DNA of 33,984 nucleotides from an uncultured bacterium (GTDB lineage Bacteria > Verrucomicrobiota > Kiritimatiellia > CAIKKV01 > CAITUY01): NCBI GenBank assembly GCA_903934155.1, contig CAIZMS010000144.1, forward strand, positions 1 through 33,984. The letters are read 5' to 3'. This document shows positions 1-33,984 of this stretch, one piece after another. The position numbers and the translations under genes were made by a program. How positions within the stretch are numbered: position 1 is the stretch's first letter; every line of letters begins with the position of its first letter. The notes beneath the pieces are model-generated. The model was not told the origin of the DNA. It was given only the letters and a program-made list of their open reading frames with translations, and did no database searches.

Positions 1-1
1 G

Positions 2-220
2 CTCGGCCTGGCGGCGCTCCCGCTCTCCTACCTCGTCCAGCCCGCCGACTGGCGGCAGACGCTGGGGCTGGGCGGCTATTGCCTCGACGTTCTCAACGGG
101 TTTGAGGGGGCGACGCATCCCGCGCGGGTCCAGCCGGCCTTCTGGGCGGTGATGGCCGCCTGCCTGCTGATCGGCGCTTTGTTGTGTGCCTGGCGGTGGC
201 GCGGGCCCAAACAACCATAG
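2..220 (+). CDS. 3' end of an upstream gene (partial; C-terminal ~72 aa with a hydrophobic, membrane-like tail)
   Basis: Frame 2 is open from the window edge to TAG at 218-220. It reads LGLAALPLSYLVQPADWRQTLGLGGYCLDVLNGFEGATHPARVQPAFWAVMAACLLIGALLCAWRWRGPKQP*. Third positions are GC-rich like the neighbouring genes, and there is a terminal hydrophobic helix (FWAVMAACLLIGALLCAW). It is absent from the ORF track because it has no start codon inside the window. Confidence 0.55.
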   Translation, partial: LGLAALPLSYLVQPADWRQTLGLGGYCLDVLNGFEGATHPARVQPAFWAVMAACLLIGALLCAWRWRGPKQP

Positions 221-329
221 GACAGGAGACGGGGATGAAGACGGGGATCAAGACGGGGATCAAGACGGGCGTGACTAAAACAACCATAGGACAGGAGACA
301 GGGATGAAGACGGGGATCAAGACGGGCGT
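209..329 (+). repeat. Tandem duplication of a gene junction (end of upstream gene + RBS + start codon + first codons), with internal 12-bp micro-repeats
   Basis: Copy 1 (209-272) is AAACAACCATAGGACAGGAGACGGG followed by GATGAAGACGGG, GATCAAGACGGG, GATCAAGACGGG and CGT. Copy 2 (278-329) is AAACAACCATAGGACAGGAGACAGG followed by GATGAAGACGGG, GATCAAGACGGG and CGT. The copies are offset by 69 bp and differ by one substitution plus one extra 12-bp GATCAAGACGGG unit in copy 1. Each copy carries TAG, an AGGAG box and an ATG (235 and 304). Confidence 0.9.
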
Positions 330-2799
330 CATCAGCATGATTGCATTGGCCGTGTTTTCCGGTCCGGGCCCGGTGCGGGCGGCGGGCGGGGAGGGTGCGG
401 CGGAACTGGCCTGGGATCCCGCGACCGGGGTCCAGGTCCGCACCCCGAAGGTGCTTGTACGCTGGGATCAAAACGACCAGCTGGCCGCGCCGGTACTGAA
501 GTTCGCCAAGGGCGAAACTCTGCCGCTGAAAAACCCGCATGTGACCCGGCTGGCGGCCCATCACTTGCGCCTGGCCTACGAGGTGGCGACACCGGATGGC
601 GTAGCGCTGAAGGTGACGCGTGAGTTGACGCTGAGCCGCCGCGCGGGTGAGAGCGAACTGGTGGAAGCCTTCGAGCTTTCCCCGGCCAAACCGATCACGA
701 TCGATTTGGAAATCCAGCGTCCCTTCACCATCGCAGACGTCAAGGCCAGCGCGGCCGCGTCGGCGGTCTGTCCGCTGTACAACGGGTGGGCCCGGCCCTC
801 TTCCCTTTCCGGGGCGCCCCTGGCGGTCGAGTACCGGATGGGAAATTTCGACTGCGGGTACAAGCCGGAAGCGGGCGGCTTTTGCTATGACGGCCCTGTC
901 ATACCCTGTAGCCATCCGGCAATGACGCCGCATGTGTCCCGGCTCTCGCTGCCGGTGGTGCAGCTCGATGGGGCGGGGGCCTGGCGCGCGGCGCTGATGA
1001 GCGATTGCCGTTTCAGTTCGCTGTTCAGCATGACCGCCACCAATAACGGGACGGTGCAGGGCGTGGTCCGCTACACCTACGCGGGCGTCAAGGTGCCATT
1101 GGCAGGGATCGAGCGGCGTCACTTCGGATTGTGGCTGGCGCCGCCCCCCGCGCCGGACGAGCCGTTCGGCAAGTCGCTGGATGCCTTTTACCGGCTGATG
1201 CTGCCCGAGGTGCCGCCGGGACCGAAGTGGATCCATGACGTGGCCATGACCTATTACGATTATTTTGAACGGGAAGGCAAAGGCTGGGAGGAGGACATCC
1301 ACGCGCTGGCGCAAATGATCAAGCCGGAGGAGCGGAGCAGGGTGGCGGTCTGCTTTCACGGCTGGTACGAGTCGATCGGCGGGTACAACTACGACGATGC
1401 CACAGGCAAGATGAAGAGCGAGTGGAAGGCAAAAGTCAAGAAACATCCGCTGACGCTGCAGGAGATGAAACGCCGGTTGCGTTTGGCCAAGGATCTCGGC
1501 TTTCGTGTCATACTGTATTTCGCCGATGGCCTGCATCAGGATCCCGGGGCGCCATTTCCGGAGTGCCAGCGTCCCGAGTGGCTGCTCAAGGGCGAAAATG
1601 GTCAACCCGTCGGTGGTTGGGTCGGGCCGGATTGCTGGGCACGCACCCTGGTGCGCAATCCGACGCATCCCGAGGTGGTCCGTTTTTATACTCGCTACAT
1701 GGCGGCCCTGTTGGAGAACTTCAAGGACGAGATCGACGGCTTGGTGTGGGACGAAACCCATCCGATCACGATGGGGATGATCCAGCGTGAGCCCGCCCCG
1801 GCATATTGCGACCGGGCCATGCTGGATTTGGTCGGCTCGTTGCGTCGTCAGGTGCATGCGGTCAGCCCGGAAAAGGTCTTCATGATCGCCGATGCGACGG
1901 GAATGATTGGCTCCATGTCCTACGCGATGGTGGCTGACGGCCAGTTTCAAGACACCGAATGCCGTCCGGACACTTGGTCCTACCAGTTCTTCCCGTGCTG
2001 GCGGAATGTGAATTGGAATTGCTGCTGGGGTTCCATGGGGGGGCTATTGCCCTGGATCCAGTGGAGCGCGGAGAGGCTGGGCGCGCCGGTGGCGATTTCC
2101 GCTTACTGGGGCGGGCCTTCGGTGTTTGACAAGAACCCCCAATACCGCGATGAGATTCTGAGGCTTTTCCGCCAGCATTCGGCGATGAAGCGGGTTCGCT
2201 ACTTCAGCGAGGATCCGGTCAAGATGCAGGCCGACTCCCCTCATCCGCCGGTGCTGCCGAGCGATCCAATCCCCACGCCGGCCGCCGGGGAGTTCAACTG
2301 GACCCGGGCCGGGGCGACGGCGACCGCCTCCTCCGCCTATGACAAGGACGGGGCCCAGTGCGGACCGATGGGGTTGATCGATGGCTTGTATGGCGTCACC
2401 AACTGGTTGAAGGGGCACGGTTGGGCGAGTCAGCAGGATCAAAAGTTGCCGCAGTGGGTCGAGATCAGTTTTCCCCAGCCGCGCACCCTTTCGCGCTTTC
2501 AGGTCTTCAACTATGCGCCCCCCGGCTTCAGCATTTATTACGGGGGGTATACCGTGAGCCAGTACGGCGTGCGTCAATATGACATTGAGGTCTGGGATGA
2601 ATCGGCCCGTGCATGGAAGCGGGTGGTGGAGGAGCGTCTGGGGCGCGTCATGTCAATACGGGTGCATCAATTGGCGCAACCGGTGACCACCAGCAAGTTC
2701 CGCCTGACGGTCCATGCCGCCGGGCCGGATGGGCTGGCGCGCCTCCTGCAAGTGGAAGCCTGGGGTCCGGCCTCGCCGGCTTCGCAGGCGGGGAGGTAG
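304..2799 (+). CDS. Secreted glycoside-hydrolase-like protein of unassigned family with a C-terminal F5/8 type C (discoidin/CBM32-like) domain
   Basis: Long ORF in the track (184-2799). ATG 304 follows AGGAG (293-297) by 6 nt and gives a signal-peptide-like N-terminus, MKTGIKTGVISMIALAVFSGPGPVRAAG. In-frame alternatives are ATG 235 (in the duplicated copy) and ATG 337. The central region (CFHGWYESIGGYNYDD, ILYFADGLHQD, GLVWDETH) resembles a TIM-barrel hydrolase but I cannot place the family. The C-terminal ~150 aa (ASSAYDKDGAQCGPMGLIDG...LPQWVEISFPQP...SKFRLTVHA...LLQVEAWG) fits the discoidin pattern. Confidence 0.8.
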   Translation: MKTGIKTGVISMIALAVFSGPGPVRAAGGEGAAELAWDPATGVQVRTPKVLVRWDQNDQLAAPVLKFAKGETLPLKNPHVTRLAAHHLRLAYEVATPDGVALKVTRELTLSRRAGESELVEAFELSPAKPITIDLEIQRPFTIADVKASAAASAVCPLYNGWARPSSLSGAPLAVEYRMGNFDCGYKPEAGGFCYDGPVIPCSHPAMTPHVSRLSLPVVQLDGAGAWRAALMSDCRFSSLFSMTATNNGTVQGVVRYTYAGVKVPLAGIERRHFGLWLAPPPAPDEPFGKSLDAFYRLMLPEVPPGPKWIHDVAMTYYDYFEREGKGWEEDIHALAQMIKPEERSRVAVCFHGWYESIGGYNYDDATGKMKSEWKAKVKKHPLTLQEMKRRLRLAKDLGFRVILYFADGLHQDPGAPFPECQRPEWLLKGENGQPVGGWVGPDCWARTLVRNPTHPEVVRFYTRYMAALLENFKDEIDGLVWDETHPITMGMIQREPAPAYCDRAMLDLVGSLRRQVHAVSPEKVFMIADATGMIGSMSYAMVADGQFQDTECRPDTWSYQFFPCWRNVNWNCCWGSMGGLLPWIQWSAERLGAPVAISAYWGGPSVFDKNPQYRDEILRLFRQHSAMKRVRYFSEDPVKMQADSPHPPVLPSDPIPTPAAGEFNWTRAGATATASSAYDKDGAQCGPMGLIDGLYGVTNWLKGHGWASQQDQKLPQWVEISFPQPRTLSRFQVFNYAPPGFSIYYGGYTVSQYGVRQYDIEVWDESARAWKRVVEERLGRVMSIRVHQLAQPVTTSKFRLTVHAAGPDGLARLLQVEAWGPASPASQAGR

Positions 2800-2801
2800 G
2801 C

Positions 2802-4727
2802 ATGAAACGTTTTATCAGGACAAGCATGGTGCTGGGTGTGTTGGTCGGTCTTGCGCTGCCGGGCCGCGGACAGGCGGCGGAGGCGGAGCGCAATGCCTGG
2901 ACCGTGGCCTCGCCGGATGGAGCCGTGGTGGCGCAGGTGAAGGCCTCGGCCGGATGGCAGCTGACGGTGCGCCGGGATACGCATGAAGTGCTTTTGCCTT
3001 CCCCGGTGGGGATTACCCTCAAGCAGGGCGGGGCCATGCCCGGCCCGCTTCAGGTGATCGGCACGAGAAGGACCGTGATTGATGAGACCTACGCGATGCC
3101 GGTGGGGAAACGCAGCCCGTGTCGCAACCATGCCAATGAGTTGACCCTGGATTTTGGCGAAGGCCGCAACGTCAGGTTCAGCCTGATCCTCCGGGCCTAC
3201 AACGAGGGGGTAGCCTACCGTTACCGCATTGAAGGCTCGGGCGAGGAGACGGTAATGGGTGAAGCCTCGGCTTTTCGCATCCCGGCGGATTCGAAGATTT
3301 GGTGTGGCAAGTATGTCAACCATTATCAGGCATTTTACGGCGGGGCCAAGAAGATTGGTGAGCTGACGTATCCCGTGCAGGTTCCGATGTTGTTCCAGTC
3401 GCCGACAGGGTGTTGGGGGTATATCACCGAGGCGGCGGTGGATGGCGCTTATGCCGGCGCCCGGTTGAAGGTTGATGCTGCGGCGGGGCTGGTGAGTCTG
3501 GAGTTGGAAGGGCAGCCCTCGGGGAAGTTGCCGTGGGCAACGCCGTGGCGGGTAATTTTCGCCGTCAGTGACTTGGCCCAGCTCGTCGAGTCCACGCTGG
3601 TGGCCAACCTCAATCCGCCCTGTGCGATTAGCGACACCCGCTGGATCAAGCCCGGCGTGGCCGTCTTTCCGTGGTTGCCCGGCTTGGCGGCAAGTGGGGA
3701 TTTTTGGAATTGCCCCGACTTAAACCGGGCCAGACAGTTCATCGATCTGGCGGCCGAATTGGGCTGGGGCTGGATCGAATTTGATAACGGAATCATCAAG
3801 GTCCGTCCCGGCCATGACGTGGAATGGACAGAGCAACTGGTGGCCTATGCCGCCAGCAAAAATGTGGCCGTCTATGGCTGGGACTGGGTCTCGGAGTTCT
3901 CCGACGCGGGGAAACGGGCCAAGTACCTCGATTGGCTGGTGGCCAAGGGGTACAAGGGGGTCAAGGTCGATTTTCTGGACAGCGATGCGCAGTCGATGTA
4001 CTGCATCCGCGAGGAGATAGCGCGGGACTGTGCTGCTCGCAAGTTGCTCGTGAGCTACCATGGCGACATTACCCCGCGGGGAATGCAGCGCACCTGGCCG
4101 AACATTGCCACCCACGAGGGGGTGTCCGGTGAAGAGGAGTGGGGGTGTGGGCGGCCCATTAGTCCGATTCATAACGTCAATCTCGTCTTTACGCGCAACG
4201 TGCCAGGCTCGATGGACTATACGCCCACCTGCATCGAGTGGGATGGCAAGGGCGTTCGGCAAAGCAGCAACGCCCACGAAATGGCCTTGCCGGTGGTCTT
4301 CGAGTCCGGCTGGACCTCGATGGGGCTCAGCCCCGAAAGCGCGAGGAGTCCCGCCGGCCAAAAGGTCACGGCGTTTCTCAAAAACCTGCCGACGGCCTGG
4401 GATGACACCCGGTTCCTGGGGGGTGCGCCGGATGAGTTCGTGGTCGTGGCCCGGCGCAAGGGAGCGGATTGGTGGATCGCGGGAATCAACGCAGGGACCG
4501 CGCGCACGGTGAGACTACGGCTGGATTTCCTGAAGGCACGGCGGTTCGGGGTGTTGCCGCGCCGTTATGCCGTGCAACTGTATCATGACGACCCCGCCAC
4601 CGTCGGCCAGCCGCCCGTGAAGACGCTGATCAGCGTGACGCCGCTGACGCTGGATCCCCGCCAGCCCCTGGAGGTGGCGCTGGCGGCGAACGGCGGGTTC
4701 GGCCTCGTGGTTCGCGATTCGAGGTAA
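2802..4727 (+). CDS. Glycoside hydrolase family 97-like enzyme (alpha-glucosidase/alpha-galactosidase type), secreted
   Basis: ATG 2802 is preceded by GGGAGG (2791-2796) and lies 2 nt after the previous stop. Signal peptide MKRFIRTSMVLGVLVGLALPGRGQAAEA. N-terminal SPDGAVVAQV...LLPSPVGITL and the catalytic-region string GYKGVKVDFLDSDAQ...LLVSYHGDITPRGMQRTWPNIATHEGVSGEE match my recollection of the GH97 (SusB-like) signature. No HMM search was run. Confidence 0.8.
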   Translation: MKRFIRTSMVLGVLVGLALPGRGQAAEAERNAWTVASPDGAVVAQVKASAGWQLTVRRDTHEVLLPSPVGITLKQGGAMPGPLQVIGTRRTVIDETYAMPVGKRSPCRNHANELTLDFGEGRNVRFSLILRAYNEGVAYRYRIEGSGEETVMGEASAFRIPADSKIWCGKYVNHYQAFYGGAKKIGELTYPVQVPMLFQSPTGCWGYITEAAVDGAYAGARLKVDAAAGLVSLELEGQPSGKLPWATPWRVIFAVSDLAQLVESTLVANLNPPCAISDTRWIKPGVAVFPWLPGLAASGDFWNCPDLNRARQFIDLAAELGWGWIEFDNGIIKVRPGHDVEWTEQLVAYAASKNVAVYGWDWVSEFSDAGKRAKYLDWLVAKGYKGVKVDFLDSDAQSMYCIREEIARDCAARKLLVSYHGDITPRGMQRTWPNIATHEGVSGEEEWGCGRPISPIHNVNLVFTRNVPGSMDYTPTCIEWDGKGVRQSSNAHEMALPVVFESGWTSMGLSPESARSPAGQKVTAFLKNLPTAWDDTRFLGGAPDEFVVVARRKGADWWIAGINAGTARTVRLRLDFLKARRFGVLPRRYAVQLYHDDPATVGQPPVKTLISVTPLTLDPRQPLEVALAANGGFGLVVRDSR

Positions 4728-4799
4728 GCCGGTAACCAGCTTCGCAATGGTGTCTTCCCGCCTTCGCGTCCATTCTTCACCGCCGCCCAACATCCCGCC

Positions 4800-4811
4800 T
4801 TGTTATAACAA
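4800..4811. promoter_or_regulatory. Perfect 12-bp palindrome TTGTTATAACAA (copy 1): candidate operator and/or extended -10 promoter (TGnTATAAC)
   Basis: An AT-rich perfect palindrome in the GC-rich intergenic region between the GH97-like gene and the giant gene, 76 nt upstream of ATG 4887. The identical 12-mer recurs at 14527-14538. It reads TG-T-TATAAC on either strand, close to the extended -10 consensus TGnTATAAT. Confidence 0.4.
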
Positions 4812-4886
4812 TCATCGTCGCGAGGGTTTTGGTGCTGCTGGGCGGTTGTGCAACACTGGAGGCACAAGTATGGCGAAAGGTGTGGA

Positions 4887-7800
4887 ATGAAGTCTACTCT
4901 CATGCTCCGGGATTGCACACAACAACGGAGATGCTCCAGTCCTGAATCCCGATCCGTGGCTTGGCGGGTTTCCGGTCTGGTGCGTCGCCGGAAGGGGTTT
5001 ATCGCATGGGGGATGGTCCTGTTGGCGTGGGCCTCCGTGGCCCAGGCGGGGACGCGTGTTCTGGTTTTGGGGAGGCCGGAAGCTTATCAGAGCGCCAGTG
5101 AGGCGGTGTTTCCCCCCTCGGCGGTCGCCTCGAACCTCTCCGCCATCCTGACAGGGGACAGCACGGTGCCCCAGCCTGTCGAGGTGCGGTGTGTGGATAC
5201 GGCCCATACCAACAGCCTGCTGGACGGGTTCAAGGACTATACCCTGATGAGCTGGTTCTACTGGCCCAATACCCGGACCAACACGCTCGCGTTGCTGCGC
5301 GACAAGTGGGATTACGTGGTGATGATGGATGATCCGTATGTCCTGTCGGCGTTCCCGGAATACTGCCTCGAAGGCGTGCTCGCGATCAGCCGGGAAGCGC
5401 GCAGCGCCGGGAGCCAGCCCATCCTGGTGATGCCCTGGTCAAGCACCAACACACCGCTGGCGACCTTTGGCGAGATGGCCTACCGGGTGGGCGACGGCGC
5501 CGGGATCCCCGTCGCGCCGGCCGGTTACGCATGGAACGCCGTGGGTGAGGCGCTGCGGGATGCGGGAACCCGGCCGACGCCCCGGGGGGCTTACGTGACG
5601 GCGGCAACTGTCTACAGCCGCCTGTTCGATCGTAACGCGACCAATTCGACGTTTGTGCCGGACGGGGCCAGTGTGGCGGACCGTGATGCGCTGGCGAATG
5701 CCGCGTTTGCCACGGTCCGGTCGGAGGCCACGAATTCCCACTATAGCGGGGTCTATCGTGCGCCAACGCATTTCGTCACGCCCGCCAACAAGAAACGGTA
5801 CATTGAAGTGGCGGATTTCAACTCCAGCACGGAATCGGGGATTGCGAACGAATGGGGGGCGGTGTTCAATTCGGCGGGCATCCAGTATTACCGCTATACG
5901 TCCGGCTATCAGAGCTTTCCCATCATCGGCCACGTCATCGATTTTTGCCAGTCACGGTTTTCCCAGCGGACCTTTGGCGCCGATTCCCATTATGGCTGGC
6001 TCGCCGACACCAATTATTGGTCCAACCATGCGGCCTTCGACTACATGGATGATAACGGGGGGAAGACCATGGTTTTTGGCATGGACCGGGTCATGTATCC
6101 GCACCCACGGCCCGAACAGGAAACCGGCGCGGCCTCCCTGCCTGCCGCCTATATGGACCAGGGTGGGTATTTCGTGCCCGTGCGCGTCCTGTGGGCCCGC
6201 ATCCGGACGGCCCATCCGGAGTTCTCCTGGCAACCGGATGGCCACCACATGGATGCGCGATTCAACCGGGGCATTGCGGTCATGATGTACACCCTGCTCA
6301 GCGGGCGGTGCCCGGTTGACGACGAGCCGGCCGACAAGAACTCCGACGCCTGGCAATATTGGTTCTGCAGCAAGACGGGGTACGAGATCGCGGCGCAACA
6401 CGGCACCCTCAATGGCCGTATCGCGGGCTTCAAGATCCGCCCGCGTTCGGCGACGGCGACGAGCGTGACCACGGTTTCCAACGAAACCCTCACGGTGCGG
6501 TTCCTCTATGCGCCCACGGCGACGGTGAGCGTGGCGGTTTCGCTCGACAATACCAACGCCGCCATCATGGATCCCGGGAGCCTGGTCTTCACGCCCGCGA
6601 ATTACGCGACGCCCCAGACCGTGTCGCTCCGGGCGACCCCGGGCGCGAGCACGAGCGAGGTGGTCACGCTCAATTTCGATACCCATTCGGCCGATTCTGT
6701 ATTCGATGGATTGAACGACCAATGGGCCTACACGGTCGTCAGGTCGAGCACCCAGGCGCTCTCGTCCGTCTTCCTGCCCGCGCTCAGCGTGACGCTTGCG
6801 GAAGACACCCCTGCGGCTGTCGCGCTCGGGGTGGCGGGCGCGGGGCCCGGCAACACCGTGGTGGTCGGGCCAACCCATGGCGCGTATTCCCTGACCAATT
6901 CCCTCTATACGCCTTCCACCAACTATTATGGTGCGGACAGTTTTGCCTGTTATGTCAACACGGGCGGGGTCCTGACGGTGCGTTCCGTGGCGCTGACGAT
7001 TACCAACAGTGCCGACGGGGTCGTGTTGACGGCTCCCACGAATGGCGCCGCCTATGCCGCCGTGGCGCAAATCCCGCTCAGGGTGGATGGATACTGGGAC
7101 GGGGGACGGGTCGATTATTACGCCGACGGAACCTTGCTTTTGAGCGCGAGCAATTCGCCCTGGTCCGGGACCTGGACGAATCCGGTCGCGGGCAGTTATG
7201 CGGTCAAGGCGGTTGCCTATGACCCCTCCGGCGTGGCCGTGACCTCGGCGGTGGCGAACCTGGCCGTGACGAACGGGGGCGGGGTCTGGTGGACGACGAA
7301 CTCCGGGTCGTGGGGCGAAGGATCCAACTGGCTGGCGAATGTTGTGCCGGGGAGCACCGACCGGGTCCAGTTTGCCGGGCTTCCGATTTCGGGCGTGGTC
7401 ACGGTGCGGCTGGATGGCGCGCGTTCGGCCAACCGGCTGGTGTTTGGCGGCACCCGTTACACTCAGCCGAACGTGCTGATGGGCTCCGATAGCATTGGGA
7501 CACCGGCGCTGGACCCGTCCGGTCCGCAGCCCGGAAGCTGGGTGGTTTCCGACGGGAGCGCCACCCAGAATGTCATGACCTTGACCGGCTCGGGCGCGAC
7601 CATCGAAGTGCGTGATCTGGGTGCTATGCCCAGTCCCGTTGCTCCTGGCCCCGGCGATTATCTGGTCAGGATGAATGCCTCCATCGAGACCTCCGGCAGT
7701 TTGACGAAGGAGGGACCCGGCGCCCTGCGTTTGGCGGGGACAAACCGGATCGACGGGGGGGTGGTCGTTAATTCAGCCCACAGCGGGGTGATGGTGGAGC

Positions 7801-10766
7801 ATACGGGGGCGTTGGGCGCGGGGCCCGTGACCCTGAAGGAGCACACCTGGCTCGGGTGCCCCGACGGCTATGCCGCGCCGGTGCTGATCTCAAATAACGT
7901 GGTATTGGCGGGAACCGGCCTTGCGAACTACCGCATCGGCCCCGGGATGGGAGCCAACCTGACGGTGTCGGGCAGCATCAACGGAACCAATATCGCGGGC
8001 AGCAGCGCGCTATACCTGGGCGGACAGGGACGCGACCTCTGGGTGCTGGGAGAGACGATCCCGACGACCCGCGTCTACAACACGCTCGGAGCGGGCACGT
8101 TCACGCTGGCCGGCGACGTGATGCTCGGCACGCGGACCTTGTATCTGCTCGGCGGCTGGCCCTGTGCGGGCGCCACCACGAACCGGGTGCTGGGCGGCCG
8201 GATCACGGCGGGAAACCTGACCTATAACTATTTCTCCGCGGATGGGTCTTCCATGACGATCATTGGCGGCGATGCGCAGCTGAATCTGTCAGGGTATATG
8301 AATTACTACTTTGTCTGGGCCGCGCCCCTGGTCATCCGGGATACGGCGCAGGTGACGGCGGCCGGGGTGTTGTACGGCTACACGTTGACGATCCGGGACC
8401 AGGCACGGGTCACTTCGGCCGGCATCTATGGGGCGAATAACGACAACAATCCGTCCGTTGCCTTCCTGGGCGGTACCTCGACGGTGAATTACGTCCAGAC
8501 CAGCAAAGTCACCTTTGACGGCGGGGTGCTTGTCGCGCGCGTGGCGAACAACGCCTTCCTTGATATTCCCACGGGTGTCACGGCCTACTCCTTCCTGATC
8601 AACGCGGGTGGCCTGATTCTGGACAGCGCCGGCAGGGATATTGCCATCCCGCGCAATCTGGGGCATGGCGCTGTCACCGTGGACGGCGGACTGGTAAAGT
8701 CCGGCGCCGGTACGCTGACGCTGGGCGGGACCAACACCTACAACGGGCCGACGGTGGTGAAGGGCGGCACGGTGCGGCGGAGCCAGGAGGCTTCCCTTCC
8801 CGCAGGCACGGCGTTGACGGTCGATGGCGGCGGGGTGATTGACCTGGGAGGGTTTCCCCTCAGGGTGGTGTCGTTTAAGGGGAGTGGCATGGTGACCAAC
8901 GGGGAATTGATCATCATGGGTTCCACCACGATCACCAATGGAGGGGCGGTCTTTACCGACAACCTGACGGTCACCAACGGCTTGCAGGCCGCGATGTCGG
9001 CCCCCGGGCCGTTGATGACGGTCGGCGGGACGGCGACCCTGGGCGGAACGCTCGTGTTGAACTTGTCCGGAAGCGCCGTCACGACCAATTTTCTGGTGCT
9101 GGTCCGGGCGGGCGCCATCAGCAACGCGTTTGGTGCCGCGACGTTGCCGTCGGGGTGGGTGCTGGAGTACTCCCCGACGGAAGTCCGCGCGGTTGTTGCC
9201 GCCTCCTATCTGGAATGTCCGTCGGCGGTATCGGCAACCGACGGGAACTTTACGGATCAGGTGGTGGTGGCCTGGTCGCCGGTTCCCCGGGCCGAGTTGT
9301 ATGACCTCTGGCGCCGGCTGGAATCCCCGGAGTATGCGGGAGCCGAATGGATCGGCACGGTGACGGTGACGAATTTTGCCGATACGAATGTGGAGCCGAA
9401 CCGCAGCCATACATACTGGGTCCGCGCGATGAATAGCATGGCGACCAGCGCGGTGAGTGCCGCCGACACCGGGTTTGCTTTCCTGCCCAATACCACCAAT
9501 GCGGTGCCCCTTCGGGAAACGTTCGAGGGATATCGGACCAACGCCCTGCTCGTGGGGCGCAACGGCTGGTATGCCTTGGACCCAACGGCGCTGGCGATCT
9601 CGGAGGCGGCCGAGTTGATCACGTCGCTGGGCACCTATGCCGGCCATCTTCCGGTGCGGACGAACCATGCACGCGTGGCGGTGCTTTCGGATGTGATCAC
9701 CAATCGCATCACCGGGCCGGCGGGGACCAATACGTGGCTGGACATGATGCTGCGAACGGAGAGCCTTGAAGATTCTTCCGCGTGGGATTCCCGCGAGGTC
9801 CAGTGCCGGTTTGCCCTGGAGACCAATGGTCATTTGAAAGCCTATTGCTATTACCTCACGGGAATGACCAATGGCGGGGTCGAATTCGTCCATAGCCCTG
9901 TTGCGCCCTTTTCATGGGCCCGGTTATCTGTCCAATTGGATTACCGGGGGGCGCATCCCGGTTGTCCCGGGCGTGGGTGGTTCCAATGCTATCTCAACGG
10001 CCGGTTACTGACGAATGCTGTGGCGCTGACCCGCCCGGATGCCGGCGGGGTCGCGGGTGGGAGTTGGCTGCCGATGGCGGTCTCGAACGCCGCGCGGGTC
10101 AATTCCTTGATCTGGCAGGGGAGTTCGGTGCTCGACGATCTGGTGGTGGATACGGCCATTCCATACGGGCTTGCCTGGACGGTTCATGCGAGCGCCGGGC
10201 CGAATGGCGGCGTGTCGCCGGCGGGTGACACGCTGGTCTGGAACGGCTCGGGCCTGACGGTGACGATCCATCCGAACCCGTATTACTCCGTCCAGACCCT
10301 CCTGGTGGACGGTCTCGCTCAGGGGATGGCCACCCAGTATGTGTTTGTGGCGGTCACGAACGACCACACCCTGGAGGCGGCATTTGCGGCGAACCTCGCC
10401 ACCAACGGGACGCCCCAGTGGTGGCTGGCCAGTCATGGGCACAGCAATAACTGGGATCTGGCGGCGCTTGGGGATGATGACCTTGATAAGATGCTGAACT
10501 GGGAGGAATATGTGGCGGGGACCGATCCCGAGAATGGCGCGTCCGTTCTGGTCGTCAGCAATCTCCTGTCCCTGGCGGGGGGGCGGGTGGTGTTGGACTG
10601 GCCGAGTGTGGAGGCCCATTACTATGACGTCGAGCGCTCGACCAATATCGGCGCCGGGTTTGTCCCCGTGGCGAGCAATCTTTCGGCGGTTTCGCCGGTA
10701 AACAGCTATACAGACACGGTAAGTTCCGTATCTGTGATGTATTACAGGATTCGGGTTCGTCAATGA
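4887..10766 (+). CDS. Giant secreted multidomain surface protein (~1,960 aa) with Ig-like domains, autotransporter-associated beta-strand (PATR-type) repeats, and FN3-like, LamG-like and InlB-B-repeat-like modules
   Basis: One uninterrupted ORF (track 4848-10766). The start is uncertain: ATG 4887 (MKSTLM...) or in-frame GTG 4980, which would give the cleaner signal peptide (M)RRRKGFIAWGMVLLAWASVAQA|G. WWTTNSGSWGEGSNWLANVVPGSTDRVQF (about 7288-7370) is a typical entry motif for beta-helical repeat regions. LVKSGAGTLTLGGTNTYNGPTVVKGGTV (about 8691-8775) matches the autotransporter-associated beta-strand repeat. MLNWEEYVAGTDPENG lies at 10491-10538. There is no C-terminal beta-barrel or PEP-CTERM. 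Confidence 0.85.
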   Translation: MKSTLMLRDCTQQRRCSSPESRSVAWRVSGLVRRRKGFIAWGMVLLAWASVAQAGTRVLVLGRPEAYQSASEAVFPPSAVASNLSAILTGDSTVPQPVEVRCVDTAHTNSLLDGFKDYTLMSWFYWPNTRTNTLALLRDKWDYVVMMDDPYVLSAFPEYCLEGVLAISREARSAGSQPILVMPWSSTNTPLATFGEMAYRVGDGAGIPVAPAGYAWNAVGEALRDAGTRPTPRGAYVTAATVYSRLFDRNATNSTFVPDGASVADRDALANAAFATVRSEATNSHYSGVYRAPTHFVTPANKKRYIEVADFNSSTESGIANEWGAVFNSAGIQYYRYTSGYQSFPIIGHVIDFCQSRFSQRTFGADSHYGWLADTNYWSNHAAFDYMDDNGGKTMVFGMDRVMYPHPRPEQETGAASLPAAYMDQGGYFVPVRVLWARIRTAHPEFSWQPDGHHMDARFNRGIAVMMYTLLSGRCPVDDEPADKNSDAWQYWFCSKTGYEIAAQHGTLNGRIAGFKIRPRSATATSVTTVSNETLTVRFLYAPTATVSVAVSLDNTNAAIMDPGSLVFTPANYATPQTVSLRATPGASTSEVVTLNFDTHSADSVFDGLNDQWAYTVVRSSTQALSSVFLPALSVTLAEDTPAAVALGVAGAGPGNTVVVGPTHGAYSLTNSLYTPSTNYYGADSFACYVNTGGVLTVRSVALTITNSADGVVLTAPTNGAAYAAVAQIPLRVDGYWDGGRVDYYADGTLLLSASNSPWSGTWTNPVAGSYAVKAVAYDPSGVAVTSAVANLAVTNGGGVWWTTNSGSWGEGSNWLANVVPGSTDRVQFAGLPISGVVTVRLDGARSANRLVFGGTRYTQPNVLMGSDSIGTPALDPSGPQPGSWVVSDGSATQNVMTLTGSGATIEVRDLGAMPSPVAPGPGDYLVRMNASIETSGSLTKEGPGALRLAGTNRIDGGVVVNSAHSGVMVEHTGALGAGPVTLKEHTWLGCPDGYAAPVLISNNVVLAGTGLANYRIGPGMGANLTVSGSINGTNIAGSSALYLGGQGRDLWVLGETIPTTRVYNTLGAGTFTLAGDVMLGTRTLYLLGGWPCAGATTNRVLGGRITAGNLTYNYFSADGSSMTIIGGDAQLNLSGYMNYYFVWAAPLVIRDTAQVTAAGVLYGYTLTIRDQARVTSAGIYGANNDNNPSVAFLGGTSTVNYVQTSKVTFDGGVLVARVANNAFLDIPTGVTAYSFLINAGGLILDSAGRDIAIPRNLGHGAVTVDGGLVKSGAGTLTLGGTNTYNGPTVVKGGTVRRSQEASLPAGTALTVDGGGVIDLGGFPLRVVSFKGSGMVTNGELIIMGSTTITNGGAVFTDNLTVTNGLQAAMSAPGPLMTVGGTATLGGTLVLNLSGSAVTTNFLVLVRAGAISNAFGAATLPSGWVLEYSPTEVRAVVAASYLECPSAVSATDGNFTDQVVVAWSPVPRAELYDLWRRLESPEYAGAEWIGTVTVTNFADTNVEPNRSHTYWVRAMNSMATSAVSAADTGFAFLPNTTNAVPLRETFEGYRTNALLVGRNGWYALDPTALAISEAAELITSLGTYAGHLPVRTNHARVAVLSDVITNRITGPAGTNTWLDMMLRTESLEDSSAWDSREVQCRFALETNGHLKAYCYYLTGMTNGGVEFVHSPVAPFSWARLSVQLDYRGAHPGCPGRGWFQCYLNGRLLTNAVALTRPDAGGVAGGSWLPMAVSNAARVNSLIWQGSSVLDDLVVDTAIPYGLAWTVHASAGPNGGVSPAGDTLVWNGSGLTVTIHPNPYYSVQTLLVDGLAQGMATQYVFVAVTNDHTLEAAFAANLATNGTPQWWLASHGHSNNWDLAALGDDDLDKMLNWEEYVAGTDPENGASVLVVSNLLSLAGGRVVLDWPSVEAHYYDVERSTNIGAGFVPVASNLSAVSPVNSYTDTVSSVSVMYYRIRVRQ

Positions 10767-10800
10767 GCGGAAGCCGATTCGACCGAATGAGGAGGCCTAA

Positions 10801-11235
10801 ATGAAAAAATCAACGTTGGGTCTGCTGGTCATCCTTGCCTATGTAAATTTGCTTCAGTGCCTCTGCCGTCTGAGTCGCGGCCTGGTCTGGGCGGCGCAGT
10901 ATTTGCCCTGCCCGGGTCATCGTCTTTCCGGGTTCCTGTTTCTGGGTGTGCTTTTTTCGATTCCCGCGATTCCATTGTGTGTCGCGTTTTTGCTTCGCAA
11001 GCGGGCGCCGATCACGTATGGGGTTTCGGTGATCGTTGCCACGGTACTGTTGGCCTTGTTCCATTATCACTACGACCTCAGAGTGGATCCTGGGATCGGG
11101 TTGGTTGTGATGATACCGGCAATAGCTGCGGTTACGGGCGTGATTGCCCTTGTCACCGGTGTAGTCGAGGTGTTCGTCAGAGATCGACTCAAGGCAACAT
11201 CCGAGGCGGCCATACGTCCCCCGCCAATCCCCTAA
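10801..11235 (+). CDS. Small integral membrane protein (144 aa, about 4 predicted TM helices), unknown function
   Basis: ATG 10801 is preceded by GAGGAGG (10788-10794). The protein is dominated by hydrophobic segments (LGLLVILAYVNLL, FLFLGVLFSIPAIPLCVAFLL, GVSVIVATVLLALF, IGLVVMIPAIAAVTGVIALVTGVV). GC3 is visibly lower than in flanking genes. Confidence 0.7.
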   Translation: MKKSTLGLLVILAYVNLLQCLCRLSRGLVWAAQYLPCPGHRLSGFLFLGVLFSIPAIPLCVAFLLRKRAPITYGVSVIVATVLLALFHYHYDLRVDPGIGLVVMIPAIAAVTGVIALVTGVVEVFVRDRLKATSEAAIRPPPIP

Positions 11236-11236
11236 A

Positions 11237-11265
11237 TTTTTACGCAGTTTTTACAGAGTTTTTAC
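11237..11265 (+). promoter_or_regulatory. Three TTTTTAC boxes phased at exactly 11 bp (candidate OmpR-type regulator site or phased T-tract bend)
   Basis: TTTTTAC occurs at 11237-11243, 11248-11254 and 11259-11265 (AATTTTTACGC AGTTTTTACAG AGTTTTTACTT). The array starts 2 nt after the stop of the small membrane protein gene and about 170 nt upstream of the STN-kinase-regulator operon. Confidence 0.35.
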
Positions 11266-11432
11266 TTCAGCTTCACCCGCCCCGCCTCTGTGCCCGTCAT
11301 AGTGGCACCATGACAGGTTGCACGACGTATGTTTCCTTGGAACAGGAAGGAGGGGTCGAACCACAGTAGCAAGTGAATTGGCAGTCGTTCTGGATGTGTG
11401 TTACTAATATTAATTCTGACAGGAGAGATCTC

Positions 11433-12203
11433 ATGAGAATAGACAGTGGCGAATTGAGGCGGAAGATGTTGATTGGCCTGGCCCTGATGTCGGCCGGAGC
11501 GCGACTCGGAGCGGCCGAGGGTGAAAAATCGGCCGATCCCTTTGTGAAGGGGAACAAGCCGGCGGTGATGGCTTCCCAAGTCACGGGGGGCGCCAATGAG
11601 GGGAAACAAGGGGTTGAGCGGTTGAGGGAAATTTACATCCCGACCATTGAATTCAGGGAAGCCCGCATAGAGGATGCGATCGAGTTTCTCAGGAACGTGT
11701 TGCTGAAGAATGATCCGAAAAAAGTTGGCGTAAACATTGTTTTGAACTTGCAGGGTGCGAAGCCCCCGGCCATCACGTTCTCGGCAAGAAATATCAGCCT
11801 GTTTCATGCTTTCAAGATCATCACTTCGGTGGCCGGGCTGAAGTATGAAGTCGAAGACAACATTGTGATCATCAGTAGGAATGAGCCGGTCAGCCAGGAT
11901 GAGGCGGTGGCACGGGAGAAGCCGGTCGGGATCGAAAGGCTGGAGAAGATCATCATTCCGGAACTGGCGCTGAGGCAAGCCAACATTGAGGATGTGGTCG
12001 AGTTCCTCAGAAAAGTATCTGTTGAGAATGATCCGCAAAAGGTCGGTGTTACGATTGTTTTGAACTTGCAGGGCGAAAAGCCTCCGCTTATTACGTTCTC
12101 GGCGAAGCAGATTAGCTTGTTCGATGCATTCAGGATCATCACCAAGGTGGCCGGGCTGAAATATCAGCTCGACGATAACATTGTGACAATCAGCAGGGAA
12201 TAG
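11433..12203 (+). CDS. Periplasmic protein made of two tandem secretin-N0/STN-like modules
   Basis: ATG 11433 follows AGGAGA (11421-11426). Signal peptide MRIDSGELRRKMLIGLALMSAGARLGAAEG. Two 90-aa modules (nt 11610-11879 and 11928-12197) share 61/90 identical residues by my hand alignment. Their pattern (IPxIEFRxAxIEDxIEFLR...VGVNIVLNLQG..PPITFSA.NISLF.AF.IIT.VAGLKY...DNIV.ISR) resembles secretin/TonB short N-terminal (STN) or secretin N0 domains. The family call comes from memory of the pattern only. Confidence 0.75.
   Translation: MRIDSGELRRKMLIGLALMSAGARLGAAEGEKSADPFVKGNKPAVMASQVTGGANEGKQGVERLREIYIPTIEFREARIEDAIEFLRNVLLKNDPKKVGVNIVLNLQGAKPPAITFSARNISLFHAFKIITSVAGLKYEVEDNIVIISRNEPVSQDEAVAREKPVGIERLEKIIIPELALRQANIEDVVEFLRKVSVENDPQKVGVTIVLNLQGEKPPLITFSAKQISLFDAFRIITKVAGLKYQLDDNIVTISRE
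11610..12197 (+). repeat. Intragenic tandem duplication (two ~270-nt modules, period 318 nt)
   Basis: GVERLREIYIPTIEFREARIEDAIEFLRNVLLKNDPKKVGVNIVLNLQGAKPPAITFSARNISLFHAFKIITSVAGLKYEVEDNIVIISR versus GIERLEKIIIPELALRQANIEDVVEFLRKVSVENDPQKVGVTIVLNLQGEKPPLITFSAKQISLFDAFRIITKVAGLKYQLDDNIVTISR. Confidence 0.9.
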
Positions 12204-12252
12204 CCGGTTGCGATCGGAAGCGAGGCGCAATAAGAGGGCGGTTGAAACGGGC

Positions 12253-13836
12253 ATGCGGTCATACTCTCCACAGATCGTGTTGGCGTTGCTGGTCGCGGCG
12301 GCTGTCGTCATTTTTGTCGGCGGCAGCCGCTTGTCCCAGCGGCAGGAAAAGGTCCGTGTCGAGCGTGACCGCGAGCCGTTCCGCTTGTTCGCCCTGTCCC
12401 TGCAGGGGGAACTGAACCGGTTGGAGCGGCTGTATGAGTCGCATTTGTGCCGCATCGCGCGGAATATGCCGGTTGAGGACTGCGTCAAGATCATCCCGGC
12501 CTGCAATTGGCTTTCGGGGTTGAAGCAGGTGTCGGTGTTGCCGGTCCGGTCCGAAAGCCCCGTGGCGCCGTTGCATGTCATGATCGATCCGGTCGCGGGC
12601 GAAGGGGTGCCGCGACCGGCCTTCCTGGGGATGGAGCGTGACGAGGGGCTCGGGATTCCTGTGGTCGTTCTGCCGGACGCCGTCCGACAGGCGGAGGTCC
12701 ATGATTCCGGCTGGATTGACCAACCCGGCAGTCCGCCCCTGTTCTGGTACCGCCGGTCTGAGGAGGCCTGCATTGTGATGGTGGTGAAGCGGGAGGTCGT
12801 CGTGGACTGCATGAACCAGTGGATGCGCGAGTGGGTCAAGCGTCATTATGTGCCGATGGATACGGACACCGGCGGCGAAAGCATCATGGGGCCCGGCAAC
12901 TCCCTGCTGGCGGGGTTCGTCGCCGGCTCGCGGGAACTGGAGCGCGCCCCGGATTTTGTCCTCCCGCTAAACCAGCGCTTTGCCTCCTGGCAACTGCTTT
13001 CATGGGACGGTTGGCGGATGCGGGCGTACAGTCATGTCCCGACGGTAGCGGGTTCCGCGGCGCTCGCGGTGCTGGTCGCCCTGATCGGGGCCGGCATTTT
13101 CGCCCAGCAGCGCCGCGAGTTGAAGCTGGCCGAACACCGGGTCTCCTTCATCAACCGGGTCTCCCATGAGTTGCGCGCGCCGCTGACCAATATGCTCCTG
13201 AACATTGATCTCGCCGCCGATACGCTGGAGAACCGCGGCGGCGAAGGGGCCCGCCGCCTGGATCGGGTCCGGGAGGAGGGGCGCAGGCTCAGCCGCCTGA
13301 TTGACAATGTCCTGACCTTTTCGCGCCACGAACAGGGACGGCTTGAACTCCATCCCCGGACTTGTATTCCGGTGGATATTATCGACGCCGTTGTCGCGCA
13401 GTTCGCGGCCGCGCTCGAGCGGCGATCCATCCGTGTGGAGGTCGAAGGCGGGAGCCGGCAGCCCTGTGTCCTCGATCCGGATGCCTTTGCGCAGATTTTG
13501 ACGAATCTGGTCTCGAATGTTGAGAAGTTCGCGGCAGGGGGCGGTTACCTCGGCGTGCGTGCGCGGCTCGAGGAAGGGCGCCTGCTGGTTACGGTGCGGG
13601 ATCGGGGGCGGGGTATTCCGGCCGACGATGAGGATCGAATCTTTCGCGCGTTTCATCGCCTTCATGATGAGACCCGTGAAGGCGCCACGGGAACGGGGCT
13701 CGGGTTGGCCATTGCCCGTGAATTGGCTGAACGGATGGGGGGCATCCTGCGCCTGCTTCCTTCCGATGCCGGGGCCGTCTTTGAGCTGGCGATCCCGTGC
13801 ACGTCGGTTCCGGAAAGGGAGGAGTCTGCGGTATGA
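12253..13836 (+). CDS. Sensor histidine kinase (two TM helices flanking a ~260-aa periplasmic domain; HisKA + HATPase_c)
   Basis: ATG 12253 (the track ORF starts at TTG 12208). TM1 is IVLALLVAAAVVIFVGG and TM2 is VAGSAALAVLVALIGAGIFA. The H-box is FINRVSHELRAPLTNML (His codon 13165-13167). The N/G boxes are LVSNVEKFA, RDRGRGIP and GTGLGLAIARELAERMGG. Confidence 0.9.
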   Translation: MRSYSPQIVLALLVAAAVVIFVGGSRLSQRQEKVRVERDREPFRLFALSLQGELNRLERLYESHLCRIARNMPVEDCVKIIPACNWLSGLKQVSVLPVRSESPVAPLHVMIDPVAGEGVPRPAFLGMERDEGLGIPVVVLPDAVRQAEVHDSGWIDQPGSPPLFWYRRSEEACIVMVVKREVVVDCMNQWMREWVKRHYVPMDTDTGGESIMGPGNSLLAGFVAGSRELERAPDFVLPLNQRFASWQLLSWDGWRMRAYSHVPTVAGSAALAVLVALIGAGIFAQQRRELKLAEHRVSFINRVSHELRAPLTNMLLNIDLAADTLENRGGEGARRLDRVREEGRRLSRLIDNVLTFSRHEQGRLELHPRTCIPVDIIDAVVAQFAAALERRSIRVEVEGGSRQPCVLDPDAFAQILTNLVSNVEKFAAGGGYLGVRARLEEGRLLVTVRDRGRGIPADDEDRIFRAFHRLHDETREGATGTGLGLAIARELAERMGGILRLLPSDAGAVFELAIPCTSVPEREESAV

Positions 13837-14522
13837 TGACGATTCTGATTGCGGAAGACGATCCCGTGACCTTGGATGCCTTGGCGGCGTGCCTGCAGTC
13901 CGCTGGCTATCGTGCCATCCAGGCCCGCGATGGAGCCGAGGCTCTAAAACTCTGGAAAAAACACAAGCCAGATTTATGCTGTCTGGACATCATGATGCCG
14001 AAGGTGGACGGATACGAGGTGTGCCGCCAGATACGGGAGGAAAACAAGACTATCCCGGTTCTCTTCCTGTCGGCGAAGTCGGAGGAGATTGACGTGGTGG
14101 TCGGCTTGAAACTGGGGGCGGATGATTTTATCCGCAAGCCGTTCGGGAAACATGAATTGCTGGCCCGCATCGACTCGATCCTCCGCCGTTCCTCGGCAAG
14201 CGGGGCCAAGGGGCGGAGCACGTTCTTCGCGATGGGCGATCTTGTGGTCTATCCCCATGAATTGCGGGCCGAGCGGCAGGGCAAGACGATCGACTTGTCG
14301 CCCCGGGAAGTCACGATTCTTGAATTGTTGCACGAGCGCGCGGGCGAGGTGGTGCGCCGGGATGACCTGCTGAACCGGTGTTGGGGTCTCGATTACTTCC
14401 CCGAGTCGAGAACCCTTGATCAGCATATTTCCAAGCTGCGGCACCGGATTGAGGATGATCCGGACAATCCTGTTCTCATTGAAACCATCCGAGGCGCAGG
14501 CTATCGCTTCAAGCGCCGGTAA
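13833..14522 (+). CDS. OmpR/PhoB-family response regulator (receiver + winged-helix DNA-binding domain)
   Basis: ATG 13833 overlaps the kinase stop (ATGA) and follows GGGAGGAG. Receiver motifs are ILIAEDDP, DLCCLDIMMPKVDGYEV and LSAKSEE. The C-terminal winged-helix signature is LSPREVTILELL...LDQHISKLRHRIE...IETIRGAGYRF. Confidence 0.92.
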   Translation: MMTILIAEDDPVTLDALAACLQSAGYRAIQARDGAEALKLWKKHKPDLCCLDIMMPKVDGYEVCRQIREENKTIPVLFLSAKSEEIDVVVGLKLGADDFIRKPFGKHELLARIDSILRRSSASGAKGRSTFFAMGDLVVYPHELRAERQGKTIDLSPREVTILELLHERAGEVVRRDDLLNRCWGLDYFPESRTLDQHISKLRHRIEDDPDNPVLIETIRGAGYRFKRR

Positions 14523-14526
14523 GGCG

Positions 14527-14538
14527 TTGTTATAACAA
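14527..14538. promoter_or_regulatory. Perfect 12-bp palindrome TTGTTATAACAA (copy 2): candidate operator and/or extended -10 promoter
   Basis: Identical to 4800-4811. It lies 5 nt after the response-regulator stop and 139 nt upstream of the GH31 start (14677), at the head of the tightly packed 14677-24337 gene string. Confidence 0.4.
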
Positions 14539-14676
14539 GTTCTCTCTGCCTTACCTAGACCTCCGGGCGCCCCAGGCGTAATAATGGGGCATGACGTATT
14601 CTGATGTCCCAAGCCTGCGGCCGTAGTGCCGAGCAAGGCTGAACTCTCCAGCGCAAGACGGAAAGGACTGTATCGA

Positions 14677-17295
14677 ATGAAGATCATGACATGGATGCTT
14701 GCGGCCGTTTGGTGTTTCACCACAACGGTGGCAGTTGCTGCGCAACTAGACAAACCCTTGATCACCATTGACAAGCAGGCCGTCAAGATTGAGGTGATCC
14801 GCTCAGGCGCAATTCTCGAAATCCGGCCCGTTTCGGACACGATCGTCCGGGTGACCTGTCGCCCCAAGGGTGCGCCGGAACGAAAGCCAAGCCTGATTGT
14901 GAACAATCCTTTGGATCCCTTTACTGGTTGGGACTGTTCCGAGTCGGCTGACGTGCTCGAAATCCGCACCGCCAAGCTGATCGTCGAGTACTCGAAGGGC
15001 GATGACGCCATTCGTTTCCTCCGCAAGGACACGGGTGAACTCATTCTGGGGGAAAAGCCGGGCGACGGGCGGTCCTTCGTCGATACCGCCGTCGAGCAGA
15101 CGTTCCTGTGCGGAGCCGACGAGGTGCTCGGCGGGTTGGGTCAGCAGACGGACGGCGCGATGAATTTCCGCGGGCGATTCGCGCATCTCTGCCAGTACAA
15201 CATTATCAAGGCCATTCCGGTCCTGGTCTCCAGCAGGGGTTACGGTATTTTATGGGACAACTGTTCGCTGACGGAAGTCAACCGCCGGAAGAGTCCGGTG
15301 CCGCTAGAGTTCCATCCCTATACCAAGACATGGGGCGGCACCTTCACGCCGCGGGAGACCGGCCAGCATGTCTTCGTGCTCGAGAAACTGAACCGCAACA
15401 TTCCCATGACCACGGAAAAAGTGAGCGTCCGGGTTGACGGGAAGGAGATTATCGCGCGGGAATGTCCCTGGCATCCCAACTATTACTCGGGAACCGTGGT
15501 GTTGGAAAAGGACAGGCCCTGCAAAATCATGGCGACAGGATCCATCCGCTTGTTTTACCAGCCGCCCTCCCTGACGGAGACGACCTCGATCTGGTCGGAA
15601 GTGGGCGAGGGCATCGACTATTATTTCATGTACGGCCCGCAACTCGACGGCGTGATCGCGGGATACCGGAACCTGACCGGGGCCGCCCCCCTGTTCCCCA
15701 AGTGGGCCTACGGGTTCTGGCAGAGCCGGGAGCGCTATACCACGGGCGAGGAGCTTGTTGCCATCGTGGATGAATATCGCAAGCGCAACCATCCGCTCGA
15801 CGTCATCGTGCAGGATTGGCAGTACTGGCGGGACTATGGCTGGAATGCCCTGAAGGTGCATCCGGACTACGCCCGCGACATGAAGGCCATCGTCGGGCGG
15901 CTGCATGACCGGCATGCGCGCGTGCTGTTTTCTGTCTGGCCCAACTTCGGGTCGGAACCCGCGAACGAGGCCCATGCGGAGTTCAAGGAGAAGGGGTACC
16001 TGCTCGACGATTCGGTGCTGGGCGACTACATCGGCAACTACCAGGCGGCCCTCCAGGGCATGCAGAAGAACTTTTCGGATTTCTTCAAGCCCGGGGTGGG
16101 GGATGCCTTCTGGAAGCGGATGAAGCAGGGGCTTTTCGACGCCGGGATTGACGGCTGGTGGCTGGACGCCAACGAGCCCAATCTCGCCAGTATCCAGGGG
16201 GTGTTCCACCTCTACCAGACCGCCGCAGGCCCCGCCGCCGCGGTTCTCAATGCCTATCCCCTGGTGCAGACCCGGAGCATCTACGAAAACCAGCGCAAGG
16301 AAACCTCGGCGAAACGGGTGTGCCTGCTTTCGCGAAGCGGCTTTGCCGGGCAGCAGCGCTACGCCGCGGCGGTGTGGAGCGGGGACACCTATGGCTCGTG
16401 GGCGGTGCTCAAGTGGAATATTGCCGGCGGCATCAATTACTGCCTCTCGGGTTTGCCGTACTGGGGCACCGACATCGGCGGGTTCTTTGGAGGGGACCCC
16501 GACAGCCCCGCCTTTCGCGAGTTGTACGCCCGCTGGTTTCAATATGGGGCGTTTTGTCCCATTTTTCGAGCCCATGGAACCGGCAGCAAGCGGGAGGTCT
16601 GGCAGTTCGGTCCCGAATCCGAGGCGATCCAGCACAAATATCTGGTCCTTCGCTATCGCCTGATGCCTTACATCTACAGCGTGGCATGGAAAGTCACCCG
16701 GGATCACTCTACGATGCTGCGGGGGCTCGTGCTGGACTTCCCCCGCGATGCCAAGGCCTGTACCGTGGCCGACCAGTTCATGTTCGGGCCGGCGTTGCTG
16801 GTCTGTCCCGTTACGGAACCCGGTGCCCGCGAAAGACCCGTGTACCTGCCGGCGGGCACGGGCTGGTATGATTTCTGGACCGGGGCTTATCACCAGGGCG
16901 GGACGACCCTCACCGCCAAGGCCCCGCTCGACCAAATTCCGCTTTTCGTTAGGGCCGGATCCATCGTGGTGATGGGGCCGGAGATGCAGTATACCTCCGA
17001 AAAGCAGGCGGATCCCCTCGAGGTCAGGGTCTATGCCGGCCAGGATGCCGCCTTCACGGTGTATGAAGATGAGGGCGACAACTACGGGTATGAGCAAGGG
17101 ATATACGCGGAGATTCCGATCCAGTGGCGCCAAGGCGACAAGACGTTGACCCTCGGGGGGCGGACAGGCCGCTTCCCCGGAATGCTGGAGCGGCGCACGA
17201 TCAAGGTGAAATGGATTGGCGTGCCCGGCAAGGATAGCGGGATGTGTGTGGATGTCGCCTATACCGGCGAGGGCGTTTGTGTGAAGGGGGAATAA
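14677..17295 (+). CDS. Glycoside hydrolase family 31-like enzyme (alpha-glucosidase/alpha-xylosidase type), secreted
   Basis: ATG 14677 gives the signal peptide MKIMTWMLAAVWCFTTTVAVAAQ. GH31-type motifs are KWAYGFWQSRERY, PLDVIVQDWQYW, GIDGWWLDANEP (nucleophile region, about 16155-16178), AAAVWSGDTYGSW and FCPIFRAHG. Confidence 0.88.
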   Translation: MKIMTWMLAAVWCFTTTVAVAAQLDKPLITIDKQAVKIEVIRSGAILEIRPVSDTIVRVTCRPKGAPERKPSLIVNNPLDPFTGWDCSESADVLEIRTAKLIVEYSKGDDAIRFLRKDTGELILGEKPGDGRSFVDTAVEQTFLCGADEVLGGLGQQTDGAMNFRGRFAHLCQYNIIKAIPVLVSSRGYGILWDNCSLTEVNRRKSPVPLEFHPYTKTWGGTFTPRETGQHVFVLEKLNRNIPMTTEKVSVRVDGKEIIARECPWHPNYYSGTVVLEKDRPCKIMATGSIRLFYQPPSLTETTSIWSEVGEGIDYYFMYGPQLDGVIAGYRNLTGAAPLFPKWAYGFWQSRERYTTGEELVAIVDEYRKRNHPLDVIVQDWQYWRDYGWNALKVHPDYARDMKAIVGRLHDRHARVLFSVWPNFGSEPANEAHAEFKEKGYLLDDSVLGDYIGNYQAALQGMQKNFSDFFKPGVGDAFWKRMKQGLFDAGIDGWWLDANEPNLASIQGVFHLYQTAAGPAAAVLNAYPLVQTRSIYENQRKETSAKRVCLLSRSGFAGQQRYAAAVWSGDTYGSWAVLKWNIAGGINYCLSGLPYWGTDIGGFFGGDPDSPAFRELYARWFQYGAFCPIFRAHGTGSKREVWQFGPESEAIQHKYLVLRYRLMPYIYSVAWKVTRDHSTMLRGLVLDFPRDAKACTVADQFMFGPALLVCPVTEPGARERPVYLPAGTGWYDFWTGAYHQGGTTLTAKAPLDQIPLFVRAGSIVVMGPEMQYTSEKQADPLEVRVYAGQDAAFTVYEDEGDNYGYEQGIYAEIPIQWRQGDKTLTLGGRTGRFPGMLERRTIKVKWIGVPGKDSGMCVDVAYTGEGVCVKGE

Positions 17296-17327
17296 ATCCA
17301 TGAGTCAGGATGAGGAGGCAGAACTGT

Positions 17328-18620
17328 ATGAAGTTTGAATGTCCGAAATGTAGCCAACGTCTTTCGGTTGCGGCGACCGCCGCAGGGCTCATGGTCCGGT
17401 GTCCGTCATGCGATAACCGGGTCAAGGTGCCGCTGGCGTCAAAGGGGGATCGGCGCGCCTGGAAGGAAACAGACCCGACGAATCCCAATCCGTTCCTCAG
17501 TCTGGGGATCACGCTGGTTGTGCTTCTGCTGTGGTTCCTGCTTCTGTTGCCGTTCGTCCCTCCGGCAGGCACGCCGATTTCCTCATACAGCACGATGCAG
17601 TTCCTGTCATCGTTGTTCTACAAGCATTTCCTGGTCAGTTTCATCAACACGATGTTCTTCGTGTGGGCCATGTCGATCATCTTCCTCAAGCACCTGAAGA
17701 TCCGGCACCAGAAGGCCGCGATGATGCTCGACGTCCTGCCGCCGCAGCTCGGCAAGGAGATCGACGGCACGAACGTGGGGGCCTTTATCGACCATGTCTA
17801 CTCGTTGCCCCACAAGTTGCGCGACAGCCTGATGGTCAACCGGATCCGGAAGGCGTTGGAGCTGTTCGAGATTCGGCAGAACGTGGCCGAGGTGCGGGAG
17901 ATGATGGCGAGCCAATCAGAGATCGATAGCGGTCGCATCAGCGGCAGTTTCACCCTGTTGCGCGCCTTTCTGTGGGGGATCCCGCTGCTGGGATTTATCG
18001 GGACGGTCATCGGCTTGTCGCATGCCATCGGCGGCATGAGCTTCGGCAACGTTGAAGATGTCAGCAAGATCGTGGGATCGATCAACAATGTGACTAGCGG
18101 CCTGGGGACGGCCTTCGACGCCACCCTGCTGGGCCTCGTGCTGGCCCTGATCCTGAACTTTCCGCTCAACGCGCTGGCCAAACAGGAGGATGACAACCTG
18201 CAGACGATTGACGCCTTCTGCAACGAGGTGCTGCTGCCACGCCTCAAGGATACGACGTCGGCGCTGACGATCGATTCGAGCGCCGTGGCCAACGCGCTGG
18301 CGCTTGCCATTGCCGGATCGCAGGAGAAATTCATTGTGCAGCTCAACCAACTCGCCCAGCAGATGGGAGGCTATGCCGCGGAGATGGAGAAGCGCATGGC
18401 CACATTCCAGGAGACTGTGACCGAGGAGATTGTGTCCCGGAACGCCGAAATGCGCGAGCAGAATCAGTTGGCGTTAAATGGTTCGCTGGAGCAGGTGTCC
18501 AGGTACATCGGCGGGTTGGAGGCGGGCATTGGAGGCCTCAACAAGGTGCTCAAGGAGCTGGGCGAGCGGCAGGTGGTGGTCCAGGCACCCCCGCGGCGAC
18601 ACTGGTTCTGGCGTTCCTGA
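17328..18620 (+). CDS. MotA/TolQ/ExbB-family ion-channel (stator A-type) protein with an N-terminal CxxC...CxxC zinc ribbon and a ~150-aa C-terminal coiled-coil tail
   Basis: ATG 17328 follows GAGGAGG (17312-17318). The zinc ribbon is MKFECPKCSQRLSV...VRCPSCDNRVKVP (MJ0042-like). Four TM helices have MotA-like topology. The channel signature is LLRAFLWGIPLLGFIGTVIGL ... GLGTAFDATLLGLVLALILNFPLN. The tail is rich in heptad-like Q/E/A/L sequence (QEKFIVQLNQLAQQMGGYAAEMEKRMATFQETVTEEIV...). Confidence 0.85.
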   Translation: MKFECPKCSQRLSVAATAAGLMVRCPSCDNRVKVPLASKGDRRAWKETDPTNPNPFLSLGITLVVLLLWFLLLLPFVPPAGTPISSYSTMQFLSSLFYKHFLVSFINTMFFVWAMSIIFLKHLKIRHQKAAMMLDVLPPQLGKEIDGTNVGAFIDHVYSLPHKLRDSLMVNRIRKALELFEIRQNVAEVREMMASQSEIDSGRISGSFTLLRAFLWGIPLLGFIGTVIGLSHAIGGMSFGNVEDVSKIVGSINNVTSGLGTAFDATLLGLVLALILNFPLNALAKQEDDNLQTIDAFCNEVLLPRLKDTTSALTIDSSAVANALALAIAGSQEKFIVQLNQLAQQMGGYAAEMEKRMATFQETVTEEIVSRNAEMREQNQLALNGSLEQVSRYIGGLEAGIGGLNKVLKELGERQVVVQAPPRRHWFWRS

Positions 18621-18662
18621 AGGCGGTCAGGTCCGGACGGTTGAACCCGAAACACAGCACCC

Positions 18663-19514
18663 ATGGCCAAAAAACGACAAGGCAAACATGACGAGGTGAT
18701 GCTCATCCCGTTTTTGGACATCCTCTGCTCGCTGATCGGGGTTCTGATTTTGATTGTCGTGGTCATGAGCGTTTCCCAGATGCAGCGGGTCGATGGGCGT
18801 TCCAAGGAAGAGGTGGCCCGGGCGCAGCGGTATCAGACCCTGCTGCAACAGCTGAAGGACGAGGAGAAAGCGGCGCTGGAACGGCAGGCGAAGGTCGCGG
18901 AATTGGAGCGCAAGCGCAACTCCGAGCAACGTCTGCGGATGGAACTGCAGGAGAAGCAGCGGAAACTGGCTGAGATGCGCCAGCAGCTGCAGCGGTCAGC
19001 GGACACCGCCCAGGCGGACAAGCTCAAGACCCTGGAGCTCCGCAAGCGGATCGAGTCCCGCGCCCAGGAGAGTCTGGCGTTGGCCCAGTCGCTTAAATTC
19101 ACGCAGGCCGAAATCCTGGCGCTCCGGAAGTTGATCGACGAGCGGCGGAAACTGCCGGAGATCAAGCCGAAGGTCCAGGTCATGCGGTCCACCGGCAGCG
19201 GCACGGTCGGGAACCAGCGCCTGTTTTTTGTCGAGGTGAACGGGATCGCCATCAAGGTCCACCAGGAGAAGGGGAAGCCCATCAACGTCCCCATCGATAA
19301 CGTGAAAGGGGACAAGGACTTCAACGCGTTCCTTGAAAAGGTCAAGAATACGGGCAACGCCTCCCTGTTGTTCCTGGTCCGGAAGGGGGGCGGCGTCACA
19401 TACCTGCGCGCGGCAGGCTGGGCCGAACAGCAGTATCAACTGAACACCGGAAAAATCCCCATACCTGGCGAGGGGCCTCTCGACCTGAGTCTTTTTGCCG
19501 GAGAGAGGTACTGA
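18663..19514 (+). CDS. ExbD/TolR-like single-pass membrane protein with a ~125-aa coiled-coil spacer (stator B-type, paralog 1)
   Basis: The N-terminus MAKKRQGKHDEVMLIPFLDILCSLIGVLILIVVVMS has a basic head and then a TM helix with Asp19 (GAC 18717-18719), as in ExbD/TolR. Residues ~45-170 (nt ~18795-19172) are highly charged and heptad-like (ALERQAKVAELERKRNSEQRLRMELQEKQRKLAEMRQQLQ...). The C-terminal ~110 aa look like an alpha/beta domain (LLFLVRKGGGVTYLRAAGWAEQQ). No clear SD precedes the start, so the start is less certain. Confidence 0.75.
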   Translation: MAKKRQGKHDEVMLIPFLDILCSLIGVLILIVVVMSVSQMQRVDGRSKEEVARAQRYQTLLQQLKDEEKAALERQAKVAELERKRNSEQRLRMELQEKQRKLAEMRQQLQRSADTAQADKLKTLELRKRIESRAQESLALAQSLKFTQAEILALRKLIDERRKLPEIKPKVQVMRSTGSGTVGNQRLFFVEVNGIAIKVHQEKGKPINVPIDNVKGDKDFNAFLEKVKNTGNASLLFLVRKGGGVTYLRAAGWAEQQYQLNTGKIPIPGEGPLDLSLFAGERY

Positions 19515-19528
19515 GCGGATAACGCCCC

Positions 19529-20602
19529 ATGAGCAAGAAACGGCATGCCGAGGAACAGGAGTTGCCCTTCGTGGCGCTGATGGACACGATGACCAACGTG
19601 GTCGGCGTGCTCGTCATCGTGATGGTCATGATCGGGATCACTCTGGCCCGGGCTGCCAGCAAGGTGCTGTCGTCATTGCCTCCCGCCACCGAGGCCCAGA
19701 TCGTGGAGGTCATGTCGCGGCTCGAACGGCTGCGCGCCGAGCAGGCGCCCCTCCAGGCGAAACTGGCGGCCCCGGCCGACGTCCGGACCGATCCGAAGGC
19801 GATGGAGCGGGTCGACCAGGAACTCGCCGATCTTGAACGGCAGATGAAAAACCGGGGCCTCAAGCCCCAGGACGATGCCGAACTCATCCGCGACCTGGCC
19901 CGGAAGGACGAGGAACTCGTGAAACTCAAAGCGGACGCGTCGAAAATCACGGAGGAGCGGAATAATCTCAAGGTCCAGTTGGATCAGACACCCATACCGC
20001 TTACTCCGCCCGCCAAGGTCGTGCGCATTCCGGCCAGCCGGCCGATCCCCAAGAATGCCAGGATTGAGCAGGTCGTGGTCACGAAGGACGGCGCCTACTG
20101 GGTTGACGAGGAGGCCCTGACCCGTCAGTTCCTAGGGGAGTTCAGCCTGGCCGGGAGCCGCGAGGCGATCTTCAGTCAGGTGAAGCGCGGCAACAAGCGG
20201 GTCACGATTTATGATGCGGTCAAACTCAAGAACTATTTTGAGAAACGAAAGCTCAAAACGCGCGGGTTCGATGTGACCATGGGCTTTGAAGAGTGGTCCC
20301 GCACCTGGCCGGTGTTGACGTTGCGCGCCTCCGGCGCGCCTGTGGCCGACCTGGGGGGGATTCTGTGGCGGATCAAGCATAAGCCGAACGCGGTCGTGAT
20401 GTTCCGCGTCACCGGCGATGGGTACGACCACTATCTGGATGCGCGGGAGGTGTGTGACAAGCTGGGCATTCCCGCCGGGTGGGAGTACGCCTTCGCGCCC
20501 GAGGCCAAGTGTTTGATCAATGAAATCGAGACGAACCGGCCCGTGCCTGCGGCGAAAGACAAGTCCGACGAAATCAAGCCGCCCGCGGCTAAAATCGACT
20601 GA
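19529..20602 (+). CDS. ExbD/TolR-like single-pass membrane protein with a ~100-aa coiled-coil spacer and a larger C-terminal domain (stator B-type, paralog 2)
   Basis: The N-terminus MSKKRHAEEQELPFVALMDTMTNVVGVLVIVMVMIG has the same layout and again Asp19 (GAC 19583-19585). The charged helical segment spans ~residues 48-152 (nt ~19670-19984). The C-terminal ~200 aa include AVVMFRVTGDGYDHYLDAREVCDKLGIPAGWE, reminiscent of the ExbD periplasmic domain. The tail is Lys/Pro-rich. Confidence 0.78.
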   Translation: MSKKRHAEEQELPFVALMDTMTNVVGVLVIVMVMIGITLARAASKVLSSLPPATEAQIVEVMSRLERLRAEQAPLQAKLAAPADVRTDPKAMERVDQELADLERQMKNRGLKPQDDAELIRDLARKDEELVKLKADASKITEERNNLKVQLDQTPIPLTPPAKVVRIPASRPIPKNARIEQVVVTKDGAYWVDEEALTRQFLGEFSLAGSREAIFSQVKRGNKRVTIYDAVKLKNYFEKRKLKTRGFDVTMGFEEWSRTWPVLTLRASGAPVADLGGILWRIKHKPNAVVMFRVTGDGYDHYLDAREVCDKLGIPAGWEYAFAPEAKCLINEIETNRPVPAAKDKSDEIKPPAAKID

Positions 20603-20621
20603 CGAGGAGAGGTTGGTCAAA

Positions 20622-22784
20622 ATGAATCTTATCAGCGTGTTCAAGTGTGCTCTCCTGACCGGACTGCTGGTTCCGGCGGGATGTCAGAACGAAAACGGGA
20701 GGGGTGTCCCAAAGGGGGACGAAGCGGTTTGGCAAGGTAACGCGGGCGGGATGTTTTCGCGACAGGACATCATCGTCAAAACCGAGGCGGGCAAGACCTT
20801 TCATTTCCCCGTCAAGATCGTCGGCAACAGCATTACCAGCGAGCTGGGCCCTTTCGGCCTCTATACCGAGGAACTCGTTGTCAAAGACAACACGACCACC
20901 TTGGGGAAAGTGTCCTTGAAGATTGCTGGCGACGAGGGGTTCATCGTGCAGTGCCCGTTTGCCATGCCTAAACCCCGCGGCAAGCCCTATTTTATGATCC
21001 CGGGCTTCCTGTACGGCTCCAATAACCTGAAAGGGTCCGACGGGAAACAGCCGAAATTCGACTATGGCGGGAAAGTTTCCTATCCCAACAGTTCCCTGTG
21101 GTACATCCGGGCCGACCGCAGTACTCACCCGGGCGTCATCACGGTGGTCAACAACCGGGTGTCGATGGTCGGGATCGGGCATCGCATGATCGGCCATGAG
21201 CAGGAGCCTGCCGATGTGTGGTCGCCCCGCTATGTGTTCAATGGGGTGATGCTCGACAGTTCGGATCCTGCTGAGGATCGGGTCGGGTTTCAGTTGGGGT
21301 ACGAAAATGCGCCCGGCCGCTATTCCTGGACTTGGAACGATTCCCGGATTCCCCGCGAAAACGCCTATCGGTTCGGCTGGATCAGGAACGCCAAGGGCAA
21401 GACGCTGACCACGCAGACCTTCTATTTCACGGATCGCGCCTCGTCGGTGAAGGCGTATGGAAAGGCGCTCGAAGCCTATTATCACGCCTTCCACCAGCCC
21501 CCGTTGAAACGCTCCCAACGGCTTGAAGCGCTCGAGAAGATAGGAACCTTTTCAGCCACGGAAGGCTACAACCAGGATCACAAGTTCTTCTTCCTGTACG
21601 ACGGGCCGGGCGGCAACATGGTGGGGGACATCGCCTGGACCGGCGGCATGCAGGTCGCCTATCCGTTGCTGGCCGCCGGGATGAGGGTCAACAACCCCTT
21701 GTTCATCGCCAGGGCCACGGACTTTATTGATAACTTGAGCACCCAGGTGATGAATCCGAAGGCGGGCCTCCTGAACGAGGAATTCCGGGCCGAAAAGGGG
21801 GGCGCGGGGGCCTCGACGGGTTCAGGCTCCGTACGGGGGAAATGGAACGTCACGGGATGGTGGGGAATCGGTGTGAACGCAAACTGTTTTGACATGGGCG
21901 ATCACCCGCTGCACAGCGCTTACCTCAACGGCCAGGCAGCGTATTATCTTCTCAAAGCCTATGAGCGTAACGGATGTAAGAAGGAACGCTGGCTGAAAAC
22001 GGCGCAAACCGTCCTGGACACGGTTCTCAAGAGCCAGAATACGGCAGGGGCTTACGGCGTGTTCTTCGATCCCGAAACCGGCAAAGCGGTGGACTACGAT
22101 GGGTTCCAGAGCTGCTGGTTCCTCCCCGGAATGGCGCTACTGGCCAGGCTCACCCAGGCTCCGCAATACCGCGAAAGCGCCACGAAGGCCGCCCGCTACT
22201 ACGATTCGCTCTATGCCACGGGCGAACTGTTCAATACGCCGATGGATACCCATAAGGCGGTTGACCAGGAAGGCAACCTTTCGTTCATTGTGGCCACGGC
22301 GGAACTTCACAAGCTGACCCATGACCGGGTATACCTGGATATGGCCCGCGATGCGCTCGACTGGGAGTTCTCCTGGAAATTCTGTTACAACAAGGCCTAT
22401 TCGCACGACCCGCTGCGCCGCTTGAACTGGTCGACCTGTGGCGGTTCGATCACCAGTACCCACAATTGCACCATTCATCAGATGGGAACCCTGGTGGCGG
22501 GCGATATTCATTACCTCTACACGCAAGTGAAGGACCCCTACATCGCCTCCCGCCTCAAGGATACCTGCGTGTGGGGGCTGGGAACCTACAACCGTGTTGA
22601 CAACGATTTCGGCTTTGGCAAGGTCGGCCATGCCACTGAGCAATTCACCTATACCGATGGCCTGGTGCTCGCCAAGCGGTCATTCTGGGACGGCGGTGTC
22701 TGGGAAGTCAACTTGACGTGGGCCTCCGCCTGTGTCTTGAATTGCGTCGCCGATGATATCCCTGATGAGTTTTTCGGGGAGTAA
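20622..22784 (+). CDS. Lipoprotein of unknown family (720 aa; N-terminal beta-rich region and a helical C-terminal half, possibly an alpha/alpha-toroid-type carbohydrate-active enzyme)
   Basis: ATG 20622 follows GAGGAGAGG (20604-20612). The lipobox-like signal is MNLISVFKCALLTGLLVPAG|C. The C-terminal half has helix-repeat character with aromatic/acidic motifs (HSAYLNGQAAYYLLKAYE, FLPGMALLARL, YLDMARDALDWEFSW). I recognise no diagnostic family motif. Confidence 0.7.
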   Translation: MNLISVFKCALLTGLLVPAGCQNENGRGVPKGDEAVWQGNAGGMFSRQDIIVKTEAGKTFHFPVKIVGNSITSELGPFGLYTEELVVKDNTTTLGKVSLKIAGDEGFIVQCPFAMPKPRGKPYFMIPGFLYGSNNLKGSDGKQPKFDYGGKVSYPNSSLWYIRADRSTHPGVITVVNNRVSMVGIGHRMIGHEQEPADVWSPRYVFNGVMLDSSDPAEDRVGFQLGYENAPGRYSWTWNDSRIPRENAYRFGWIRNAKGKTLTTQTFYFTDRASSVKAYGKALEAYYHAFHQPPLKRSQRLEALEKIGTFSATEGYNQDHKFFFLYDGPGGNMVGDIAWTGGMQVAYPLLAAGMRVNNPLFIARATDFIDNLSTQVMNPKAGLLNEEFRAEKGGAGASTGSGSVRGKWNVTGWWGIGVNANCFDMGDHPLHSAYLNGQAAYYLLKAYERNGCKKERWLKTAQTVLDTVLKSQNTAGAYGVFFDPETGKAVDYDGFQSCWFLPGMALLARLTQAPQYRESATKAARYYDSLYATGELFNTPMDTHKAVDQEGNLSFIVATAELHKLTHDRVYLDMARDALDWEFSWKFCYNKAYSHDPLRRLNWSTCGGSITSTHNCTIHQMGTLVAGDIHYLYTQVKDPYIASRLKDTCVWGLGTYNRVDNDFGFGKVGHATEQFTYTDGLVLAKRSFWDGGVWEVNLTWASACVLNCVADDIPDEFFGE

Positions 22785-22795
22785 GGGATTATTTG

Positions 22796-24337
22796 ATGTA
22801 TATGAAACAATGCCTTGTTGATATTGTCATGAGGACGGCCCTGATCGCCGCCTTGTCCGCTGGTAGGGTGGATGGGGCTGTGAACGGTGGGGCCTGCGCG
22901 TCGGTGCAGTCCACCACTGGCGCGCTAACCAATGGGCCCGTCCCCGGTTGGGAAGTGCCGTTGCGCCGCGATCTGGAGGCGATGGCGACACGGCTGGCCG
23001 GCACCTTAAAGCCGTGGACGGTCCCGGACTGCACGGTGCGGGTGCAGGATCATGGCGCCATCGGCGACGGCGTGACCGTCAACACCAAAGCCCTCCAAAA
23101 GGCGATTGATGCCTGTGCGGCCCAGGGCGGCGGGGTGGTCCTTTTTTCGAAAGGGGACTTCGTGACCGGCACCCTGGACCTCAGATCCGGAGTGATGATC
23201 GAGGTGGCCGGGGGGGCCAGGATCTTGGGCAGTACCCGGCTGGCGGATTATCCGGAGCGCATCGCCCGGCGGCGGACGGTGATGGATACCAATATGGGGA
23301 TGAATCAATCGCTGTTCTTCGCCGAGGGGTGCGAACGCATCGGGTTCCGCGGCAGGGGCGTGATTGACGGGCGCGGGACGAAACAGAATTTTCCGGGCGA
23401 ACAGACCGTTGTCTCGACGCCCGGCCGTCCCTTCCTGATCCGCGTGCTGGATAGCCGGAACATCCTGCTCGACGGCATCACGCTCAAGGATTCCCCCTGC
23501 TGGATGCAAAATTACCTCAATTGTGAAGACCTTATCTTCCAGGGCATTACGGTGGAGAACCAGGCCAATTGGAACAATGACGGCCTCGACATCGACGGGT
23601 GCCGGAACGTGATCGTTCGTGACTGTTTCCTGAATTCGGAGGATGATGCCCTGTGCTTCAAGGGCGCGAGCTTGAAACCGACCGAGAACGTTCTGGTGGA
23701 GAACTGCCGGATCTACAGTACCTGCAACGCGATCAAGTATGGGACCGATTCGCAGGGGGATTTTCGCAATGTCCTCATTCGGAACGTCGAGGCGGGCGGA
23801 CCGGCACCAACGATGCGCGCCCTGACCCCGCGGCTGGCCATATCCGGCATCGCGCTGGAGATCGTGGATGGAGGGACGCTGGAGAATGTCATGCTGTCCG
23901 GCATCCGGCTTGTGCGGTGCGAGTCCCCGGTTTTCCTGCGGCTGGGGGATCGCGGTCGCGTGATGCCCGGGATGCCGCGCCAGGCGCCCGGCGTCTTGCG
24001 CCGCGTGATCCTCGATCACCTTACCGGTGACGCCAACGGCAAACGGGGGTCCATTATCTCGGGGATCCCCGCCGCCAGTATCTCGGATGTCGTCATGCGG
24101 AATTTTCATCTGGTCGTCGCGGGGGGGGTGGGGGCCTGGCCGCCGGGCAAGCTGATTCCGGAAAAAATCGATGCCTATCCCGACGGCTGGATGTTTGGCC
24201 CGCTGGTTCCCTCCCATGGCTTCTGGATCCGGCACGCGCGGGATGTGACTTTCAGCGGAGGCCGGGTCGTGACGGAGAAGCCGGACGCCCGTCCGGTCCT
24301 TGCCACCGGCGTGAATGTCACCAATATCTCTTGGTGA
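22796..24337 (+). CDS. Glycoside hydrolase family 28-like enzyme (polygalacturonase/rhamnogalacturonase-type right-handed beta-helix)
   Basis: Possible starts are ATG 22796, 22802 and 22829; the signal-like segment is MRTALIAALSAGRVDGAV. The N-terminal motif VQDHGAIGDGVTVNTKALQKAIDACAAQGGGVVLFSKGDFVTG and the catalytic-region motifs NNDGLDIDGCRNVIVRDCFLNSEDDALCFKG and RIYSTCNAIKYGTDS fit GH28. Confidence 0.85.
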   Translation: MYMKQCLVDIVMRTALIAALSAGRVDGAVNGGACASVQSTTGALTNGPVPGWEVPLRRDLEAMATRLAGTLKPWTVPDCTVRVQDHGAIGDGVTVNTKALQKAIDACAAQGGGVVLFSKGDFVTGTLDLRSGVMIEVAGGARILGSTRLADYPERIARRRTVMDTNMGMNQSLFFAEGCERIGFRGRGVIDGRGTKQNFPGEQTVVSTPGRPFLIRVLDSRNILLDGITLKDSPCWMQNYLNCEDLIFQGITVENQANWNNDGLDIDGCRNVIVRDCFLNSEDDALCFKGASLKPTENVLVENCRIYSTCNAIKYGTDSQGDFRNVLIRNVEAGGPAPTMRALTPRLAISGIALEIVDGGTLENVMLSGIRLVRCESPVFLRLGDRGRVMPGMPRQAPGVLRRVILDHLTGDANGKRGSIISGIPAASISDVVMRNFHLVVAGGVGAWPPGKLIPEKIDAYPDGWMFGPLVPSHGFWIRHARDVTFSGGRVVTEKPDARPVLATGVNVTNISW

Positions 24338-24545
24338 AACGCCCGGCGCTGTTGGCTGGTGGGGCGTTAGAGGCTGTTTCTTGAAATGGTGATTTATAAA
24401 CCGGTAATGGCGTTTTTGCCCGCCGTCAATTGTGCCACCATTCACTTCCGACCGGTCAGGGATCGGGTTTTGGATCCGGAACGGGGAAGTTTGAACCTCT
24501 TCATTGGGGCCCCCTGCTTTGCGGGGGTCAGGAAGGAAAGTGACG

Positions 24546-25568
24546 ATGAGGCAAGCGGTGATGATGAGTGCGGGACGCATCGCCTTGCGTGAAACCGCGG
24601 CTCCTGTGCCCGGTCGCGGGCAGGTATTAATCCGGATCAAGCGGATTGGCGTGTGCGGTTCGGATGTCCATGTCTGGCATGGCAAACATCCCTTTGTGTC
24701 GTACCCATTGGTGCAGGGACACGAGTATGCGGGCGTGATCGAGGGCTGTGGGGAAGGGGTTACAGGCGTGGCGTGCGGGGATAAGGTCACGGCGACACCG
24801 CAGGAGGTGTGCGGCGTGTGTCCGCCCTGCCGTCGTGGCCAGTATAACGTCTGTGAGGCGCTGAAGGTGCGAGGGTTCCAGGCGCCGGGCTGTGCCCAGG
24901 ATTTCTTCGTGACCGAGGCGGACAAGCTTATCAAGTTGCCTTTTGATTTCACCTTTGAACAAGGCGCGTTCGTTGAGCCGGTCGCGGTGGCGGCCCATGT
25001 GACCGGTCGGATCGGCGACCTCAAAGGCCGGAACGTGGTGGTTTCGGGTGCCGGCACAATTGGCAACTTCGTGGCTCAAGCCTGCATGAGCCACGGCGCG
25101 GCCAGGGTTTTGATCACTGATATCAGCGCTTATCGCCTGGACATCGCGCGGCAGGTTGGTCTTCCCGCTGTCTGCAATGTCACGGAAACGAACTTGAAGG
25201 AGTCGGTAGAGCGGGAGTTTGGGGAAAATGGTTTCGATGTCGGCATCGAAGTGGCAGGGGTCGAGGCAAGCCTTGCCTCGCTCGTGAAGGGAATCGGGAA
25301 GGGGGGGACGGTTCTCATCGTCGGTGTATATGGCGCCAAGCCGCCGGTTGACATGTCGCTGGTTTGCGAACATGAGCTAACGATGAAAGGCTCGATGATG
25401 TATCGCCACGAGGATTGGGAGCAGGCTGTGCGATGGATCGAGTCGGGTGTCGTCCGGACGGGACCGCTGATTACCCGCCATTTTGCTTTTGAGGAGTATG
25501 CCGAGGCGTACCGGTTCATCGATACCCAAGGCGACAAGACCATGAAGGTGATGGTCGATGTCAACTGA
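24546..25568 (+). CDS. Zinc-dependent medium-chain alcohol/polyol dehydrogenase (sorbitol / L-idonate dehydrogenase-like)
   Basis: ATG 24546 follows AGGAAGGAAAG. Motifs are GVCGSDVHVWHG, GHEYAGVIEG, the structural-zinc Cys cluster CGVCPPCRRGQYNVC and the Rossmann motif VVVSGAGTIGN. Confidence 0.88.
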   Translation: MRQAVMMSAGRIALRETAAPVPGRGQVLIRIKRIGVCGSDVHVWHGKHPFVSYPLVQGHEYAGVIEGCGEGVTGVACGDKVTATPQEVCGVCPPCRRGQYNVCEALKVRGFQAPGCAQDFFVTEADKLIKLPFDFTFEQGAFVEPVAVAAHVTGRIGDLKGRNVVVSGAGTIGNFVAQACMSHGAARVLITDISAYRLDIARQVGLPAVCNVTETNLKESVEREFGENGFDVGIEVAGVEASLASLVKGIGKGGTVLIVGVYGAKPPVDMSLVCEHELTMKGSMMYRHEDWEQAVRWIESGVVRTGPLITRHFAFEEYAEAYRFIDTQGDKTMKVMVDVN

Positions 25569-25644
25569 CTCGCAGGCGGGCGCGGCTCCGCGGTTGTCAA
25601 GGGAACTGGCAGAACTGTTTTGTTAAATGGTGGTGAAAGGAAAC

Positions 25645-26826
25645 ATGAGCGAGACAAGTTCAAGGATAGAACCGGTTTGTTTTGATAAAAGTATAAAGGG
25701 GCTGCCGCCTGAAGTGGTCCATCAGGTCCGTTTGTCCAGTGGACGGATGATGCCCGTCGCGGCGTTTGGCACATTCCATTCTGACTGGGCACAGGCACAC
25801 ATAAAGGATGCCACGGTAGAGGCGATCCGGCTGGGCTGGCGCCACATCGACACGGCGCGGGCCTACGAGAATGAAGAGGTAGTCGGGGAAGCGATTCGCG
25901 AGGCGGTTCGCAAAGGATACATCGCCTCCGCCGGTAACCTGTTCATCACCGGGAAACTCTGGAACGGCCATATGGCTGCCAAGGATGTGGCGCCGGCCCT
26001 CGATGCCACCCTGAAGGCGCTGGGTGTTGAAAAGATCGACATGTATCTGAATCACTGGCCCTGGCCGAACGTGCACACGCCGGGATGCGCCGGCGAGCAC
26101 CGTAATCCTGATGCCGTACCCTATATCCACGAGCAGTTCCTGGAGACCTGGGGCGAAATCATGAAACAGAAGAAGGCGGGTAAGCTCGTGGATATAGGCA
26201 CCTCAAACCACACGCGGGCGACGATGAAGCTGTTACTCCGCGATGTGTCCAGGGCTGATCGGCCCGTTGTCAACCAGATGGAGATGCACCCGCTCTTCCA
26301 ACAGACGGATCTCCGGAGGTACTTCGAGTCAGAAGGGATTGTCTGCACTGGCTACATGTCGCTCGGTTCTCCCAACCGGCCCGCACGTGATACGTTCAAG
26401 GAACACCGCGCCGACATGGCCGATCCAGTGATTCAGGCTATCGCACGCGAACTCGGGGTCTCCCCCGCGCGGGTCTGCATCAACTGGGCCGTACAGCGGG
26501 AACGGAAGAGCGGCGGTTTTGTGGCCATGGCCACCCGTTCGGACTGGATTCGCGACAATCTCGAGGCCGCCAGGACCGATCTCCTTTCCCCGGAGCAATT
26601 GCTGCGGATATCGGGTGGCGGGACTCGGGAACATCCGGGAATCGACGCGAACAACCGGCTGATCTGGGGGCAGGTCTTCCTGTGGCCGGAGGCCGATGGC
26701 GATTGGCGTGTGCTGTGGAACGACAGCCAGGTGTTTGAAACAAATGAAAATTACCGGAAGTTCAAGGCGGCGTGGGAAGCGTATCACGCGATGCGGCAAC
26801 AAACGACCGTCAGGGTGCAGTCTTGA
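25645..26826 (+). CDS. Aldo-keto reductase family oxidoreductase
   Basis: ATG 25645 (alternative 25627). AKR motifs are GWRHIDTARAYENEE, FITGKLWN, IDMYLNHWP, VNQMEMHP and GYMSLGSP. Confidence 0.85.
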   Translation: MSETSSRIEPVCFDKSIKGLPPEVVHQVRLSSGRMMPVAAFGTFHSDWAQAHIKDATVEAIRLGWRHIDTARAYENEEVVGEAIREAVRKGYIASAGNLFITGKLWNGHMAAKDVAPALDATLKALGVEKIDMYLNHWPWPNVHTPGCAGEHRNPDAVPYIHEQFLETWGEIMKQKKAGKLVDIGTSNHTRATMKLLLRDVSRADRPVVNQMEMHPLFQQTDLRRYFESEGIVCTGYMSLGSPNRPARDTFKEHRADMADPVIQAIARELGVSPARVCINWAVQRERKSGGFVAMATRSDWIRDNLEAARTDLLSPEQLLRISGGGTREHPGIDANNRLIWGQVFLWPEADGDWRVLWNDSQVFETNENYRKFKAAWEAYHAMRQQTTVRVQS

Positions 26827-26920
26827 GGGAAACAGGCCTGGTCAACATCGCGATTAGCCTGCTGGTGTCGGGCGGAGGCAACCGGTGGTATCTGGAGAAA
26901 CCGTAAGAACAGATTAAAGA

Positions 26921-28645
26921 ATGAGGGGATCCATGGACGGGTTAAAATGGGCCATGAACTGGATCGATACGACGGTTTTGCTGGTCTATCTGGTTGGCAT
27001 CACGGCGTTCGGTATCTGGGTGGGATTCCGCAGGCATGCGTCATCCCGGCAATATTTCCTGGCGAATCAATCGCTGGGCTGGTTTACCGTGGGGGCGGCG
27101 GTGTTCACCTCGAACATTTCGACGATCCACCTGGTGGGGTTGGCGGCCGGCGGCGCGCGGGAGGGGATGGTCATTGGGAATTTCGAGTGGATGGCCTGCT
27201 TCACCCTCATGCTGCTGGCGTTGATCTTCGCGCCGTTCTACATCAATTCGAGGGTTTCCACGTTGCCTGAGTTCATGGAACGCCGGTACTGTCCCCAGGC
27301 CCGCACGTTTCTGGCGTTCATTGGCTTGCTGGGGGCATTGCTCATTCACATCGGCATCAGCCTATTCGCGGCCGCGAAGGTGTTCGAGAGTTTCCTGGGT
27401 GTGCCCATGGTCGTGACGATCGTGGTGCTGTCTCTTTTCACTGTGACCTACACGGCGCTGGGCGGGCTTAAGGCCGTGGTGATGACCGAAAACGTCCAGG
27501 TGGTCCTGTTGCTGGGGGGCGCCATTCTGGTGACCCTGCTGGGACTTCGCGCCCTGCCGGGGGTGGGGGTGCAGGATCTGGCGGGCTTCAAGGCGGCGGT
27601 GAACCCGGGGCAGTTGAACATGCTGCAGCCGGTGGTCAACGCGAAGGGGCATCTCAACGAATTCTCCTGGCTTGCGGTCCTGCTAGGGTACCCTATCCTG
27701 GGGATCTGGTACTGGTGTGCAGACCAGACGCATGTCCAGCGGGTGCTCGGTGCCCGGGATCTTCGGTCTGCCCAGAATGGCGCCCTTTTTGCCGGGTTCC
27801 TTAAGATCCTGCCGGTGTTTCTGATGGTGCTGCCGGGCGTGATCGGCTATGTCCTGTGGCAGAAAGGCGCCTTTACCCTGAAGATGGTGGAAGGGACCAC
27901 ACGCCCTGATTATAACACCATGTTGCCCGCGATGATCAATTACCTGGTGCCCATGGGGTTCAAGGGGTTGTTGGCCGCCGGCATGGCGGCGGCGTTGATG
28001 AGCTGCATGGCGGCGGCGCTCAACAGTTGTGCCACACTGATCTCAATGGACATCGTCAAGCGCATGCGGCCGGATACGCCGGATACCCGCGTGGTCACCA
28101 TCGGTCGAATCACGACGGCGGGCATCATGGTTCTGGCCATGCTCTGGTCCACGCAGGGGGACCAATTCGGAACAATTTTTGAAGCAATCAACAAGATCCC
28201 GATGACTTTCGCTCCGGCGGTGACGACGGTTTTTGTCCTGGGAATTTTCTGGAAGCGCGGAACCTGGCAGGCGGCGATGGCGACGCTTTATATCGGCTCC
28301 GTGATTGGAGCCGTTTATTTCATTGCCGATTTGCCAAAGGTCGGCACGGCGCTTCTCGGGCCGGAGAAGGTGTCGGCCGGTTTCAGCGGGCTGGTGACGG
28401 ATCCAGTGGCCGGGCTGGGAATCCCTTTCATGTTGGTGGGGCCGATTCTGGTGGTCGTGTGCACTGTCATATATGTGGTGACCAGTTTGGCGACCCCCGC
28501 CATGGATTCTCGGGAAGTGGCGAAAGTTTGCTGGGACCATCCGCTGGCCTTCCTCAAAGGGCGCGTTGCGGGTTTGGGTGATCCGCGCGTGATTGCCTTG
28601 ATTCTGGGGATCGTGGTTGGTGCCCTGTATTATGGGTTGCGTTAA
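26921..28645 (+). CDS. Sodium:solute symporter (SSS/SGLT family) sugar transporter
   Basis: ATG 26921 (alternative 26933). The protein is polytopic and hydrophobic throughout. The N-terminal signature is VLLVYLVGITAFGIWVGFRRHASSRQYFLANQSLGW, and YTALGGLKAVVMTENVQ is typical of SSS transporters. Confidence 0.88.
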   Translation: MRGSMDGLKWAMNWIDTTVLLVYLVGITAFGIWVGFRRHASSRQYFLANQSLGWFTVGAAVFTSNISTIHLVGLAAGGAREGMVIGNFEWMACFTLMLLALIFAPFYINSRVSTLPEFMERRYCPQARTFLAFIGLLGALLIHIGISLFAAAKVFESFLGVPMVVTIVVLSLFTVTYTALGGLKAVVMTENVQVVLLLGGAILVTLLGLRALPGVGVQDLAGFKAAVNPGQLNMLQPVVNAKGHLNEFSWLAVLLGYPILGIWYWCADQTHVQRVLGARDLRSAQNGALFAGFLKILPVFLMVLPGVIGYVLWQKGAFTLKMVEGTTRPDYNTMLPAMINYLVPMGFKGLLAAGMAAALMSCMAAALNSCATLISMDIVKRMRPDTPDTRVVTIGRITTAGIMVLAMLWSTQGDQFGTIFEAINKIPMTFAPAVTTVFVLGIFWKRGTWQAAMATLYIGSVIGAVYFIADLPKVGTALLGPEKVSAGFSGLVTDPVAGLGIPFMLVGPILVVVCTVIYVVTSLATPAMDSREVAKVCWDHPLAFLKGRVAGLGDPRVIALILGIVVGALYYGLR

Positions 28646-28669
28646 CCGACAAAATCAAACCAACAAAAA

Positions 28670-29842
28670 ATGAACAGTAATGAACGATTATTAACGAGCC
28701 TGGCTCACAAGGAGCCGGATCGTATTCCCTTCGATCTGGGGGGAACTCTGGTTACCGGGATCAATGTGAATGCACATCGCAGGCTGAGGCGCAGGCTGGG
28801 GTTGCCTGAAGAACCGGAGGTGCTCGACCGGGTGACGCAGATGGCTGAGACCGGTGATGATGTGCGCGAGAGGCTGGGGGTGGATGTGAAGAGCGTGCGC
28901 CCCCGATTCCCGTCACGGTCCGGTCTGGCACGGGACCTTGGTGTCGAAGGGGAGCATGACCGGTTGATCGACGAGTTCGGGATGGGGTGGCAGATGCCCG
29001 CTTCGGGGGGGCATTATTATGACTTGTACCTGAGTCCTTTGGCCGGCGTGACGACGGTTCGGGAGATTGAACGCTATCCCTGGCCCGACCCGCTCGACCC
29101 CGGCCGTTTCACAGGCTTGCGGGAGCGCGCTGATGCCGTGGTGCATGGCGAGGGGCGCGGGTTCGTTGCGGAACGGATGAGTTCCGGCATGTGGGAGCAC
29201 GCGATGTGGCTGCGGGGCTACGAGCAGTTTTATGCCGACATGGTTCTGGAGCCGGAACTGGTCCATGCGATCATGAGCAAGGAGCTCGAGCTGAAGATGG
29301 CGTACTGGGGCCGGGTGATCGAATTGCTCGAGGGGCACACGGTGATCATTTCCGAAGCCGATGATCTCGGGGGGCAGGACGGCCTCCTGGTTTCGTTGGA
29401 GATGTACAAGGAGCTGATCTGGCCCTATCATAAGAGGCTGTTTGAATTTCTCAAGGGCAAGGCCCGGAACGGAACGAAGGTCCTGATTTTCTTCCACAAC
29501 GATGGCGCGATCTTCGAGACGCTCCCCCTGCTGGTTGAGATCGGCGTGGATATCATGAACCCCTGGCAGGTCAACTGCCGCGGGATGGGTGACACGGCCA
29601 AATTCAAGCGGGAGTGGGGGAAGGATCTGACCATCTGGGGCGGCAGTTGTGATACGCAGCGGGTATTGCCATTCGGAACGCCCCAGGAGGTCCGGGACGA
29701 GACGCGGCGCCGGATCGAGGACCTGGCGCCGGGCGGCGGGTTTGTTTTTGCGCCGATTCATGTTATTCAGGGCGGTGTGCCTCCGGAGAACATCATGGCC
29801 TGGTGGGAGACGTTGCAGGAATACGGGAGTGGGGCGTCATGA
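28670..29842 (+). CDS. Uroporphyrinogen decarboxylase (URO-D) family protein, cytoplasmic; function here unknown
   Basis: ATG 28670 sits behind an A-rich leader with no SD (CAAAATCAAACCAACAAAAA). Similarity to the URO-D/MtaA-like fold is judged from EPDRIPFDLGG, DDLGGQDGLLVSLEMYKELIWPYHKRL, FFHNDGAIFETLPLLVEIGVDIMNPWQ and GGGFVFAPIHVIQ. Confidence 0.7.
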   Translation: MNSNERLLTSLAHKEPDRIPFDLGGTLVTGINVNAHRRLRRRLGLPEEPEVLDRVTQMAETGDDVRERLGVDVKSVRPRFPSRSGLARDLGVEGEHDRLIDEFGMGWQMPASGGHYYDLYLSPLAGVTTVREIERYPWPDPLDPGRFTGLRERADAVVHGEGRGFVAERMSSGMWEHAMWLRGYEQFYADMVLEPELVHAIMSKELELKMAYWGRVIELLEGHTVIISEADDLGGQDGLLVSLEMYKELIWPYHKRLFEFLKGKARNGTKVLIFFHNDGAIFETLPLLVEIGVDIMNPWQVNCRGMGDTAKFKREWGKDLTIWGGSCDTQRVLPFGTPQEVRDETRRRIEDLAPGGGFVFAPIHVIQGGVPPENIMAWWETLQEYGSGAS

Positions 29843-32001
29843 AACTGTTGACGGTGATGAAAAGGACGACATGGGTGTTGACCTTCGCGCTGACTGGGGC
29901 GGCGTCTGCCGAGACCACGGGGCCCGTGGCCAGATGGGCGTTCGACCAGGAGGTGATCCCGGCGAGCCTGGAACCCGGGAAAGCCTGTCCGAAACTGAAT
30001 GCCGTGGATTCGGTCAGCCGGACTCAGGACGCGGTCCTTGGCTATGGCACGTTCGGGCCCGGGGTGAGCGGCGGCGGGTTCAAGGGGGACGGATTCACGA
30101 GCCGCATCGTCCGCCGGGCCGACGCCGCGCCGGCACTGACGAACGCGTTCAGTATCGAGGCGTGGATCGCGCCGCAGGAATATCCCTGGAACTGGGCGGG
30201 ACTCGTGGATCAGGAGCAGGTCGCCAAGGCGTGGATCGGCGCGGCGCCAGTGCGCCAGGATCAGGGGCTGCCTGGCGAGGCGCAGGGAGGTAAGGCGGGA
30301 TATTCCCTTGGCATCAACAAGCTGGGGCAGGTCGGATTGTATGCCGCGATTGGCGGCCATTGGCAGGGTTGCCTCAGCCGCAACCCCGTGCCGTTGCTGC
30401 AGTGGTCGCATGTCGTCGGTGTCTTTGATCCGGGATCCGGGTTCGAAATTTATGTCGATGGCCAACGGGTGGGGGAAAACAGGATCCAGGGGGCCGTGAC
30501 TCCCGCCAGCGAGACGGACTTGTGGGTGGGCATGTCCCACCGCAAACAGGTGCCGGCGGGCACCGAGCGGGGACCGTCCGCACGGTTTTATTCCGCCATG
30601 GTTTTTGACGGGCTGCTCGATGAGGTGCGGCTCCACGGCCGCAGTCTTACGGCGGAGGCCATTCGCCGGGCTTTTGCCGAGGTGAAGGTGGCCGATCCCC
30701 GGCCCTTGCAGTACCGGAAGATTCCCACCGGCCCGGAAGGGAGCGGCCGGTTCGGCGCCTATTATGCCCGGCTGAAATACTGCCCGGAATGGGATCGCCT
30801 CTGGCGCGTGGCGGATCACCCTGATGTGGTCGTGCAGTTCGATGAATCGCCCACCAAGCTCATTTTCTGGCGCGGCACCGGCTACATCCCCTACTGGGCC
30901 GCGGAGAACGGGGTTTGTGTTGCGGATGAGGGGGCCGAGAGTGGCAATGCTTGGGGCTGCTGCGAAGCGATGTCCGACAAGCAGTGCCGCTATTCCCATG
31001 TCCGTATCATCGAGAGCACCCCCGCGCGCGCGGTGATCCACTGGCGGACCGCCAGCCCCGATATCCGCTACGAGTCCAATCAGGTCAATCCCGATACCGG
31101 TTGGGGCGAGTGGACGGACGAGTACTACTATACCTATCCCGACGGTGTCAGCGTGCGGTATCAACTGGTTCACAGCGATGGCGTGAGCGGCTGGATGGAG
31201 TTCCAGCAAACCCAGACGCTCAACCAGCCCGGGACGCGTCCACAGGACAATCTGGAGACAGAGGCGATCACCGTCATGAACATGAACGGCGAGACGGGAA
31301 GTTACATCTGGGACAAGCCGTATGGCCGATGGGGCAAGCCTCTGGACAACGCCACTATCCAGGTGACGAATCTCAAGGCGCGTAACCGCCATTATGTCAT
31401 TGGGGAAACCGGGTCGAAGTGGATTCCGTTCTCCTTCGGGGCGCCGCCGTGGACGTATTTCCCCTGCTGGAACCACTGGCCGGTGGCGCAGGTGCCTAAT
31501 GACGGCCGGGTCGCTGCCGCTCCAGACAGACCGAGCAGTTCCTGCTGCGGCACGCTCGTTCCGGTAAAGCACAAGATCGATGCCGTGACCATGTCCGCCT
31601 GTAACCTCTACGGCATGACCGACCAGCCGGTTCGGACATTGGTGACGCTGGCTCGTTCGTGGAACTTCCCGGCCGAAATGAAAGTGGCGACCGAGGGGGT
31701 CGGGAGCCTGGGGTACGACAAGAATCAGCGGGCCTACGTCCTGGACGTCAACGGGGGGCAACCGCCCTCGAAACTGGAGTTGAAACTCATGGGCAGTTCC
31801 CAATCGCCGGTACTCAATCCCGCGTTTGTGATCCGCAACTGGGGTGAATCCGGGGTGAACGTCATGCTCGATGGCAAGGGTATGCCCCGTGGTAGGACGT
31901 TTCGTTGCGGGTACGTCAACACCCTCGGGGGATGCGACCTAATCATCTGGCTCAAGCATGAGTCGGAGCAGCCTGTGGCCATCACGCTGGAGAAACGATG
32001 A
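29839..32001 (+). CDS. Secreted protein with an N-terminal LamG/concanavalin-like domain and a ~450-aa C-terminal domain of unknown family
   Basis: ATG 29839 overlaps the previous stop (ATGA). Signal peptide MKLLTVMKRTTWVLTFALTGAASA. LamG_3-type motifs are FSIEAWIAPQEYP, WSHVVGVFDPGSGFEIYVDGQRVG and FDGLLDEVRLHGRSLTAEAI. The remainder (e.g. CWNHWPVAQVPNDGR) is unassigned. Confidence 0.8.
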   Translation: MKLLTVMKRTTWVLTFALTGAASAETTGPVARWAFDQEVIPASLEPGKACPKLNAVDSVSRTQDAVLGYGTFGPGVSGGGFKGDGFTSRIVRRADAAPALTNAFSIEAWIAPQEYPWNWAGLVDQEQVAKAWIGAAPVRQDQGLPGEAQGGKAGYSLGINKLGQVGLYAAIGGHWQGCLSRNPVPLLQWSHVVGVFDPGSGFEIYVDGQRVGENRIQGAVTPASETDLWVGMSHRKQVPAGTERGPSARFYSAMVFDGLLDEVRLHGRSLTAEAIRRAFAEVKVADPRPLQYRKIPTGPEGSGRFGAYYARLKYCPEWDRLWRVADHPDVVVQFDESPTKLIFWRGTGYIPYWAAENGVCVADEGAESGNAWGCCEAMSDKQCRYSHVRIIESTPARAVIHWRTASPDIRYESNQVNPDTGWGEWTDEYYYTYPDGVSVRYQLVHSDGVSGWMEFQQTQTLNQPGTRPQDNLETEAITVMNMNGETGSYIWDKPYGRWGKPLDNATIQVTNLKARNRHYVIGETGSKWIPFSFGAPPWTYFPCWNHWPVAQVPNDGRVAAAPDRPSSSCCGTLVPVKHKIDAVTMSACNLYGMTDQPVRTLVTLARSWNFPAEMKVATEGVGSLGYDKNQRAYVLDVNGGQPPSKLELKLMGSSQSPVLNPAFVIRNWGESGVNVMLDGKGMPRGRTFRCGYVNTLGGCDLIIWLKHESEQPVAITLEKR

Positions 32002-33305
32002 GAAGGATTTATTTATTAAACGTGGCGTTGTGTGGCCTGGCAGCGGCGGGCAACTGTGCCGATGCCACCACCTATCAGCAGTTCAACGTCGAGGATAAGG
32101 TTGCCGTCATCGAGCGGGTCTCCTTGCCGAAGCCCCCCCTGTGGGCGCGGGACGTTTCGCAGTCCCGGCATGAGTGGGGCAAGGCTGGCGTCCAAGGCAA
32201 GCCAGTGTTCGAGGCGGTGATCCCGTTTGTGGTGCCGCCTGCCAAGGATTCCGGAGAGCCTTTCTACAAGCATAATCACTGCCCGAGCATCGCCTGGCTC
32301 CCCAACGGTGATTTGCTGGCCTGCTGGTTCTCGACGGAGGGGGAGGCGGGGACGGAGATGACGATCCTTGCCAGCCGGAAGCGAGCCGGGGCACGGGAGT
32401 GGGATCCTGCATCGGAATTCTTTAAGGCCAGGAACCGGAATATGACCGGATCCTCGCTGTTTCATGACGGCGCCGGGACGCTCTTCCACTTCAACGGGAT
32501 CGGACGGGAAGGGATCCCGGGCTGGGACCGTCTGGTGCTGATGTTGAGGACCAGCCGGGACAACGGGGTCACCTGGACGACGCCACGAGCCATCTCTCGG
32601 GACGGGGTGTACACCACCCGAAACCAGGCCATATCGGGAACGGTCATGACCCGCGGCGGGATCCTGATCCAGCCCTGTGACGCCACCCCGTGGGGTGAGG
32701 GGCCCTCGGCCCTGCATATCAGCCGTGACCAGGGCCTGACCTGGGTAGATGCGGGCGGCGACATCCGGGGTATCCATGCCGGGGTGGCGGAGTTGACTGA
32801 TGGTCGGCTGATGGCGTTCGGGCGCGCCCAGGCCCTTGATGACCATATGCCGATCAGTCTTTCCCGTGACCTGGGCAAGACCTGGACCTACAAGGCGAGT
32901 CCGTTCAATCCGATCGGGAGCGGGCAGCGGCTCGTCTTCATGCGGTTGGCCGAAGGGCCGTTGTTGCTTGTGTCGTTCACCGACGCTTTCTGGAAGGTGG
33001 AGAAGGCCCAACGTAAAGGACTGGCCTTTACGCGCGCCGACGGCCGATCGTTCATCGGTCACGGGTTGTTTGCCGCGTTGTCCTTTGATGAGGGGGAGAC
33101 CTGGCCGGTGCGTAAACTCCTGACCCCGGGCGACGGCTCGTACGGGGGGGGGGCATGGACGGGAACATTCACGACCACAGCGGATACCGCCGAACCTGGA
33201 GGCTATCTGGCCGCCACGCAGACACCGGACGGTGTTATCCAATTGATTTCCAGCCGCCTACATTACCGTTTCAATTCCATCTGGCTCAAAACGCCCGGAG
33301 AATAA
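31998..33305 (+). CDS. BNR/Asp-box repeat beta-propeller protein (sialidase-like glycoside hydrolase), secreted
   Basis: ATG 31998 overlaps the previous stop (ATGA). The N-terminus is signal-like (MRRIYLLNVALCGLAAAGNCADA). There are four Asp-boxes (SxDxGxTW): SRDNGVTW, SRDQGLTW, SRDLGKTW and SFDEGETW. Confidence 0.85.
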   Translation: MRRIYLLNVALCGLAAAGNCADATTYQQFNVEDKVAVIERVSLPKPPLWARDVSQSRHEWGKAGVQGKPVFEAVIPFVVPPAKDSGEPFYKHNHCPSIAWLPNGDLLACWFSTEGEAGTEMTILASRKRAGAREWDPASEFFKARNRNMTGSSLFHDGAGTLFHFNGIGREGIPGWDRLVLMLRTSRDNGVTWTTPRAISRDGVYTTRNQAISGTVMTRGGILIQPCDATPWGEGPSALHISRDQGLTWVDAGGDIRGIHAGVAELTDGRLMAFGRAQALDDHMPISLSRDLGKTWTYKASPFNPIGSGQRLVFMRLAEGPLLLVSFTDAFWKVEKAQRKGLAFTRADGRSFIGHGLFAALSFDEGETWPVRKLLTPGDGSYGGGAWTGTFTTTADTAEPGGYLAATQTPDGVIQLISSRLHYRFNSIWLKTPGE

Positions 33306-33328
33306 ATAGATTTGTCACCGGTCGCTGA

Positions 33329-33823
33329 ATGCCACATCACTGTATCTCAATTTTGAGCCTTTTTGGCCAGCAGCAAGGCGAGTCATGCCGGGTAATGCGT
33401 AATTTTGGAATAAAACAGTACTGGGCGGGCGTGAGCATCTTGGATTACCTGGCGTATGACCAGGTGTGGTTCGACGCTAACCTCAAGGCGATTGAGACGT
33501 TTCCTGATGCCATGTTCCTGCCCGGGTTCTGGGCCGAGTATGGGATGTGTACGGAGCCTTCCGCGTTTGGTGCCCGATGCATGTTCCCGGAGAATGAGTT
33601 CCCCTTTGCCCATGCAATCTTTCGACAGGTGGAGGATGTGGATTACGTGGTAGAGCCCAATCCGGCCACAGACGGGCTCTTGCCTTTAGTGCTCAAGCGG
33701 TTGAAATGGGCGGAACCCCGCATGAAGGAGAAGGGGCATACCATCCGGTTCTCCGTTTCGCGTGGGCCGTTGAATATCGCGACCTCCAGCCATGTATTGT
33801 TTATTTCCAGAAAGTTCCTATAG
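33329..33823 (+). pseudogene. Truncated remnant of a second, divergent URO-D/MtaA-like gene (N- and C-terminal parts missing)
   Basis: The open frame is 164 aa. Recognisable similarity runs from about MRNFGIKQYW (33395) to GPLNIATS (about 33787): FLPGFWAEYGMCTEPSAFGARCMFPENEFP and DGLLPLVLKRLKWAEPRMKEKGHTIRFSVSRGPLNIAT correspond to the N-terminal half of URO-D-family proteins. The frame then runs into low-GC unrelated sequence and stops (SHVLFISRKFL*). There is no RBS, and the usual N-terminal ~30 aa and C-terminal ~190 aa are absent. Confidence 0.5.
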
Positions 33824-33879
33824 TCTGCGCGTGTAGTTTCAAACAGGCTCGGTCGCGCGAGCATGGGGAGGACATAATC

Positions 33880-33984
33880 ATGGGCGGCTTCTTTGGTGTG
33901 GTGTCTAAGGCGGATTGCGTCAACGACTTGTTCTACGGGACTGATTATCACTCCCATCTCGGGACCCGGCGGGGCGGGCTGGCA
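33880..33984 (+). CDS. 5' end of a class-II glutamine amidotransferase / amidophosphoribosyltransferase-like gene (partial)
   Basis: ATG 33880 follows GGGGAGGA (33865-33872). The N-terminus MGGFFGVVSKADCVNDLFYGTDYHSHLGTRRGGLA matches my recollection of the amidophosphoribosyltransferase-like family that starts MGGFFG. The gene runs off the window. Confidence 0.55.
   Translation, partial: MGGFFGVVSKADCVNDLFYGTDYHSHLGTRRGGLA

Follow-up and report, generated by a model that had tools for sequence, protein, structure and literature searches.

A conserved three-gene module of Verrucomicrobiota pairs a MotA/ExbB-family channel subunit with two coiled-coil Asp-helix proteins

Introduction

Three consecutive genes, hereafter A, B1 and B2, lie between glycoside hydrolase genes on a contig of an uncultured Kiritimatiellia bacterium, of which a stretch of 33,984 nucleotides (the window) was analysed. 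A preliminary description had read them as a stator-like ion-motor module wired into a glycoside-hydrolase operon, and had taken the context to point to glycan capture or import, or to enzyme or adhesin export. The locus thus raises two questions, namely whether the triad has the makings of a MotA/ExbB-type motor, and whether its neighbours tell what such a motor drives.

Results

Layout of the locus

A, B1 and B2 are closely packed open reading frames (ORFs) on the + strand, with the coordinates and spacing initially reported, and their neighbours (GH31, lipoprotein and GH28 genes) are likewise present as described:

GH31 gene, 14626..17295, + strand: upstream neighbour in this contig only, outside the conserved module (Pfam GH31 domains)
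Gene A, 17328..18620, + strand: 430 aa, MotA/ExbB/TolQ-family channel subunit (Pfam PF01618, hhalign against TolQ)
Gene B1, 18663..19514, + strand: 283 aa, bitopic Asp-helix coiled-coil protein (AF2, family alignment, Foldseek, hhalign)
Gene B2, 19529..20602, + strand: 357 aa, paralogue of B1 (AF2, family alignment, hhalign)
Genes for a 720-aa putative lipoprotein and a GH28 enzyme, 20622..24337, + strand: downstream neighbours in this contig only, outside the conserved module (Pfam)

The gaps measure 32 nt from the GH31 stop (17295) to the ATG of A (17328), 42 nt between A and B1, 14 nt between B1 and B2, and 19 nt from B2 to the next gene; given such short distances, co-transcription of the triad with its flanking genes in this contig is plausible. 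The 720-aa putative lipoprotein shows weak Pfam similarity to GH88/GH76. The start of A at 17328 is supported by a GGAGG located 9 nt 5' of the ATG and by the homologues of A, which begin with MKFxCPxC. The GC3 of the three ORFs (0.82) is in the range of real genes of this contig, and the existence of homologues with E-values down to 1e-275 establishes A, B1 and B2 as real, conserved genes.

Gene A encodes a MotA/ExbB-family channel subunit

The four transmembrane (TM) helices and the MotA_ExbB signature attributed to A were both borne out. Hydropathy analysis delineates four TM segments (53-85, 100-123, 206-236 and 257-285), and the profile search that the preliminary description had proposed places A above the cut-off of Pfam MotA_ExbB PF01618 (46.6 bits versus 22.9; residues 173-292), a domain carried by all the homologues listed; in total, homologues of A number at least 1006. 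Aligned with E. coli TolQ by hhalign (E=3.7e-5), T226 of A falls on TolQ T145/ExbB T148 and T266 on TolQ T178/ExbB T181, both threonines being invariant in the A family alignment. Judged by these alignments, A truly belongs to the channel subunits of the MotA/ExbB family and keeps both lumen threonines of TolQ/ExbB. Among the defence-library and NCBIfam models, the best matches were ZorA2 (36 bits) and tolQ (20.5 bits), both far under their cut-offs.

Outside the channel core, A carries an N-terminal cytoplasmic Zn-ribbon of the CxxC...CxxC type (residues 1-33), scoring below threshold against Pfam Zn_ribbon_4 (23.5 versus 30.3), a conserved cytoplasmic loop (residues 124-205), and a C-terminal tail of about 145 aa past TM4 that ends in a conserved GEKQ-VV..basic..WF motif and differs in length among orthologues. 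Going by the four-TM topology, this tail is predicted to be cytoplasmic.

Genes B1 and B2 encode paralogous proteins with an Asp helix, a long stalk and a globular head

As initially reported, each B protein crosses the membrane once, through an N-terminal TM helix that bears an aspartate at position 19 (B1, residues 15-43, PFLDILCSLIG; B2, residues 14-49, PFVALMDTMTNVVG). This Asp19 does not vary in either family alignment, PFLD being found in 120/120 homologues of B1 and LMDT in 120/120 homologues of B2, a family of 274 clusters at 50% identity (E<=1e-30). The charged heptad-like segment and C-terminal globular domain that had been proposed for both proteins find their counterparts in the AF2 monomer models, where long helices are followed by globular domains. 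In B1 (pLDDT 85) one unbroken helix (48-162; about 115 aa, about 17 nm if extended) leads through a Gly/Ser hinge into a C-terminal beta-beta-beta-alpha-beta-alpha-beta head (186-266), which ends in a conserved GKLPIPG.G..DL motif. In B2 (pLDDT 81) the helical stalk is segmented (55-80, 89-108 and 116-153), the alpha/beta head is two-lobed (178-253 and 261-329), with the second lobe matching the B1 head, and a Pro-rich tail closes the protein with a near-invariant [L/I/V]-D carboxy terminus (118/120 homologues). Although sequence identity is low, the B proteins keep the length of their spacer, which measures 147 aa for 71/99 homologues of B1, alongside variants of +7 and +11, and 136-141 aa for those of B2. 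The two heads match each other in hhalign (probability 92%, E=5e-7) and, on this profile comparison, B1 and B2 are paralogues.

The designation of the B proteins as ExbD/TolR-like stands in part only. In its favour, the B1 N-terminus aligns with the TolR/ExbD Asp helix (hhalign E=6e-4, over 18 columns only), and the B1 model resembles TolR 5by4 in Foldseek (probability 0.95, TMt 0.57, E=0.055); ExbD 8pek reaches TMt 0.52 (E=0.45) against the B models, and both structures are among the weak fold matches of B2. Against it, the Pfam ExbD model PF02472, whose use on these proteins had been suggested, did not attain its gathering score of 25.4 bits with full-length B1 (10.5 bits, E=0.64) and did not match B2, nor did any of nine constructs from which the coiled coil had been deleted match at E<=1. 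No significant hhalign match links the B heads to TolR, and no PDB entry matches the B1 or B2 model at E<=1e-3 in Foldseek. The models weakly suggest a TolR/ExbD-like topology for the B heads.

The triad is widespread, and its order is fixed

Relatives of A occur in at least 537 species genomes; the survey covered 88 loci, made up of the best 80 from these genomes and 8 related ones. The best 80 all belong to Verrucomicrobiota, and A is present in 80 of them, B1 in 76 and B2 in 73, the order A-B1-B2 being fixed in every locus where the contig allows it to be seen. These 80 loci display an identity gradient and housekeeping synteny; beyond the triad the neighbourhood is variable and often housekeeping, as in the Prosthecobacter group, where ribBA-ribH-nusB-ftsY lies upstream. 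The triad is probably vertically inherited and characteristic of Verrucomicrobiota, including Kiritimatiellia. In one related lineage, B1 is truncated and sits beside an IS91-family transposase gene, which constitutes evidence against strict essentiality.

The preliminary description had distinguished the module from a housekeeping Tol/Exb system lying next to tolA, tolB, pal or tonB, and this distinction held in the survey. With single-sequence phmmer queries, which are of limited sensitivity, no match to TolA, TolB or Pal (E. coli queries) or to TonB was obtained within 10 kb in the 88 loci; the MotB C-terminus, used in the same way, found no match in the 88 loci or in the window. The best 80 loci contain no conserved neighbour cluster of the tolA/tolB/pal/cpoB type around the triad. 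Searching the window ORFs confirmed the reported absence of TonB, TolA, Pal, OmpA, flagellar, T9SS and Zorya-effector domains, and detected no TonB-dependent receptor in the window; the flanks contained no TonB-like ORF. Published work indicates that tonB frequently lies apart from exbBD in the genome (PMC12204202).

Comparison with described systems

We found no described system that matches the A-B1-B2 combination, in agreement with the view first expressed that it cannot be placed in one, and the vicinity of the triad encodes no partner of the Tol-Pal, TonB, OmpA, T9SS or Zorya kind. As with the genes of the 5:2 motors MotAB, ExbBD, TolQR and ZorAB, the B genes are directly downstream of A and encode a single Asp-bearing N-terminal TM helix. 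Comparison with individual systems revealed that (i) the triad shares with TolQ-TolR/ExbB-ExbD the Pfam family and the two lumen threonines of A, the single N-terminal TM helix of B, whose essential Asp lies within the motif (I/V)P(F/L)(L/I)D(V/I)(L/M), the gene order A then B and, by AF2 topology, perhaps the order of head elements, but differs in that A has four TM helices, as in MotA, plus the Zn-ribbon and the C-terminal tail, in that a pair of heterologous B genes takes the place of the single one, in the 100-115-aa coiled coil between TM helix and head of proteins unmatched by Pfam ExbD, and in the lack of a TolA/TonB-type transducer, TolB, Pal or TonB-dependent receptor nearby, (ii) GldL-GldM/PorL-PorM offer the architectural idea of a dimeric B-type subunit serving as a long periplasm-spanning shaft, but share no sequence or domain similarity with the triad and use another TM charge chemistry, T9SS genes being absent here and GldL/GldM matching neither A, B1 and B2 (Pfam, E<=1) nor their neighbours, (iii) ZorA-ZorB of Zorya resemble the triad in the MotA-type A subunit with a helical cytoplasmic tail after TM4 and are its best, sub-threshold, NCBIfam and PADLOC matches, whereas the tail of A is far shorter, Pfam, NCBIfam and PADLOC searches of the three proteins detected no OmpA-like peptidoglycan-binding domain (the MotB/ZorB-type anchor), ZorC, ZorD and ZorE are lacking, and the distribution is that of a core gene and not of a defence island, and (iv) AglR-AglQ-AglS, the Myxococcus gliding motor, likewise comprises one A-type and two different B-type genes, but AglQ and AglS are short, TolR-like and devoid of coiled-coil stalks, and the triad has no Glt partners here.

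A further parallel comes from the TPH-vWA and TPR-tolQ-tolR-tolR-vWA clusters of PVC bacteria and Proteobacteria (PMC12204202, section 8). In PVC bacteria, heterologous partner pairs with an Asp in the N-terminal helix are encoded beside tolQ-like genes, and the B-type subunit has been proposed to transduce force directly there; the triad shares with these clusters the PVC/Verrucomicrobia lineage, the order of a tolQ-like gene followed by such a pair, and the proposed transfer of force to the outer envelope by the B-type subunit itself. In contrast, the extension of B1 and B2 consists of a coiled coil and a TolR-like head: neither Pfam nor fold comparison gave a vWA match in either protein, the AF2 heads comprising about 80 and about 150 residues, and conserved TPR or vWA genes are likewise missing near the triad (best 80 loci; 25 downstream families listed).

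Linkage to glycoside hydrolases and other explanations

One reading of the locus couples the motor to the flanking glycoside hydrolases, so that it would energise glycan capture or import, or the export of enzymes or adhesins, across the PVC envelope. It can draw on the 32- and 19-nt gaps in this contig, with no terminator-like site between the genes, and on close relatives in which the immediate downstream gene, on the same strand, encodes a GH78 enzyme (two) or a SASA esterase (one), other GH genes also lying within 10 kb of the triad among the close relatives. The neighbourhood survey envisaged at the outset, carried out on the 88 loci, argues the other way: the GH31, lipoprotein and GH28 genes and all other window CAZymes accompany the triad in 0/80 best species loci and in 0/8 closer related loci. 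In six closer lineages the flanking CAZymes are of different families each time, or missing; a related Kiritimatiellia MAG has no CAZyme adjoining the triad, no GH family is among the 25 families listed for the immediate downstream neighbours (63 loci), and the Prosthecobacter-type context is the ribBA-ribH-nusB-ftsY string given above. As about 7 of the 20 window genes are CAZyme-like, adjacency to the triad is expected by chance. By the measure that the preliminary description had set itself, the claim of a motor wired into a glycoside-hydrolase operon fails, because the CAZyme linkage is not conserved, and the proposed output, glycan capture or import, loses its footing with it. Within the window's own clade, the gene directly downstream on the same strand encodes a carbohydrate-active enzyme in 3/5 independent lineages, and for this reason a loose link of the triad to glycan metabolism may exist there. 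We regard dedicated coupling to the flanking hydrolases as quite unlikely; the CAZyme neighbours here say little about motor function, and the flanking GH genes probably reflect a CAZyme-dense genome rather than functional coupling.

The length of the B subunits, which by AF2 and spacer lengths suffices for much of the periplasm, would also suit a drive shaft like GldLM/PorLM or AglRQS, in which a rotating B1/B2 stalk powers surface motility, a secretion system or a track of adhesins; the module is self-contained, hence its partners could be encoded elsewhere in the genome, and AglQS provides an example of a heterodimeric B pair. This appears unlikely, as no GldL, GldM, T9SS or Glt domain occurs in A, B1, B2 or the flanks, gliding or secretion genes are not conserved nearby in the best 80 loci, and in its TM chemistry, with an Asp on B and a Thr ring on A, the triad follows the MotB/ExbD/TolR type rather than the GldLM type. 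Very unlikely, in our view, is a Zorya-like module for envelope sensing or defence whose A tail relays envelope perturbation inward as the ZorA tail does: the ZorA2 (36 bits) and ZorA (27 bits) matches of A do reach into the tail (residues 218-377), which varies in length among orthologues, and ZorB1 is the best PADLOC match of B2 (E=1.8e-4), but all scores fall well short of the family cut-offs (ZorA_2, 27 versus 100; ZorA2, 9.8 versus 700), no effector of the ZorC, ZorD or ZorE type and no OmpA-type anchor accompany the triad, and its phylum-wide occurrence with housekeeping synteny and an identity gradient is unlike that of a mobile defence island. Least probable of all is that B1 and B2 are independent coiled-coil membrane proteins, for instance in division or as scaffolds, that merely adjoin a channel gene. 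The unmatched ExbD profile and the non-significant fold matches fit this idea; the fixed order A-B1-B2, an arrangement of A then B that to our knowledge defines all known 5:2 motors, and the invariant Asp at the same depth of the single N-terminal TM helix of both families, in a TolR/ExbD/MotB-like motif, do not.

Discussion

The stator-like reading of the triad is largely supported by the sequence comparisons, and what emerges is a phylum-wide variant of the MotA/ExbB-type motor, not described before, in which both partners carry long coiled-coil stalks. We consider it probable that A-B1-B2 forms an ion-driven motor of the MotA/ExbB 5:2 class that is complete in itself and passed on vertically. 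Protons would most likely be the driving ion, and the task would most likely be a general envelope function rather than a glycan-specific one. In such a motor, a pentamer of A would surround a B1/B2 heterodimer (A5:B1:B2), and the two Asp19 residues would bind protons and release them again against the Thr ring, so that A rotates relative to B. The B1/B2 coiled coil would form a periplasmic stalk of about 15-17 nm, so that the TolR-like heads and the Pro-rich, LD-terminated tail of B2 reach the peptidoglycan or the outer membrane and could there anchor or pull on a partner; the reach of TolA/TonB would thereby be built into the TolR-like subunit. On the other side of the membrane, the Zn-ribbon and helical tail of A may serve as a cytoplasmic regulatory or coupling surface.

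More tentatively, and with rather less likelihood, the triad could represent a new class of 5:2 motor, core to Verrucomicrobiota, in which the heterodimeric coiled-coil shaft of about 17 nm itself spans the periplasm, the B2 tail delivers force to the peptidoglycan or outer membrane, and the Zn-ribbon of A and its short ZorA-like tail couple to a cytoplasmic partner. If this were true, the module would be a two-sided transducer for a phylum-specific envelope function.

Organization of the locus

The window is a complete metagenomic contig of 33,984 bp, in which every plausible gene lies on the + strand. The three ORFs of the triad are present as the preliminary description had reported them, both in their coordinates and in the intergenic gaps (32 nt between the GH31 gene and A, 42 nt between A and B1, 14 nt between B1 and B2, and 19 nt between B2 and the next gene). 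Together with their immediate flanks, assigned by Pfam, they are arranged as follows:

14626-17295, + strand: GH31 gene, upstream flank of the triad
17328-18620, + strand: gene A, 430 aa
18663-19514, + strand: gene B1, 283 aa
19529-20602, + strand: gene B2, 357 aa
20622-22784, + strand: gene for a protein of 720 aa, weakly similar to GH88/GH76, downstream flank
22793-24337, + strand: GH28 gene, downstream flank

A second in-frame ATG for gene A occurs at 17310; the start at 17328 was preferred because GGAGG is found 9 nt upstream of it and homologues start with MKFxCPxC. The remainder of the window is rich in carbohydrate-active enzymes (CAZymes). Encoded there are GH97, an F5/8-type-C protein, LamG and BNR proteins, an SSF symporter, a pair of histidine kinase and response regulator, a FecR-STN protein and a PATR protein of giant size. 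Promoter and terminator scans of the window returned counts no higher than chance.

The histidine kinase (12208-13836) and response regulator (13797-14522) genes overlap by 40 nt directly upstream of the GH31 gene, with a promoter-like site at 14556-14585 between the latter two genes, and the pair (12208-14522) is a candidate for regulating the GH string locally. Just ahead of the gene for the FecR_C and STN fusion protein (11373-12203) lies an ORF of 170 aa without Pfam match (10857-11369); the two (10857-12203) may represent a sigma/anti-sigma pair adjoining the gene of a giant surface protein. The product of the latter gene (4848-10766), 1972 aa in length, contains a PATR autotransporter-type repeat as well as a bacterial Ig domain, and is likely a giant protein of the cell surface or an adhesin. 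The SSF sodium:solute symporter gene (26921-28645) is directly followed by a URO-D-family protein gene (28670-29842), an unusual pairing in a CAZyme cluster.

Gene A belongs to the MotA/ExbB superfamily

Gene A reached 46.6 bits against Pfam MotA_ExbB (cut-off 22.9), and its N-terminal Zn-ribbon match fell below the Pfam threshold. Hydropathy analysis showed four TM segments in a MotA-like topology; by this topology, the Zn-ribbon, a strongly conserved loop (residues 124-205) and the tail (residues 286-430) would be cytoplasmic. Using hhalign, gene A matched E. coli TolQ (E = 3.7e-5) and ExbB (E = 2.3e-4), with the two channel helices of these proteins aligning with GFIGTVIGL and GTAFDATLLGL, and T226 and T266, invariant among 18 sequences of the gene A family alignment, aligning to T145 and T178 of TolQ and to T148 and T181 of ExbB. 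Since every named-family score was far under its cut-off (tolQ, 20.5 against 221; MotA, 15.6 against 340; ZorA_2, 27 against 100; likewise 36 bits for PADLOC ZorA2), gene A forms a separate clade of the superfamily.

Residues 158-179 of the loop (window 17799-17864), YSLPHKLRDSLMVNRIRKALEL, align with residues 111-132 of E. coli MotA, ASYPRILADSVMLDFIVDYLRL, at an hhalign probability of 34%, which hints that the cytoplasmic domain is MotA-like, not ExbB-like. In the family alignment, some orthologues (among P0005, P0010, P0025 and P0120) carry two tandem N-terminal Zn-ribbons, and some show insertions of 30-100 aa in the cytoplasmic C-terminal tail, the length of which is variable, as it is in ZorA. 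The Zn-ribbon and the variable-length helical tail suggest an extra cytoplasmic interface.

B1 and B2 combine an Asp helix, a stalk and an alpha/beta head

B1 and B2, to which no Pfam family could be assigned, each have one N-terminal TM helix with an Asp at position 19 that is invariant in their family alignments. The surrounding motif, PFLDILCSLIG in B1 and PFVALMDTMTNVVG in B2, is kept in 120/120 homologues of each. The B1 motif is akin to VPLLDVLL of TolR and TPFIDVML of ExbD (hhalign E = 6e-4 over 18 columns), and that of B2, judged by eye, to YADFMTAMM of MotB. The AF2 models were confident (pLDDT 85 for B1 and 81 for B2); in that of B1, the TM helix (15-43) leads into a continuous helix (48-162), which a Gly/Ser hinge connects to a head of beta-beta-beta-alpha-beta-alpha-beta order. 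In that of B2, the TM helix (14-49) is followed by three helical segments that reach residue 153, then by a head with two lobes and a tail rich in Pro. The two heads are homologous to each other (hhalign probability 92%, E = 5e-7), and their topology is the one known from the periplasmic domains of TolR and ExbD.

TolR (5by4) and ExbD (8pek) recurred among the top Foldseek matches of the B models, although nothing in the PDB matched either model at E <= 1e-3. Pfam searches with constructs devoid of the coiled coil did not recover ExbD, and none of the hhalign comparisons of the B heads with E. coli TolR, ExbD and MotB was significant, a B1-TolR alignment of 100 columns yielding E = 3.7e-3 at a probability of 9%. 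With full-length B1 and B2, nothing beyond coiled-coil noise and below-threshold hits to MotB, ZorB, ExbD, HpsJ and GspM was obtained in Pfam, NCBIfam and PADLOC, and searches of PDB sequences with the B-family profiles were dominated by coiled-coil proteins and uninformative. Given the lack of a fold match at E <= 1e-3 and of a Pfam ExbD match, "ExbD/TolR-like" denotes here an analogy in structure and mechanism, weakly supported by homology, rather than an established family membership. The stator-like reading of the preliminary description is largely right, with the weak ExbD homology as its caveat. An HpsJ identity of B1 was rejected; the match of PF28006, the Pfam HpsJ model, which is precomputed on some B1 homologues, is no more than faint, and a literature search on HpsJ yielded nothing relevant.

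The stalk of both proteins is conserved in length and poorly so in sequence. Of 99 B1 homologues, 71 have 147 residues between Asp motif and hinge, and the variants commonly seen (+7 and +11) preserve the heptad or hendecad register; the B2 spacer measures 136-141 residues in nearly all homologues. Such a pattern is suggestive of a spacer or ruler. B2 homologues terminate in [L/I/V]-D in 118 of 120 cases, following a tail whose median proline content is 22%. Verrucomicrobiaceae B1 orthologues (B1 family alignment, columns 300-373; for example P0333, P0354, P0358) bear a Pro/Ala-rich C-terminal tail of 20-70 aa, reminiscent of TonB/TolA-type spacers, from which the window's B1 is free. Long B2 variants of 480-660 aa (P0423, P0456, P0464, P0486 and others) retain the Asp helix and terminal LD and contain extra helical inserts; domain fusion was rejected for them, no known Pfam domain being found inside.

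The triad is conserved independently of the neighbouring CAZyme genes

Clustering at 90% yielded at least 1006 homologues for gene A, 491 for B2 and 281 for B1, and an exhaustive profile search gave 274 B2 clusters at 50% identity (E <= 1e-30). Scanning one genome per GTDB species, a gene A relative was found in at least 537 genomes, the best 80 of which are all Verrucomicrobiota (Verrucomicrobiaceae, Akkermansiaceae, Chthoniobacteraceae) and include cultured Verrucomicrobium, Brevifollis and Prosthecobacter strains; the triad also occurs in a Kiritimatiellia MAG (P0021). By tblastn, A was present in 80, B1 in 76 and B2 in 73 of the best 80 loci, while each of the other 17 window genes was found in 0-3 of them, and all CAZymes in none. 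Clustering of the ORFs of these loci showed that the A-B1-B2 order is fixed and that any other neighbour is common to no more than 17 of them, the recurrent ones being housekeeping genes of one subclade, with ribBA, ribH, nusB and ftsY on the upstream side and a gene for a class I/II aminotransferase on the downstream side. Among 63 immediate downstream neighbours scanned with Pfam (aminotransferase, 9; UDPGP, 3; tRNA synthetases, 3), the 25 families listed comprised no glycoside hydrolase. The distribution is phylum-wide and apparently vertical.

The six close lineages (gene A identity 59-72%) likewise have only A, B1 and B2 in common with the window, and their flanks differ.

Genes flanking the triad in related lineages
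P0010, P0063: two to three GH78 genes downstream
P0019: GH29, GH43 and GH95
P0017: SASA esterase and GH27
P0005: GH115 upstream, divergent
P0021 (Kiritimatiellia): peptidase and transposase; adjoining CAZyme absent

As about one third of the genes in the regions of the close lineages are CAZyme-like, some CAZyme beside the triad is expected by chance. The linkage of triad and CAZyme genes is not conserved, and the proposal that the motor is functionally wired into a glycoside-hydrolase operon is not supported, failing the refutation test that the preliminary description itself had set. In the P0005 lineage, whose gene A is 72% identical to that of the window, the B1 ORF has just 181 aa, and the next gene, an IS91/Y2-family transposase gene, runs on the other strand; this triad (related loci L081, 11728-12273, and L082, 8597-10575) appears disrupted, which argues against strict essentiality.

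Comparison with known systems and proposed mechanism

No match to TolA, TolB, Pal, TonB or the MotB C-terminus was obtained in the stop-to-stop ORFs of the 88 loci (the best 80 plus 8 related ones) and of the window by phmmer with E. coli single-sequence queries, which are of limited sensitivity. Judged from the triad and its flanks, membership in the Tol-Pal, Ton, MotAB, Zorya and GldLM systems was rejected in each case, at least one defining feature being missing. The closest published concept is that of section 8 of PMC12204202. There, tolQ-like genes of PVC bacteria and Proteobacteria are described as standing ahead of genes for heterologous protein pairs that have an Asp helix like that of TolR; the pair proteins carry vWA domains or the clusters include TPR and vWA partners, and direct force transduction is proposed. 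The triad follows the same principle, with neither a vWA nor a TPR component. A 2025 mBio survey of MotAB homologues (PMC12505986) places the non-flagellar relatives under "generic ion transporters", part of them with unknown function; its passages covered here do not describe the triad architecture. A literature search for a described Verrucomicrobiota MotA/ExbB triad or for Akkermansia genetics yielded nothing specific.

Overall, the triad falls into a known motor class as a conserved form that has not been described so far, and a self-contained MotA/ExbB-class motor is the best-supported reading of A-B1-B2. By analogy with solved 5:2 motors, a pentamer of A would surround a B1/B2 heterodimer, and proton transfer via the Asp19 pair and the Thr ring would drive relative rotation. 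The coiled coil of B1/B2, of about 15-17 nm, would by the same analogy place the TolR-like heads, together with the Pro-rich tail ending in LD, at the peptidoglycan or outer membrane, so that the B subunits themselves would supply the reach that canonical systems owe to TolA or TonB. A general role in the envelope is favoured both by the housekeeping synteny and by a distribution that is phylum-wide and apparently vertical.

To our knowledge, ion-driven 5:2 motors are the sole bacterial route by which inner-membrane energy reaches the outer envelope or the flagellum. Their outputs comprise the flagellum, TonB, Tol-Pal, T9SS/gliding and Zorya, each of which, once characterised, opened a field. 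The triad, at present annotated as "ExbB/TolQ" plus "hypothetical protein" and nothing more, is conserved throughout a phylum of polysaccharide degraders that matter both environmentally and medically, and its predicted architecture unites the axle that bears the Asp with a stalk spanning the periplasm. Our analysis corrects the tempting, unsupported view of this motor as part of a glycan-utilisation operon; its output, once identified, would extend the catalogue of envelope energisation mechanisms and the biology of the PVC cell envelope.

Follow-up and report, generated by a model that had tools for sequence, protein, structure and literature searches.

A MotA/ExbB-family subunit with a putative zinc ribbon and a helical tail, both predicted to be cytoplasmic, in a candidate motor of Verrucomicrobiota

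The A-subunit gene and its two partners

The stretch of DNA analysed here, 33,984 nucleotides in all and referred to below as the window, contains an open reading frame at 17310-18620 on the forward strand, with its start codon at the ATG at 17328. The gene encodes the A subunit of a candidate ion-driven motor and is followed by two genes for ExbD/TolR-like partners, which we call B1 and B2. The A subunit is made up, in order, of a four-cysteine ribbon, four transmembrane (TM) helices, a hinge, a helix of about 95 residues and a cationic-aromatic C-terminal peptide. The features are as follows.

17312..17318, + strand: Shine-Dalgarno sequence GAGGAGG, 9 nt upstream of the ATG, read from the sequence
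17328..18620, + strand: A-subunit gene (zinc ribbon, four-TM ExbB/TolQ-like core, tail), 430 amino acids plus stop
17328..17426, + strand: putative N-terminal four-Cys zinc ribbon, residues 1-33 (C5, C8, C25, C28); Cys conservation, AlphaFold2 (AF2), PDB profile matches
17451..17489, + strand: juxtamembrane motif RxxWKExDPTNPN, residues 42-54; mean pairwise identity 0.77
17490..17555, + strand: TM1, residues 55-76; KD peak 2.83, AF2 helix 55-76
17616..17693, + strand: TM2, residues ~97-122; AF2 and hydropathy
17694..17951, + strand: cytoplasmic helical domain, residues 123-208; 13 K/R, identity 0.74, Foldseek alignment to the ExbB/TolQ cytoplasmic domain
17952..18026, + strand: TM3 with TolQ-like GxxGTVxG, residues 209-233; P219, G222-T226 and G229 invariant
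18102..18179, + strand: TM4, residues 259-284; T256, G258-G260, D264 and T266 invariant
18180..18245, + strand: cytoplasmic helix following TM4 and carrying the invariant IDAFCNEVLLPRL motif, residues 285-306; identity 0.82, continuous with TM4 in AF2
18246..18281, + strand: variable hinge, residues 307-318 (306-316 at low confidence in AF2); pLDDT <50 at 311-318, identity 0.43, indels
18282..18560, + strand: tail helix, residues 319-411; a single helix at 317-411 in AF2, 3.65-residue periodicity
18561..18617, + strand: C-terminal peptide, residues 412-430 (KQVVVQ, a basic run, then WF; RRHWFWRS here); family conservation, non-helical in AF2
18663..19514, + strand: B1, ExbD/TolR-like; TM helix with Asp19, coiled coil of ~115 residues, small alpha/beta domain
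19529..20602, + strand: B2, another ExbD/TolR-like partner and a distant paralogue; 76/76 orthologues have the TM Asp

An earlier note on this DNA, made from the letters alone, had raised the concern that the true start codon might lie downstream of the ribbon. The ATG at 17328, the GAGGAGG ahead of it and the orthologues, which begin with MKFxCPxC at the matching position, place the ribbon within the translated protein. Among 122 database entries inspected, 49 (about 40%) start at an internal Met, an annotation error that leaves the ribbon halved in them. The note's assignment of the protein to the MotA/ExbB family is borne out by Pfam MotA_ExbB (PF01618), which matches residues 173-292 with 46.6 bits against a cut-off of 22.9, and scores 50.4 bits in a genome scan. 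Full-length homologues of the A subunit number more than 1000. Promoter and terminator scans gave results at chance level.

The order A-B1-B2 is kept in about 75 of 80 related loci, and the TM Asp of B1 is present in 75 of the 78 sequences scored, with Ser in the other three. When the C-terminal domain of B1 was compared by Foldseek, nothing was found at E <= 0.001, so the label ExbD/TolR-like is a tentative one; the best TM-scores were to TolR/ExbD structures (5by4, 0.59; 8p9r, 0.67). A PDB profile search with full-length B1 returned just coiled-coil proteins, and the same search with the C-terminal domain alone returned nothing useful. A Pfam search found no OmpA-type wall-binding (peptidoglycan) domain in B1 or B2, and no TolA or TonB gene adjoins the module in the window or in the related loci.

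Beyond the triad, no conserved neighbour was seen in the 80 loci, a cytoplasmic partner gene included, and, as the earlier note had observed, no effectors follow the motor genes. Most of the flanking genes have housekeeping roles or serve sugar use. The window's glycoside-hydrolase neighbours are not kept elsewhere, and a connection with the breakdown of sugars was rejected as a local coincidence. A PQQ beta-propeller neighbour, which clustering had placed in 35 loci, owed its apparent conservation to antisense shadow ORFs that had been chained together; by direct BLAST it is present in only four distinct loci (five matches, one of them a duplicate).

Membrane core, ribbon and tail

The A subunit has four hydrophobic segments, and its Lys plus Arg counts are 10 for the N-terminus, 0 for the TM1-TM2 loop, 13 for the TM2-TM3 loop and 1 for the TM3-TM4 loop, a pattern that predicts an N-in, C-in topology. 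TM1 is an extra helix, not found in ExbB/TolQ, and its presence places the N-terminus inside. On the positive-inside rule, the AF2 four-TM model and the ExbB-like fold, the ribbon and the tail are both predicted to be cytoplasmic, as had previously been assumed. W45, E47, D49, P50, N52 and P53 of the juxtamembrane motif are invariant. Over the 65 aligned sequences in which the invariance of TM3 and TM4 was counted, the Pro/Gly motifs of these last two TM helices are kept, as are the channel-lining T226 and T266, in keeping with the family's Thr ring.

When the whole A alignment was used as a profile against the PDB, the matches were apolipoprotein and coiled-coil noise, and TolQ and PomA came out at E values of about 0.5-0.8; the core could be placed only by a fold search. 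By Foldseek its best matches are ExbB (5sv0, E 3e-4) and TolQ (8vlw, TM 0.70), and PomA/MotA and ZorA rank lower. The earlier description of the protein as MotA-like is correct as to family, but the core fold is nearest ExbB/TolQ, not MotA or ZorA. The equivalog models fell well short of their cut-offs: 20.5 against 221 bits for TolQ (TIGR02796) and 15.6 against 340 for flagellar MotA (NF005997).

The ribbon lies at the extreme N-terminus as two CxxC knuckles, followed by a linker and then by TM1. It reads CPKC-16 residues-CPSC (nt 17340-17411), a spacer one residue shorter than the 17 first given for it, and it is real and conserved: C25 and C28 are present in 65 of 65 aligned orthologues, and C5 and C8 in all 48 that cover those columns. 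Loci read directly from DNA have one ribbon in 65 cases and two ribbons in one; nine more went unscored through contig-end truncations or missed regex anchors, and the ribbon was visible in all six of these that were inspected. AF2 gives it four short strands (residues 2-4, 11-13, 22-24 and 31-33; pLDDT ~80). Pfam Zn_ribbon_4 (PF13717) scores 23.5 bits in the window, below its threshold of 30.3, and exceeds that threshold in the relatives P0002 and P0005 (39.1 and 36.0 bits).

In PDB profile searches the ribbon matches those of LysW, of 2nb9 (E 0.004), which we take to be ZitP of Caulobacter, and of GltJ from the Myxococcus Agl-Glt gliding motor (7zok, E 0.035), the last two being among its best matches. 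It resembles the MJ0042-type class of the ZitP/GltJ kind, with zinc binding putative, although the likeness to 2nb9 and GltJ may reflect just a generic four-Cys pattern. Like the A subunit, GltJ and ZitP belong to envelope machines and carry, from Met1, a four-Cys ribbon of about 35-40 residues that a linker joins to a TM helix; the first knuckle of GltJ is C5/C8, as here. The N-terminal zinc ribbons of ZitP and GltJ dock cytoplasmic partners. Unlike in those proteins, the ribbon of the A subunit is fused to the motor subunit itself rather than to a TonB-like accessory protein, the A subunit has no GYF domain, and the ribbon similarity is weak at the E values given.

The first 20 or so residues past TM4 are the ordinary ExbB-type C-terminal helix and no appendage. 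Beyond the hinge, the hydrophobic periodicity of the tail is strongest at 3.65 residues, where the power is 100 (7.9 at 3.5), and for this reason "heptad-like", the term used in the earlier note for some 150 residues after TM4, is inexact: a helical tail is indeed there, but it is hendecad-like, and the first 20 residues do not belong to it. Conservation rises again at its end, where the tip GGLExGIxGLNxVLxxLG has an identity of 0.62 against 0.48 for the shaft of the tail. The C-terminal peptide that follows (identity 0.57) is kept as KKKGWFSR, RRGLFGRR and the like throughout the family and also in distant relatives that have a ribbon, including those at 30-40% identity. It also tends to occur together with the ribbon, being found in 70 of 80 sequences with a ribbon and in 7 of 19 without (Fisher p = 1.6e-5, phylogeny ignored).

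Across orthologues the A tail varies from 125 to 549 residues, the longest, of 529-549, being those of orthologues from Chthoniobacteraceae MAGs. Long tails are built of 73-residue repeats, and since 73 residues make 20 turns at 3.65 residues per turn, the hydrophobic seam stays in phase. B1 and B2 are of ordinary size in the two longest-tailed loci (292 and 402, and 296 and 399 amino acids), so that the tail appears to vary independently of the periplasmic stalks.

Relation to known motors

With ExbB-ExbD of the Ton system and TolQ-TolR of Tol-Pal the module shares the core fold and, in TM3 and TM4, the Thr motifs and the GxxGTVxG of TolQ type, and B1 and B2 resemble ExbD/TolR in having a TM Asp and a small periplasmic domain. 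However, ExbB and TolQ have three TM helices and a periplasmic N-terminus, whereas the A subunit has four, with the N-terminus predicted inside, and adds the zinc ribbon and an extension of about 125 residues past the C-terminal helix. Unlike Ton and Tol, the module also has two different B subunits, each with its ~115-residue coiled coil.

The nearest relatives outside the family are A subunits of about 290 amino acids from vWA-linked operons, whose core is about 30% identical. They have the same A-B-B' order with two unlike TolR-like genes, and the same four-TM A subunit with a WxxD juxtamembrane motif, but neither ribbon nor tail. Their operons also encode a vWA protein tethered to the membrane and a protein of about 1000 amino acids, both absent beside the window's family, and some carry GAP1-, PrsW- or RDD/GYF-domain proteins, of which the window's family has none.

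GldL-GldM and PorL-PorM, of type 9 secretion and gliding, offer a functional analogy only, no relation in sequence or fold having been seen. They are of 5:2 type, as is proposed here, with a cytoplasmic C-terminal extension on the pentamer subunit and a dimer subunit that spans far in the periplasm. GldL has two TM helices and GldM is a homodimer of globular domains, whereas B1 and B2 would make a heterodimer of coiled coils.

The likeness to ZorA (PDB 8vvn) lies in a MotA/ExbB-family A subunit that runs into a long cytoplasmic helical tail, with the same 11/3-type spacing of the tail's core residues. ZorA profiles are the best defence-library matches to the A subunit and extend into its tail: PADLOC ZorA2 matches the window copy partially at 8.6e-10, and long-tailed orthologues match ZorA1 at 3e-17 over core and tail. 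The tail of the window copy, at ~95 residues and ~14 nm against ~70 nm for ZorA, is much shorter, as the earlier note had remarked, but this does not hold for the family, in which orthologues attain ZorA-like lengths. Unlike ZorA, the A subunit has a hinge before the tail, a zinc ribbon and a fourth TM helix; unlike Zorya, the triad comes without a ZorB peptidoglycan-binding domain and without effector genes; and, unlike Zorya's defence-island genes, the A gene is a single-copy core gene in one family. The NCBIfam ZorA models score 27 against 100 bits (NF033915) and 21.8 against 500 (NF033917). With no effectors, no ZorB-type wall-binding domain and those cut-offs missed, this is not a Zorya system.

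Possible roles of the appendages

We suggest that the A subunit is the pentamer-forming part of a proton-driven 5:2 motor (A5 with one B1 and one B2) in which both appendages are cytoplasmic coupling devices, an interpretation whose chances we judge to be about even. We infer the stoichiometry, the formation of a bundle, the rotation and any partner. In such a motor the extra N-terminal TM helix would reverse the topology of the N-terminus, so that five ribbons, one per corner of the complex, would hang in the cytoplasm, each on a flexible linker of about 20 residues. The tail helix, with its 11/3 periodicity, would most likely join those of the other four A subunits in a right-handed bundle of five helices. 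This bundle would in effect be a shortened ZorA tail, ~14 nm long, and would end in the conserved tip and the cationic-aromatic peptide. In ZorA the tail core residues L250, L254, L258 and L261 have a 4-4-3 spacing in a right-handed pentameric bundle (PMC11946911), in line with the peak at 3.65 seen here. The ribbons may bind a protein of the cytoplasm by which the motor is positioned, held or gated, and the tail may show its tip peptide to a partner or surface, either turning with the A ring or holding the A ring still.

The idea of coupling at the core of this proposal, which the earlier note had put as a cytoplasmic signal received or delivered by the motor, has precedents, since the ribbon of GltJ, a membrane protein associated with a motor, is part of a switch for partner binding in a TolQR-like motor system (PMC11135422), and the ZorA tail is required for communication with effectors (PMC11946911). 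The reading we prefer is a 5:2-type motor, specific to Verrucomicrobiota and relatives, whose A subunit has two cytoplasmic coupling appendages and which probably connects to something inside the cell. Several points weigh against it. The module has no linked cytoplasmic partner gene, and the appendages could equally serve assembly or anchoring. As modelled, the flexible and variable hinge before the tail is not ideal for passing torque and permits other orientations, and a rigid 14 nm axial tail could not return a C-terminal peptide of membrane-targeting type to the membrane.

In a different arrangement, the five tail helices would be unbundled, bent at the hinge and stretched out along the inner face of the membrane as amphipathic helices of 11-mer repeats, with the C-terminal peptides pinning their ends; the drag of this star would keep the A ring still, and a B1/B2 shaft would turn in the periplasm. 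Rotation has been proposed for GldM in GldLM, and 11-mer helices of this style are those of apolipoproteins and alpha-synuclein. The 3.65 periodicity also amounts to a straight hydrophobic stripe, and it fits a surface-lying helix equally well, as do the matches of long-tailed orthologues to Pfam Apolipoprotein, which reach 52.8 bits, and PDB profile matches to apolipoprotein A-IV, although the Pfam scores are far under the 90-bit cut-off. Moreover, the hinge would give the flexibility needed, a tail with no fixed span to bridge would be free to vary in length, and the long periplasmic coiled coils of B1 and B2 would suit a shaft. The C-terminal peptides RKGFFSKLFKG, RGLFGLFRRR and KKKGWFSR look like membrane-targeting sequences of the MinD/FtsA type. 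However, residues 319-411 are slightly acidic (8 K/R against 11 D/E) and rich in Q, S, T and A, a poor composition for anionic bacterial membranes. The C-terminal helices of ExbB/TolQ structures (5SV0) finish close to the central axis, some 3 nm beneath the membrane, a geometry that favours an axial bundle. We regard tails lying on the membrane as unlikely.

We give no better prospects to a second alternative, that ribbon and tail do no more than aid nucleation, folding, insertion or stability of the pentamer, the sole output being periplasmic through the B1/B2 stalks, as in Ton and Tol. In its favour, the ZorAB membrane motor fails to assemble once the tail of ZorA is deleted (PMC11946911), which shows that a tail can have a part in assembly; no cytoplasmic partner gene lies near the triad, the elaborate periplasmic parts are on B1 and B2, and the relatives of about 290 amino acids work with neither appendage. 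What makes such a purely structural role improbable is, first, that the tail tip and the C-terminal peptide are more conserved than the shaft, and, second, that the peptide is retained in distant relatives and co-occurs with the ribbon, which suggests a specific ligand rather than bulk stability. The number of ribbons (one or two) and the length of the tail also vary beyond what assembly would need.

A Zorya-like defence sensor, whose tailed motor would detect phage damage to the envelope and signal through the tail to effectors encoded elsewhere, we consider very improbable: its best PADLOC and NCBIfam matches are ZorA models that run into the tail, its tail periodicity equals that of ZorA, the A gene is patchy in the window's own genus (2 of 17 genomes), and ribbon-less cyanobacterial relatives (core ~30% identical) adjoin a type III-B Cmr module and lie inside a defence island, but 79 of 81 genomes (13 of 13 genera) of one large Verrucomicrobiota family have the triad as a single-copy core module, no ZorC/D/E/F/G-like or other conserved neighbour accompanies it among its mostly housekeeping or sugar-use flanks, the ZorA cut-offs are widely missed, B1 has no OmpA-type domain, and a phage collection gave no match.

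Returning to the coupling proposal, a broader and more speculative version of it, which we put forward only tentatively and consider rather less probable, is that the family is a housekeeping relative of the Zorya motor: a core, single-copy 5:2 rotary motor in which the cytoplasmic five-helix tail and a ring of ribbons mechanically couple proton-driven rotation to a cytoplasmic structure, such as a scaffold, the nucleoid or an internal membrane, or in which the appendages clamp the A ring while a heterodimeric coiled-coil shaft spins in the periplasm. To our knowledge, each known 5:2 ion-driven motor has one identified output, namely the flagellar rotor, TonB, TolA, GldM or the Zorya effectors. 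The family described here pairs an ExbB/TolQ-like core with two predicted cytoplasmic appendages and with two periplasmic partners on long stalks. If the proposal is true, its motor would found a functional class of its own among ion-driven motors, and might be of the cellular ancestor type from which tailed defence motors were recruited.

The gene also belongs to the core genome of a large group of bacteria that are abundant in the environment, and culturable genera such as Prosthecobacter and Verrucomicrobium are among its carriers. The ligands of the ribbon and of the tail tip would reveal whether tails in the style of ZorA also serve a motor outside defence, how such motors come to be positioned or clutched from inside, and which envelope process of Verrucomicrobia is powered. 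A replacement role for Tol-Pal was set aside, as carriers have a separate TolQ-like gene beside a TolB-like propeller gene; this pair, with both scores under the curated cut-offs, was found in about two thirds of 31 carrier genomes.

Start codon, ribbon and topology of the A subunit

The A gene occupies an ORF at window 17310-18620 (+ strand). A Shine-Dalgarno sequence, GAGGAGG at 17312-17318, stands 9 nt 5' of ATG 17328, and orthologues begin MKFxCPxC; the start chosen in the earlier note is therefore correct, and the protein has 430 aa. A word-indexed search returned >1000 homologues, most of them covering 95-100% of the query. Pfam MotA_ExbB was called at residues 173-292 (46.6 bits, cut-off 22.9), and Zn_ribbon_4 matched residues 1-30 below threshold (23.5 vs 30.3).

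The ribbon (CPKC, 16 residues, CPSC; nt 17340-17411) had been noted as CxxC-N17-CxxC; its spacer is one residue shorter than that. The ribbon itself holds up as translated and conserved. C25, P26 and C28 are invariant across the 65-sequence A alignment, and C5 and C8 occur in 48/48 aligned sequences that include those columns. Read from DNA, 65 related loci have one ribbon and 1 has two; the 9 loci with no scored ribbon were contig-end truncations or missed the regex anchor, and the ribbon was found in 6/6 inspected. Tandem double ribbons in some orthologues exceed the Pfam threshold. Only the second CxxC is present in 49/122 database family proteins, because gene callers chose an internal Met. 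This Met, residue 10 of the full protein, is taken as the start in many of the database entries P0037-P0114, which lack the first CxxC; the error in start-codon calling is systematic and keeps domain annotation from recognising the ribbon.

Segments of the A subunit in the AlphaFold2 model (65-sequence alignment, mean pLDDT 78)
Residues 2-33: ribbon, four short strands
After the ribbon: linker, low confidence
Residues 55-76: TM1
Residues 89-133: helix containing TM2
Residues 150-207: cytoplasmic helices
Residues 209-235: TM3
Residues 245-305: long helix, TM4 plus the invariant IDAFCNEVLLPRL segment
Residues 306-316: hinge, pLDDT <50
Residues 317-411: tail, a single uninterrupted helix
Residues 412-430: non-helical C-terminal end

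A hydropathy scan likewise gave four TM segments. K+R counts were 10 at the N-terminus, 0 in the TM1-2 loop, 13 in the TM2-3 loop and 1 in the TM3-4 loop, so the positive-inside rule predicts that both termini are cytoplasmic, in agreement with the assumption first made for the ribbon and tail. In a Foldseek search of the PDB, ExbB ranked first (5sv0, E 3e-4) and TolQ gave the highest TM-score (8vlw, 0.70), with PomA/MotA and ZorA (8vvn, E 0.04) below them. Known ExbB and TolQ structures show three TM helices, with the N-terminus in the periplasm; TM1 would thus be an extra helix, one that brings the N-terminus to the cytoplasmic side. Cys298 (window 18219-18221), in the cytoplasmic IDAFCNE motif just past TM4, is invariant in 65/65 aligned orthologues, and five copies would ring the base of the predicted A5 pentamer.

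PDB matches of a 31-sequence ribbon profile include LysW (E 4e-4); 2nb9 (E 0.004), which has an N-terminal MILTCPEC... ribbon and which we take to be Caulobacter ZitP; and 7zok (E 0.035), "Adventurous gliding motility protein X", or GltJ. The GltJ ribbon (residues 1-42; C5/C8/C28/C31) belongs to a membrane protein in the AglRQS (TolQR-like) gliding motor; it binds an adjacent linker, is set free upon MglA-GTP binding, and has been compared to ZitP, a PopZ binder (PMC11135422). Sequence similarity between the A-subunit ribbon and those of GltJ and ZitP is weak. All share one arrangement, in which the ribbon starts at Met1 and a linker ties it to a TM helix of an envelope machine. In the window's order, almost all genomes encode a soluble ~150-aa protein in which a very similar zinc ribbon (CPxC...AGLxIxCPDCxNxIQVP) precedes a coiled coil (related loci L009 1450-1902, L010 1453-1890 and L011 1243-1692; genome position G000:C18:4868-4975); it could be a partner or paralogue belonging to the ribbon family.

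The tail and its C-terminal peptide

The tail had been described as heptad-like, which does not fit its periodicity: family-averaged hydrophobicity over residues 317-411 is most strongly periodic at 3.65 residues per turn, with a power of 100 vs 7.9 at 3.5, a hendecad-like pattern. Core residues of the ZorA tail, a right-handed pentameric bundle, are spaced 4-4-3 (L250/254/258/261; PMC11946911). Counted past the DAFCNE motif in 191 distinct family members, the tail has 125-135 residues in 157, 163-280 in about 30, and 529 and 549 in two. Long tails are made up of 73-residue repeats, with other autocorrelation peaks at 22, 29, 51, 58, 87, 102 and 109; each period fits whole turns of ~3.64 residues, which keeps the hydrophobic seam in phase. 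The longest tails, of 549 and 529 residues, belong to Chthoniobacteraceae/Verrucomicrobiota MAG orthologues (L064 606-3293 and L094 3639-6185); near-identity among some of their repeat copies suggests that the repeats expanded recently. Long-tailed orthologues match PADLOC ZorA1 across core and tail (3e-17), and Pfam Apolipoprotein at up to 52.8 bits, under the 90-bit cut-off. When 1.84 billion cluster representatives were searched exhaustively, 269 clusters reached E <= 1e-30, the longest at 1094 aa.

Conservation is greater at the tip (GGLExGIxGLNxVLxxLG, identity 0.62, among the best-conserved tail parts) and the end (KQVVIQ, a basic run and GWF; 0.57) than in the shaft (0.48). That ribbon and tail merely help folding, insertion or stability is, we think, improbable.

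Ribbon and C-terminal peptide go together: among usable cluster representatives and fetched relatives, a cationic-aromatic end (KKKGWFGR, RRGLFGRRK, RKGFFSKLFKG, RRFWQRFGR) occurs in 70/80 ribbon bearers vs 7/19 without a ribbon (Fisher p = 1.6e-5, shared ancestry ignored). As a lead, these peptides presumably resemble membrane-targeting sequences of the MinD/FtsA type; tails that rest on the membrane and keep the A ring from moving, leaving the B shaft to turn, seem to us an unlikely arrangement.

Partner subunits, distribution and interpretation

Genes following A
18663-19514: B1, follows A
19529-20602: B2, follows B1

B1 and B2 are built alike: a basic N-terminus, then a single Asp-bearing TM helix, then a coiled coil, with a small domain at the C-terminus. 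The A-B1-B2 order is retained in about 75/80 loci, and comparison of the 80 revealed no other conserved nearby gene family. The TM Asp is present in 76/76 B2 orthologues and 75/78 scored B1; in one B1 clade (L090, L093, L095) it is replaced by Ser with the B2 Asp kept, suggesting that the two axle subunits are unequal in proton handling. The modelled B1 C-domain (pLDDT 81; beta-beta-beta-alpha-beta-alpha-beta) scored best by TM-score against TolR (5by4) and ExbD (8p9r), with no match at E <= 0.001.

The triad is part of a run of closely spaced genes, all in one direction (14626-24337), that also holds a GH31 gene ending 32 nt 5' of A, a lipoprotein with faint GH76/GH88 matches and a further ORF at 22793-24337. 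No terminators above chance level were found in this run, its arrangement is not conserved in relatives, and the flanking glycoside-hydrolase genes are not conserved in other loci.

The best-supported reading, to which we give about an even chance, is an A5-B1-B2 proton motor whose A ring would bear five peripheral ribbons as docking sites around a short, right-handed, ZorA-like central tail with a ligand-binding tip. No partner was found, and the mechanism beyond this anatomy is what we infer.

Triads occur in named records including Luteolibacter, Akkermansiaceae, Prosthecobacter, Chthoniobacter, Brevifollis and Verrucomicrobium sp. BvORR106 and BvORR034, and also in Kiritimatiellia MAGs. 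One family of the phylum has the A gene in 79/81 high-quality genomes and 13/13 genera, single-copy in 78 of 79 carriers (one 980-contig assembly has two matches); the window's own genus has it in only 2/17. This core, single-copy pattern argues against a defence system, and we regard a Zorya-like defence sensor as very improbable. About two thirds of 31 carrier genomes have a separate TolQ-like gene next to a TolB-like propeller gene (neither reaches its curated cut-off); this makes the triad an additional motor, and its role as a Tol substitute was rejected.

Relatives lacking ribbon or tail

Both ribbon and tail are missing from relatives of ~290 aa that share about 30% identity in the core. 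They lie in larger operons (L102 3207-12950, L103 2167-12170, L105 661-8321) with ~1000-aa proteins upstream, two TolR-like genes downstream, joined there in one locus (L102) by a vWA protein, and, in some, GAP1-, PrsW- (protease) or RDD/GYF-domain proteins. These operons seem to represent the PVC "vWA force transducer" system (PMC12204202), accompanied by additional conflict-system-like genes.

A second group has the tail but no ribbon, ends in RPRIITLREE-like sequence, and is seen both within the window's class and on plasmids of cyanobacteria. On Anabaena cylindrica pANACY.03 (L106 5866-8445) an A-like gene and two small TolR-like genes lie directly 3' of a type III-B Cmr module, with viperin nearby. 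These plasmid loci may form a branch of the same motor clade with links to defence; on Microcystis aeruginosa NIES-2481 p1 (L107 6866-9466) the same three-gene layout lies inside a defence island, between a ~1090-aa helicase-related gene and SLATT/nucleotidyltransferase, DUF559, NUDIX and nuclease genes.

Follow-up and report, generated by a model that had tools for sequence, protein, structure and literature searches.

A three-gene cassette of Verrucomicrobiota and Planctomycetota

The window, by which we mean the whole 33,984-nucleotide stretch of DNA analysed here, carries three genes in a row on the forward strand, referred to below as A, B1 and B2; all features described lie on that strand. 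The first gene (17310..18620) encodes a 436-aa channel protein of the MotA/ExbB/TolQ family. It is followed by B1 (18663..19514, 283 aa), a predicted axle-type subunit that is TolR-like with an inserted coiled coil, and by B2 (19529..20602, 357 aa), a second, paralogous axle-type subunit. The two B assignments draw on homologues, on the paralogy of the proteins and on synteny, B2 always coming after B1. Both reading frames had been called in an initial annotation made from the sequence alone; they are placed correctly, and their conserved relatives indicate real genes (281 database clusters for B1 and 491 for B2, down to ~32% identity).

Among 86 loci from genomes, a contig look-up and the window, 84 have the order A-B1-B2 on one strand, and in the remaining two the cassette is interrupted by a contig end. 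The same order recurs in complete metagenome loci and on Planctomycete and other contigs, and no complete locus departs from the co-occurrence of B1 and B2 or from their order. Directly upstream of the pair is an exbB/tolQ-type gene, in those 84 loci as well as in the metagenome and Planctomycete loci. All named sources of the cassette are Verrucomicrobiota or Planctomycetota, and similarity among cassette sequences tracks taxonomy, as would be expected of core genes passed on vertically. No published description of the B1/B2 family turned up in literature searches.

The flanks of ~83 related genomic loci contain no conserved fourth gene (TonB/TolA, Pal, TolB, TPR or effector) and no conserved pilus or secretion genes. 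Even the commonest flanking clusters, clade-specific housekeeping genes such as nusB, ribH and ffh, occur at no more than 15 of the ~83 loci. Flanking genes are of the housekeeping or carbohydrate-use type, and in the window the gene 3' of the cassette encodes a glycoside-hydrolase-like protein. A promoter and terminator scan of positions 16900-21000 gave nothing above shuffled expectation.

The core of the A protein (residues 179-298; 17844..18203) is TolQ/ExbB-like, with two pore-lining helices, and matches PF01618 MotA_ExbB in Pfam at 46.5 bits against a cut-off of 22.9. Aligned with E. coli ExbB and TolQ, A keeps P225, G228, G231-T232-V233 and G235, and also V261, G264, A268, T272 and L276. 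The pore motif PxxGxxGTVxG, with T232, and the second pore threonine in the last TM helix, T272, are invariant columns among A, ExbB and TolQ. Near the N-terminus is a candidate zinc ribbon of the form CxxC...CxxC (MKFECPKCSQ...VRCPSCDN; residues 7-36; 17328..17417; Zn_ribbon_4 E 5.6e-5, below cut-off), which is missing from the aligned Planctomycete homologue; after it comes an extra TM helix that is missing from ExbB/TolQ. The C-terminal tail (residues 296-425; 18195..18584), presumably cytoplasmic, is heptad-rich (z = 4.7 vs. shuffles), and its motifs are kept in Verrucomicrobial and Planctomycete homologues.

This tail brings to mind a Zorya-like sensor or defence module, in which B1 and B2 would be wall-anchored and rotation of the A tail would relay envelope perturbation to the cytoplasm. 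Outside the cassette family, A is matched best by ZorA models and by one 696-aa structure with a MotA/TolQ/ExbB domain; these weak matches (PADLOC ZorA2, E 8.6e-10; PDB 8vvn_C, E 0.003) reach into a tail that is itself strongly heptad-like, and both B1 and B2 give weak ZorB1 matches. However, ZorA models score A at no more than 26.9 bits, where their cut-offs are 100 or more, the tail has only ~130 residues, and the ~83 loci hold no ZorC/D/E-type effector or other conserved neighbour. The housekeeping or carbohydrate-use flanks and the taxonomic signal also argue against a defence role, which we regard as highly improbable.

Architecture and relationships of B1 and B2

In hhalign, B1 and B2 align with a probability of 99.2% (E 3.2e-19) over 229 columns, from the TM helix through the spacer into the beginning of the C-terminal domain. 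This supports the initial description of two paralogous subunits, which here adjoin a TolQ/ExbB-type channel gene (PF01618 in A). The shared N-terminal design is also as described, with MAKKR in B1 and MSKKR in B2 followed by a TM helix bearing Asp19. Each protein has a single N-terminal TM helix, oriented N-in, with a basic N-terminus and a conserved buried Asp. B1 begins MAKKRQGKHDEVMLIPFLD19ILCSLIGVL, and its helix LIPFLD19ILCSLIGVLILIVVVMS lies at 18702..18770; at Asp19 (codon GAC, 18717-18719) and the adjacent positions, conservation across 121 sequences is 97-100%. B2 begins MSKKRHAEEQELPFVALMD19TMTNVVGVL, with the helix PFVALMD19TMTNVVGVLVIVMVMIGITLA at 19565..19648 and the Asp19 codon, again GAC, at 19583-19585; across 121 sequences, A16-V27 hardly varies. 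In these alignments no other segment of either protein is as well conserved as the TM helix.

The label "ExbD/TolR-like" holds in part: the TM Asp, the gene position and the strand/helix order of B1 favor it, but profile scores are in the twilight zone and the fold of B2 is unmatched. The ExbD model PF02472 gives B1 10.5 bits (E 0.64) against a cut-off of 25.4 and does not match B2 of the window. Only 4 of 26 B1 relatives match it at all (E ≥ 0.066), it falls outside the 25 most-matched families of the 25 B2 relatives scanned, and it matches none of ten relatives from a Ser-type group introduced below. No Pfam or NCBIfam model exceeds its threshold for B1 or B2. When B1, B2, 51 close relatives and the ten Ser-type relatives were scanned with Pfam, NCBIfam and PADLOC, the output consisted of coiled-coil noise and sub-threshold B-subunit matches. 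The weak matches of B1 and B2 to MotB, ZorB and ExbD models are confined to the N-terminal region, those to MotB and ZorB1 having E-values of 0.004-0.01 or weaker. Pfam and NCBIfam detected no OmpA-family C-terminal peptidoglycan-binding domain in B1, B2 or their relatives, and no vWA domain appeared in Pfam scans or Foldseek matches of the two proteins.

When full-length profiles were searched against PDB sequences, coiled-coil proteins dominated the output; a profile of the N-terminal 46 residues gave only seven matches, three of them TolR with Asp19 in register with TolR Asp23, at E about 1. A faint NCBIfam match to HpsJ, with faint PF28006 on some B1 relatives, was treated as compositional because it covers the TM helix and coil only; a literature search on HpsJ returned nothing relevant. 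Relatives of B1 and B2 are currently labelled "hypothetical" or, wrongly, Skp, prefoldin, PilO or seryl-tRNA synthetase.

Residues 37-164 of B1 form a 128-aa coiled-coil spacer (18771..19154) that is 50% E/K/R/Q, with one Gly and no Pro. Its hydrophobic periodicity at the family level is 3.5 residues, with a power of 1.24 vs. 0.11 in shuffles (matched by 0 of 1000), and the phase is coherent along residues 37-164. Such coherent heptads indicate that the coiled coil first proposed for B1 is genuine, and it would measure ~19 nm if straight. From Asp19 to the first strand the family has a median of 162 residues (IQR 162-162), the copy in the window being longer by 7 residues, i.e., one heptad. 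The spacers of both B1 and B2 are near-invariant in length and poorly conserved in sequence.

Beyond the spacer, AlphaFold2 predicts a compact domain at residues 186-278 (19218..19496), in good agreement with the 125 helical residues plus ~110-aa domain originally proposed. This B1 head has the TolR/ExbD-like element order E-E-E-H-E-H-E (mean pLDDT 78.6, ~90 in the core). Its top PDB match in Foldseek is E. coli TolR (5BY4; probability 0.99, a weak E of 0.012, TM 0.52/0.58), and hhalign aligns it with E. coli TolR at E 0.029 in a consistent register; the same comparison with E. coli ExbD found nothing. A profile of the head searched against 1.84 billion proteins matched 398 clusters only, the best 150 all at E 1.8e-13 or better. 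Canonical ExbD/TolR is seemingly out of its reach, since far more matches would be expected from those very large families.

The B2 spacer (19691..19987) is segmented in the AlphaFold2 model into helices at residues 55-80, 89-108 and 116-153, with pLDDT 75-95 and a dip to 56 at residues 81-90. Each helix has a 3.5-residue periodicity, coherence across the whole stretch is weak, and prolines occur at 74, 82, 89 and 113. Spacer length is nonetheless conserved (median 131, IQR 131-132). Of the ~100 helical residues first put forward, the helical character stands, but as three Pro-interrupted helices with 84 residues; being segmented in this way, the spacer is probably shorter and more flexible than first assumed.

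What had been taken as a ~200-aa domain with a Lys/Pro-rich tail is divided by the model into a 24-residue linker, a 152-residue alpha/beta domain and a 28-residue tail. The Pro-rich linker (TPIPLTPPAKVVRIPASRPIPKNA, residues 154-177; 19988..20059) is modelled without secondary structure, and its P155, P168 and P174 are invariant. The domain itself (residues 178-329; 20060..20515; pLDDT 90-97) appears to be a homologue of the B1 domain with a ~70-residue insertion, hhalign matching its two ends to that domain. For the B2 head Foldseek gave no significant PDB fold match, the best E being 0.04 and TolR ranking 36th with E 0.38; the best matches of the full-length model, integrase cores at a TM of about 0.12, were judged to be chance. 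The Lys/Pro-rich tail (20516..20602; lower pLDDT) ends ...P352-x-x-x-L/I-D357-COOH, with D357 invariant and P352 nearly so.

Residue 19 and a proposed heteromeric motor

Asp19 is 100% conserved among the 121 B1 and 121 B2 aligned sequences of the close families. Its conservation, assumed initially for homologues at large, thus holds in the clade of the window but not in the wider family, where most B1 orthologues have Ser19. In this larger, Ser-type sister group B2 gains a second Asp at position 15, a residue that is Val in the window and Asp exactly when B1 has Ser19. B1 D19 was found with B2 V15/D19 in 83 distinct pairs and B1 S19 with B2 D15/D19 in 69, with no exceptions among the 152 pairs. 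The A-protein tree implies at least two changes, and this covariation reflects few evolutionary events. An exact look-up of ten Ser-type proteins returned no organism names, and the taxonomy of the group is based on other named relatives.

Covariation without exception points to a B1:B2 heterodimer, which would most likely occupy one ring. With two Asp in Ser-type B2, the complex would keep two carboxylates, and an ion-coupling reading survives. The alternative is two motors built on one ring type, A5:B1-B1 and A5:B2-B2, with different heads and tasks. The structurally characterised axles MotB, ExbD, TolR, ZorB and GldM are indeed all homodimers (PMC9389320), and the B1 and B2 heads differ in size and the spacers in length and continuity. 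A working B1 homodimer is, however, hard to reconcile with a Ser-type B1 that has no membrane carboxylate beside a B2 that has two. The strict co-occurrence and order in every complete locus and one natural B1-B2 fusion protein with both heads (P0258) weigh in the same direction, making separate homodimers rather unlikely.

The same covariation bears on whether B1 and B2 could be bitopic scaffolds like PilN/PilO or GspL/GspM, with no ion coupling and merely neighbouring a TolQ-like gene. The architecture (TM helix, coiled coil, alpha/beta domain) and the heterodimer habit are common to both, B1 has a weak GspM match (E 0.002, below cut-off), and a B2 relative is called "PilO" in one source. 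We set this reading aside as extremely improbable given the Asp that is invariant and buried in a helix whose other residues are hydrophobic, the paired carboxylates, the strict MotA/ExbB gene adjacency with no pilus or secretion genes, and Foldseek results in which TolR is the top match and the top 50 include no PilO or GspM structures.

We therefore consider it reasonably probable that A, B1 and B2 make up one inner-membrane complex of the "5:2 motor" kind, driven by ion motive force, in which a B1:B2 axle carries far-reaching stalks. Among the ion-driven membrane motors (TolQR/ExbBD/MotAB), the cassette would seem to form a branch not described before. From the homology of A and the features of the B helices we infer a 5:2 stoichiometry with the B helices inside an A pentamer. 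The TolQ/ExbB-like A, with both pore threonines, would be the outer channel ring, to which a zinc ribbon and TM helix at the N-terminus and a coiled cytoplasmic tail would be additions. B1 and B2 would be the inner axle, each with a short basic cytoplasmic N-terminus, one TM helix with a buried Asp19, a periplasmic helical stalk and then an alpha/beta head that may descend from a TolR/ExbD-type domain.

In this heteromeric motor the two stalks would form a fixed-length rod. Across the wide PVC periplasm, this rod would hold the heads well away from the inner membrane and on the side of the peptidoglycan or outer membrane, where they would either anchor the motor or act on a target directly by pulling or turning it, a job done elsewhere by TonB/TolA or GldM. 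The periplasmic reach of the heads, the target of the stalks, any independence from TonB/TolA and a role in the cell are likewise proposed. A continuous two-stranded B1:B2 rod is not guaranteed, as the B2 spacer is broken by prolines and the helices could fold back on themselves. The tail of A, in contrast, suggests that the output could be cytoplasmic.

No TonB/TolA partner had been noticed at the outset, and none was found in the cassette, in the 34-kb window or in the flanks of the ~83 related genomic loci, nor was such a gene seen in metagenome or contig loci. With their stalks, the axle proteins may be able to extend to the cell wall or outer membrane unaided by a partner of this type. 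One could nevertheless be encoded elsewhere and dock on A, since TonB has been reported in Verrucomicrobia generally, and tonB often occurs without exbBD (PMC12204202). With a TonB/TolA-type or other transducer of this sort, the B stalks would only anchor the stator to distant peptidoglycan in the manner of MotB or TolR, and the resemblance of the B1 head to TolR fits such a function. The periplasmic domain of TolR reportedly binds peptidoglycan when opened, according to the study behind 5BY4. Against a remote transducer stand the lack of any candidate near the cassette, the ruler-like conserved stalk lengths of both subunits, and the extra N-terminal TM helix of A, positioned beside the ExbB/TolQ-equivalent helix, which we take from Ton/Tol motor structures to be where TolA or TonB would dock. 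We judge this arrangement quite unlikely.

More tentatively, the heteromeric motor could represent a PVC-wide class with an obligate TolR-derived heterodimer axle whose stalks serve as both ruler and shaft; fixed-length stalks crossing the PVC periplasm would then make a TonB/TolA-type transducer unnecessary. The PVC envelope, with its enlarged and irregular periplasm, has long been debated, and Tol-Pal is poorly documented there. If true, the built-in fixed-length stalk of this cassette would be a new solution for exerting force across the periplasm in Verrucomicrobiota and Planctomycetota. The Asp/Asp and Ser/Asp-Asp variants bear on the need for both axle carboxylates and would amount to a natural experiment on the number and placement of proton-carrying sites in a 5:2 motor. 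A consistent name also becomes possible for two families comprising 281 (B1) and 491 (B2) database clusters.

Comparison with known systems

The cassette shares most with TolQ-TolR and ExbB-ExbD, in which the channel subunit likewise belongs to Pfam MotA_ExbB with the pore motifs and the B gene likewise follows the A gene. TolR and ExbD also have a single TM helix, oriented N-in and bearing a buried Asp ("PFLD" here, similar to "PLLD" in TolR and "PFID" in ExbD), and the strand/helix order of the B1 head is that of TolR, its best, though weak, PDB match. Unlike those systems, which have one B gene, this one has two obligate paralogues that fail ExbD/TolR models. A spacer of ~100-128 residues (128 in B1, ~100 in B2) separates TM helix from head where ExbD/TolR proteins have a short linker, the B2 head is enlarged, and the proteins are longer (283 and 357 aa, vs. 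141 aa for E. coli ExbD and 142 aa for TolR). There is also no tolA/tonB, tolB or pal nearby, and A differs from ExbB/TolQ in its zinc ribbon, extra TM helix and 130-residue tail.

In ZorA-ZorB, too, the last TM helix of the A subunit leads into a helical tail in the cytoplasm, and the cassette proteins match ZorA and ZorB profiles weakly. The scores are far below cut-offs, however, the A tail here is several-fold shorter, no OmpA-type domain was found in B1/B2, and the cassette has neither ZorC/D/E nor a defence-island context.

Two differing B subunits have a precedent in AglR-AglQ-AglS of Myxococcus gliding, where one TolQ-like A and two TolR-like B proteins give a heteromeric axle. AglQ and AglS are as short as ordinary TolR-like proteins, are not known to contain coiled-coil spacers, and have further Glt/Agl envelope proteins as partners.

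In Proteobacteria and Verrucomicrobia, a lone tolQ-like gene can adjoin pairs of Asp-bearing "transpore helix"-vWA proteins, each of which has been proposed to insert its helix into the pentamer and to be its own force transducer (PMC12204202, Mol Biol Evol 2025). The parallel extends to the lone tolQ-like gene, the lack of a recognisable tolR/exbD and the two differing neighbours with Asp helices, but the heads there are vWA domains, in contrast to the TolR-like or novel alpha/beta heads on a fixed-length coiled-coil linker described here.

In GldL-GldM and PorL-PorM of type IX secretion and gliding, the axle subunit crosses the periplasm on its own, in the form of a dimeric shaft with no TonB-like adaptor, GldM being an 18-nm periplasmic shaft (PMC9389320). 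GldM has no sequence relationship to B1/B2, is a homodimer with four globular domains instead of a coiled coil, and belongs to Bacteroidota, not PVC bacteria. By analogy, these motors might still be the closest guide to how the A-B1-B2 system works.

Two paralogous axle-type proteins and their spacers

The cassette consists of three open reading frames on the forward strand: A (17310-18620; 436 aa), a channel gene of the MotA/ExbB/TolQ family, followed by two axle-type genes, B1 (18663-19514; 283 aa) and B2 (19529-20602; 357 aa), with intergenic gaps of 42 nt (A-B1) and 14 nt (B1-B2). Both B genes are real and conserved, since 281 database relatives were found for B1 and 491 for B2, at identities down to about 32%; nearly all are named "hypothetical" or carry spurious coiled-coil names (Skp, prefoldin, PilO, FtsB). 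The initial annotation had described the two B proteins as paralogues with a common N-terminal design, and this was borne out. Their N-termini read MAKKRQGKHDEVMLIPFLD19ILCSLIGVL (B1) and MSKKRHAEEQELPFVALMD19TMTNVVGVL (B2), and a comparison of the two family profiles gave a probability of 99.2% (E 3.2e-19) over 229 columns that span the transmembrane (TM) helix, the helical spacer, and both ends of the C-terminal domains, or heads. Asp19 is invariant (100%) in both MAFFT alignments, each of 121 sequences, and no segment of either protein is better conserved than the TM helix.

The same annotation had proposed coiled-coil spacers, a claim that periodicity, predicted helices and length data bear out for B1 and qualify for B2. 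Residues 37-164 of B1 are 50% E/K/R/Q, with one glycine and no proline. Conserved hydrophobic positions in the B1 family recur at a 3.5-residue period (power 1.24 vs. 0.11 in column shuffles, equalled in 0 of 1000 shuffles), and this signal is coherent across all 128 spacer residues; periodicity at 3.6 residues was not significant. This is the signature expected of a continuous left-handed coiled coil, which would be about 19 nm long if straight. For B2, the AlphaFold2 model (90 sequences, mean pLDDT 85) instead predicts three helices split at prolines (55-80, 89-108, and 116-153; 84 residues), then a Pro-rich linker free of secondary structure (154-177). Each of these helices is heptad-periodic, with weak coherence over the full stretch.

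In both proteins, spacer length is much better conserved than spacer sequence. In B1, the median distance between residue 19 and the head's first strand is 162 residues, with interquartile ranges of 162-162 and 157-162 in the Asp-type and Ser-type cassettes (named by residue 19 of B1); in B2, the median between Asp19 and the linker is 131 (131-132). The window's own B1 spacer has 7 extra residues, one full heptad. Separately, B2 reaches about 512-518 aa in Prosthecobacter and other Verrucomicrobiaceae-type genomes (e.g., L024, L048, L053) through a head insertion of about 140 residues, an observation that covers relatives P0213, P0231, P0237, and P0238 and many loci in L018-L085. Many Verrucomicrobiaceae-type B1 orthologues also carry a Pro/Ala-rich C-terminal tail, absent from the window's B1, that is reminiscent of TonB/TolA linker regions.

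The channel subunit and the relation of the B proteins to TolR

By sequence, A is a TolQ/ExbB-type channel protein. It matches Pfam MotA_ExbB at 46.5 bits (cut-off 22.9), and alignment with E. coli ExbB and TolQ shows that its second core helix keeps P225, G228, G231-T232-V233, and G235, and its third V261, G264, A268, T272, and L276; both pore threonines are thus present (T232 and T272). Unlike ExbB and TolQ, A has an N-terminal CxxC...CxxC zinc ribbon (17328-17417, forward strand; residues 7-36) and an extra TM helix; not every homologue has the ribbon, which is missing from that of Rhodopirellula. In several metagenome loci (L113, L114, L118, L119, L125, L129, and L147) the reading frame 5' of B1, called from its first start, is 886-951 aa, about twice the usual length, which may reflect a large N-terminal extension or a call that overruns the true start.

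The C-terminal tail of A (18195-18584, forward strand; residues 296-425, about 130 residues) has strong heptad character (z 4.7) and contains motifs, GLNxVLxELG...WF, common to Verrucomicrobial and Planctomycete homologues. Weak matches to ZorA models reach into it, the best being PADLOC ZorA2 (E 8.6e-10); with the NCBIfam ZorA model the score is 26.9 bits (cut-off 100), and the best PDB sequence match of A is 8vvn_C (E 0.003). The tail is presumably cytoplasmic, and five of them could form a bundle there, hinting at output or regulation on that side of the membrane.

Judged by curated models, B1 and B2 are not ExbD/TolR members, and it is here that the initial interpretation, otherwise largely reasonable and resting on an observation confirmed as a whole, is on weaker ground. 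B1 scores 10.5 bits with Pfam ExbD (cut-off 25.4) and B2 has no match; scans of 51 close and 10 distant relatives gave nothing better than sub-threshold ExbD matches. Weak, convergent lines of evidence nevertheless suggest an origin from a TolR/ExbD-type protein. Used as a profile, the first 46 residues match only seven PDB sequences, three of them TolR with its Asp23 in register with Asp19 (E about 1), and sub-threshold MotB, ZorB1, and ExbD matches begin at the B N-terminus and take in the TM helix. The B1 head (residues 166-283, modeled with AlphaFold2 from a 32-sequence alignment; core pLDDT about 90) has the order strand-strand-strand-helix-strand-helix-strand, and its first Foldseek match in the PDB is the periplasmic domain of E. 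coli TolR (5BY4; probability 0.99, E 0.012, TM 0.52/0.58). With hhalign, its profile matches E. coli TolR in a consistent register (E 0.029) and gave no match to ExbD. The head of B2 (residues 178-329, pLDDT 90-97) aligns with that of B1 at its two ends and has about 70 additional residues inserted between them; none of its PDB matches was significant, and TolR came at rank 36.

A HMMER search of 1.84 billion representative proteins with the B1 head profile returned only 398 clusters, and all but a few of the best 150 are proteins of about 230-340 aa with a C-terminal head, or shorter fragments. As far as such searches reach, the head family is small and closed; no sequence-profile link appears to run from it to canonical ExbD/TolR, and the evidence does not securely place B1 and B2 in the ExbD/TolR family proper. 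The TM-plus-coil region of B1 also matches cyanobacterial HpsJ faintly (NCBIfam NF038305, E 6e-5, 23 bits vs. a cut-off of 60), and some of its relatives carry faint precomputed Pfam PF28006 (HpsJ) matches; the resemblance may be compositional, or HpsJ may have the same TM-plus-coiled-coil design.

Distribution of the cassette and covariation of its carboxylates

A pattern scan covering a single genome per species gave 143 relatives, and the best 80 loci were all from Verrucomicrobiota (Verrucomicrobiaceae, Akkermansiaceae, Chthoniobacteraceae/Spartobacteria). Of 86 loci, 84 keep the three genes together on a single strand in the order A-B1-B2, and the remaining two are cut by a contig end. 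When flanking reading frames were clustered across about 83 loci, no further gene occurred in more than 15, and the recurrent flanks are clade-specific housekeeping genes. A TonB/TolA partner had been reported as lacking, and within the window no gene with a TonB, TolA, TolB, or Pal/OmpA domain was found.

The window's neighborhood is one of carbohydrate degradation (GH97, GH31, GH28, and a BNR protein) and a two-component system, with a sodium:solute symporter also encoded. One large gene (4848-10766, forward strand) encodes 1972 aa that include a PATR repeat and a bacterial Ig domain, and its product resembles giant PATR proteins that flank the cassette in another locus (L002); a FecR_C/STN-domain protein (11373-12203, forward strand) has a histidine kinase and a response regulator as neighbors. 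All of these appear to be ordinary Verrucomicrobial genes for surface and signalling functions, with no relation to the cassette. Downstream lies a 754-aa reading frame (20520-22784, forward strand) whose listed extent shares 83 nt with the end of B2. The true start of this frame is likely the lipoprotein-like signal peptide MNLISVFKCALLTGLLVPAGC just past the B2 stop, and, having only sub-threshold GH76/GH88-type matches, it may be an unclassified glycoside hydrolase.

Invariance of Asp19 holds for the close families; in the wider family, the representatives that the B1 head profile retrieves mostly carry serine at this position (e.g., SLFPFLSIL), with 91 Ser vs. 15 Asp among full-length representatives in the matches listed. 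Eighty metagenome loci fetched via Ser-type proteins again encode A-B1-B2. Sources with names include Rhodopirellula sp. and Gimesia sp. (Planctomycetota), Chthoniobacteraceae, and other Verrucomicrobiota, and the contexts examined were again bare three-gene cassettes. In a comparison of loci L088-L170 with L001-L085, B1 Asp19 occurs with B2 Val15/Asp19 (83 distinct pairs) and B1 Ser19 with B2 Asp15/Asp19 (69 distinct pairs; B2 motif NLDSLMD), without exception. The window codons concerned are 18717-18719 (B1 residue 19), 19571-19573 (B2 residue 15), and 19583-19585 (B2 residue 19). On a neighbor-joining tree of A cores, Asp and Ser must have switched at least twice, and nine Ser-type tips fall inside the Asp-type clade. 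The Ser-type is the commoner, and from the midpoint-rooted A tree we infer that it is ancestral. Because switch events are few, the covariation is suggestive rather than statistical; it is as expected if the B1 and B2 helices adjoin in one channel needing two carboxylates.

In one 620-aa protein of the representative library (P0258), residues 236-379 correspond to the coil end and head of B1 (profile positions 130-273) and residues 373-616 to the coil end, linker, and head of B2 (profile positions 115-357). The N-terminus of P0258 differs, with several hydrophobic segments and no PFLD-type motif, and it is possibly a natural B1-B2 (Rosetta-stone) fusion, or else an assembly or gene-call artefact.

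Proposed mechanism and comparison with known motors

In the mechanism we propose, A would form a pentameric ion-conducting ring, as its family membership and conserved motifs suggest, and the Asp-bearing helices of B1 and B2 would enter it as a heterodimeric axle, a pairing suggested by the covariation, by the strictness with which B1 and B2 occur together, and by there being only one A gene. The stalks would point into the periplasm, given the basic N-termini and the analogy with ExbD, TolR, and MotB, and keep the putatively TolR-derived heads a set distance away from the membrane. TolR-type domains are able to bind peptidoglycan, and peptidoglycan or an outer-membrane component is the candidate target of the heads; the conserved B2 C-terminus (...P-x-x-x-L-D) could share in this contact. 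We speculate that the conserved stalk length is a ruler matched to the wide periplasm of PVC bacteria, the group that includes Verrucomicrobiota and Planctomycetota. Replacement of TonB/TolA by the B stalks, as initially suggested, is a hypothesis, and output on the cytoplasmic side, via the tail of A, is also possible.

No description of the cassette was found in two superfamily surveys (PMC12505986, PMC12204202) or in the literature searched. We assign it to the 5:2 motor superfamily (ion-driven membrane motors of the MotAB/ExbBD/TolQR kind), as an uncharacterised branch that is restricted to PVC bacteria and has an unusual, probably heteromeric axle with long stalks. In sequence, TolQR/ExbBD is nearest to it, and AglRQS, with one A and two different B proteins, is a precedent for its composition. 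In concept, the nearest is GldLM, whose axle protein is an 18-nm periplasmic shaft (PMC9389320). Also close are the pairs of "transpore-helix"-vWA proteins proposed beside a lone tolQ-like gene (PMC12204202), from which the cassette differs in its heads and its coiled-coil linker.
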